From Eledone cirrhosa (lineage: Eukaryota): DNA of 64,000 nucleotides. The stretch is from assembly GCA_964016885.1 (NCBI GenBank), contig OZ024766.1:19964001-20028000 (forward strand), read 5' to 3'. Numbering within the stretch: position 1 is the stretch's first letter; each line of letters opens with the position of its first letter. The notes under the pieces were generated by a model. That model searched no databases and had not been told where the DNA came from. It saw only the letters and a list, made by a program, of their open reading frames with translations. Positions 1 to 64,000 of this stretch are shown one piece after another. Both the position numbers and the translations under genes were made by a program.

Positions 1-258
1 ATATATGTATTCATGTATATATGCATATATATATGTGTATATGTACTGTATATATACATACATACGTTATACATACTAGACAAGATAATACACCTTCACA
101 TCTGATATAAGAATACGGATAGGCTATGTAGCCGGTAAAACCAAAAGGGGTGAAACACATATTGCTATAGTGTTTCACCAGCTCTTCCTCAATCATTCAT
201 AGATGTGAGTGTATATAATAATTATTTTGTATAATGTATCTTTTTATAAATATATATG

Positions 259-900
259 AGTAGATGTGTGTATAACTATGTACATGTGTATATAACGCAG
301 TAGATGTGTGTATAACTCAGTAGATGTGTGTAACTCAGTAGATGTGTGTATAACTCAGTAGATGTGTGTATAACTCAGTAGATGTGTGTAACTCAGTAGA
401 TGTGTGTATAACTCAGTAGATGTGTGTAACTCAGTAGATGTGTGTAACTCAGTAGATGTGTATAACTCTGTAGATGTGTGTGTAACTCAGTAGATGTGTG
501 TGTAACTCAGTAGATGTGTGTGTAACTCAGTAGATGTGTGTGTAACTCAGTAGATGTGTGTGTAACTCTGTAGATGTGTATGTAACTCAGTAGATGTGTG
601 TATAACTCTGTAGATGTGTGTGTAACTCTGTAGATGTGTGTGTGTAACTCAAATAATTGTCCCCCGCCCTCACTTTCGTCTCAAATAATCGTTCCCCACC
701 CTCACTTTGGTCTCAAATAATTGTCCCCCACCCTCACTTTGGTCTCAAATAATTGTCCCCTACCCTCGCTTAGGTCTCAAATAATTGTCCCCCGCCCTCA
801 CTTTGGTCTCAAATAATTGTCCCCCACCCTCACTTTGGTCTCAAATAATTGTCCCCTACCCTCGCTTAGGTCTCAAATAATTTTCCCCCACCCTCACTCA
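259..900. repeat. Compound minisatellite: 18-20 bp (GTAGATGTGTGTRTAACTCW)n, then 32 bp (CAAATAATTGTCCCCCACCCTCACTTTGGTCT)x8
   Basis: Directly visible tandem repeats; the switch is at ~650. Confidence 0.95.
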
Positions 901-1085
901 TTTAATTTTCAGATTTTTTACACCACCACCCCACTCTTGATTCACCCCACCCATTTAAAATAAATAGGATGGGTTGTGGTCTCATTATGTAAACTAAATG
1001 ACTAATTCTGGTTTTCTATCTCTGGTGAAATTTATATGTATATATATATATGTATAGATATATAAATATCTATGCATATGTATAT

Positions 1086-1358
1086 CATCATCATCATCAT
1101 CATTATCACCGTTTTACGTCCGTTCTTCCACGCTAGCACGGGTCAGACGGTTTGTCCTGTTGTGGGCAGTGTCTGGTCGGCTGACCATGCCTTGCTCATA
1201 CAGGAACTCATTTGGCTTGATTTCTACAGCTGGATGCCCTTCCTAACACCAACCTCATTTACAGTGAGTGCTGGGTGCTTTTTCGTGGCGCCTACACGTC
1301 CACTTTACAGTGTGGGCTGGGTGCTTTTTTGCCGTGGCACCTCCACGACCACCTTGCG
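1086..1358 (-). mobile_element. SINE-like or short non-LTR element with (GAT)n tail (RTE-type 3' end)
   Basis: (CAT)n followed by a GC-richer body (CCGTTCTTCCACGCTAGCACGGG...GGATGCCCTTCCTAAC), flanked by GTATAT. Cleanly absent from units 6, 8 and 9. Confidence 0.7.
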
Positions 1359-1994
1359 GTATATATATATAAATATTTATACATATGTATATATATATGT
1401 ATATATATGAGCTCTTAAGACCAGTAAAATAACCTCTCTAGTGCCACAAACAATACACCCAGTCCTTGCTGTAAAGTGGTTGATGAGAGGAAAGGCATCC
1501 TAACAGCAAAGAAAAAAAATAGCGCTAAAATTATGGAAAACCCTACGAATAAAAATTTCTACTAATTGTGTCTACAAGCCTAACACAAGTCATGTTAACG
1601 GGGTGCCTAGTGTAGACTTGTGTGAGAATCCTTTGACTGTTATCAAGCAGTTATAACACAGCACTTATCAAGTGCTGTTATCAAGCAGCTATAACACAGC
1701 ACTTTTCCCCTTCCAGGTAGAAAGAACTGTTACTCAAGGAACTGTCAAGTTACACATCTCAGGTCTCAGACAATTACCATGTTAGAATGTCATATAAGAA
1801 TGAAGTTCTTGGGTAAAGGCTATAGGGCAGACCTACCAAGAGTTAGAAGGATTTAGTTTATAGAGCATCTTGGAATACCACTGCTTACATTGGAGAGAAT
1901 AACTCTGGACAGGAAAGTTGATATCTACAGTTTATCAATATAGAAATATAAAATTTCCAATGTTAAATCTATCTCTGTTTCTAAAGTATTCTCT

Positions 1995-2025
1995 ATTATC
2001 TCATACTGTTTCTTTCTTATTTCAG
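1995..2025 (+). promoter_or_regulatory. Putative 3' splice acceptor of the ZNF coding exon (all nine units)
   Basis: CTCAT branch-like motif, then pyrimidine tract TTTCTTTCTTATTTCAG, ~375-390 nt before ATG. AG ends at 2025, 8637, 16249, 23686, 30950, 37585, 44441, 51301, 58080. Confidence 0.65.
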
Positions 2026-2400
2026 AATATCAGATGACATTGGGATAAAATTATTTTTTAATCTTGAATACATCCCCTCTATTTATCATCATTTCAAGAC
2101 TAAAGGTTTTGATACGGAACTCATATAACACTGTTTATATAAATCTATGGCAGAATTACTGTGAAATATTTCCTCAGAACTGTGTGTCTTGGAAAAATAT
2201 TGTTTCATCAGCATCTGAAATATTTACAAGATGATCTTGAATCTTAACTAAACTTGGATCAGAAAGAAGTTTGCATCATCTTCAGATCTTGACTGAGATC
2301 ACCGTTGCCGGAAATATAGCAAAAGAAATATCTTCAGGAATATAATATATAAAATAAGACAAGAATAACATCTGTAAATTCTGCCAAGGGAAGAAGAAAC

Positions 2401-3525
2401 ATGGAAACTAAATTGAGTGAAAAGAAGATTAAATGTGAAACATTGTCTAGAGATATGGCTATTCCAGCAGAGATGCCAAAGTCTAGAGGAGAGAAACCAT
2501 ATCACTGTGATGTCTGTGGTAAATCATTCTCTGATAGTAGTACCTTAACTAGACACAAACGTATACATACAGGAGACAGGCCATACCACTGTGATATCTG
2601 TGGTAAATCATTCTCTCAAAATGGTCAGTTAATTCCACACAAACGTACCCATACTGGAGACAAGCCATACCACTGTGATATCTGTGGTAAATCATTCTCT
2701 CGAAGTAGTCACTTAACTTGCCACAAAAGTATACATACAGGAGACAAGCCATACCACTGTGATATCTGTGGTAAATCATTCTCCGTAAGTAATAGCTTAA
2801 CTAAACACTTACATACCCATAGTGGAGACAAGCCATACCACTGCGATATCTGTGGTAAATCATTCTCTCAAAGTAGCAACTTAACTAGACACATACGTAT
2901 ACATACAGGAGACAAGCCATACCACTGTGAGATCTGTGGTAAATCATTCTCTGATAGTAGTACCTTAACTGTACACAAATATACCCATACAGGAGACAAG
3001 CCATACCACTGTGATATCTGTGGTAAATCATTCTTTATAAGTAGTCACTTAACTATACACAAACGTATACATACAGGAGACAAGCCATACCACTGTGATA
3101 TCTGTGGTAAATCATTCACTGTAGGTGGTAACTTAACTAAACACTTACATACCCATACAGGAGACAAGCCATACCACTGTGATATCTGTGGTAAATCATT
3201 CTCTGATAGTAGTGCCTTAACTAGACACAAACGTATACATACAGGAGACAAGCCATACCACTGTGATATCTGTGGTAAATCATTCTCTGTAGGTAGTAAC
3301 TTAACTAAACACTTACATACCCATACAGGAGACAAGCCATACCACTGTGATGTCTGTGGTAAATCATTCTCTGTAAGTAGTACCTTAACTAATCACTTAC
3401 GTACCCATACAGGAGACAAGCCATACCACTGCGATATATGTGGTAAATCATTCTCTGAAAGTAGTAACTTAACTAAACACTTACGTACCCATACAGGAGA
3501 CAAGCCATACCTCTGTGATATCTGA
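2401..3525 (+). CDS. Poly-C2H2 zinc-finger protein, copy 1 (12 fingers)
   Basis: 374-aa ORF: 33-aa leader then 28-aa CxxC-x12-HxxxH repeats with TGDKPY linkers. Ends at TGA replacing Cys2 of finger 13. Confidence 0.9.
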
Positions 3526-3678
3526 GGTAAATCATTCTCTGTAAGTAGTACCTTAACGAATCACTTACGTACCCATACAGGAGACAAGCCATACCACTGC
3601 GATATCTGAGGTAAATCATTCTCTGTATTAAGTAGTTTAACTAGACACAAATATACCCATATGGGTGAGAACCCATAA
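3526..3678 (+). pseudogene. In-frame fingers stranded behind TGA codons (copy 1)
   Basis: Finger frame continues (VSSTLTN, second TGA at 3607-3609, VLSSLTR...MGENP TAA). Confidence 0.85.
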
Positions 3679-4165
3679 CGAAAAAATATCTCGTCTGAAA
3701 ATGGTGAATTAAACACAAATACATTCGTATGAGAAGCCATGCCACTGGGCTATTCTCTTTCATTGCTGTATTAACTTCATACAAACATATATGTACTGGA
3801 GAAAAGCCATATCAATGTAATATCTGTGGTAAATTGTTATACACGATAGCTTGTTCAATTAGACACAAACATATACATACAGGAGAGAAATCATATCACT
3901 GTGATATCTGTGGGAAATCATTCTCTGAAATAACTCACTTCATTCGGCACTAACATTTACAGGAGAGGAACTATATCACTGTGATGTCTGCAGTAAATAA
4001 TTCTCTAAATGTTGTGGCTTCACTAGACACTAACATTTACAGGAGAGGAACTATATCACTGTGATGTCTGCAGTAAATCATTCTCTAAATGTTGTGGCTT
4101 CACTAGACACTAACATATACAGGAGAGGAACCATATCACTGTGATGTCTGTGGTAAATCATTCTC
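3679..4165 (+). pseudogene. Degenerate zinc-finger tail including an 80-bp finger-derived tandem repeat (present after every copy)
   Basis: Decayed GEK/EPYHCDVC-KSFS motifs with stops and indels; repeat starts 3961, 4041, 4121. Equivalents at ~11060-11460, 18418-18897, 26025-26505, 32964-33450, 39167-39732, 46455-46942, 53135-53700. Confidence 0.85.
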
Positions 4166-4252
4166 TTGTAAAGATTACTTAATGCAACACAATCAGACAA
4201 GATAAAAACCATATCACTCACCCAAAATAGTGCCACCAATGTTAATATTTTG

Positions 4253-4258
4253 AATAAA
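4253..4258 (+). terminator. Candidate polyadenylation signal (conserved in all units; a second AATAAA at 4537-4542)
   Basis: AATAAA downstream of the finger tail, followed by T-rich sequence. AT-rich context lowers specificity. Confidence 0.4.
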
Positions 4259-4545
4259 ACTGTTTTACTAAGAAATTCTTCTCCTTTCATTTTATTTGTA
4301 GAAGTTGTAACCAAGACTTGTGCTGACAAATCTGTATCGTTCAGAATTTACATACGCTATATATATGTGAATGTATGTGTGTAGAAATATGTGTCCCCTT
4401 TTATTTGTTGCATATGTAGTGGATAAATGTATTCTTTTGTGTATGAATGATAAAAAGAATAATGCCAGAATTGTGATGTTGACAATGTTTATTTTACAAT
4501 AACAATATTCACTTGTTGCTACATTGAATATCAAGTAATAAAAAT

Positions 4546-5178
4546 TGTGACAGGAATTATCACTACATCAATTTGCTGACTAGCTACTTCGAGCTAGCGT
4601 GCATGTATGTATCAATACAACGATACAATAGAAGTGATTCAACAGAAAGACAAAAGAATAGATAAAAAACAGTAGTAAACAGTATAATGAAATCTACTGA
4701 GTGTGTGTGTATCCTTAGTATTTGTTATTCCTCTCAAGGACTGCTGCTTTGGTCTCTATTGTCTGGTGGCGTAGTCTGTGGCCAAGAAGGTGAGAGCCAG
4801 TAAGGCCAGGAGAGAGAGATAGAGTAAAAGGTCAGTAGAAGTCTGCAGACCCCAAGAGGTCTGTAGAATGTGAATGTTTCACATCATTATTCTCTTAAGG
4901 ACTACTGCTTCGTGGTCTGGCTGCTGGATTCCCTTTGTACTTGTATTTATAATAACCCTATAGCTAGATGTGTATACAGGGTTGATTTATGAGTAGCCAT
5001 GTGAGTTTCAGCTATCTTGAAGCTGGGGTCACAGGTCAAGTGGCATGTATGTTCATCATTGTTGTCTCTTGACAGGACAATGGTGGGAAACTCGCAACGA
5101 TAGGAGGTCCCAGATGCGAGAACTTTTAGATTCGGTTTCGAATCTTCGCCAGGTAATTTATAGGAGAATTCCGTTACA
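4546..5178 (-). mobile_element. Solo-LTR-like element (633 bp), unit 1
   Basis: TGT...ACA termini with an imperfect inverted repeat (TGTGACAGGAATT / AATTCCGTTACA); TATAAATA on the minus strand at 4951-4944. No target-site duplication seen. Confidence 0.6.
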
Positions 5179-5575
5179 CATCTATTAATGACATAGATGG
5201 CAACTTAAAGTATGTCACAGTACTGAAATATGCAGATGACACCAAGCTGTCGCTTGAGATAAAAAGGACAGATCCTGAACACTATAGATCTGGACACAAT
5301 GCAGCAATAGACCACGGACTGGCAACTCAAGCTGGCTGTGTACAAGTGTACGACCATGCATTTATCTATCTATTTAAAGCTGTAAATAGCTATGGTGCGG
5401 CCACACTTAGAAATTGCATCACCTGTCTGGAACCCCTATCTTGCTCAGAACATTGACCTCCTGGAAATTGTTTAGAGACGTGCAACCAAGTGAATACCCT
5501 CCATCAAGCATCTACCATACTCTGAATGCCTTGCTTCCCTGGGTATGGATACATTGAAGGTATGACGTCTGGAAC
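5179..5575 (+). mobile_element. Decayed CR1/Jockey-group LINE reverse-transcriptase fragment, unit 1
   Basis: Manual translation across frameshifts and stops: INDIDGNLKYVTVLKYADDTKL, DLDTMQQ*TTDWQLKLAVYKC, MVRPHLEIASPVWNPY...LLEIV*RRATK. These are typical CR1-type ORF2 motifs. Confidence 0.85.
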
Positions 5576-6020
5576 TTGCTACTTATTGCACCTGAGCATC
5601 AGCCACATATAAAATCTACGTTCTTAGATAGCTGGCCTGTGTTCCCAGTACTTCTATTATGTACCCATAGTTTGTATTTGGGACATAAAATGGAATTTCT
5701 ACCTACTCCTTTCCTACACACTGAACATGGCCATTTCCCAGAGGGCACCTGTGCCCTATTTTCCTTCCTACAAACTAGAACTTTAGTCTTAGACAAGTTA
5801 ACTTTAAGGCCTTTTGATTCTAGGCCATGCTTCCATGTTTGGAATATCTTATCTAGTTCAGCTGTTAGATCATCTGCGTATAGAAGTTCCCATGGGCAGC
5901 CAGTCTTAAACTCCTCTGTTTTAGCCTGAAGGGCAATAATAAATAGGAGGGGGCTAAGGACTGAGCCTTGATGAACACCAACTTTTATACTAAATTCTTC
6001 ACTGTATTCATTGCTAATTC
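5576..6020 (-). mobile_element. RTE-type LINE reverse-transcriptase fragment with Cys-rich (PHD-like) segment, unit 1
   Basis: ORF 5599..6033: GVHQGSVLSPLLF, LLYADDL, GLKVNLSKTKV, then CSVC...C..(Y)..WVH...CG*C. Confidence 0.88.
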
Positions 6021-6060
6021 TATATATATACACGTATTTATGTGTATATATATAAATAAT

Positions 6061-6346
6061 TACTACACCACATTCTTCGCCTAAGTATAATTTGTAATGT
6101 TATTTACAAAACTAGGAATAAAATAATTCTTAAGATATTCACTGCGAACCTGTACTCTCTCTATATCTTTTTTGGACCTGGTGTGTATATATATATATAT
6201 ATATATACATATATACGTATATATTTTTTTTATCTATTTCACATTTGTGCTATTTGTAATGTTATGTATACAACCAGGAATAAAATGATTCTTCCCCTAA
6301 TCCTTACCATTCACTGCGAGACCGTACTTGCTGTTCGGCCCTGGGA

Positions 6347-6402
<56 letters not shown>

Positions 6403-6510
6403 CTACAGCAAATTATTTGTCTCAGTATAATTTGTAATGTTATTTATACAACCAGGAATAAAATAATTCTTACTCTAAACCTTACCATTCACTGCGAGAC
6501 TCTACTGTCT
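6061..6510. repeat. Three imperfect copies of a ~75-105 bp motif separated by (TA)n tracts (in units 1-8; resumes at ~63965)
   Basis: ATTTGTAATGTTAT...CCAGGAATAAAAT.ATTCTT...ATTCACTGCGA cores at ~6090, ~6252 and ~6430. Confidence 0.85.
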
Positions 6511-7024
6511 TTACTTCCTGTTCCTGCCCCACCTACTTTCGTTCATTCATTAATTTACTTCAAACTCAATCAATTCCTGCCTCTTTCTTCTATATTTTAT
6601 ATTTTCAAGGTATTTCAACAATTTTTATCTGTTTTACGTTTCTTTCATTAATTTATTCCGTTTTATATTTAAAATATTTCTGACTAATTTTTCCCGTATT
6701 TTCTGTCTAAATATTTATATACTTTATATATATAAAGTATATATAAATATGTATATATAAATATATGTCTATATATATATATGTATTCATGTATATATGC
6801 ATATATATATGTGTATATGTATTGTATATATACATTATACATACTAGACAAGATAATACACCTACACATCTGATATAAGAATACGGATAGGCTATGTAGC
6901 CGGTAAAACCAAAAGGGGTGAAACACATTGCTATAGTGTTTCACCAGCTCTTCCTCAATCATTCATAGATGTGAGTGTATATAATAATTATTTTGTATAA
7001 TGTATCTTTTTATAAATATATATG

Positions 7025-7553
7025 AGTAGATGTGTGTATAACTATGTACATGTGTATATAACGCAGTAGATGTGTGTATAACTCAGTAGATGTGTGTAAC
7101 TCAGTAGATGTGTGTATAACTCAGTAGATGTGTGTATAACTCAGTAGATGTGTGTAACTCAGTAGATGTGTGTATAACTCAGTAGATGTGTGTAACTCAG
7201 TAGATGTGTGTAACTCAGTAGATGTGTATAACTCTGTAGATGTGTGTTTAACTCTGTAGATGTGTGTGTAACTCAGTAGATGTGTGTGTAACTCAGTAGA
7301 TGTGTGTGTAACTCAGTAGATGTGTGTGTAACTCTGTAGATGTGTGTGTAACTCAGTAGATGTGTGTGTAACTCAGTAGATGTGTGTATAACTCAGATGT
7401 GTGTGTAACTCAGTAGATGTGTGTGTAGCTCAAATAATTGTCCCCCGCCCTCACTTTCGTCTCAAATAATCGTTCCCCACCCTCACTTTGGTCTCAAATA
7501 ATTGTCCCCTACCCTCGCTTAGGTCTCAAATAATTTTCCCCCACCCTCACTCA
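7025..7553. repeat. Compound minisatellite, unit 2 (32-mer x4)
   Basis: As unit 1. Confidence 0.95.
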
Positions 7554-7738
7554 TTTAATTTTCAGATTTTTTACACCACCACCACACTCTTGATTCACCC
7601 CACCCATTTAAAATAAATAGGATGGGTTGTGGTCTCATTATGTAAACTAAATGACTAATTCTGGTTTTCTATCTCTGGTGAAATTTATATGTATATGTAT
7701 ATATGTATAGATATATAAATATCTATGCATATGTATAT

Positions 7739-8011
7739 CATCATCATCATCATCATTATCACCGTTTTACGTCCGTTCTTCCACGCTAGCACGGGTTAGA
7801 CGGGTTGTCCTGTTGTGGGCAGTGTCTGGTCGGCTGACCATGCCATGCTCATACAGGAACTCATTTGGCTTGATTTCTACAGCTGGATGCCCTTCCTAAC
7901 ACCAACCTCATTTACAGTGAGTGCTGGGTGCTTTTTCGTGGCGCCTACACGTCCACTTTACAGTGTGGGCTGGGTGCTTTTTTGCCGTGGCACCTCCATG
8001 ACCACCTTGCG
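7739..8011 (-). mobile_element. SINE-like element, unit 2
   Basis: Copy of 1086-1358. Confidence 0.7.
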
Positions 8012-9024
8012 GTATATATATATAAATATTTATACATATGTATATATATATGTATATATATGAGCTCTTAAGACCAGTAAAATAACCTCTCTAGTGCCAC
8101 AAACAATACACCCAGTCCTTGCTGTAAAGTGGTTGATGAGAGGAAAGGCATCCAAACAGCAAAGAAAAAAAATAGCGCTAAAATTATGGAAAACCCTACG
8201 AATAAAAATTTCTACTAATTGTGTCTACAAGCCTAACACAAGTCATGTTAACGGGGTGCCTAGTGTAGCCTTGTGTGAGAATCCTTTGACTGTTATCAAG
8301 CAATTACACAGCACTTTTCCCCTTCCAGGTAGAAAGAACTGTTACTCAAGGAACTATCAAGTTACACATCTCAGGTCTCAGACAATTACCATGTTAGAGT
8401 GTCATATAAGAATGAAGTTCTTGGGTAAAGGCTATAGGGCAGACCTCCCAAAAGTTAGAAGGATATAGTTTATAGAGCATCTTGGAATACCACTGCTTAC
8501 ATTGGAGAGAATAACTCTGGACAGGAAAGTTGATATCTACAGTTTATCAATATAGAAATATAAAATTTCCAATGTTAAATCTATCTCTGTTTCTAAAGTA
8601 TTCTCTATTATCTCATACTGTTTCTTTCTTATTTCAGAATATCAGATGACATTGGGATAAAATTATTTTTTAATCTTGAATACATCCCCTCTATTTATCA
8701 TCATTTCAAGAATAAAGGTTTTGATACGGAACTCATATAACACTGTTTATATAAATCTACGGCAGAATTAGTGTGAAATATTTCCTCGGAACTGTGTGTC
8801 TTGGAAAAATTCTTGGAAAAGTATTGTTTCATCACCATCTGAAATATTTACAAGATGATTTTGAATCTTAACTAAACTTGGATCAGAAAGAAGTTTGCAT
8901 CATCTTCAGATCTTGACTGAGATCACCGTTGCCGGAAATTTAGCAGAAGAAATATCTTCAGGAATATAATATATAAAATAAGTCGAGAATAACATCTGTA
9001 AATTCTGCCAAGGGAAGAAGAAAC

Positions 9025-10563
9025 ATGGAAACTAAATTGAGTGAGAAGAAGATGAAATGTGAAACATTGTCTAAAGATATGGCTATTCCAGAAGAGATGT
9101 CAAAGTCTAGAGGAGAGAAACCATATCACTGTGATGTCTGTGGTAAATCATTCTCTGTTAGTAGTACCTTAACTACCCACAAAAGTATACATACAGGAGA
9201 CAAGCCATACCACTGCGATATCTGTGGTAAATCATTCTCTCAAAGTAATCACTTAACTTGCCACAAACGTATACATACAGGAGACAAGCCATATCACTGT
9301 GATATCTGTGGTAAATCATTCTCTCAAAGTAATACCTTAACTAACCACAAACGTATACATACAGGAGACAAGCTATATCACTGTGATATCTGTGGTAAAT
9401 CATTCTCTGATAGTAGTGCCTTAACTAGCCACAAACGTATACATACAGGAGACAAGCCATATCACTGTGATATCTGTGGTAAATCATTCTCTGTAAGTAG
9501 TGCCTTAACTAGCCACAAACGTGTACATACACGCAACAAGCCATACCACTGTGATGTCTGTGGTAAATCATTCTCTGTAAGTAATGCCTTAACTAGCCAC
9601 AAACGTATACATACAGGAGACAAGCCATATCACTGTGATATCTGTGGTAAATCATTCTCTGTAAGTTGTAGCTTAACTAGACACAAACGTACCCATACAG
9701 GAGACAAGCCATACCACTGTGATATCTGTGGTAAATCATTCTCTGATAGGAGTGCCTTAACTAGCCACAAACGTATACATACAGGAGACAAGCCATATCA
9801 CTGTGATATCTGTGGTAAATCATGCTCTGTAATTAGTAACTTAACTAGCCACAAACGTATACATACAGGAGACACGCCATATCACTGTGATATCTGTGGT
9901 AAATCATTCTCTCAAAGTAGTACCTTAACTAACCACAAACGTATACATACAGGAGACAAGCCATATCACTGTGATATCTGTGGTAAATCATTCTCTGATA
10001 GGAGTGCCTTAACTAGCCACAAACGTATACATACAGGAGACAAGCCATATCACTGTGATATCTGTGGTAAATCATTCTCTCGAAGTAGTGACTTAACTAG
10101 CCACAAACGTGTACATACACGCAACAAGCCATACCACTGTGATGTCTGTGGTAAATCATTCTCTCAAAGTAATACCTTAACTAACCACAAACGTATACAT
10201 ACAGGAGACAAGCCATATCACTGTGATATCTGTGGTAAATCATTCTCTGTAAGTTGTAGCTTAACTAGACACAAACGTACCCATACAGGAGACAAGCCAT
10301 ACCACTGTGATATCTGTGGTAAATCATTCTCTGTAAGTAATGCCTTAACTAGCCACAAACGTATACATACAGGAGACAAGCCATACCACTGCGACATCTG
10401 TGGTAAATCATTCTCTGTAAATGGTAACTTAACTAGCCACAAACGTATACATACAGGAGACAAGCCATACCACTGCGACATCTGTGGTAAATCATTCTCT
10501 CAAAGTAGTCACTTAACTAGCCACAAACGTATACATACAGGAGACACAGCCATACCACTGTGA
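9025..10563 (+). CDS. Poly-C2H2 zinc-finger protein, copy 2 (17 fingers, frameshift-truncated)
   Basis: 512-aa ORF. A 1-bp insertion at ~10547 (GAC AAG CCA to GAC ACA GCC) gives a TAIPL* end. Confidence 0.88.
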
Positions 10564-11059
10564 TATCTGTGGTAAATTATTCTCTCAAAGTAGTACCGTA
10601 ACTAGCCACAAACGTATACATACAGGAGACAATCCATATCATTGTGATTTCTGTGGTAAATCATTCTCTGTTAGTAGTAACTTAACTACACACAGATGTA
10701 TACATACAGAAGACAAGCCATACCACTGTGATATCTGTGATAAATCCTTCTCTGATAGTAATCGCTTAACTATACACAAACGTATACATACAGGAGACAA
10801 GCCATACCACTGTGATATTTGTGGTAAATCATTCTCTGTAAGTAGTTACTTAACTAAACACTTACGTACCCATACAGGAGACAAGCCATACCAATGTGAT
10901 ATCTGTGGTAAATCATTCTCTGATAGTAGTACCTTAACTAAACACTTACGTACCCATACAGGAGACAAGCCATACCATTGCGATATCTGAGGTAAATCAT
11001 TCTCTGTATCAAGTAGTTTAACTAGACACAAATATACCCATATGGGTGAGAACCCATAA
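10550..11059 (+). pseudogene. Five intact fingers plus one TGA finger, out of frame behind the copy 2 frameshift
   Basis: Manual translation: [35 protein letters not shown], then TGA (10988-10990) and the terminal finger. Confidence 0.85.
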
Positions 11060-11841
11060 CGAAAAAAATATCTCGTCTGAAAATGGTGAATTAAACACAA
11101 ATACATTCATATGAGAAGCCATGCCACTGTGCTATTCTCTTTCATTGCTGCATTAACTTCATGCAAACATATATATACTTGAGAAAAGCCATATCACTAA
11201 TATTTGTGGAAAATTGTTATCAATGATAGCTTGTTCAACTAGACACTAACATATACAGGAGAGGAACCATATCACTGTAATGTCTGCAGTAAATCATTGT
11301 CTAAATGTTGTGGCTTCACTACACACTAACATTTACAGGAGAGGAACTATATCACTGTGATGTCTGCAGTAAATCATTCTCTAAATGTTGTGGCTTCACT
11401 AGACACTAACATATACAGGAGAGGAACTATATCACTGTGATGTCTGTGGTAAATCATTTTCTTGTAAATAATACTTAATGCAACACAATCAGACAAGATA
11501 AAAACCATATCACTCACCCAAAATAGTGCCACCAATGTTAATATTTTGAATAAAACTGTTTTACTAAGAAATTCTTCTCCTTTCATTTTATTTGTAGAAG
11601 TTGTAACCAAGACCTGTGCTGACAAATCTGTATCGTTCAGAATTTACATACGCTATATATATGTGAATGTATGTGTGTAGAAGTTTGTGTCCCCTTTTGT
11701 TTGTTGCATATGTAGTGGATAAATGTATTCTTTTGTGTATGAATGATAAAAAGAATAATGCCAGAATTGTGATGTTGACAATGTTTATTTTACAATAACA
11801 ACATTAACTTGTTGCTACATTGAATATCAAGTAATAAAAAT

Positions 11842-12474
11842 TGTGACAGGAATTATCACTACATCAATTTTCTGACTAGCTACTTCGAGCTAGCGTGTAT
11901 GTATGTAGCAATACAACGATACACGAGAAGTGATTCAACAGGAAGATGAAAGAATAGATAAAACCCAGAAGTAAACAGTATAATGAAACCTATTGAGTGT
12001 GTGTGTATCCTTAGTATTTGTTATTCCTCTCAAGGACTGCTGCTTCGGTCTCTCTTGTTTGGTGGCGTAGTCTGTGGCCAAGAAGGTGAGAGCCAGTAAG
12101 GCCAGGAGAGAGAGATAGAGTAAAAGGTCAGTAGAAGTCTGTAGACCCCAAGAGGTCTGTAGAATGTGAATGTTTCATATCGTTATTCTCTTAAGGACTA
12201 CTGCTTCGTGGTCTGGCTGCTGGATTCCCTTTGTACTTGTATTTATAATAACCCTATAGCTAGATGTGTATACAGGGTTGATTTATGAGTAGCCATGTGA
12301 GTTTCAGCTATCTTGAAGCTGGGGTCACAGGTCAAGTGGCATGTATGTTCATCATTGTTGTCTCTTGACAGGACAATGGTGGGAAACTCGCAACGATAGG
12401 TGGTCCCAGATGCAAGAACTTTTAGATTCGGTTTCGAATCTTTGCCAGGTAATTTATAGGAGAATTCCGTTACA
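11842..12474 (-). mobile_element. Solo-LTR-like element, unit 2
   Basis: Copy of 4546-5178. Confidence 0.6.
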
Positions 12475-12868
12475 CATCTATTAATGACATAGATGGCAAC
12501 TTAAAGAGTGTCACAGTACTGAAATATGCAGATGAAACCAAGCTGTCCCTTGAGATAAAAAGGACAGATCCTGAACACTATAGATCTGGACACAATGCAG
12601 CAATGGACCACGGACTGGCAACTGAAGCTGGCTGTGTACAAGTGTACGACCATGCATTTATCTATCTATTTAAAGCTGTAAATAGCTATGGTGCGGCCAT
12701 ACTTAGAGATTGCATCACCAGTCTGGAAGCCCTGTCTTGCTCAGAACATTGATCTGGAAATTGTTTAGAGACGTGCAACCAAGTGAATACGCTCCATCAA
12801 CCATCTACCATACTCTGAATGCCTTGCCTCCCTGGGTATGGATACATTGAAGGTCCGACGTCTGGAAC
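12475..12868 (+). mobile_element. CR1-type LINE RT fragment, unit 2
   Basis: Copy of 5179-5575. Confidence 0.82.
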
Positions 12869-13313
12869 TTGCTACTTATTGCACCTGAGCATCAGCCACA
12901 TATAAAATCTACGTTCTTAGATAGCTTCCCTGTGTTCCCAGTACGTCTGTTATGTACCCATAGTTTGTATTTGGGACATAAAATGGAATTTCTACCTACT
13001 CCTTTCCTACACACTGAACATGGCCATTTCCCAGAGGGTACCTGTGCCCTATTTTCCTTCCTACATACTAGAACTTTAGTCTTAGACAAGTTAACTCTAA
13101 GGCCTTTTGATTCTAGGCCATGCTTCCATGTTTGGAATTTCTTATCTAGTTCAGCTGTTAGATCATCTGCGTATAGAAGTTCCCATGGGCAGCCAGTCTT
13201 AAACTCCTCTGTTTTAGCCTGAAGGGCAATAATAAATAGGAGGGGGCTAAGGACTGAGCCTTGATGAACACCAACTTTTATACTAAATTCTTCACTGTAT
13301 TCATTGCTAATTC
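12869..13313 (-). mobile_element. RTE-type LINE RT fragment, unit 2
   Basis: ORF 12892..13326, same motifs. Confidence 0.88.
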
Positions 13314-13473
13314 TATATATATACACGTATTTTTGTGTATATATATATATAATTACTACACCACATTCTTCGCCTAAGTATAATTTGTAATGTTATTTAC
13401 AAAACTAGGAATAAAATAATTCTTAAGATATTCACTGCGAACCTGTACTCTCTCTATATCTTTTTTGGACCTG

Positions 13474-13504
<31 letters not shown>

Positions 13505-13634
13505 CGTATATATTTTTTTATCTATTTCACATTTGTGCTATTTGTAATGTTATGTATACAACCAGGAATAAAATGATTCTTCCCCTAATCCTTACCATTC
13601 ACTGCGAGACCGTACTTGCTGTTCGGCCCTGGGA

Positions 13635-13692
<58 letters not shown>

Positions 13693-14329
13693 CTACAGCA
13701 TATTATTCGTCTAAGTATAATTTGTAATGTTATTTATACAACCAGGAATAAAATAATTCTTACTCTAAACCTTACCATTCACTGCGAGACTCTACTGTCT
13801 TTATTTCCTGTTCCTGCCCCACCTACTTTCGTTTATTCATTAATTTACTTCAAACTCAATCAATTCCTGCCTCTTTCTTCTATATTTTATATTTTCAAGG
13901 TATTTCAACAATTTTTATCTGTTTTACGTTTCTTTCATTAATTTATTCCGTTTTATATTTAAAATATTTCTGACTAATTTTTCCCGTATTTTCTGTCTAA
14001 ATATTTATATACTTTATATATATAAAGTATATATATATATATATATATAAAGTATAAATATATGTGTATATATATATGTATTCATGTATATATGCATATA
14101 TATATGTGTATATGTACTGTATATATACATACATACGTCATACATACTAGACAAGATAATACACCTTCACATCTGATATAAGAATACGGATAGGCTATGT
14201 AGCCGGTAAAACCAAAAGGGGTGAAACACATATTGCTATAGTGTTTCACCAGCTCTTCCTCAATCATTCATAGATGTGAGTGTATATAATAATTATTTTG
14301 TATAATGTATCTTTTTATAAATATATATG

Positions 14330-15167
14330 AGTAGATGTGTGTATAACTATGTACATGTGTATATAACGCAGTAGATGTGTGTATAACTCAGTAGATGTGT
14401 GTGTAACTCAGTAGATGTGTATAACTCAGTAGATGTGTGTAACTCAGTAGATGTGTGTATAACTCTGTAGATGTGTGTGTAACTCAGTAGATGTGTGTAT
14501 AACTCAGTAGATGTGTGTAACTCAGTAGATATGTGTATAACTCTGTAGATGTGTGTGTAACTCAGTAGATGTGTGTATAACTCAGTAGATGTGTATAACT
14601 CTGTAGATGTGTGTGTAACTCAGTAGATGTGTGTGTAACTCAGTAGATGTGTGTGTAACTGTAGATGTGTATGTAACTCAGTAGATGTGTGTAACTCAGT
14701 AGATATGTGTATAACTCTGTAGATGTGTGTAACTCAGTAGATGTGTGTATAACTCAGTAGATGTGTGTGTAACTGTAGATGTGTATGTAACTCAGTAGAT
14801 GTGTGTAACTCAGTAGATGTGTATAACTCTGTAGATGTGTGTGTAACTCAGTAGATGTGTGTGTAACTCAGTAGATGTGTGTATAACTCAGTAGATGTGT
14901 GTAACTCAGTAGATGTGTATAACTCTGTAGATGTGTGTGTAACTCAGTAGATGTGTGTAACTCAGTAGATGTGTGTGTAACTCTGTAGATGTGTATGTAA
15001 CTCAGTAGATGTGTGTGTAACTCTGTAGATGTGTGTGTGTAACTCAAATAATTGTCCCCCGCCCTCACTTTCGTCTCAAATAATTGTCCCCCACCCTCAC
15101 TTTGGTCTCAAATAATTGTCCCCTACCCTCGCTTAGGTCTCAAATAATTTTCCCCCACCCTCACTCA
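14330..15167. repeat. Compound minisatellite, unit 3 (longest 20-mer tract; 32-mer x4)
   Basis: As unit 1. Confidence 0.95.
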
Positions 15168-15352
15168 TTTAATTTTCAGATTTTTTACACCACCACCACA
15201 CTCTTGATTCACCCCACCCATTTAAAATAAATAGGATGGGTTGTGGTCTCATTATGTAAACTAAATGACTAATTCTGGTTTTCTATCTCTGGTGAAATTT
15301 ATATGTATATATATATATGTATAGATATATAAATATCTATGCATATGTATAT

Positions 15353-15625
15353 CATCATCATCATCATCATTATCACCGTTTTACGTCCGTTCTTCCACGC
15401 TAGCACGGGTTAGACGGGTTGTCCTGTTGTGGGCAGTGTCTGGTCGGCTGACCATGCCATGCTCATACAGGAACTCATTTGGCTTGATTTCTACAGCTGG
15501 ATGCCCTTCCTAACACCAACCTCATTTACAGTGAGTGCTGGGTGCTTTTTCGTGGCGCCTACACGTCCACTTTACAGTGTGGGCTGGGTGCTTTTTTGCC
15601 GTGGCACCTCCACGACCACCTTGCG
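15353..15625 (-). mobile_element. SINE-like element, unit 3
   Basis: Copy of 1086-1358. Confidence 0.7.
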
Positions 15626-16635
15626 GTATATATATATAAATATTTATACATATGTATATATATATGTATATATATGAGCTCTTAAGACCAGTAAAATAAC
15701 CTCTCTAGTGACACAAACAATACACCCAGTCCTTGCTGTAAAGTGATTAATGTGGAAAGGCATCCAAACAGCAAAGAAAAAAAATAGCGCTAAAATTATG
15801 GAAAACCCTACGAATAAAAATTTCTACTAATTGTGTCTACAAGCCTAACACAAGTCATGTTAACGGGGTGCCTAGTGTAGCCTTGTGTGAGAATCCTTTG
15901 ACTGTTATCAAGCAATTACACAGCACTTTTCCCCTTCCAGGTAGAAAGAACTGTTACTCAAGGAACTATCAAGTTACACATCTCAGGTCTCAGACAATTA
16001 CCATGTTAGAATGTCATATAAGAATGAAGTTCTTGGGTAAAGGCTATAGGGCAGACCTCCCAAAAGTTAGAAGGATATAGTTTATAGAGCATCTTGGAAT
16101 ACCACTGCTTACATTGGAGAGAATAACTCTGGACAGGAAAGTTGATATCTACAGTTTATCAATATAGAAATATAAAATTTCCAATGTTAAATCTATCTCT
16201 GTTTCTAAAGTATTCTCTATTATCTCATACTGTTTCTTTCTTATTTCAGAATATCAGATGACATTGGGATAAAATTATTTTTTAATCTTGAATACATCCC
16301 CTCTATTTATCATCATTTCAAGACTAAAGGTTTTGATACGGAACTCATATAACACTGTTTATATAAATCTATGGCAGATTAATGTGAAATATTTCCTCAG
16401 AACTGTGCGTCTTGGAAAAATTGTTGGAAAAGTATTGTTTCATCACCATCTGAAATATTTACAAGGTGATTTTGAATCTTAACTAAACTTGGATCAGAAA
16501 GAAGTTTGCATCATCTTCAGATCTTGACTGAGATCACCGTTGCCGGAAATATAGCAGAAGTATTATCTTCAGGAATATAATATATAAAATAAGACAAGAA
16601 TAACATCTGTAAATTCTGCCAAGGGGAGAAGAAAC

Positions 16636-18243
16636 ATGGAAACTAAATTGAGTGAGAAGAAGATGAAATGTGAAACATTGTCTAGAGATTTGGCTATTCC
16701 AGAAGAGATGTCAAAATCTAGAGGAGAGAAACCATATCACTGTGATGTCTGTGGTAAATCATTCTCTGTTAGTAGTACCTTAACTAGCCACAAATGTACC
16801 CATACAGGAGACAAGCCATACCACTGTGATATCTGTGGTAAATCATTCTCTGCAAGTGGTTCCTTAACTTCACACTTACGTACCCATACTGGAGACAAGC
16901 CATACCACTGTGATATCTGTGGTAAATCATTCTCTGCAAGTGGTTCCTTAACTAAACACTTACATACCCATACCGGAGACGAGCCATACCACTGCGATAT
17001 CTGTGGTAAATCATTCTCTCAAAGTAGCAACTTAACTAGACACATACATACCCATACCGGAGACAAGCCATACCACTGCGATATCTGTGGTAAATCATTC
17101 TCTCAAAGTAGCAACTTAACTAGACACATACGTATACATACAGGAGACAAGCCATACCACTGTGAGATCTGTGGTAAATCATTCTTTATAAGTAGTCACT
17201 TAACTATACACAAACGTATACATACAGGAGACAAGCCATACCACTGTGATATCTGTGGTAAATCATTCTTTATAAGTAGTCACTTAACTATACACAAACG
17301 TATACATACAGGAGACAAGCCATACCACTGCGATATCTGTGGTAAATCATTCTCTCAAAGTAGCAACTTAACTAGACACATACGTATACATACAGGAGAC
17401 AAGCCATACCACTGTGAGATCTGTGGTAAATCATTCTTTATAAGTAGTCACTTAACTATACACAAACGTATACATACAGGAGACAAGCCATACCACTGTG
17501 ATATCTGTGGTAAATCATTCTTTATAAGTAGTCACTTAACTAGACACAAACGTATACATACAGGAGACAAGCCATACCACTGTGATATCTGTGGTAAATC
17601 ATTCTTTATAAGTAGTCACTTAACTATACACAAACGTATACATACAGGAGACAAGCCATACCACTGCGATATCTGTGGTAAATCATTCTCTCAAAGTAGC
17701 AACTTAACTAGACACATACGTATACATACAGGAGACAAGCCATACCACTGTGAGATCTGTGGTAAATCATTCTTTATAAGTAGTCACTTAACTATACACA
17801 AACGTATACATACAGGAGACAAGCCATACCACTGTGATATCTGTGGTAAATCATTCTTTATAAGTAGTCACTTAACTATACACAAACGTATACATACAGG
17901 AGACAAGCCATACCACTGTGATATCTGTGGTAAATCATTCTTTATAAGTAGTCACTTAACTATACACAAACGTATACATACAGGAGACAAGCCATACCAC
18001 TGCGATATCTGTGGTAAATCATTCTCTGTAGGTGGTAACTTAACTAAACACTTACATACCCATACAGGAGACAAGCCATACCACTGTGATATCTGTGGTA
18101 AATTATTCTCTGATAGTAGTGCCTTAACGAGACACAAACGTATACATACAGGAGACAAGCCATACCACTGCGATATCTGTGGTAAATCATCCTCTGATAG
18201 TAGTAACTTAACTAAACACTTACGTACCCATACAGGAGACTAG
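16636..18243 (+). CDS. Poly-C2H2 zinc-finger protein, copy 3 (18 fingers)
   Basis: 535-aa ORF with repeated ISSH/QSSN fingers. Ends at a linker AAG>TAG. Confidence 0.9.
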   Translation: METKLSEKKMKCETLSRDLAIPEEMSKSRGEKPYHCDVCGKSFSVSSTLTSHKCTHTGDKPYHCDICGKSFSASGSLTSHLRTHTGDKPYHCDICGKSFSASGSLTKHLHTHTGDEPYHCDICGKSFSQSSNLTRHIHTHTGDKPYHCDICGKSFSQSSNLTRHIRIHTGDKPYHCEICGKSFFISSHLTIHKRIHTGDKPYHCDICGKSFFISSHLTIHKRIHTGDKPYHCDICGKSFSQSSNLTRHIRIHTGDKPYHCEICGKSFFISSHLTIHKRIHTGDKPYHCDICGKSFFISSHLTRHKRIHTGDKPYHCDICGKSFFISSHLTIHKRIHTGDKPYHCDICGKSFSQSSNLTRHIRIHTGDKPYHCEICGKSFFISSHLTIHKRIHTGDKPYHCDICGKSFFISSHLTIHKRIHTGDKPYHCDICGKSFFISSHLTIHKRIHTGDKPYHCDICGKSFSVGGNLTKHLHTHTGDKPYHCDICGKLFSDSSALTRHKRIHTGDKPYHCDICGKSSSDSSNLTKHLRTHTGD

Positions 18244-18417
<174 letters not shown>

Positions 18418-19276
18418 CGAAAAAATATCTCGTCTGAAAATGGTGAATTAAACACAAATACATTCATATGAGAAGCCATGCCACTGTGCTATTCTCTTTC
18501 ATTGCTGCATTAACTTCATGCAAACATATATATACTTGAGAAAAGCCATATCACTAATATTTGTGGAAAATTGTTATCAATGATAGCTTGTTCAACTAGA
18601 CACTAACATATACAGGAGAGGAACCATATCACTGTAATGTCTGCAGTAAATCATTGTCTAAATGTTGTGGCTTCACTACACACTAACATTTACAGGAGAG
18701 GAACTATATCACTGTGATGTCTGTGGTAAATCATTGTCTAAATGTTGTGGCTTCACTAGACACTAACATTTACAGGAGAGGAACTATATCACTGTGATGT
18801 CTGGTAAATCCTTCTCTAAATATTGTGGGTTCAAAACACACTAACATATACAGGAGAGGAACTATATCACTGTGATGTCTGTGGTAAATCATTTTCTTGT
18901 AAATATTACTTAATGCAACACAATCAGACAAGATAAAAACCATATCACTCACCCAAAATAGTGCCACCAATGTTAATATTTTGAATAAAACTGTTTTACT
19001 AAGAAATTCTTCTCCTTTCATTTTATTTGTAGAAGTTGTAACCAAGACCTGTGCTGACAAATCTGTATCGTTCAGAATTTACATACGCTATATATATGTG
19101 AATGTATGTGTGTAGAAGTTTGTGTCCCCTTTTGTTTGTTGCATATGTAGTGGATAAATGTATTCTTTTGTGTATGAATGATAAAAAGAATAATGCCAGA
19201 ATTGTGATGTTGACAATGTTTATTTTACAATAACAATATTAACTTGTTGCTACATTGAATATCAAGTAATAAAAAT

Positions 19277-19909
19277 TGTGACAGGAATTATCACTACATC
19301 AATTTGCTGACTAGCTACTTCGAGCTAGCGTGTATGTATGTAGCAATACAACGATACACGAGAAGTGATTCAACAGGAAGATGAAAGAATAGATAAAACC
19401 CAAAAGTAAACAGTATAATGAAACCTATTGAGTGTGTGTGTATCCTTAGTATTTGTTATTCCTCTCAAGGACTGGTGCTTCGGTCTCTCTTGTTTGGTGG
19501 CGTAGTCTGTGGCCAAGAAGGTGAGAGCCAGTAAGGCCAGGAGAGAGAGATAGAGTAAAAGGTCAGTAGAAGTCTGTAGACCCCAAGAGGTCTGTAGAAT
19601 GTGAATGTTTCATATCGTTATTCTCTTAAGGACTACTGCTTCGTGGTCTGGCTGCTGGATTCCCTTTGTACTTGTATTTATAATAACCCTATAGCTAGAT
19701 GTGTATACAGGGTTGATTTATGAGTAGCCATGTGAGTTTCAGCTATCTTGAAGCTGGGGTCACAGGTCAAGTGGCATGTATGTTCATCATTGTTGTCTCT
19801 TGACAGGACAATGGTGGGAAACTCGCAACGATAGGTGGTCCCAGATGCAAGAACTTTTAGATTCGGTTTCGAATCTTTGCCAGGTAATTTATAGGAGAAT
19901 TCCGTTACA
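19277..19909 (-). mobile_element. Solo-LTR-like element, unit 3
   Basis: Copy of 4546-5178. Confidence 0.6.
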
Positions 19910-20303
19910 CATCTATTAATGACATAGATGGCAACTTAAAGAGTGTCACAGTACTGAAATATGCAGATGAAACCAAGCTGTCCCTTGAGATAAAAAGGAC
20001 AGATCCTGAACACTATAGATCTGGACACAATGCAGCAATGGACCACGGACTGGCAACTCAAGCTGGCTGTGTACAAGTGTACGACCATGCATTTATCTAT
20101 CTATTTAAAGCTGTAAATAGCTATGGTGCGGCCACACTTAGACATTGCATCACCAGTCTGGAAGCCCTGTCTTGCTCAGAACATTGATCTGGAAATTGTT
20201 TAGAGACGTGCAACCAAGTGAATACGCTCCATCAACCATCTACCATACTCTGAATGCCTTGCCTCCCTGGGTATGGATACATTGAAGGTCCGACGTCTGG
20301 AAC
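19910..20303 (+). mobile_element. CR1-type LINE RT fragment, unit 3
   Basis: Copy of 5179-5575. Confidence 0.82.
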
Positions 20304-20748
20304 TTGCTACTTATTGCACCTGAGCATCAGCCACATATAAAATCTACGTTCTTAGATAGCTGGCCTGTGTTCCCAGTACGTCTGTTATGTACCCATAGTT
20401 TGTATTTGGGACATAAAATGGAATTTCTACCTACTCCTTTCCTACACACTGAACATGGCCATTTCCCAGAGGGCACCTGTGCCCTATTTTCCTTCCTACA
20501 TACTAGAACTTTAGTCTTAGACAAGTTAACTCTAAGGCCTTTTGATTCTAGGCCATGCTTCCATGTTTGGAATTTCTTATCTATATCAGCTGTTAGATAA
20601 TCTGTGTATAGAAGTTCCCATGGGCAGCCAGTCTTAAACTCCTCTGTTTTAGCCTGAAGGGCAATAATAAATAGGAGGGGGCTAAGGACTGAGCCTTGAT
20701 GAACACCAACTTTTATGCTAAATTCTTCACTGTATTCATTGCTAATTC
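20304..20748 (-). mobile_element. RTE-type LINE RT fragment, unit 3
   Basis: Same motifs; YADD mutated to YTDY. Confidence 0.88.
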
Positions 20749-20980
20749 TATATATATATATATATATATACACATATTTACGTGTATATATATATACACA
20801 TATTTATGTGTATGTATATATATATATATACACGTATTTATGTGTATATATATATATAATTACTACACCACATTCTTCGCCTAAGTATAATTTGTAATGT
20901 TATTTACAAAACTAGGAATAAAATAATTCTTAAGATATTCACTGCGAACCTGTACTCTCTCTATATCTTTTTTGGACCTG

Positions 20981-21011
<31 letters not shown>

Positions 21012-21141
21012 CGTATATATTTTTTTATCTATTTCACATTTGTGCTATTTGTAATGTTATGTATACAACCAGGAATAAAATGATTCTTCCCCTAATCCTT
21101 ACCATTCACTGCGAGACCGTACTTGCTGTTCGGCCCTGGGA

Positions 21142-21213
<72 letters not shown>

Positions 21214-21866
21214 CTACAGCACATTATTTGTCTCAGTATAATTTGTAATGTTATTTATACAACCAGGAATAAAATAATTCTTACTCTAAACCTTACCATT
21301 CACTGCGAGACTCTACTGTCTTTACTTCCTGTTCCTGCCCCACCTACTTTCGTTCATTCATTAATTTACTTCAAATTCAATCAATTCCTGTCTCTTTCTT
21401 CTATATTTTATATTTTCAAGGTATTTCAACAACTTTTATCTGTTTTACGTTTCTTTCATTAATTTATTCCGTTTTATATTTAAAATATTTCTGACTAATT
21501 TTTCCCGTATTTTCTGTCTAAATATTTATATACTTTATATATATAAAGTATATATATATATAAAGTATATATAAATATGTATATATAAATATGTATATAT
21601 AAATATATGTCTATATATATATATGTATTCATGTATATATGCATATATATATGTGTATATGTATTGTATATATACATTATACATACTAGACAAGATAATA
21701 CACCTTCACATCTGATATAAGAATACGGATAGGCTATGTAGCCGGTAAAACCAAAAGGGGTGAAACACATTGCTATAGTGTTTCACCAGCTCTTCCTCAA
21801 TCATTCATAGATGTGAGTGTATATAATAATTATTTTGTATAATGTATCTTTTTATAAATATATATG

Positions 21867-22588
21867 AGTAGATGTGTGTATAACTATGTACATGTGTATA
21901 TAACGCAGTAGATGTGTGTATAACTCAGTAGATGTGTGTGTAACTCAGTAGATGTGTGTGTAACTCAGTAGATGTGTGTGTAACTCTGTAGATGTGTATG
22001 TAACTCAGTAGATGTGTGTATAACTCTGTAGATGTGTGTGTAACTCTGTAGATGTATGTATAACTCAGTAGATGTGTGTAACTCTGTAGATGTGTGTGTA
22101 ACGCAGTAGATGTGTGTATAACTCAGTAGATGTGTGTAACTCTGTAGATGTGTGTGTAACTCAGTAGATGTGTGTATAACTCAGTAGATGTGTGTATAAC
22201 TCAGTAGATGTGTGTATAACTCAGTAGATGTGTATAACTCTGTAGATGTGTGTGTAACTCAGTAGATGTGTGTGTAACTCAGTAGATGTGTGTGTAACTC
22301 TGTAGATGTGTGTGTAACTCTGTAGATGTGTATGTAACTCAGTAGATGTGTGTATAACTCTGTAGATGTGTGTGTAACTCTGTAGATGTGTGTGTGTAAC
22401 TCAAATAATTGTCCCCCACCCTCACTTTCGTCTCAAATAATCGTTCCCCACCCTCACTTTGGTCTCAAATAATTGTCCCCTACCCTCGCTTAGGTCTCAA
22501 ATAATTTTCCCCCACCCTCACTTTGGTCTCAAATAATTGTCCCCTACCCTCGTTTAGGTCTCAAATAATTTTCCCCCACCCTCACTCA
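21867..22588. repeat. Compound minisatellite, unit 4 (32-mer x6)
   Basis: As unit 1. Confidence 0.95.
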
Positions 22589-22773
22589 TTTAATTTTCAG
22601 ATTTTTTACACCACCACCCCACTCTTGATTCACCCCACCCATTTAAAATAAATAGGATGGGTTGTGGTCTCATTATGTAAACTAAATGACTAATTCTGGT
22701 TTTCTATCTCTGGTGAAATTTATATGTATATATATATATGTATAGATATATAAATATCTATGCATATGTATAT

Positions 22774-23046
22774 CATCATCATCATTATCATTATCACCGT
22801 TTTACGTCCGTTCTTCCACGCTAGCACGGGTTAGACGGGTTGTCCTGTTGTGGGTAGTGTCTGGTCGGCTGACCATGCCATGCTCATACAGGAACTCATT
22901 TGGCTTGATTTCTACAGCTGGATGCCCTTCCTAACACCAACCTCATTTACAGTGAGTGCTGGGTGCTTTTTCGTGGCGCCTACACGTCCACTTTACAGTG
23001 TGGGCTGGGTGCTTTTTTGCCGTGGCACCTCCACGACCACCTTGCG
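22774..23046 (-). mobile_element. SINE-like element, unit 4
   Basis: Copy of 1086-1358. Confidence 0.7.
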
Positions 23047-24073
23047 GTATATATATATAAATATTTATACATATGTATATATATATGTATGTATATATAT
23101 ATGTATATATATGAGCTCTTAAGACCAGTAAAATAACCTCTCTAGTGACACAAACAATACACCCAGTCCTTGCTGTAAAGTGGTTTATGTGGAAAGGCAT
23201 CCAAACTGCAAAGAAAAAAAATAGCGCTAAAATTATGGAAAGCCCTACAAATTAAAATTTCTACTAATTCTGTCTACAAGCCTAACACAAGTCATGTTAT
23301 TGGGGTGCCTAGGGTAGCCATGTGTGAGAATCCTTTGACTGTTATCAAGCAATTACACAGCACTTTTCCCCTTCCAGGTAGAAAGAACTATTACTCAAGG
23401 AACTGTCAAGTTACACATCTCAGGTCTCAGACAATTACCATGTTAGAATGTGATATAAGAATGAAGTTCTTGGGTAAAGGCTATAGAGCAGACCTCCCAA
23501 GAGTTAGAAGGATATAGTTTATAGAGCATCGTGGAATATCACTGCTTACATTGGAGAGAATAACTCTGGACAGGAAAGTTGATATCTACAGTTTATCAAT
23601 ATAGAAATATAAAATTTCCAATGTTAAATCTATCTCTGTTTCTAAAGTATTCTCTATTATCTCATACTGTTTCTTTCTTATTTCAGAATATCAGATGATA
23701 TTGGGATAAAATTAGATTTTAATCTTGAATACATCCCCTCTATTTGTCATCATTTCAAGAATAAAGGTTTTGATACGGAACTCATATAACACTGTTTATA
23801 TAAATCTACGGCAGAATTACTGTGAAATATTTCCTCAGAACTGTGTGTCTTGGAAAAATTCTTGGAAAAGTATTGTTTCATCACCATCTGAAATATTTAC
23901 AAGATGATTTTGAATCTTAACTAAACTTGGATCAGAAAGAAGTTTGCATCATCTTCAGATCTTGACTGAGATCACCGTTGCCGGAAATTTAGCAGAAGAA
24001 ATATCTTCAGGAATATAATGTATAAAATAAGTCGAGAATAACATCTGTAAATTCTGCCAAGGGAAGAAGAAAC

Positions 24074-25528
24074 ATGGAAACTAAATTGAGTGAGAAGAAG
24101 ATGAAATGTGAAACATTGTCTAAAGATATGGCTATTCCAGAAGAGATGTCAAAGTCTAGAGGAGAGAAACCATATCACTGTGATGTCTGTGGTAAATCAT
24201 TGTCTGTTAGTAGTACCTTAACTACCCACAAACGTATACATACTGGAGACAAGCCATACCACTGCGATATCTGTGGTAAATCATTCTCTCAAAGTAATCA
24301 CTTAACTTGCCACAAACGTATACATACAGGAGACAAGCCATATCACTGTGATATCTGTGGTAAATCATTCTCTCAAAGTAATACCTTAACTAACCACAAA
24401 CGTATACATACAGGAGACAAGCTATATCACTGTGATATCTGTGGTAAATCATTCTCTGATAGTAGTGCCTTAACTAGCCACAAACGTATACATACAGGAG
24501 ACAAGCCATATCACTGTGATATCTGTGGTAAATCATTCTCTGTAAGTAGTGCCTTAACTAGCCACAAACGTGTACATACACGCAACAAGCCATACCACTG
24601 TGATGTCTGTGGTAAATCATTCTCTGTAAGTAATGCCTTAACTAGCCACAAACGTATACATACAGGAGACAAGCCATATCACTGTGATATCTGTGGTAAA
24701 TCATTCTCTGTTAGTAGTAACTTAACTAGCCACAAACGTATACATACAGGAGACACGCCATACCACTGTGATATCTGTGGTAAATCATGCTCTGTAATTA
24801 GTAACTTAACTAGCCACAAACGTATACATACAGGAGACACGCCATATCACTGTGATATCTGTGGTAAATCATTCTCTCAAAGTAGTACCTTAACTAACCA
24901 CAAACGTATACATACAGGAGACAAGCCATATCACTGTGATATCTGTGGTAAATCATTCTCTGATAGGAGTGCCTTAACTAGCCACAAACGTATACATACA
25001 GGAGACAAGCCATATCACTGTGATATCTGTGGTAAATCATTCTCTCGAAGTAGTGACTTAACTAGCCACAAACGTGTACATACACGCAACAAGCCATACC
25101 ACTGTGATGTCTGTGGTAAATCATTCTCTGTAAGTAATGCCTTAACTAGGCACAAACGTATACATACAGGAGACAAGCCATATCACTGTGATATCTGTGG
25201 TAAATCATTCTCTGTAAGTTGTAGCTTAACTAGACACAAACGTACCCATACAGGAGCCAAGCCATACCACTGTGATATCTGTGGTAAATCATTCTCTGTA
25301 AGTAATGCCTTAACTAGCCACAAACGTATACATACAGGAGACAAGCCATACCACTGCGACATCTGTGGTAAATCATTCTCTGTAAATGGTAACTTAACTA
25401 GCCACAAACGTATACATACAGGAGACAAGCCATACCACTGCGACATCTGTGGTAAATCATTCTCTCAAAGTAGTCACTTAACTAGCCACAAACGTATACA
25501 TACAGGAGACACAGCCATACCACTGTGA
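24074..25528 (+). CDS. Poly-C2H2 zinc-finger protein, copy 4 (16 fingers, frameshift-truncated)
   Basis: 484-aa ORF closely related to copy 2, with the same 1-bp insertion at ~25512. Confidence 0.88.
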
Positions 25529-26024
25529 TATCTGTGGTAAATTATTCTCTCAAAGTAGTACCGTAACTAGCCACAAACGTATACATACAGGAGACAATCC
25601 ATATCATTGTGATTTCTGTGGTAAATCATTCTCTGTTAGTAGTAACTTAACTACACACAGATGTATACATACAGAAGACAAGCCATACCACTGTGATATC
25701 TGTGATAAATCCTTCTCTGATAGTAATCGCTTAACTATACACAAACGTATACATACAGGAGACAAGCCATACCACTGTGATATTTGTGGTAAATCATTCT
25801 CTGTAAGTAGTTACTTAACTAAACACTTACGTACCCATACAGGAGACAAGCCATACCAATGTGATATCTGTGGTAAATCATTCTCTGATAGTAGTACCTT
25901 AACTAAACACTTACGTACCCATACAGGAGACAAGCCATACCATTGCGATATCTGAGGTAAATCATTCTCTGTATCAAGTAGTTTAACTAGACACAAATAT
26001 ACCCATATGGGTGAGAACCCATAA
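25515..26024 (+). pseudogene. Five intact fingers plus one TGA finger, out of frame behind the copy 4 frameshift
   Basis: Matches 10550-11059; TGA at 25953-25955. Confidence 0.85.
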
Positions 26025-26884
26025 CGAAAAAAATATCTCGTCTGAAAATGGTGAATTAAACACAAATACATTCATATGAGAAGCCATGCCACTGTGCTAT
26101 TCTCTTTCATTGCTGCATTAACTTCATGCAAACATATATATACTTGAGAAAAGCCATATCACTAATATTTGTGGAAAATTGTTATCAATGATAGCTTGTT
26201 CAACTAGACACTAACATATACAGGAGAGGAACCATATCACTGTAATGTCTGCAGTAAATCATTGTCTAAATGTTGTGGCTTCACTACACACTAACATTTA
26301 CAGGAGAGGAACTATATCACTGTGATGTCTGTGGTAAATCATTGTCTAAATGTTGTGGCTTCACTAGACACTAACATTTACAGGAGAGGAACTATATCAC
26401 TGTGATGTCTGGTAAATCCTTCTCTAAATATTGTGGGTTCAAAACACACTAACATATACAGGAGAGGAACTATATCACTGTGATGTCTGTGGTAAATCAT
26501 TTTCTTGTAAATATTACTTAATGCAACACAATCAGACAAGATAAAAACCATATCACTCACCCAAAATAGTGCCACCAATGTTAATATTTTGAATAAAACT
26601 GTTTTACTAAGAAATTCTTCTCCTTTCATTTTATTTGTAGAAGTTGTAACCAAGACCTGTGCTGACAAATCTGTATCGTTCAGAATTTACATACGCTATA
26701 TATATGTGAATGTATGTGTGTAGAAGTTTGTGTCCCCTTTTGTTTGTTGCATATGTAGTGGATAAATGTATTCTTTTGTGTATGAATGATAAAAAGAATA
26801 ATGCCAGAATTGTGATGTTGACAATGTTTATTTTACAATAACAATATTAACTTGTTGCTACATTGAATATCAAGTAATAAAAAT

Positions 26885-27517
26885 TGTGACAGGAATTATC
26901 ACTACATCAATTTGCTGACTAGCTACTTCGAGCTAGCGTGTATGTATGTAGCAATACAACGATACACGAGAAGTGATTCAACAGGAAGATGAAAGAATAG
27001 ATAAAACCCAAAAGTAAACAGTATAATGAAACCTATTGAGTGTGTGTGTATCCTTAGTATTTGTTATTCCTCTCAAGGACTGGTGCTTCGGTCTCTCTTG
27101 TTTGGTGGCGTAGTCTGTGGCCAAGAAGGTGAGAGCCAGTAAGGCCAGGAGAGAGAGATAGAGTAAAAGGTCAGTAGAAGTCTGTAGACCCCAAGAGGTC
27201 TGTAGAATGTGAATGTTTCATATCGTTATTCTCTTAAGGACTACTGCTTCGTGGTCTGGCTGCTGGATTCCCTTTGTACTTGTATTTATAATAACCCTAT
27301 AGCTAGATGTGTATACAGGGTTGATTTATGAGTAGCCATGTGAGTTTCAGCTATCTTGAAGCTGGGGTCACAGGTCAAGTGGCATGTATGTTCATCATTG
27401 TTGTCTCTTGACAGGACAATGGTGGGAAACTCGCAACGATAGGTGGTCCCAGATGCAAGAACTTTTAGATTCGGTTTCGAATCTTTGCCAGGTAATTTAT
27501 AGGAGAATTCCGTTACA
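26885..27517 (-). mobile_element. Solo-LTR-like element, unit 4
   Basis: Copy of 4546-5178. Confidence 0.6.
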
Positions 27518-27911
27518 CATCTATTAATGACATAGATGGCAACTTAAAGAGTGTCACAGTACTGAAATATGCAGATGAAACCAAGCTGTCCCTTGAGATA
27601 AAAAGGACAGATCCTGAACACTATAGATCTGGACACAATGCAGCAATGGACCACGGACTGGCAACTCAAGCTGGCTGTGTACAAGTGTACGACCATGCAT
27701 TTATCTATCTATTTAAAGCTGTAAATAGCTATGGTGCGGCCACACTTAGACATTGCATCACCAGTCTGGAAGCCCTGTCTTGCTCAGAACATTGATCTGG
27801 AAATTGTTTAGAGACGTGCAACCAAGTGAATACGCTCCATCAACCATCTACCATACTCTGAATGCCTTGCCTCCCTGGGTATGGATACATTGAAGGTCCG
27901 ACGTCTGGAAC
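27518..27911 (+). mobile_element. CR1-type LINE RT fragment, unit 4
   Basis: Copy of 5179-5575. Confidence 0.82.
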
Positions 27912-28356
27912 TTGCTACTTATTGCACCTGAGCATCAGCCACATATAAAATCTACGTTCTTAGATAGCTGGCCTGTGTTCCCAGTACGTCTGTTATGTAC
28001 CCATAGTTTGTATTTGGGACATAAAATGGAATTTCTACCTACTCCTTTCCTACACACTGAACATGGCCATTTCCCAGAGGGCACCTGTGCCCTATTTTCC
28101 TTCCTACATACTAGAACTTTAGTCTTAGACAAGTTAACTCTAAGGCCTTTTGATTCTAGGCCATGCTTCCATGTTTGGAATTTCTTATCTAGTTCAGCTG
28201 TTAGATAATCTGTGTATAGAAGTTCCCATGGGCAGCCAGTCTTAAACTCCTCTGTTTTAGCCTGAAGGGCAATAATAAATAGGAGGGGGCTAAGGACTGA
28301 GCCTTGATGAACACCAACTTTTATGCTAAATTCTTCACTGTATTCATTGCTAATTC
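27912..28356 (-). mobile_element. RTE-type LINE RT fragment, unit 4
   Basis: Same motifs; YTDY. Confidence 0.88.
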
Positions 28357-28516
28357 TATATATATACACGTATTTATGTGTATATATATATATAATTACT
28401 ACACCACATTCTTCGCCTAAGTATAATTTGTAATGTTATTTACAAAACTAGGAATAAAATAATTCTTAAGATATTCACTGCGAACCTGTACTCTCTCTAT
28501 ATCTTTTTTGGACCTG

Positions 28517-28547
<31 letters not shown>

Positions 28548-28676
28548 CGTATATATTTTTTTATCTATTTCACATTTGTGCTATTTGTAATGTTATGTAT
28601 ACAACCAGGAATAAAATGATTCTTCCCCTAATCCTTACCATTCACTGCGAGACTGTACTTGCTGTTCGGCCCTGGG

Positions 28677-28733
<57 letters not shown>

Positions 28734-29368
28734 CTACAGCACATTATTCGTATCAGTATAATTTGTAATGTTATTTATACAACCAGGAATAAAATAATTC
28801 TTACTCTAAACCTTACCATTCACTGCGAGACACTACTGTCTTTACTTCCTGTTCCTGCCCCACCTACTTTCGTTCATTCATTAATTTACTTCAAACTCAA
28901 TCAATTCCTGTCTCTTTCTTCTATATTTTATATTTTCAAGGTATTTCAACAATTTTTATCTGTTTTACGTTTCTTTCATTAATTTATTCCGTTTTATATT
29001 TAAAATATTTCTGACTAATTTTTCCCGTATTTTCTGTCTAAATATTTATATACTTTATATATATAAAGTATATATATATAAAGTATATATAAATATGTAT
29101 ATATATATATATGTCTATATATATATGTATTCATGTATATATGCATATATATATGTGTATATGTATTGTATATATACATTATACATACTAGACAAGATAA
29201 TACACCTACACATCTGATATAAGAATACGGATAGGCTATGTAGCCGGTAAAACCAAAAGGGGTGAAACACATTGCTATAGTGTTTCACCAGCTCTTCCTC
29301 AATCATTCATAGATGTGAGTGTATATAAAAATTATTTTGTATAATGTATCTTTTTATAAATATATATG

Positions 29369-29825
29369 AGTAGATGTGTGTATAACTATGTACATGTGTA
29401 TATAACGCAGTAGATGTGTGTATAACTCAGTAGATGTGTGTAACTCAGTAGATGTGTGTATAACTCAGTAGATGTGTGTATAACTCAGATGTGTGTAACT
29501 CAGTAGATGTGTGTATAACTCAGTAGATGTGTGTATAACTCTGTAGATGTGTGTGTAACTCAGTAGATGTGTGTATAACTCAGTAGATGTGTGTATAACT
29601 CAGTAGATGTGTGTAACTCAGTAGATGTGTATAACTCTGTAGATGTGTGTAACTCAGTAGATGTGTGTATAACTCTGTAGATGTGTGTGTAACTCAGTAG
29701 ATGTGTGTATAACTCTGTAGATGTGTGTGTAACTCAAATAATTGTCCCCCACCCTCACTTTCGTCTCAAATAATCGTTCCCCACCCTCACTTAGGTCTCA
29801 AATAATTTTCCCCCACCCTCACTCA
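29369..29825. repeat. Compound minisatellite, unit 5 (32-mer x3)
   Basis: As unit 1. Confidence 0.95.
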
Positions 29826-30010
29826 TTTAATTTTCAGATTTTTTACACCACCACCCCACTCTTGATTCACCCCACCCATTTAAAATAAATAGGATGGGTT
29901 GTGGTCTCATTATGTAAACTAAATGACTAATTCTGGTTTTCTATCTCTGGTGAAATTTATATGTATATATATATATGTATAGATATATAAATATCTATGC
30001 ATATGTATAT

Positions 30011-30283
30011 CATCATCATCATCATCATTATCACCGTTTTACGTCCGTTCTTCCACGCTAGCAAGGGTTAGACGGGTTGTCCTGTTGTGGGCAGTGTCTG
30101 GTCGGCTGACCATGCCATGCTCATACAGGAACTCATTTGGCTTGATTTCTACAGCTGGATGCCCTTCCTAACACCAACCTCATTTACAGTGAGTGCTGGG
30201 TGCTTTTTCGTGGCGCCTACACGTCCACTTTACAGTGTGGGCTGGGTGCTTTTTTGCCGTGGCACCTCCACGACCACCTTGCG
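30011..30283 (-). mobile_element. SINE-like element, unit 5
   Basis: Copy of 1086-1358. Confidence 0.7.
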
Positions 30284-31337
30284 GTATATATATATAAATA
30301 TTTATACATATGTATATATATATGTATATATATGAGCTCTTAAGACCAGTAAAATAACCTCTCTAGTGCCACAAACAATACACCCAGTCCTTGCTGTAAA
30401 GTGGTTGATGAGAGGAAAGGCATCCTAACAGCAAAGAAAAAAAATAGCGCTAAAATTATGGAAAACCCTACGAATAAAAATTTCTACTAATTGTGTCTAC
30501 AAGCCTAACACAAGTCATGTTAACGGGGTGCCTAGTGTAGACTTGTGTGAGAATCCTTTGACTGTTATCAAGCAGTTATAACACAGCACTTATCAAGTGC
30601 TGTTATCAAGCAGCTATAACACAGCACTTTTCCCCTTCCAGGTAGAAAGAACTGTTACTCAAGGAACTGTCAAGTTACACATCTCAGGTCTCAGACAATT
30701 ACCATGTTAGAATGTCATATAAGAATGAAGTTCTTGGGTAAAGGCTATAGGGCAGACCTACCAAGAGTTAGAAGGATTTAGTTTATAGAGCATCGTGGAA
30801 TATCACTGCTTACATTGGAGAGAATAACTCTGGACAGGAAAGTTGATATCTACAGTTTATCAATATAGAAATATAAAATTTCCAATGTTAAATCTATCTC
30901 TGTTTCTAAAGTATTCTCTATTATCTCATACTGTTTCTTTCTTATTTCAGAATATCAGATGACATTGGGATAAAATTAGATTTTAATCTTGAATACGTCC
31001 CCTCTATTTATCATCATTTCAAGAATAAAGGTTTTGATACGGAACTCATATAACACTGTTTATATAAATCTACGGCAGAATTAGTGTGAAATATTTCCTC
31101 AGAACTGTGTGTCTTGGAAACATTCTTGGAAAAGTATTGTTTCATCACCATCTGAAATATTTACAAGATGATTTTGAATCTTAACTAAACTTGGATCAGA
31201 AAGAAGTTTGCATCATCTTCAGATCTTGACTGAGATCACCGTTGCCGGAAATATAGCAAAAGAAATATCTTCAGGAATATAATATATAAAATAAGACAAG
31301 AATAACATCTGTAAATTCTGCCAAGGGAAGAAGAAAC

Positions 31338-32894
31338 ATGGAAACTAAATTGAGTGAAAAGAAGATTAAATGTGAAACATTGTCTAGAGATATGGCTATT
31401 CCAGCAGAGATGCCAAAGTCTAGAGGAGAGAAACCATATCACTGTGATGTCTGTGGTAAATCATTCTCTAAAAGTGGTCAGTTAATTCCACACAAACGTA
31501 CGCATACAGGAGACAAGCCATACCACTGCGATATCTGTGGTAAATCATTCTCTCAAAGTAGTCACTTAACTAGCCACAAACGTATGCATTCAGGAGACAA
31601 ACCATACCACTGTGGTATCTGTGGTAAATCATTCTCTGATAGTGGTACCTTAACTAGACACAAACGTATCCATACAGGAGAGAAGCCATACCACTGCGAT
31701 ATCTGTGGTAAATCTTTCTCTGAAAGTGGTTCCTTAACTTCACACTTACGTACCCATACAGGAGACAAGAGATACCAGTGTGATATCTGTGGTAAATCAT
31801 TGTCTCAAAGTAGTAACTTAACTAAACACAAACGTATACATACAGGAGAAAAGCCATACCACTGTGATATCTGTGGTAAATCATTCTCCGTAAGTAATAG
31901 CTTAACTAAACACTTACATACCCATACCCATACAGGAGACAAGCCATACCACTGTGATATCTGTGGTAAATCATTCTGTCATAGTAGTGATTTACCTAGA
32001 CACAAACGTATACATACAGGAGACAAGCCATACCACTGTGATATCTGTGGTAAATCATTCTCTCGAAGTAGTCACTTAACTTGCCACAAACGTATACATA
32101 CAGGAGACAAGCCATACCACTGTGATATCTGTGGTAAATCATTCTCTGATAGTAGTACCTTAACTAGACACAAACGTATACATACAGGAGACAGGCCATA
32201 CCACTGTGATATCTGTGGTAAATCATTCTCTGCAAGTGGTTCCTTAACTTCACACTTACGTACCCATACTGGAGACAAGCCATACCACTGTGATATCTGT
32301 GGTAAGTCATTCTCTCGAAGTAGTCACTTAACTTGCCACAAAAGTATACATACAGGAGACAAGCCGTACCACTGTGATATCTGTGGTAAATCATTCTCCG
32401 TAAGTAATAGCTTAACTAAACACTTACATACCCATACCCATAGTGGAGACAAGCCATACCACTGCGATATCTGTGGTAAATCATTCTCTCAAAGTAGCAA
32501 CTTAACTAGACACATACGTATACATACAGGAGACAAGCCATACCACTGTGAGATCTGTGGTAAATCATTCTCTGATAGTAGTACCTTAACTGTACACAAA
32601 TATACCCATACAGGAGACAAGCCATACCACTGTGATATCTGTGGTAAATCATTCTTTATAAGTAGTCAATTAACTATACACAAACGTATACATACAGGAG
32701 ACAAGCCATACCACTGTGATATCTGTGGTAAATCATTCTCTCAAAGTAGCAACTTAACTTGCCACAAACGTATACATACAGGAGACAAGCCATACCACTG
32801 TGATATCTGTGGTAAATCATTCTCTGTAAGTAGTACCTTAACTAAACACTTACGTACCCATACAGGAGACAAGCCATACCACTGCGATATCTGA
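31338..32894 (+). CDS. Poly-C2H2 zinc-finger protein, copy 5 (17 fingers)
   Basis: 518-aa ORF with two HTHTH-lengthened fingers. Ends at TGA in Cys2 of finger 18. Confidence 0.9.
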
Positions 32895-33119
32895 GGTAAA
32901 TCATTCTCTGTATCAAGTAGTTTAACTAGACACAAATATACCCATATGGGTGAGAACCCATAACGAAAAAAATATCTCGTCTGAAAATGGTGAATTAAAC
33001 ACAAATACATTCATATGAGAAGCCATGCCACTGTGGTATTCTCTTTCATTGCTGCATTAACTTCATGCAAACATATATATACTGGAGAAAAGCCATATCA
33101 CGGTAATATTTGTGGTTAA

Positions 33120-33236
<117 letters not shown>

Positions 33237-33832
33237 TAACATTTACAGGAGAGGAACTATATCACTGTGATGTCTGCAGTAAATAATTCTCTAAATGTTG
33301 TGGCTTCACTAGACACTAACATTTACAGGAGAGGAACTATATCACTGTGATGTCTGCAGTAAATCATTCTCTAAATGTTGTGGCTTCACTAGACACTAAC
33401 ATATACAGGAGAGGAACCATATCACTGTGATGTCTGTGGTAAATCTATTTTCTTGTAAATATTACTTAATGCAACACAATCAGACAAGATAAAAACCATA
33501 TCACTCACCCAAAATAGTGCCACCAATGTTAATATTTTGAATAAAACTGTTTTACTAAGAAATTCTTCTCCTTTCATTTTATTTGTAGAAGTTGTAACCA
33601 AGACTTGTGCTGACAAATCTGTATCGTTCAGAATTTACATACGCTATATATATGTGAATGTATGTGTGTAGAAATATGTGTCCCCTTTTATTTGTTGCAT
33701 ATGTAGTGGATAAATGTATTCTTTTGTGTATGAATGATAAAAAGAATAATGCCAGAATTGTGATGTTGACAATGTTTATTTTACAATAACAATATTCACT
33801 TGTTGCTACATTGAATATCAAGTAATAAAAAT

Positions 33833-34475
33833 TGTGACAGGAATTATCACTACATCAATTTGCTGACTAGCTACTTCGAGCTAGCGTGTATGTTGGTATC
33901 AATACAACGATACACGAGAAGTGATTCAACAGGAAGACAAAAGAATAGATAAAACCCAGAAGTAAACAGTATAATGAAACCTATTGAGTGTGTGTGTATC
34001 CTTAGTATTTGTTATTCCTCTCAAGGACTGCTGCTTTGGTCTCTATTGTTTGGTGGCGTAGTCTGTGGCCAAGAAGGTGAGAGCCAGTAAGGCCAGGAGA
34101 GAGAGATAGAGTAAAAGGCCTGTAGACGTCAGTAGAAGTCTGTAGACCCCAAGAGGTCTGTAGAATGTGAATGTTTCACATCATTATTCTCTTAAGGACT
34201 ACTGCTTCGTGGTCTGGCTGCTGGATTCCCTTTGTACTTGTATTTATAATAACCCTTTAGCTAGATGTGTATACAGGGTTGATTTATGAGTAGCCATGTG
34301 AGTTTCAGCTATCTTGAAGCTGGGGTCACAGGTCAAGTGGCATGTATGTTCATCATTGTTGTCTCTTGACAGGACAATGGTGGGAAACTCGCAACGATAG
34401 GTGGTCCCAGATGCGAGAACTTTTAGATTCGGTTTCGAATCTTCACCAGGTTATTTATAGGAGAATTCCGTTACA
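33833..34475 (-). mobile_element. Solo-LTR-like element, unit 5 (+10 bp)
   Basis: Copy of 4546-5178 with a CCTGTAGACG insertion. Confidence 0.6.
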
Positions 34476-34872
34476 CATCTATTAATGACATAGATGGCAA
34501 CTTAAAGAGTGTCACAGTACTGAAATATTCAGATGACACCAAGCTGTCCCTTGAGATAAAAAGGACAGATCCTGAACACTATAGATCTGGACACAATGCA
34601 GCAATGGACCACGGACTGGCAACTCAAGCTGGCTGTGTACAAGTGTACGACCATGCATTTATCTATCTATTTAAAGCTGTAAATAGCTATGGTGCGGCCA
34701 CACTTAGAAATTGCATCACCTGTCTGGAACCCCTATCTTGCTCAGAACATAGACCCCCTGGAAATTGTTTAGAGACGTGCAACCAAGTGAATACCCTGCA
34801 TCAAGCATCTACCATACTCTGAATGCCTTGCTTCCCTGGGTATGGATACATTGAAGGTCCGACGTCTGGAAC
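34476..34872 (+). mobile_element. CR1-type LINE RT fragment, unit 5
   Basis: Copy of 5179-5575. Confidence 0.82.
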
Positions 34873-35315
34873 TTGCTACTTATTGCACCTGAGCATCAGC
34901 CACATATAAAATCTACGTTCTTAGATAGCTGGCCTGTGTTCCCAGTACGTCTGTTATGTACCCATAGTTTGTATTGGACATAAAATGGAATTTCTACCTA
35001 CTCCTTTCCTACACACTGAACATGGCCATTTCCCAGAGGGCACCTGTGCCCTATTTTCCTTCCTACAAACTAGAACTTTAGTCTTAGACAAGTTAACTTT
35101 ACGGCCTTTTGATTCTAGGCCATGCTTCCATGTTTGGAATTTCTTATCTAGTTCAGCTGTTAGATCATCTGCGTATAGAAGTTCCCATGGGCAGCCAGTC
35201 TTAAACTCCTCTGTTTTAGCCTGAAGGGCAATAATAAATAGGAGGGGGCTAAGGACAGAGCCTTGATGAACACCAACTTTTATACTAAATTCTTCACTGT
35301 ATTCATTGGTAATTC
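34873..35315 (-). mobile_element. RTE-type LINE RT fragment, unit 5
   Basis: Nucleotide copy with a small deletion. Confidence 0.85.
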
Positions 35316-35346
<31 letters not shown>

Positions 35347-35554
35347 TTGTGTATATATATATACACATATTTATGTGTATGTATATATATATATATACAC
35401 ATATTTATGTGTATACATATATATATTTACTACACCACATTCTTCGCCTAAGTATAATTTGTAATGTTATTTACAAAAATAGGAATAAAATAATTATTGA
35501 GATATTCACTGCGAACCTGTACTTTCTCTATGTCTTTTTCGGACCTGGTGTGTG

Positions 35555-35585
<31 letters not shown>

Positions 35586-36385
35586 ATATAAAATATATAT
35601 ATATATATATACGTATTTATTTTTTTATCTATTTCACATTTGTGCTATTTGTAATGTTATGTATACAACCAGGAATAAAATAATTCTTCCCCTAACCCTT
35701 ACCATTCACTGCGAGACTGTACTTGCTGTTCGGCTCTTTGATAAATATATATACTACAGCATATTATTCGTCTAAGTATAATTTGTAATGTTATTTATAC
35801 AACCAGGAATAAAATAATTCTTACCCTAAACCTTACCATTCACTGCGAGACTCTACTGTCTTTACTTCCTGTTCCTGCCCCACCTACTTTCGTTCATTCA
35901 TTAATTTACTTCAAACTCAATCAATTCCTGCCTCTTTCTTCTATATTTTATATTTTCAAGGTATTTCAACAATTTTTATCTGTTTTACGTTTCTTTCATT
36001 AATTTATTCCGTTTTATATTTAAAATATTTCTGACTAATTTTTCCCGTATTTTCTGTCTAAATATTTATATACTTTATATATATAAAGTATATATATATA
36101 TATATATGTATAAAGTATAAATATATGTGTATATATATATGTATTCATGTATATATGCATATATATATATGTATATGTACTGTATATATACATACATACA
36201 TACTAGACAAGATAATACACCTTCACATCTGATATAAGAATACGGATAGGCTATGTAGCCGGTAAAACCAAAAGGGGTGAAACACATATTGCTATAGTAT
36301 TTCACCAGCTCTTCCTCAATCATTCATAGATGTGAGTGTATATAATAATTATTTTGTATAATGTATCTTTTTATAAATATATATG

Positions 36386-36767
36386 AGTAGATGTGTGTAT
36401 AACTCAGTAGATGTGTGTATAACTCAGTAGATGTGTGTAACTCTGTAGATGTGTGTGTAACTCAGTAGATGTGTGTATAACTCAGTAGATGTGTGTATAA
36501 CTCAGTAGATGTGTGTAACTCAGTAGATGTGTATAACTCAGTAGATGTGTGTAAGTCAGTAGATGTGTGTATAACTCAGTAGATGTGTGTATAACTCTGG
36601 AGATGTGTGTGTAACTCAGTAGATGTGTGTGTAACTCAGTAGATGTGTGTGTAACTCTGTAGATGTGTGTGTAACTCAAATAATTGTCCCCCACCTACAC
36701 TTTCGTCTCAAATAATTGTCCCCTACCCTCGCTTAGGTCTCAAATAATTTTCCCCCACCCTCACTCA
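36386..36767. repeat. Compound minisatellite, unit 6 (32-mer x3)
   Basis: As unit 1. Confidence 0.95.
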
Positions 36768-37972
36768 TTTAATTTTCAGATTTTTTACACCACCACCCCA
36801 CTCTTAATTCACCCCACCCATTTAAAATAAATAGGATGGGTTGTGGTCTCATTGTGTAAACTAAATGACTTATTCTGGTTTTCTATCTCTGGTGAAATTT
36901 ATATGTATATATATATATGTATAGATATATAAATATCTATACATATGTATATATATATAAATATTTATACATATGTATATATATATGTATGTATATATAT
37001 ATGTATATATATGAGCTCTTAAGACCAGTAAAATAACCGCTCTAGTGCCACAAACAATACACCCAGTCCTTGCTGTAAAGTGGTTGATGAGAGGAAAGGC
37101 ATCCAAACAGAAAAAAAAAAAAATAGCGCTAAAATTATGTAATCCCTACGAATATAAATTCCCACTAATTGTGTCTACAAGCCTAACACAAGTCATGTTA
37201 ACGGGGTGCCTAGTGTAGCCTTGTGTGAGAATCCTTTGACTGTTATCAAGCAATTACACAGCACTTTTCCCCTTCCAGGTAGAAAGAACTGTTACTCAAG
37301 GAACTGTCAAGTTACACATCTCAGGTCTCAGACAATTACCATGTTAGAATGTCATATAAGAATGAAGTTCTTGGGTAAAGGCTATAGAGCAGACCTCCCA
37401 AGAGTTAGAAGGATATAGTTTATAGAGCATCGTGGAATATCACTGCTTACATTGGAGAGAATAACTCTGGACAGGATAGTTGATATCTGGTTTATCAATA
37501 TAGAAATATAACATTTCCACTGTTAAATCTATCTCTGTTTCTAAAGTATTCTCTATTATCTCATACTGTTTCTTTCTTATTTCAGAATATCAGATGACAT
37601 TAGGATAAAATTATTTTTTAATCTTGAATACATCCCCTCTATTTATCATCATTTCAAGACTAAAGGTTTTGATACGGAACTCATATAACACTGTTTATAT
37701 AAATCTATGGCAGAATTAGTGTGAAATATTTCCTCAGAACTGTGCGTCTTGGAAAAATTCTTGGAAAAGTATTGTTTCATCAGCATCTGAAATATTTACA
37801 AGGTGATTTTGAATCTTAACTAAACTTGGATCAGAAAGAAGTTTGCATCATCTTCAGATCTTGACTGAGATCACCGTTGCCGGAAATATAGCAGAAGAAA
37901 TATCTTCAGGAATATAATATATAAAATAAGACAAGAATAACATCTGTAAATTCTGCCAAGGGAAGAAGAAAC

Positions 37973-39097
37973 ATGGAAACTAAATTGAGTGAGAAGAAGA
38001 TTAAATGTGAAACATTGTCTAGAGATATGGCTATTCCAGAAGAGATGTCAAAGTCTAGAGGAGAGAAACCATATCACTGTGATGTCTGTGGTAAATCATT
38101 CTCTGTTAGTAGTACCTTAACTAGCCACAAACATATACATACTGGAGACAAGCCATACCACTGCAATATCTGTGGTAAATCATTCTCTCAAAGTGGTCAG
38201 TTAATTCCACACAAACGAACACATACAGGAGACAAGCCATACCACTGCAATATCTGTGGTAAATCATTCTCTCAAAGTGGTCAGTTAATTCCACACTTAC
38301 GTACCCATACAGGAGACAAGCCATACCACTGTGATATCTGTGGTAAATCATTCTCTGTAAGTATTGCCTTAACTAGCCACAAACGTACCCATACAGGAGA
38401 CAATCCATATCATTGTGATATCTGTGGTAAATCATTCTCTGTTAGTAGTACCTTAACTACCCACAAACGTATACATACAGGCGACAAGCCATACCACTGT
38501 GATATCTGTGGTAAATCATTCTCTCGAAGTAGTCACTTGGCTGGACACAAACATATACATACAGGAGACAAGCCATACCACTGTGATATCTGTGGTAAAT
38601 CATTCTCTGTAAGTTGTAGCTTAACTAGACACAAACGTACCCATACAGGAGCCAAGCCATACCACTGTGATATCTGTGGTAAATCATTCTCTGTTAGTAG
38701 TACCTTAACTAGCCACAAACGTATACATACTGGAGACAAGCCATACCACTGTGATATCTGCGGTAAATTATTCTCTGCATCAAGTAATTTAACTACACAC
38801 AAATACACCCATACAGGAGACAAGCCATATCACTGTGATATCTGTGGTAAATCATTCTCTGATAGTAGTGCCTTAACTAGACACGAACGTATACATACAG
38901 GAGACAAGCCATACCACTGTGATATCTGTGGTAAATCATCCTCTGTAAGTGGTAACTTAACTAAACACTTACGTACCCATACAGGAGACAAGCCATACCA
39001 CTGTGATATCTGTGGTAAATCATTCTCCGATAGTAGTTACTTAACTAAACACTTACGTACCCATACAGGAGACAAGTCTTACCACTGCGATATCTGA
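37973..39097 (+). CDS. Poly-C2H2 zinc-finger protein, copy 6 (12 fingers)
   Basis: 374-aa ORF ending at TGA in a Cys2 codon. Confidence 0.9.
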
Positions 39098-40112
39098 GGT
39101 AAATCATTCTCTGTATCAAGTAGTTTAACTAGACACAAATATACCCATATGGGTGAGAACCCATAACGAAAAATATATCTCGTCTGAAAATGGTGAATTA
39201 AACACAAATACATTCATATGAGAAGCCATGCCACTGTGCTATTCTCTTTCATTGCTGCTTAACTTCATACAAACATATATATACTGGAGAAAAGCCAACC
39301 ACTGTAATATTTGTGGTAAATTGTTATCCATGATAGCTTGTTCAACTAGACACAAACATATACATACAGGAGAGAAACCATATCACTGTGATATCTGTGG
39401 GAAATCATTCTCTGAAATAACTCACTTCATTCGGCACTAACATTTACAGGAGAGGAACTATATCACTGTGATGTCTGCAGTAAATAATTCTCTAAATGTT
39501 GTGGCTTCACTAGACACTAACATATACAGGAGAGGAACCATATCACTGTAATGTCTGCAGTAAATCATTGTCTAAATGTTGTGGCTTCACTACACACTAA
39601 CATTTACAGGAGAGGAACTATATCACTGTGATGTCTGTGCTAAATCATTCTCTAAATGTTGGGGCTTCACTAGACACTAACATATAGAGGAGAGGAACCA
39701 TATCACTGTGATGTCTGTGGTAAATCATTCTCTTGTAAAGGTTACTTAATGCAACACAATCAGACAAGATAAAAACCATACCACTCACCCAAAATTGTGC
39801 CACCAATGTTAATATTTTGAATAAAACTGTTTTACTAAGAAATTCTTCTCCTTTCATTTTATTTGTAGAAGTTGTAACCAAGACTTGTGCTGACAAATCT
39901 GTATCGTTCAGAATTTACACACACTATATATATGTGAATGTATGTGTCTAGAAATGTGTGTCCCCTTTTGTTTGTTGCATATATAGTGGATAAACGTATT
40001 CTTCTGTGTATGAATGATAAAAAGAATAATGCCAGAATTGTGATGTTGACAATGTTTATTTTACAATAACAACATTAACTTCTTGCTACATTGAATATCA
40101 AGTAATAAAAAT

Positions 40113-40745
40113 TGTGACAGGAATTATCACTACATCAATTTGCTGACTAGCTACTTCGAGCTAGCGTGTATGTATGTATCAATACAACGATACAATAGAA
40201 GTGATTCAACAGGAAGACAAAAGAATAGATAAAACACAGAAGTAAACAGTATAATGAAACCTACTGAGTGTGTGTGTATCCTTAGTATTTGTTATTCCTC
40301 TCAAGGACTGCTGCTTTGGTCTCTCCTGTTTGGTGGTGTAGTCTGTGGCCAAGAAGGTGAGAGCCAGTAAGGCCAGGAGAGAGAGATAGAGTAAAAGGTC
40401 AGTAGAAGTCTGTAGACCCCAAGAGGTCTGTAGAATGTGAATGTTTCACATCATTATTCTCTTAAGGACTACTGCTTCGTGGTCTGGCTGCTGGATTCCC
40501 TTTGTACTTGTATTTATAATAACCCTATAGCTAGATGTGTATACAGGGTTGATTTATGAGTAGCCATGTGAGTTTCAACTATCTTGAAGCTGGGGTCACA
40601 GGTCAAGTGGCATGTATGTTCATCATTGTTGTCTCTTGACAGGACAATGGTGGGAAACTCGCAACGATAGGTGGTCCCAGATGCAAGAACTTTTAGATTC
40701 GGTTTCGAATCTTCGCCAGGTAATTTATAGGAGAATTCCGTTACA
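40113..40745 (-). mobile_element. Solo-LTR-like element, unit 6
   Basis: Copy of 4546-5178. Confidence 0.6.
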
Positions 40746-41139
40746 CATCTATTAATGACATAGATGGCAACTTAAAGAGTGTCACAGTACTGAAATATGC
40801 AGATGACATCAAGCTGTCCCTTGAGATAAAAAGGACAGATCCTGAACTCTATAGATCTGGACACAATGCAGCAATGGACCATGGACTGGCAACTAAAGCT
40901 GGCTGTGTACAAGTGTACGAGCATTCATTTATTTATCTATTTAAAGCTGTAAATAGCTATGGTGCGGCCACACTTAGAATTTGCATCACCAGTCTGGAAC
41001 CCCTGTCTTGCTCAGAACATTGATCTGGAAATTGTTTAGAGACGTGCAACCAAGTGAATACGCTCCATCAAGCATCTACCATACTCTGAATGCCTTGCCT
41101 CCCTGGGTATGGATACACTGAAGGTATGACGTCTGGAAC
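40746..41139 (+). mobile_element. CR1-type LINE RT fragment, unit 6
   Basis: Copy of 5179-5575. Confidence 0.82.
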
Positions 41140-41584
41140 TTGCTACTTATTGCACCTGAGCATCAGCCACATATAAAATCTACGTTCTTAGATAGCTGGC
41201 CTGTGTTCCCAGTACTTCTATTATGTACCCATAGTTTGTATTTGGGACATAAAATGGAATTTCTACCTACTCCTTTCCTACACACTGAACATGGCCATTT
41301 CCCAGAGGGCACCTGTGCCCTATTTTCCTTCCTACAAACTAGAACTTTAGTCTTAGACAAGTTAACTTTAAGGCCTTTTGATTCTAGGCCATGCTTCCAT
41401 GTTTGGAATTTCTTATCTAGTTCAGCTGTTAGATCATCTGCGTATAGAAGTTCCCATGGGCAGCCAGTCTTAAACTCCTCTGTTTTAGCCTGAAGGGCAA
41501 TAATAAATAGGAGGGGGCTAAGGACTGAGCCTTGATGAACACCAACTTTTATACTAAATTCTTCACTGTATTCATTGCTAATTC
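41140..41584 (-). mobile_element. RTE-type LINE RT fragment, unit 6
   Basis: ORF 41163..41627. Confidence 0.88.
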
Positions 41585-41772
41585 TATATATATACACATA
41601 TTTGTGTGTATATATATATATACACATATTTATGTGTATGTATATATATATTTACTACACCACATTCTTCGTCTAAGTGTAATTTGTAATGTTATTTACA
41701 AAACTAGGAATAAAATAATTCTTAAGATATTCACTGCGAACCTGTACTCTCTCTATATCTTTTTTGGACCTG

Positions 41773-41814
<42 letters not shown>

Positions 41815-42377
41815 GTATATATATTTTTTATCTATTTCACATTTGTGCTATTTGGAATGTTATGTATACAACCAGGAATAAAATAATTCTTCCCCTAACT
41901 CTTACCATTCACTGCGAGACTGTACTTGCTGTTCGGCCCTGGGATATGAATATATATATATATGTATATATATATTTACTACAGCACATTATTTGTCTCA
42001 GTATAGTTTGTAATGTTATTTATACAACCAGGAATAAAATAATTCTTACTCTAAACCTTACCATTCACTGCGAGACTCTACTGGCTTTACTTCCTGTTCC
42101 TGCCCCACCTACTTTCGTTCATTCATTAATTTACTTCAAATTCAATCAATTCCTGTCTCTTTCTTCTATATTTTATATTTTCAAGGTATTTCAACAACTT
42201 TTATCTGTTTTACGTTTCTTTCATTAATTTATTCCGTTTTATATTTAAAATATTTCTGACTATTTTTTCCCGTATTTTCTGTCTAAATATTTATATATAC
42301 TTTATATATATAAAGTATATATATATGTATATATATATATAAAGTATATATAAATATGTATATATATATATATAAAG

Positions 42378-42409
<32 letters not shown>

Positions 42410-42764
42410 ATATATATATATAAAGTATATATATATATATAAAGTATATAAATATATATAAAGTATATATATATATATAAATATGTATATATAAATATAT
42501 GTCTATATATATATATGTATTCATGTATATATGCATATATATGTGTGTATATATATTGTATATATACATACATACATTATACATACTAGACAAGATAATA
42601 CACCTTCACATCTGATATAAGAATACGGATAGGCTATGTAGCCGGTAAAACCAAAAGGGGTGAAACACATATTGCTATAGTGTTTCACCAGCTCTTCCTC
42701 AATCATTCATAGATGTGAGTGTATATAATAATTATTTTGTATAATGTGTCTATAAATATATATG

Positions 42765-43340
42765 AGTAGATGTGTGTATAACTCTGTAGATGTGTGTATA
42801 ACTCTGTAGATGTGTGTGTAACTCTGTAGATGTGTGTATAACTCAGTAGATGTGTGTGTAACTCAGTAGATGTGTGTATAACTCAGTAGATGTGTGTGTA
42901 ACTCAGTAGATGTGTGTGTAACTCAGTAGATGTGTGTGTAACTCAGTAGATGTGTGTATAACTCAGTAGATGTGTGTATAACTCAGTAGATGTGTGTAAC
43001 TCAGTAGATGTGTATAACTCTGTAGATGTGTGTGTAACTCAGTAGATGTGTGTATAACTCAGTAGATGTGTGTGTAACTCAGTAGATGTGTGTAACTCTG
43101 TAGATGTGTGTGTAACTCAGTAGATGTGTGTGTAACTCAGTAGATGCGTGTGTAACTCTGTAGATGTGTATGTAACTCAGTAGATGTGTGTGTAACTCTG
43201 TAGATGTGTGTGTAGCTCAAATAATTGTCCCCCGCCCTCACTTTCGTCTCAAATAATCGTTCCCCACCCTCACTTTGGTCTCAAATAATTGTCCCCTACC
43301 CTCGCTTAGGTCTCAAATAATTTTCCCCCACCCTCACTCA
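42765..43340. repeat. Compound minisatellite, unit 7 (32-mer x4)
   Basis: As unit 1. Confidence 0.95.
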
Positions 43341-43525
43341 TTTAATTTTCAGATTTTTTACACCACCACCCCACTCTTGATTCACCCCACCCATTTAAAA
43401 TAAATAGGATGGGTTGTGGTCTCATTATGTAAACTAAATGACTAATTCTGGTTTTCTATCTCTGGTGAAATTTATATGTATATATATATATGTATAGATA
43501 TATAAATATCTATGCATATGTATAT

Positions 43526-43801
43526 CATCATCATCATCATCATCATTATCACCGTTTTACGTCCGTTCTTCCACGCTAGCATGGGTTAGACGGGTTGTCC
43601 TGTTGTGGGCAGTGTCTGGTCGGCTGACCATGCCTTGCTCATACAGGAACTCATTTGGCTTGATTTCTACAGCTGGATGCCCTTCCTAACACCAACCTCA
43701 TTTACAGTGAGTGCTGGGTGCTTTTTCGTGGCGCCTACACGTCCACTTTACAGTGTTGGCTGGGTGCTTTTTTGCCGTGGCACCTCCACGACCACCTTGC
43801 G
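43526..43801 (-). mobile_element. SINE-like element, unit 7
   Basis: Copy of 1086-1358. Confidence 0.7.
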
Positions 43802-44828
43802 GTATATATATATAAATATTTATACATATGTATATATATATGTATGTATATATATATGTATATATATGAGCTCTTAAGACCAGTAAAATAACCTCTCTAG
43901 TGACACAAACAATACACCCAGTCCTTGCTGTAAAGTGGTTTATGTGGAAAGGCATCCAAACAGCAAAGAAAAAAAATAGCGCTAAAATTATGGAAAGCCC
44001 TACAAATTAAAATTTCTACTAATTGTGTCTACAAGCCTAACACAAGTCATGTTAACGGGGTGCCTAGTGTAGCCTTGTGTGAGAATCCTTTGACTGTTAT
44101 CAAGCAATTACACAGCACTTTTCCCCTTCCAGGTAGAAAGAACTGTTACTCAAGGAACTGTCAAGTTACACATCTCAGGTCTCAGACAATTACCATGTTA
44201 GAGTGTCATATAAGAATGAAGTTCTTGGGTAAAGGCTATAGGGCAGACCTCCCAAAAGTTAGAAGGATATAGTTTATAGAGCATCTTGGAATACCACTGC
44301 TTACATTGGAGAGAATAACTCTGGACAGGAAAGTTGATATCTACAGTTTATCAATATAGAAATATAAAATTTCCAATGTTAAATCTATCTCTGTTTCTAA
44401 AGTATTCTCTATTATCTCATACTGTTTCTTTCTTATTTCAGAATATCAGATGACATTGGGATAAAATTATTTTTTAATCTTGAATACATCCCCTCTATTT
44501 ATCATCATTTCAAGAATAAAGGTTTTGATACGGAACTCATATAACACTGTTTATATAAATCTACGGCAGAATTAGTGTGAAATATTTCCTCAGAACTGTG
44601 TGTCTTGGAAAAATTCTTGGAAAAGTATTGTTTCATCACCATCTGAAATATTTACAAGATGATTTTGAATCTTAACTAAACTTGGATCAGAAAGAAGTTT
44701 GCATCATCTTCAGATCTTGACTGAGATCACCGTTGCCGGAAATATAGCAAAAGAAATATCTTCAGGAATATAATATATAAAATAAGACAAGAATAACATC
44801 TGTAAATTCTGCCAAGGGAAGAAGAAAC

Positions 44829-46385
44829 ATGGAAACTAAATTGAGTGAAAAGAAGATTAAATGTGAAACATTGTCTAGAGATATGGCTATTCCAGCAGAG
44901 ATGCCAAAGTCTAGAGGAGAGAAACCATATCACTGTGATGTCTGTGGTAAATCATTCTCTAAAAGTGGTCAGTTAATTCCACACAAACGTACGCATACAG
45001 GAGACAAGCCATACCACTGCGATATCTGTGGTAAATCATTCTCTCAAAGTAGTCACTTAACTAGCCACAAACGTATGCATTCAGGAGACAAACCATACCA
45101 CTGTGGTATCTGTGGTAAATCATTCTCTGATAGTGGTACCTTAACTAGACACAAACGTATCCATACAGGAGAGAAGCCATACCACTGCGATATCTGTGGT
45201 AAATCTTTCTCTGAAAGTGGTTCCTTAACTTCACACTTACGTACCCATACAGGAGACAAGAGATACCAGTGTGATATCTGTGGTAAATCATTGTCTCAAA
45301 GTAGTAACTTAACTAAACACAAACGTATACATACAGGAGAAAAGCCATACCACTGTGATATCTGTGGTAAATCATTCTCCGTAAGTAATAGCTTAACTAA
45401 ACACTTACATACCCATACCCATACAGGAGACAAGCCATACCACTGTGATATCTGTGGTAAATCATTCTGTCATAGTAGTGACTTACCTAGACACAAACGT
45501 ATACATACAGGAGACAAGCCATACCACTGTGATATCTGTGGTAAATCATTCTCTCGAAGTAGTCACTTAACTTGCCACAAACGTATACATACAGGAGACA
45601 AGCCATACCACTGTGATATCTGTGGTAAATCATTCTCTGATAGTAGTACCTTAACTAGACACAAACGTATACATACAGGAGACAGGCCATACCACTGTGA
45701 TATCTGTGGTAAATCATTCTCTGCAAGTGGTTCCTTAACTTCACACTTACGTACCCATACTGGAGACAAGCCATACCACTGTGATATCTGTGGTAAATCA
45801 TTCTCTCGAAGTAGTCACTTAACTTGCCACAAAAGTATACATACAGGAGACAAGCCGTACCACTGTGATATCTGTGGTAAATCATTCTCCGTAAGTAATA
45901 GCTTAACTAAACACTTACATACCCATACCCATAGTGGAGACAAGCCATACCACTGCGATATCTGTGGTAAATCATTCTCTCAAAGTAGCAACTTAACTAG
46001 ACACATACGTATACATACAGGAGACAAGCCATACCACTGTGAGATCTGTGGTAAATCATTCTCTGATAGTAGTACCTTAACTGTACACAAATATACCCAT
46101 ACAGGAGACAAGCCATACCACTGTGATATCTGTGGTAAATCATTCTTTATAAGTAGTCAATTAACTATACACAAACGTATACATACAGGAGACAAGCCAT
46201 ACCACTGTGATATCTGTGGTAAATCATTCTCTCAAAGTAGCAACTTAACTTGCCACAAACGTATACATACAGGAGACAAGCCATACCACTGTGATATCTG
46301 TGGTAAATCATTCTCTGTAAGTAGTACCTTAACTAAACACTTACGTACCCATACAGGAGACAAGCCATACCACTGCGATATCTGA
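44829..46385 (+). CDS. Poly-C2H2 zinc-finger protein, copy 7 (17 fingers)
   Basis: 518-aa ORF; translation appears identical to copy 5. Confidence 0.9.
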
Positions 46386-46610
46386 GGTAAATCATTCTCT
46401 GTATCAAGTAGTTTAACTAGACACAAATATACCCATATGGGTGAGAACCCATAACGAAAAAAATATCTCGTCTGAAAATGGTGAATTAAACACAAATACA
46501 TTCATATGAGAAGCCATGCCACTGTGCTATTCTCTTTCATTGCTGCATTAACTTCATGCAAACATATATATACTGGAGAAAAGCCATATCACGGTAATAT
46601 TTGTGGTTAA

Positions 46611-46727
<117 letters not shown>

Positions 46728-47323
46728 TAACATTTACAGGAGAGGAACTATATCACTGTGATGTCTGCAGTAAATAATTCTCTAAATGTTGTGGCTTCAC
46801 TAGACACTAACATATACAGGAGAGGAACTATATCACTGTGATGTCTGCAGTAAATCATTCTCTAAATGTTGTGGCTTCACTAGACACTAACATATACAGG
46901 AGAGGAACCATATCACTGTGATGTCTGTGGTAAATCTATTTTCTTGTAAATATTACTTAATGCAACACAATCAGACAAGATAAAAACCATATCACTCACC
47001 CAAAATAGTGCCACCAATGTTAATATTTTGAATAAAACTGTTTTACTAAGAAATTCTTCTCCTTTCATTTTATTTGTAGAAGTTGTAACCAAGACTTGTG
47101 CTGACAAATCTGTATCGTTCAGAATTTACATACGCTATATATATGTGAATGTATGTGTGTAGAAATATGTGTCCCCTTTTATTTGTTGCATATGTAGTGG
47201 ATAAATGTATTCTTTTGTGTATGAATGATAAAAAGAATAATGCCAGAATTGTGATGTTGACAATGTTTATTTTACAATAACAATATTCACTTGTTGCTAC
47301 ATTGAATATCAAGTAATAAAAAT

Positions 47324-47966
47324 TGTGACAGGAATTATCACTACATCAATTTGCTGACTAGCTACTTCGAGCTAGCGTGTATGTTGGTATCAATACAACG
47401 ATACACGAGAAGTGATTCAACAGGAAGACAAAAGAATAGATAAAACCCAGAAGTAAACAGTATAATGAAACCTATTGAGTGTGTGTGTATCCTTAGTATT
47501 TGTTATTCCTCTCAAGGACTGCTGCTTTGGTCTCTCTTGTTTGGTGGCGTAGTCTGTGGCCAAGAAGGTGAGAGCCAGTAAGGCCAGGAGAGAGAGATAG
47601 AGTAAAAGGCCTGTAGACGTCAGTAGAAGTCTGTAGACCCCAAGAGGTCTGTAGAATGTGAATGTTTCACATCATTATTCTCTTAAGGACTACTGCTTCG
47701 TGGTCTGGCTGCTGGATTCCCTTTGTACTTGTATTTATAATAACCCTATAGCTAGATGTGTATACAGGGTTGATTTATGAGTAGCCATGTGAGTTTCAGC
47801 TATCTTGAAGCTGGGGTCACAGGTCAAGTGGCATGTATGTTCATCATTGTTGTCTCTTGACAGGACAATGGTGGGAAACTCGCAACGATAGGTGGTCCCA
47901 GATGCGAGAACTTTTAGATTCGGTTTCGAATCTTCACCAGGTTATTTATAGGAGAATTCCGTTACA
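47324..47966 (-). mobile_element. Solo-LTR-like element, unit 7 (+10 bp)
   Basis: Same insertion as unit 5. Confidence 0.6.
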
Positions 47967-48363
47967 CATCTATTAATGACATAGATGGCAACTTAAAGAG
48001 TGTCACAGTACTGAAATATTCAGATGACACCAAGCTGTCCCTTGAGATAAAAAGGACAGATCTTGAACACTATAGATCTGGACACAATGCAGCAATGGAC
48101 CACGGACTGGCAACTCAAGCTGGCTGTGTACAAGTGTACGACCATGCATTTATCTATCTATTTAAAGCTGTAAATAGCTATGGTGCGGCCACACTTAGAA
48201 ATTGCATCACCTGTCTGGAACCCCTATCTTGCTCAGAACATTGACCTCCTGGAAATTGATTAGAGACGTGCAACCAAGTGAATACCCTGCATCAAGCATC
48301 TACCATACTCTGAATGCCTTGCTTCCCTGGGTATGGATACATTGAAGGTCCGACGTCTGGAAC
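47967..48363 (+). mobile_element. CR1-type LINE RT fragment, unit 7
   Basis: Copy of 5179-5575. Confidence 0.82.
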
Positions 48364-48802
48364 TTGCTACTTATTGCACCTGAGCATCAGCCACATATAA
48401 AATCTACGTTCTTAGATAGCTGGCCTGTGTTCCCAGTACGTCTGTTATGTACCCATAGTTTGTATTGGACATAAAATGGAATTTCTACCTACTCCTTTCC
48501 TACACACTGAACATGGCCATTTCCCAGAGGGCACCTGTGCCCTATTTTCCTTCCTACAAACTAGAACTTTAGTCTTAGACAAGTTAACTTTACGGCCTTT
48601 TGATTCTAGGCCATGCTTCCATGTTTGGAATTTCTTATCTAGTTCAGCTGTTAGATCATCTGTGTATAGAAGTTCCCATGGGCAGCCTGTCTTAAACTCC
48701 TCTGTTTTAGCCTGAAGGGCAATAATAAATAGGAGGGGGCTAAGGACAGAGCCTTGATGAACACCAACTTTTATACTAAATTCTTCACTGTATTCATTGG
48801 TA

Positions 48803-48806
<4 letters not shown>
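48364..48806 (-). mobile_element. RTE-type LINE RT fragment, unit 7
   Basis: ORF 48445..48897; YTDD. Confidence 0.85.
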
Positions 48807-48841
<35 letters not shown>

Positions 48842-49049
48842 TTGTGTATATATATATACACATATTTATGTGTATGTATATATATATATATACACATATT
48901 TATGTGTATACATATATATATTTACTACACCACATTCTTCGCCTAAGTATAATTTGTAATTTTATTTACAAAAATAGGAATAAAATAATTATTGAGATAT
49001 TCACTGCGAACCTGTACTTTCTCTATGTCTTTTTCGGACCTGGTGTGTG

Positions 49050-49080
<31 letters not shown>

Positions 49081-49582
49081 ATATAAAATATATATATATA
49101 TATATACGTATTTATTTTTTTATCTATTTCACATTTGTGCTATTTGTAATGTTATGTATACAACAAGGAATAAAATAATTCTTCCCCTAACCCTTACCAT
49201 TCACTGCGAGACTGTACTTGCTGTTCGGCTCTTTGATAAATATATATACTACAGCATATTATTCGTCTAAGTATAATTTGTAATGTTATTTATACAACCA
49301 GGAATAAAATAATTCTTACCCTAAACCTTACCATTCACTGCGAGACTCTACTGTCTTTACTTCCTGTTCCTGCCCCACCTACTTTCGTTCATTCATTAAT
49401 TTACTTCAAACTCAATCAATTCCTGTCTCTTTCTTCTATATTTTATATTTTCAAGGTATTTCAACAATTTTTATCTGTTTTACGTTTCTTTCATTAATTT
49501 ATTCCGTTTTATATTTAAAATATTTCTGACTAATTTTTCCCGTATTTTCTGTCTAAATATTTATATACTTTATATATATAAA

Positions 49583-49627
<45 letters not shown>

Positions 49628-49923
49628 ATATATATATATATATATGTATAAAGTATAAATATATGTGTATATATATATGTATTCATGTATATATGCATAT
49701 ATATATATGTATATGTACTGTATATATACATACATACATACTAGACAAGATAATACACCTTCACATCTGATATAAGAATACGGATAGGCTATGTAGCCGG
49801 TAAAACCAAAAGGGGTGAAACACATATTGCTATAGTATTTCACCAGCTCTTCCTCAATCATTCATAGATGTGAGTGTATATAATAATTATTTTGTATAAT
49901 GTATCTTTTTATAAATATATATG

Positions 49924-50483
49924 AGTAGATGTGTGTATAACTATGTACATGTGTATATAACGCAGTAGATGTGTGTATAACTCAGTAGATGTGTGTAACT
50001 CAGTAGATGTGTGTATAACTCTGTAGATGTGTGTGTAACTCAGTAGATGTGTGTATAACTCAGTAGATGTGTGTATAACTCAGTAGATGTGTGTAACTCA
50101 GTAGATGTGTGTGTAACTCAGTAGATGTGTGTGTAACTCAGTAGATGTGTGTATAACTCAGTAGATGTGTGTATAACTCAGTAGATGTGTGTATAACTCA
50201 GTAGATGTGTGTAACTCAGTAGATGTGTATAACTCAGTAGATGTGTGTAAGTCAGTAGATGTGTGTATAACTCAGTAGATGTGTGTATAACTCTGTAGAT
50301 GTGTGTGTAACTCAGTAGATGTGTGTGTAACTCAGTAGATGTGTGTCTAACTCAGTAGATGTGTGTGTAACTCTGTAGATGTGTGTGTAACTCAAATAAT
50401 TGTCCCCCACCTACACTTTCGTCTCAAATAATTGTCCCCTACCCTCGCTTAGGTCTCAAATAATTTTCCCCCACCCTCACTCA
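49924..50483. repeat. Compound minisatellite, unit 8 (32-mer x3)
   Basis: As unit 1. Confidence 0.95.
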
Positions 50484-51688
50484 TTTAATTTTCAGATTTT
50501 TTACACCACCACCCAACTCTTAATTCACCCCACCCATTTAAAATAAATAGGATGGGTTGTGGTCTCATTGTGTAAACTAAATGACTTATTCTGGTTTTCT
50601 ATCTCTGGTGAAATTTATATGTATATATATATATGTATAGATATATAAATATCTATACATATGTATATATATATAAATATTTATACATATGTATATATAT
50701 ATGTATGTATATATATATGTATATATATAAGCTCTTAAGACCAGTAAAATAACCGCTCTAGTGCCACAAACAATACACCCAGTCCTTGCTGTAAAGTGGT
50801 TGATGAGAGGAAAGGCATCCAAACAGAAAAAAAAAAAAATAGCGCTAAAATTATGTAATCCCTACGAATATAAATTCCCACTAATTGTGTCTACAAGCCT
50901 AACACAAGTCATGTTAACGGGGTGCCTAGTGTAGCCTTGTGTGAGAATCCTTTGACTGTTATCAAGCAATTACACAGCACTTTTCCCCTTCCAGGTAGAA
51001 AGAACTGTTACTCAAGGAACTGTCAAGTTACACATCTCAGGTCTCAGACAATTACCATGTTAGAATGTCATATAAGAATGAAGTTCTTGGGTAAAGGCTA
51101 TAGAGCAGACCTCCCAAGAGTTAGAAGGATATAGTTTATAGAGCATCGTGGAATATCACTGCTTACATTGGAGAGAATAACTCTGGACAGGATAGTTGAT
51201 ATCTGGTTTATCAATATAGAAATATAACATTTCCACTGTTAAATCTATCTCTGTTTCTAAAGTATTCTCTATTATCTCATACTGTTTCTTTCTTATTTCA
51301 GAATATCAGATGACATTAGGATAAAATTATTTTTTAATCTTGAATACATCCCCTCTATTTATCATCATTTCAAGACTAAAGGTTTTGATACGGAACTCAT
51401 ATAACACTGTTTATATAAATCTATGGCAGAATTAGTGTGAAATATTTCCTCAGAACTGTGCGTCTTGGAAAAATTCTTGGAAAAGTATTGTTTCATCAGC
51501 ATCTGAAATATTTACAAGGTGATTTTGAATCTTAACTAAACTTGGATCAGAAAGAAGTTTGCATCATCTTCAGATCTTGACTGAGATCACCGTTGCCGGA
51601 AATATAGCAGAAGAAATATCTTCAGGAATATAATATATAAAATAAGACAAGAATAACATCTGTAAATTCTGCCAAGGGAAGAAGAAAC

Positions 51689-53065
51689 ATGGAAACTAAA
51701 TTGAGTGAGAAGAAGATTAAATGTGAAACATTGTCTAGAGATATGGCTATTCCAGAAGAGATGTCAAAGTCTAGAGGAGAGAAACCATATCACTGTGATG
51801 TCTGTGGTAAATCATTCTCTGTTAGTAGTACCTTAACTAGCCACAAACATATACATACTGGAGACAAGCCATACCACTGCAATATCTGTGGTAAATCATT
51901 CTCTCAAAGTGGTCAGTTAATTCCACACAAACGAACACATACAGGAGACAAGCCATACCACTGCGATATCTGTGGTAAATCATTCTCTCAAAGTATTCAC
52001 TTAACTAGACACAAACGTATACATACAGGAGACAAGCCATACCACTGTGATATCTGTGGTAAATCATTCTCTGTAAGTAGTGCCTTAACTAGCCACAAAC
52101 GTACCCATACAGGAGACAATCCATATCATTGTGATATCTGTGGTAAATCATTCTCTGTTAGTAGTACCTTAACTACCCACAAACGTATACATACAGGCGA
52201 CAAGCCATACCACTGTGATATCTGTGGTAAATCATTCTCTCGAAGTAGTCACTTGGCTAGACACAAACATATACATACAGGAGACAAGCCATACCACTGT
52301 GATATCTGTGGTAAATCATTCTCTGTTAGTAGTACCTTAACTATACACAAACGTACCCATACTGGAGACAAGCCATACCACTGTGATATCTGCGGTAAAT
52401 TATTCTCTGCATCAAGTAATTTAACTACACACAAATACACCCATACAGGAGACAAGCCATATCACTGTGATATCTGTGGTACATCATTCTCTCGAAGTAA
52501 TCACTTAACTAGACACAAACGTATACATACAGGAGACAAGCCATACCACTGTGATATCTGTGGTAAATCATTCTCTGATAGTAGTACCTTAACTATACAC
52601 AAACGTACCCATACTGGAGACAAGCCATACCACTGTGATATCTGTGGTAAATTATTCTCTGCATCAAATAATTTAACTACACACAAATATACCCATACAG
52701 GAGACAAGCCATACCACTGTGATATCTGTGGTAAATCATTCTTTATAAGTAGTCACTTAACTATACACAAACGTATACATACAGGAGACAAGCCATACCA
52801 CTGTGATATCTGTGGTAAATCATTCTCTGATAGTAGTGCCTTAACTAGACACGAACGTATACATACAGGAGACAAGCCATACCACTGTGATATCTGTGGT
52901 AAATCATCCTCTGTAAGTGGTAACTTAACTAAACACTTACGTACCCATACAGGAGACAAGCCATACCACTGTGATATCTGTGGTAAATCATTCTCCGATA
53001 GTAGTTACTTAACTAAACACTTACGTACCCATACAGGAGACAAGTCTTACCACTGCGATATCTGA
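51689..53065 (+). CDS. Poly-C2H2 zinc-finger protein, copy 8 (15 fingers)
   Basis: 458-aa ORF. Same ends as copy 6 but a different central finger set. Confidence 0.9.
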   Translation: METKLSEKKIKCETLSRDMAIPEEMSKSRGEKPYHCDVCGKSFSVSSTLTSHKHIHTGDKPYHCNICGKSFSQSGQLIPHKRTHTGDKPYHCDICGKSFSQSIHLTRHKRIHTGDKPYHCDICGKSFSVSSALTSHKRTHTGDNPYHCDICGKSFSVSSTLTTHKRIHTGDKPYHCDICGKSFSRSSHLARHKHIHTGDKPYHCDICGKSFSVSSTLTIHKRTHTGDKPYHCDICGKLFSASSNLTTHKYTHTGDKPYHCDICGTSFSRSNHLTRHKRIHTGDKPYHCDICGKSFSDSSTLTIHKRTHTGDKPYHCDICGKLFSASNNLTTHKYTHTGDKPYHCDICGKSFFISSHLTIHKRIHTGDKPYHCDICGKSFSDSSALTRHERIHTGDKPYHCDICGKSSSVSGNLTKHLRTHTGDKPYHCDICGKSFSDSSYLTKHLRTHTGDKSYHCDI

Positions 53066-54080
53066 GGTAAATCATTCTCTGTATCAAGTAGTTTAACTAG
53101 ACACAAATATACCCATATGGGTGAGAACCCATAACGAAAAATATATCTCGTCTGAAAATGGTGAATTAAACACAAATACATTCATATGAGAAGCCATGCC
53201 ACTGTGCTATTCTCTTTCATTGCTGCTTAACTTCATACAAACATATATATACTGGAGAAAAGCCAACCACTGTAATATTTGTGGTAAATTGTTATCCATG
53301 ATAGCTTGTTCAACTAGACACAAACATATACATACAGGAGAGAAACCATATCACTGTGATATCTGTGGGAAATCATTCTCTGAAATAACTCACTTCATTC
53401 GGCACTAACATTTACAGGAGAGGAACTATATCACTGTGATGTCTGCAGTAAATAATTCTCTAAATGTTGTGGCTTCACTAGACACTAACATATACAGGAG
53501 AGGAACCATATCACTGTAATGTCTGCAGTAAATCATTGTCTAAATGTTGTGGCTTCACTACACACTAACATTTACAGGAGAGGAACTATATCACTGTGAT
53601 GTCTGTGCTAAATCATTCTCTAAATGTTGGGGCTTCACTAGACACTAACATATAGAGGAGAGGAACCATATCACTGTGATGTCTGTGGTAAATCATTCTC
53701 TTGTAAAGGTTACTTAATGCAACACAATCAGACAAGATAAAAACCATACCACTCACCCAAAATTGTGCCACCAATGTTAATATTTTGAATAAAACTGTTT
53801 TACTAAGAAATTCTTCTCCTTTCATTTTATTTGTAGAAGTTGTAACCAAGACTTGTGCTGACAAATCTGTATCGTTCAGAATTTACACACACTATATATA
53901 TGTGAATGTATGTGTCTAGAAATGTGTGTCCCCTTTTGTTTGTTGCATATATAGTGGATAAACGTATTCTTCTGTGTATGAATGATAAAAAGAATAATGC
54001 CAGAATTGTGATGTTGACAATGTTTATTTTACAATAACAACATTAACTTCTTGCTACATTGAATATCAAGTAATAAAAAT

Positions 54081-54713
54081 TGTGACAGGAATTATCACTA
54101 CATCAATTTGCTGACTAGCTACTTCGAGCTAGCGTGTATGTATGTATCAATACAACGATACAATAGAAGTGATTCAACAGGAAGACAAAAGAATAGATAA
54201 AACACAGAAGTAAACAGTATAATGAAACCTACTGAGTGTGTGTGTATCCTTAGTATTTGTTATTCCTCTCAAGGACTGCTGCTTTGGTCTCTCCTGTTTG
54301 GTGGTGTAGTCTGTGGCCAAGAAGGTGAGAGCCAGTAAGGCCAGGAGAGAGAGATAGAGTAAAAGGTCAGTAGAAGTCTGTAGACCCCAAGAGGTCTGTA
54401 GAATGTGAATGTTTCACATCATTATTCTCTTAAGGACTACTGCTTCGTGGTCTGGCTGCTGGATTCCCTTTGTACTTGTATTTATAATAACCCTATAGCT
54501 AGATGTGTATACAGGGTTGATTTATGAGTAGCCATGTGAGTTTCAACTATCTTGAAGCTGGGGTCACAGGTCAAGTGGCATGTATGTTCATCATTGTTGT
54601 CTCTTGACAGGACAATGGTGGGAAACTCGCAACGATAGGTGGTCCCAGATGCAAGAACTTTTAGATTCGGTTTCGAATCTTCGCCAGGTAATTTATAGGA
54701 GAATTCCGTTACA
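54081..54713 (-). mobile_element. Solo-LTR-like element, unit 8
   Basis: Copy of 4546-5178. Confidence 0.6.
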
Positions 54714-55107
54714 CATCTATTAATGACATAGATGGCAACTTAAAGAGTGTCACAGTACTGAAATATGCAGATGACATCAAGCTGTCCCTTGAGATAAAAA
54801 GGACAGATCCTGAACTCTATAGATCTGGACACAATGCAGCAATGGACCATGGACTGGCAACTAAAGCTGGCTGTGTACAAGTGTACGAGCATTCATTTAT
54901 TTATCTATTTAAAGCTGTAAATAGCTATGGTGCGGCCACACTTAGAATTTGCATCACCAGTCTGGAACCCCTGTCTTGCTCAGAACATTGATCTGGAAAT
55001 TGTTTAGAGACGTGCAACCAAGTGAATACGCTCCATCAAGCATCTACCATACTCTGAATGCCTTGCCTCCCTGGGTATGGATACACTGAAGGTATGACGT
55101 CTGGAAC
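54714..55107 (+). mobile_element. CR1-type LINE RT fragment, unit 8
   Basis: Copy of 5179-5575. Confidence 0.82.
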
Positions 55108-55552
55108 TTGCTACTTATTGCACCTGAGCATCAGCCACATATAAAATCTACGTTCTTAGATAGCTGGCCTGTGTTCCCAGTACTTCTATTATGTACCCAT
55201 AGTTTGTATTTGGGACATAAAATGGAATTTCTACCTACTCCTTTCCTACACACTGAACATGGCCATTTCCCAGAGGGCACCTGTGCCCTATTTTCCTTCC
55301 TACAAACTAGAACTTTAGTCTTAGACAAGTTAACTTTAAGGCCTTTTGATTCTAGGCCATGCTTCCATGTTTGGAATTTCTTATCTAGTTCAGCTGTTAG
55401 ATCATCTGCGTATAGAAGTTCCCATGGGCAGCCAGTCTTAAACTCCTCTGTTTTAGCCTGAAGGGCAATAATAAATAGGAGGGGGCTAAGGACTGAGCCT
55501 TGATGAACACCAACTTTTATACTAAATTCTTCACTGTATTCATTGCTAATTC
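55108..55552 (-). mobile_element. RTE-type LINE RT fragment, unit 8
   Basis: ORF 55131..55595. Confidence 0.88.
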
Positions 55553-55740
55553 TATATATATACACATATTTGTGTGTATATATATATATACACATATTTA
55601 TGTGTATGTATATATATATTTACTACACCACATTCTTCGTCTAAGTGTAATTTGTAATGTTATTTACAAAACTAGGAATAAAATAATTCTTAAGATATTC
55701 ACTGCGAACCTGTACTCTCTCTATATCTTTTTTGGACCTG

Positions 55741-55780
<40 letters not shown>

Positions 55781-56338
55781 GTATATATATTTTTTATCTA
55801 TTTCACATTTGTGCTATTTGGAATGTTATGTATACAACCAGGAATAAAATAATTCTTCCCCTAACTCTTACCATTCACTGCGAGACTGTACTTGCTGTTC
55901 GGCCCTGGGATATGAATATATATATATATGTATATATATATTTACTACAGCACATTATTTGTCTCAGTATAATTTGTAATGTTATTTATACAACCAGGAA
56001 TAAAATAATTCTTACTCTAAACCTTACCATTCACTGCGAGACTCTACTGGCTTTACTTCCTGTTCCTGCCCCACCTACTTTCGTTCATTCATTAATTTAC
56101 TTCAAACTCAATCAATTCCTGTCTCTTTCTTCTATATTTTATATTTTCAAGGTATTTCAACAACTTTTATCTGTTTTACGTTTCTTTCATTAATTTATTC
56201 CGTTTTATATTTAAAATATTTCTGACTATTTTTTCCCGTATTTTCTGTCTAAATATTTATATATACTTTATATATATAAAGTATATATATATGTATATAT
56301 ATATATAAAGTATATATAAATATGTATATATATATAAA

Positions 56339-56375
<37 letters not shown>

Positions 56376-56730
56376 ATATATATATATAAAGTATATATAT
56401 ATATATAAAGTATATAAATATATATAAAGTATATATATATATATAAATATGTATATATAAATATATGTCTATATATATATATGTATTCATGTATATATGC
56501 ATATATATGTGTGTATATATATTGTATATATACATACATACATTATACATACTAGACAAGATAATACACCTTCACATCTGATATAAGAATACGGATAGGC
56601 TATGTAGCCGGTAAAACCAAAAGGGGTGAAACACATATTGCTATAGTGTTTCACCAGCTCTTCCTCAATCATTCATAGATGTGAGTGTATATAATAATTA
56701 TTTTGTATAATGTGTCTATAAATATATATG

Positions 56731-57301
56731 AGTAGATGTGTGTATAACTCTGTAGATGTGTGTATAACTCTGTAGATGTGTGTGTAACTCTGTAGATGTG
56801 TGTATAACTCAGTAGATGTGTGTGTAACCCAGTAGATGTGTGTGTAACTCAGTAGATGTGTGTGTAACTCAGTAGATGTGTGTATAACTCAGTAGATGTG
56901 TGTGTAACTCAGTAGATGTGTGTGTAACTCAGTAGATGTGTGTGTAACTCAGTAGATGTGTGTATAACTCAGTAGATGTGTGTGTAACTCAGTAGATGTG
57001 TATATAACTCAGTAGATGTGTGTGTAACTCAGTAGATGTGTGTGTAACTCAGTAGATGTGTATGTAACTCAGTAGATGTGTGTGTAACTCAGTAGATGTG
57101 TGTGTAACTCAGTAGATGTGTGTGTAACTCAGTAGATGTGTGTGTAACTCAAATAATTGTCCCCCAGTCTCACTTTTTTCTGAAATAATCGTTCACCCTC
57201 ACTTTTTTCTGAAATAATCGTACCCCACCCTCGCTTAGGTCTGAAATAATTGTCCCCTACCCTCGCTTAGGTCTCAAATAATTTTCCCCCACCCTCACTC
57301 A
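56731..57301. repeat. Compound minisatellite, unit 9 (diverged 32-mers)
   Basis: As unit 1, with variant CTGAAATAAT units. Confidence 0.95.
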
Positions 57302-58466
57302 TTTAATTTTCAGATTTTTTACACCACCACCCCACTCTTAATTCACCCCACCCATTTAAAATAAATAGGATGGGTTGTTGTCTCATTATGTAAACTAAAT
57401 GACTAATTCTGGTTTTCTATCTCTTGTGAAATTTATATGTATATATATATATGTATAGATATACAAATATCTATGCATATGTATATATATATATGTATGT
57501 ATATGAGCTCTTAAGACCAGTAAAATAACCTCTCTAGTGACACAAACAATACACCCAGTCCTTGCTGTAAAGTGGTTTATGAGTGGAAAGGCATCCAAAC
57601 AGAAAAGAAAAAAAATAGCGCTAAAATTATGGAAAACCCTACGAATTAAAATTTCTAATAATTGTGTCTACAAGCCTAACACAAGTCATGTTATTGGGGT
57701 GCCTAGGGTTGCCATGTGTGAGAATCCTTTGACTGTTACCAAGCATTTACACAGCACTTTTCCCCTTCCAGGTAGAAAGAACTGTTACTCAAGGAACTGT
57801 CAAGTTACACATCTCAGGTCTCAGAGAATTACCATGTTAGAATGTCATATAAGAATGAAGTTCTTGGGTAAAGGCTATAGGGCAGACCTCCCAAAAGTTA
57901 GAAGGATATAGTTTATAGAGCATCGTGGAATATCACTGCTTACATTGGAGAGAATAACTCTGGACAGGAAAGTTGATATCTACAGTTTATAAATATAGAA
58001 ATATAACATTTCCACTGTTAAATCTATCTCTGTTTCTAAAGTATTCTCTATTATCTCATACTGTTTCTTTCTTATTTCAGAATATCAGATGACATTGGGA
58101 TAAAATTATTTTCTAATCTTGAATACATCCCCTCTATTTATCATCATTTCAAGACTAAAGGTTTTGATACGGAACTCATATAACACTGTTTATATAAATC
58201 TATGGCAGAATTAGTGTGAAAATTTCCTCAGAACTGTGCGTCTTGGAAAAATTCTTGGAAAAGTATTGTTTCATCAGCATCTGATATATTTACAAGATGA
58301 TTTTGAATGTTAACTAAACTTGGATCAGAAAGAAGTTTGCATCATCTTCAGATCTTGACTGAGATCACCGTTGCCGGAAATATAGCAGAAGAGATATCTT
58401 CAGGAATATAATATATAAAATAAGACAAGAATAACATCTTTAAATTCTGCCAAGGGACGAAGAAAC

Positions 58467-59744
58467 ATGGAAACTAAATTGAGTGAGAAGAAGATGAAAT
58501 GTGAAACATTGTCTAGAGATTTGGCTATTCCAGAAGAGATGTCAAAATCTAGAGGAGAGAAACCATATCACTGTGATGTCTGTGGTAAATCATTCTCTGT
58601 TAGTAGTACCTTAACTAGCCACAAACGTACCCATACAGGAGACAAGCCATACCACTGTGATATCTGTGGTAAATCATTCTCTGTTAGTAGTACCTTAACT
58701 AGCCACAAACATATACATACAGGAGACAAGCCATACCACTGCGATATCTGTGGTAAATCATTCTCTCGAAATGGTCAGTTAATTCCACACAAACGTATAC
58801 ATACAGGAGACAAGCCATACCACTGCGATATCTGTGGTAAATCATTCTCTCAAAGTAGTCACTTAACTAGACACAAACGTATACATACAGGTAACAAGCC
58901 ATACCACTGTGATATCTGTGGTAAATCATTCTCTGATAGTAGTACCTTAACTAGCCACAAACGTATACATACAGGAGACAAGCCATACCACTGTGATATC
59001 TGTGGTAAATTATTTTCTGCATCAAGTAATTTAACTACACACAAATATACCCATACAGGAGACAAACCATACCACTGTGATATCTGTGGTAAATTATTCT
59101 CTGCATCAAGTAATTTAACTACACACAAACATACCCATACAGGAGACAAGCCATATTACTGTGATATCTGTGGTAAATCATTCTCTCGAAGTCATCACTT
59201 AACTAGACACAAACGTATACATACAGGACACCAGGAATACCACTGTGATATCTGTGGTAAATTATTCTCTGCACCAAATAATTTAAATACACACAAATAT
59301 ACCCATACAGGAGACAAGCCATACCACTGTGATATCTGTGGTAAATCATTCTCTGATAGTAGTGCCTTAACTAGACACAAACGTATACATACAGGAGACA
59401 AGCCGTACCACTGTGATATCTGTGGTAAATCATCCTCTGTAAGTGGTAACTTAACTAAACACTTACATACCCATACAGGAGACAAGCCATATCACTGCGA
59501 TATCTGTGGTAAATCATTCTCTCAAAGTAGCCACTTAACTTGCCACAAACGTACCCATACAGGAGAGAAGCCACACCTCTGTGATATCTGTGGTAAATCA
59601 TTCTCTGAAAGTAGTCACTTAACTAGACACAGATGTATACATACAGGAGACAAGCCATACCACTGCGATATCTGTGGTAAATCATTCTCTGTATCAAGTA
59701 GTTTAACTAGACACAAATATACCCATATGGGTGAGAACCCATAA
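58467..59744 (+). CDS. Poly-C2H2 zinc-finger protein, copy 9 (14 fingers, intact C-terminus)
   Basis: 425-aa ORF. The only copy reading through the final VSSSLTR finger to HMGENP-TAA. Confidence 0.92.
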
Positions 59745-60394
59745 CCAAAGAAATATCTCAATGTCTGACAATGGTGAATTAAACACAAATACATTCATAT
59801 GAGAAGCCATGCCACTGTGCTATTCTCTTTCACGCCTACATTAACTTCATACAAACATTTATATACTGGAGAAAAGCCAATTACTGTAATATTTGTGGTA
59901 AATTGTTATCCATGATAGCTTGTTCAACTAGACACAAACATATACATACAGGAGAGAAACCATATCACTGTGATATCTGTGGGAAATCATTCTCTGAAAT
60001 AACTCACTTCATTCGGCACTAACATTTACAGGAGAGGAACCATATCACTGTGATGTCTGTGGTAAATCCTTCTCTAAATGTTGTGGCTTCACTAGACACT
60101 AACATTTACAGGAGAGGAACTATATCACTGTAATGTCTGCAGTAAATCCTTCTCTAAATGTTGTGGCTTCACTACACACTAACATATACAGAAGAGGAAC
60201 TATGTCACTGTGATGTCTGTTGTAAATCATTGTCTAAATGTTGGGGCTTCACTACACACTAACATATACAGGAGAGGAACTATATCACTGTGATGTCTGT
60301 GGTAAATCATTGTCTAAATGTTGGGGCTTCACTACACACTAACATATACAGGAGAGGAACTATATCACTGTGATGTCTGTGATAAATCATTCTC
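59745..60394 (+). pseudogene. Degenerate zinc-finger tail of copy 9 with five 80-bp units
   Basis: Repeat starts at 60030, 60110, 60190, 60270, 60350. Confidence 0.85.
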
Positions 60395-60777
60395 TTGTAA
60401 AGATTACTTAATGCAACACAATCAGACAAGATAAAAACCATATCACTCACCCAAAATAGTGCCACCAATGTTGTTAATATTTTGAATAAAACTGTTTTAC
60501 TAAGAAATTCCTCTCCTTTCATTTTATTTGTAGAAGTTGTAACCAAGACTTGTGCTGACAAATCTGTATTGTTCAGAATTTACATACGCTATATATATGT
60601 GAATGTATGTGTGTAGAAATATGTGTCCCCTTTTATTTGTTGCGTATGTAGTGGATAAATGTATTCTTTTGTGTATGAATGATAAAAAGAATAATGCCAG
60701 AATTGTGATGTTGACAATGTTTATTTTACAATAACAATATTCACTTGTTGCTACATTGAATATCAAGTAATAAAAAT

Positions 60778-61410
60778 TGTGACAGGAATTATCACTACAT
60801 CAATTTGCTGACTAGCTACTTCGAGCTAGCGTGTATGTATGTATCAATACAACGATACACGAGAAGTGATTCAACAGGAAGACAAAAGAATAGATAAAAC
60901 ACAGAAGTAAACAGTATAATGAAACCTACTGAGTGTGTGTGTATCCTTAGTATTTGTTATTCCTCTCAAGGACTGCTGCTTCGGTCTCACTTGTTTGGTG
61001 GCGTAGTCTGTGGCCAAGAAGGTGAGAGCCAGTAAGGCCAGGAGAGAGAGATAGAGTAAAAGGTCAGTAGAAGTCTGTAGACCCCAAGAGGTCTGTAGAA
61101 CGTGAATGTTTCCCATTATTATTCTCTGAAGGACTACTGCTTCGTGGTCTGGCTGCTGGATTCCCTTTGTACTTGTATTTATAATAACCCTATAGCTAGA
61201 TGTGTATACAAGGTTGATTTATGAGTAGCCATGTGAGTTTCAGCTATCTTGAAGCTGGGGTCACAGGTCAAGTGGCATGTATGTTCATCATTGTTGTCTC
61301 TTGACAGGACAATGGTGGGAAACTCGCAACGATAGTTGGTCCCAGATGCGAGAACTTTTAGATTCGGTTTCGAATCTTCGCTAGGTAATTTATAGGAGAA
61401 TTCCGTTACA
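60778..61410 (-). mobile_element. Solo-LTR-like element, unit 9
   Basis: Copy of 4546-5178. Confidence 0.6.
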
Positions 61411-61804
61411 CATCTATTAATGACATAGATGGCAACTTAAAGAATGTCACAGTACTGAAATATGCAGATGACATCAAGCTGTCCCTTGAGATAAAAAGGA
61501 CAGATCCTGAACACTATAGATCTGGACACAATGCAGCAATGGACCACGGACTGGCAACTCAAGCTGGCTGTGTACAAGTGTACGACCATGCATTTATCTA
61601 TCTATTTAAAGCTGTAAATAGCTATGGTGCGGTCACACTTAGAATTTGCATCACCAGTCTGGAACCCCTATCTTGCTCAGAACATTGATCTGGAAATTGT
61701 TTAGAGATGTGCAACCAAGTGAATACCCTCCATCAAGCATCTACCATACTCTGAATGCCTTGCTTCCCTGGGTATGGATACATTGAAGGTCCGACGTCTG
61801 GAAC
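61411..61804 (+). mobile_element. CR1-type LINE RT fragment, unit 9
   Basis: Copy of 5179-5575. Confidence 0.82.
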
Positions 61805-62243
61805 TTGCTACTTATTGCACCTCAGCATCAGCCACATATAAAATCTACGTTCTTAGATAGCTGGCCTGTGTTCCCAGTACGTCTGTTATGTACCCATTGT
61901 ATTGGACATAAAATGGAATTTCTACCTACTCCTTTCCTACACACTGAACATGGCCATTTCCCAGAGGGCACCTGTGCCCCATTTTCCTTCCTACAAACTA
62001 GAACTTTAGTCTTAGACAAGTTAACTTTAAGGCCTTTTGATTCTAGGCCATGCTTCCATGTTTAGAATTTCTTATCTAGTTCAGCTGTTAGATAATCTGT
62101 GTATCGAAGTTCCCATGGGCAGTCAGTCTTAAACTCCTCTGTTTTAGCCTGAAGGGCAATAATAAATAGGAGGGGGCTAAGGACAGTGCTTTGATGAACA
62201 CCAACTTTTATACTAAATTCTTCACTGTATTCATTGGTAATTC
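61805..62243 (-). mobile_element. RTE-type LINE RT fragment, unit 9
   Basis: Split ORFs 61828..62019 and 62062..62409. Confidence 0.85.
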
Positions 62244-62286
62244 TATATATATATATATGTATATACACATATTTACGTGTATATAT

Positions 62287-62900
62287 GGTGGCTGCCAACT
62301 CGTTTTCGAGTACGGCCACTACTTTATATCCATGTAGGAGAACCCCTACCGATGCGCTGAACAAGTGTGACTTTTTAGTCCAGCCAGCGACTTGAATACT
62401 CTGGTACAAACACTACACTTGTGACAATTACTGACACATAGTGCTGGGCCCATGGTACCATGTGACGACAAGTGCAGAGAGATCTCCAGATATAAAGCAA
62501 TGCCTGTGCCGTGAAGCTTTTATAGTGAGCAAAGGCACTGCACAAAGCCAGTCCCACTCTCTTAACCAAGATGATATTTACCAAAAAGAAGAACAAGTCA
62601 ACATCATTGGATACCATCAGGGTTGCAGGTGTTATATCAGAGTTTTCCTTCTCCTAGAATTCTGCCTTGACAAAGGCTAAGGGGTCATCTCTCCCGGTGA
62701 TTTTGGATGGCCATTGACTCTTAAGAGCTCCTTTGCCCTTTGACAGGTTTTGTTTTTAGTCCTGCAGGATGTCCAAAGTCACCCTCCTCACCAAGAAACC
62801 TTGGTGGGGTTGCCAGTTTAGTCGCCAACGACCCGACCATGGGACAGGTTGTACTGGGATACATGTTACCAGTAGCACCAACTGGTGACCTGACACAACA
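62287..62900 (-). mobile_element. Unit-9-specific insertion, probably the 5' UTR end of an RTE-like LINE
   Basis: GC-richer unique block inside a TA tract, absent from other units. The minus strand has CTAGGAGAAGGAAAACTCTG, which I recall from RTE-like 5' UTRs (unverified), and starts with an HDV-like fold. Confidence 0.5.
62812..62900 (-). ncRNA. Possible degenerate HDV-like self-cleaving ribozyme
   Basis: Minus-strand order fits P1-P2-P3-L3-P3'-P1'-GG-P4-J4/2-P2': TGTTGT GTCAG GTC ACCAGTT GGT GCTACT GG TAAC...GACTAAA CTGGC. P1 has mismatches. Confidence 0.35.
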
Positions 62901-63738
<838 letters not shown>

Positions 63739-63815
63739 ACGAAGGAAATGTGGTAAGAAACCAGGTGGACCATAACGCACCAAAGTACTCAATACTTAGG
63801 GTAGTAGAGTGGGTA

Positions 63816-63857
63816 ATAGGAACAAGTAAGACCCCGGGGGGTCTTACTTGTTCCTAT
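63816..63857. repeat. Perfect inverted repeat, 20-bp arms with 2-nt spacer
   Basis: ATAGGAACAAGTAAGACCCC-GG-GGGGTCTTACTTGTTCCTAT. Confidence 0.95.
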
Positions 63858-64000
63858 GTGTATATATATATACACATATTTATGTGTATATATATATATA
63901 CACATATTTATTTGTATGTATATATATATATATACACATATTCATGTGTATACATATATATATTTACTACTCCACATTCTTCGTCTAAGTATAAATTGTA

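What the first reader, a model, noticed from the sequence alone, without database searches (positions are those of the whole stretch)
37973..53065. Copies 6 and 8: near-identical flanks but a rewritten finger core, while neighbours 5 and 7 are unchanged
Seen: blocks ~31130-43200 and ~44620-57150 form a very recent two-gene duplication. Copies 5 and 7 encode the same 518 aa; I saw synonymous changes at 31991/45482 and 32306/45797. Copies 6 and 8 share the first two and last three fingers but differ in the middle: VSST,QSGQ,QSGQ,VSIA,VSST,RSSH,VSCS,VSST,ASSN,DSSA,VSGN,DSSY versus VSST,QSGQ,QSIH,VSSA,VSST,RSSH,VSST,ASSN,RSNH,DSST,ASNN,ISSH,DSSA,VSGN,DSSY. Inference: finger turnover far outpaces point mutation and is gene-specific. 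If the two blocks are mis-assembled haplotypes, this would instead be PRDM9-grade allelic variation.
Basis: partly seen in the sequence, partly recalled or inferred. Interest (0 to 1): 0.75.

Follow-up and report, generated by a model that had tools for sequence, protein, structure and literature searches.

The report
Zinc-finger genes swapping fingers and flanks
Two sister zinc-finger genes in a tandem cluster, probably from an octopus, differ by a few finger gains, losses and swaps although the DNA on either side is identical; this likely comes from ordinary recombination among the cluster's near-identical repeats rather than from one gene evolving unusually fast.

Summary
Copies 5 and 7 encode the same 518 aa (two synonymous changes). 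Copies 6 and 8 have 12 and 15 fingers between flanks with no substitution over 4.4 kb. But the core is not rewritten: 9 of copy 6's 12 fingers have collinear partners in copy 8 within 1 nt. The difference reduces to about 3-5 finger-level events (one is an exact four-finger deletion join) plus two nonsynonymous point changes. Flank identity is no clock here: the nine units are a recombination patchwork, and copies 3 and 4 share a 2,164-bp exact 3' flank with unrelated arrays. Gene-specific acceleration is only marginal (P about 0.02-0.09, post hoc). Best reading: a young, likely octopod, effector-less C2H2 cluster reshuffled by unequal exchange and conversion between fingers and between genes. 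It works like PRDM9's coding minisatellite but is not PRDM9 (no KRAB or SET found). Tandem versus allelic status stays open, because the public runs were fragmented contigs and RAD reads. The scan's earlier notes held nothing similar. Known kind of process; I found no finger-level description for cephalopods.

The parts
37973..39097 (+). Copy 6 ORF, 374 aa: 33-aa leader plus 12 C2H2 fingers
51689..53065 (+). Copy 8 ORF, 458 aa: same leader plus 15 C2H2 fingers
31338..32894 (+). Copy 5 ORF, 518 aa, 17 fingers
44829..46385 (+). Copy 7 ORF, 518 aa, same protein as copy 5 (2 synonymous changes)
38249..38830 (+). Variable core of copy 6; all 6/8 array differences lie here
51965..52798 (+). Variable core of copy 8
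52460..52795 (+). Fingers 8.9-8.12, absent from copy 6; the start of 8.9 joined to the rest of 8.13 reproduces finger 6.10 exactly (join after nt 3-22)
38240..38323 (+). Finger 6.3: 5' part copies finger 2, with an HLRT tail; stands where copy 8 has the QSIH finger 8.3 (51956-52039), 11 nt apart
38576..38659 (+). Finger 6.7 (VSCS): 1 nt from finger 4.13 of copy 4, with the GAKP linker found only in these two fingers; likely exchanged between genes
37014..38248 (+). 5' flank plus fingers 1-2 of copy 6, exactly equal to 50730-51964 (1,235 bp)
38831..41811 (+). Last fingers plus 3' flank of copy 6, exactly equal to 52799-55779 (2,981 bp, longest exact repeat in the window)
31122..37013 (+). Older part of the block (copy 5 unit versus 44613-50729): 19 substitutions, many private to one side, plus 5 micro/minisatellite indels
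43200..44612 (+). Junction between the blocks: mosaic of exact matches to upstream regions of copies 1, 2, 3, 4, 5 and 6/8; no N gap
18420..20583 (+). Internal control: 3' flank of copy 3, exactly equal to that of copy 4 (26028-28191, 2,164 bp) although their arrays are unrelated
41163..41651 (-). Reverse-transcriptase fragment (LINE-type) carried in the repeated unit; counterparts seen after copies 1-4, 7 and 8

Best explanation
Copies 6 and 8 are sister genes in a cluster of nine near-identical zinc-finger-only units, and they likely differ because out-of-register recombination among 84-bp fingers and among 7-kb gene units deleted, replaced and imported a few fingers and separately re-homogenised their flanks. 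Shown: the differences reduce to a four-finger deletion with an exact join, a replaced finger 3, an extra copy-4-type finger with an altered neighbour, and two nonsynonymous point changes at helix positions +2 and +6; the units' flanks are a mosaic. Inferred: copy 8 is closer to the ancestral array and copy 6 carries most changes; the core is older than its flanks (either the 3-kb 3' flank was converted recently, or one core was imported in one event from a sister copy or allele); the mechanism is unequal crossover or gene conversion; the proteins bind DNA, so the changes would alter target sites; the organism is an octopod.
For: 9 of 12 fingers collinear at 0-1 nt. Mosaic parse explains copy 6 from copy 8 plus other copies with 7 segments and 5 mismatches, against 8 segments and 16 mismatches the other way. 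Exact deletion join. The extra fingers of 8 are not fresh duplicates: 8.7-8.9 versus 8.10-8.12 differ by 1, 3 and 7 nt, and 8.9 has no match under 5 nt among the other 148 fingers. Flanks recombine between units: four-gamete incompatibility clusters by position (permutation p below 1/5000 for 5' flanks of 9 units, 0.005 for 3' flanks of 8 of 9 units). Copies 3 and 4 share 2,164 bp exactly; upstream of 7 equals upstream of 2 for 431 bp; upstream of 5 equals upstream of 1 for 677 bp. Fingers form one pool: non-contact distance is 0.079 within genes and 0.084 between genes; copies 1 and 5 share a 236-bp exact multi-finger run. With 6/8 dated like 5/7 (0.32%), a pooled rate over three pairs expects 1.5 events in 5/7 (0 seen, P 0.22), 1.2 in 6/8 (4 seen, P 0.035) and 4.3 in 2/4 (3 seen). 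No N gap in the window. Octopus species give the only hit spanning the leader (48% identity over 92% of the query) and the best credibly named RT hits (62-63%).
Against: The flanks are identical on both sides of the core; the 5' side alone has P 0.019 under the 5/7 rate, so two conversion tracts, or one import of the core, must be assumed. 6/8 still has more events than expected (P 0.035). Both point differences in the core are nonsynonymous at contact positions. Event counts are minimal parses and depend on the penalties I chose. No read evidence confirms that both copies lie on one chromosome. Only 64 kb was available, so a possible donor outside the window cannot be seen.
Confidence: 0.6

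Rival explanations
1. 5-6 and 7-8 are the two alleles of one locus placed in tandem by the assembler (heterotype false duplication), so 6 and 8 are alleles that differ by several fingers.
For: Divergence of 0-0.3% in patches is what alleles could show (inference). False duplications on the same scaffold persist in long-read assemblies (PMC9516828, passages). No read test succeeded.
Against: [quoted passage not shown] The junction is a 1.4-kb mosaic that differs from the upstream region of 5 by 15 of 400 bp in one window and matches copy 2's upstream region. The cluster shows other genuine recent copying (2/4, 3/4). A true duplication by unequal crossover between homologues would look the same in sequence.
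Confidence: 0.2
2. The whole 6/8 gene pair is as young as its flanks, and its array was remodelled several times since, by a gene-specific mutational hotspot or by selection for new binding specificity.
For: 0 substitutions in 4,410 bp and only one 2-bp microsatellite indel around the core. At that age 3 or more independent events have P 0.003 under the pooled rate. Both point changes hit helix positions +2 and +6. Contact codons show pN/pS 1.75 against 0.50 elsewhere across 97 distinct fingers (descriptive only, since conversion violates the tree assumptions, as PMC5519329 section 25 notes).
Against: Identical flanks also sit beside unrelated arrays (3/4). One import of an older core explains all differences at once. 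The contact-site diversity share is the same in all nine genes (0.42-0.53; copy 6 0.50, copy 5 0.50). Pair 2/4 shows the same kinds of change.
Confidence: 0.15
3. One core is a chimeric or collapsed consensus made from reads of several paralogues.
For: The family is highly repetitive; public contigs shatter into pieces of about 60 bp over the array.
Against: Both cores keep frame and 84-bp register. Fingers 8.3 and 8.9 carry private variants. The longest exact repeat is 2,981 bp, which long reads can span. The frameshift in copies 2 and 4 is identical in both, so it is inherited, not noise.
Confidence: 0.05

Closest known systems
Coleoid cephalopod C2H2-ZNF expansion (PMC9068888, PMC12513265, PMC10547256; passages read)
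   Same: Large, clustered, lineage-specific C2H2 gene family; octopus ZNFs were among those examined for predicted binding to transposons. Closest leader and RT hits here are Octopus proteins.
   Different: The passages I saw treat gene counts, clusters, phylogeny and expression. Two of the three papers have no occurrence of 'gene conversion', and I saw no finger-level turnover between sister copies. The exact proteins are not in the protein collection (0 of 5).
Young mouse KRAB-ZFP clusters (Chr4, Chr2, Chr12; PMC11952569, passages read)
   Same: Multi-gene block duplications, scrambled self-similarity, fingerprint arrays mostly unique to each strain, non-allelic recombination proposed as driver, retroelement pieces carried within duplicated blocks.
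   Different: No KRAB box here; units are only about 7 kb, with a single coding ORF behind a 33-aa leader; invertebrate lineage; population variation not measured here.
PRDM9 zinc-finger array as coding minisatellite (PMC3890296 passages; PMC5519329 sections)
   Same: 84-bp units, high unit similarity (84-89% within each array), turnover by duplication, deletion and conversion, diversity concentrated at helix contact positions (share 0.42-0.53, against median 0.30 and maximum 0.51 in 123 of 128 fetched ZNF proteins).
   Different: No KRAB, SSXRD or PR/SET domain found. Multi-gene cluster with exchange between genes, not one locus. Share is below human (0.687) and mouse (0.910) PRDM9, though within the range of some full-length PRDM9s; the paper's choice of positions may differ from mine. 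Allelic diversity untested.

Membership tests
Tandem C2H2 (Kruppel-type) zinc-finger genes | Tandem 28-aa C-x2-C-x12-H-x3-H fingers with TGEKP-type linkers | tested here: met
   Pfam zf-C2H2 E 2.9e-69 (12 stretches) and 3.8e-85 (15 stretches); regex scan
Tandem C2H2 (Kruppel-type) zinc-finger genes | Expressed and binds DNA | tested here: inconclusive
   No RNA holder on record; binding not testable with these tools
Octopod C2H2-ZNF expansion | Cephalopod origin of the sequence | tested here: inconclusive
   Best leader-spanning hit is Octopus sinensis at 48%; RT fragment 62-63% to O. bimaculoides and O. vulgaris; but the full-length search returned generic, mostly vertebrate ZNFs at 37-59%. 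Likely, not proven.
Octopod C2H2-ZNF expansion | Genes in tandem clusters | tested here: met
   Nine co-oriented units at 6.6-7.6 kb spacing
PRDM9 | PR/SET methyltransferase domain | tested here: not met
   None among the Pfam families shown (best 25 per ORF); N-terminal parts of 123 fetched ZNFs, including three SET-bearing ones, give no tblastn hit outside the finger arrays. A distant exon outside the window is not excluded.
PRDM9 | KRAB and SSXRD domains | tested here: not met
   KRAB-bearing N-termini give no hit outside the arrays; SSXRD was not searched with its own query; the leader is only 33 aa
PRDM9 | Minisatellite-like array with diversity at contact residues | tested here: met
   Share 0.42-0.53; non-contact nucleotide identity 89-94%
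PRDM9 | High allelic diversity of the array within a species | tested here: inconclusive
   Runs X1, X2, X3 and X21 gave no piece bridging the core
KRAB-ZFP clusters | KRAB box upstream of the finger exon | tested here: not met
KRAB-ZFP clusters | Growth by multi-gene segmental duplication and non-allelic recombination | tested here: met
   (subject to the allelic rival for the 5-6/7-8 block)
Heterotype false duplication | Assembly gap between the duplicates | tested here: not met
   0 N in the window
Heterotype false duplication | Haploid read depth and discordant pairs | not testable with these tools
   Only Logan contigs and RAD-seq reads were offered

The most novel reading that the evidence does not exclude
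The cluster works as a shared finger library: dozens of effector-less octopod C2H2 genes trade single fingers and finger blocks so often that individuals of one species carry different DNA-binding repertoires, a PRDM9-like allelic turnover spread over a whole gene family, possibly tracking transposons.
Probability: 0.3. Interest if true: 0.7.

Novelty: new member of a known kind. Interest (0 to 1): 0.38.

Why it matters
It gives a base-resolution example of how the large cephalopod zinc-finger family changes its predicted DNA-reading code: by a few recombination events per gene, including exchange between genes, not by slow substitution. It also shows that flank identity cannot date genes in such clusters. 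If the arrays proved polymorphic among individuals, the proposed transposon arms race for non-KRAB invertebrate zinc-finger genes would become testable by amplicon sequencing of a few loci.

Tried and rejected
Whole genome: none held. Exact protein look-up: 0 of 5 window proteins in the collection. Full-length homologue search returned only generic ZNFs. Sequencing runs: 23 listed, best share of words 0.45, no RNA holder listed. Laying 4 of the 23 runs on 51450-53550 at 97% likeness gave contigs of mostly about 60 bp, none spanning the core, no joint matching the four-finger skip, and other letters at 6 places. That is no evidence for or against either core; those runs may be other individuals or other paralogues, and summed contig depth is not copy number. 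A plain MAFFT alignment of the two arrays put all three missing fingers at the end and inflated the differences, so I used finger-wise distances and a mosaic parse. The first 3'-flank anchor matched only 2 units, so that table was discarded and redone (8 of 9 units). The idea that the 19 differences between units 5 and 7 are mostly imported was checked and rejected: many are private, on both sides. PRDM9 and KRAB-ZFP membership rejected. Literature: searches listed no paper on finger-level turnover or conversion in cephalopod C2H2 clusters, judged from titles and abstract starts; the library lacks most subscription papers, and the 2015 octopus genome paper was not held (recalled only). Earlier scan notes: nothing by place or sequence, and six unrelated notes by words. 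No structure or complex jobs were run; they do not bear on the question.
Full report
Setting. The window (35% GC, no N) holds nine co-oriented units spaced 6.6-7.6 kb apart. Each has one ORF of a 33-aa leader and 12-22 tandem C2H2 fingers, followed by degenerate fingers, a LINE-type reverse-transcriptase fragment on the minus strand, and micro- and minisatellites. The only homologue spanning the leader is an Octopus sinensis ZNF (48%), and the best credibly named RT hits are O. bimaculoides and O. vulgaris (62-63%). The source is therefore likely an octopod; this is inferred, and the full-length search returned only generic ZNFs. No whole genome is held.

Observation. Around the 6/8 core the DNA is identical over 1,235 bp on the left and 2,981 bp on the right; the next differences are a 2-bp microsatellite indel and a substitution at 42006.

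How much of the core differs. Nine of copy 6's twelve fingers have collinear partners in copy 8 at 0-1 nt. A register-keeping mosaic parse builds copy 6 from copy 8 plus other copies with 7 segments and 5 mismatches; the reverse needs 8 segments and 16 mismatches. The changes are four. (i) Fingers 8.9-8.12 are missing in 6, and the start of 8.9 joined to the rest of 8.13 reproduces 6.10 exactly. (ii) Finger 3 is replaced by a finger-2-derived hybrid. (iii) Copy 6 has an extra VSCS finger, 1 nt from finger 4.13 and sharing a linker found only in those two fingers, next to a finger 4 nt from 8.7. (iv) There are two nonsynonymous point changes, at helix +2 (6.4/8.4) and +6 (6.6/8.6). That is about 3-5 finger-level events, inferred to lie mostly on the copy-6 side. 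The extra fingers of copy 8 are not fresh duplicates (1, 3 and 7 nt between its two triplets).

Why the flanks are no clock. Within the same block, the 5/7 segment has 19 substitutions in 5,892 bp while the 6/8 flanks have none in 4,410 bp (p 2.7e-5, post hoc boundaries). Many of the 19 are private and fall on both copies. So the block has parts of different age. Across units, nearest neighbours switch along the flank and incompatible sites cluster by position (permutation p below 1/5000 for 5' flanks, 0.005 for 3' flanks). Copies 3 and 4 share 2,164 bp of exact 3' flank with unrelated arrays and 5' flanks 35 of 941 columns apart. The 1.4 kb between the two blocks is a mosaic of several units' upstream regions. 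Fingers too form one pool: non-contact distance is 0.079 within genes and 0.084 between genes.

Rate and gene specificity. If the 6/8 core is as old as 5/7, all 3, 4 or 5 events falling in 6/8 has P 0.087, 0.038 or 0.017 under an equal per-finger rate. Pooling with pair 2/4 (about 3 events, 17 substitutions in 2,311 bp of 3' flank) gives 1.5 expected for 5/7 (0 seen), 1.2 for 6/8 (4 seen, P 0.035) and 4.3 for 2/4 (3 seen). This is a marginal excess in a pair picked because it stood out. If instead the gene is as young as its flanks, 3 or more independent events have P 0.003, which calls for either one import of an older core or real acceleration. Against my reading: both flanks are identical (the 5' side alone has P 0.019), and both point changes hit contact positions.

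Tandem or allelic. There is no gap, the junction is a mosaic and the longest exact repeat is 3 kb, all of which favour a real tandem pair; false duplications were most often gap-separated in PMC9516828 (passages). But a duplication by unequal crossover between homologues looks the same in sequence as two joined haplotypes. The read test failed to decide: of 23 runs listed I laid 4; the contigs were fragmented, none bridged the core, and they showed other letters in the flanks.

Comparison with known systems. The arrays behave like PRDM9's coding minisatellite (PMC3890296, passages). The share of amino-acid diversity at positions -1, +2, +3 and +6 is 0.42-0.53 in all nine genes, against a median of 0.30 and a maximum of 0.51 in 123 of 128 fetched ZNF proteins, a biased convenience set, and 0.687 and 0.910 for human and mouse PRDM9 (PMC5519329 Table 1; positions may differ). 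They are not PRDM9 or KRAB-ZFPs: N-terminal parts of 123 ZNFs, including KRAB, SCAN and SET bearers, find nothing outside the arrays. The closest system is the young mouse KRAB-ZFP cluster, with block duplications, non-allelic recombination and strain-unique fingerprints (PMC11952569, passages). The cephalopod C2H2 expansion is well known (PMC9068888; PMC12513265; PMC10547256; passages only). Searches listed no finger-level study of it.

Verdict. Alleles placed in tandem 0.2, gene-specific acceleration 0.15, chimeric consensus 0.05. New member of a known kind; interest 0.38. The boldest reading still open is a family-wide, population-polymorphic finger library (probability 0.3, interest 0.7).

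Noticed in passing
window 18420-20583 and 26028-28191: Copies 3 and 4 share 2,164 bp of exact 3' flank although their arrays and 5' flanks are unrelated: a very recent conversion or chimeric unit.
   Followed up: yes
window 9025-10990 and 24074-25955: Copies 2 and 4 are a second sister pair (22 and 21 fingers, about 3 finger-level differences). Both carry the same 1-nt insertion after finger 17 or 16, which leaves the last five fingers out of frame.
   Followed up: partly
window 16636-18360: Copy 3 has an internally amplified array (eight ISSH fingers in QSSN-ISSH-ISSH runs) and a stop codon in the linker before its last finger.
   Followed up: partly
window 2812-3047 and 32433-32668: Copies 1 and 5 share an exact 236-bp multi-finger run, within a five-finger block (1.3-1.7 and 5.11-5.15), at different places in their arrays.
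   Followed up: partly
window 31863-31931, 32373-32441 and the equivalents in copy 7: Two fingers of copies 5 and 7 have a 6-nt HT duplication (HLHTHTH) that keeps the frame.
   Followed up: no
window about 43523-43846: A 324-bp insertion beginning with an ATC repeat lies upstream of copies 1, 2, 3, 4, 5 and 7 but not 6, 8 and 9; possibly a short mobile element.
   Followed up: partly
window 36390-36680, 42765-43215 and equivalents: A roughly 20-bp minisatellite in the units' spacers varies in length even between the youngest pairs (118, 40 and 20 bp indels between units 5 and 7).
   Followed up: partly
window 39098-39780 and equivalents: The ORFs are followed by several degenerate fingers beyond the stop codon, conserved among units as a decayed array tail.
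   Followed up: no
window 62720-63795: About 1 kb of TA-rich simple repeat follows unit 9, where the unit pattern breaks off.
   Followed up: no
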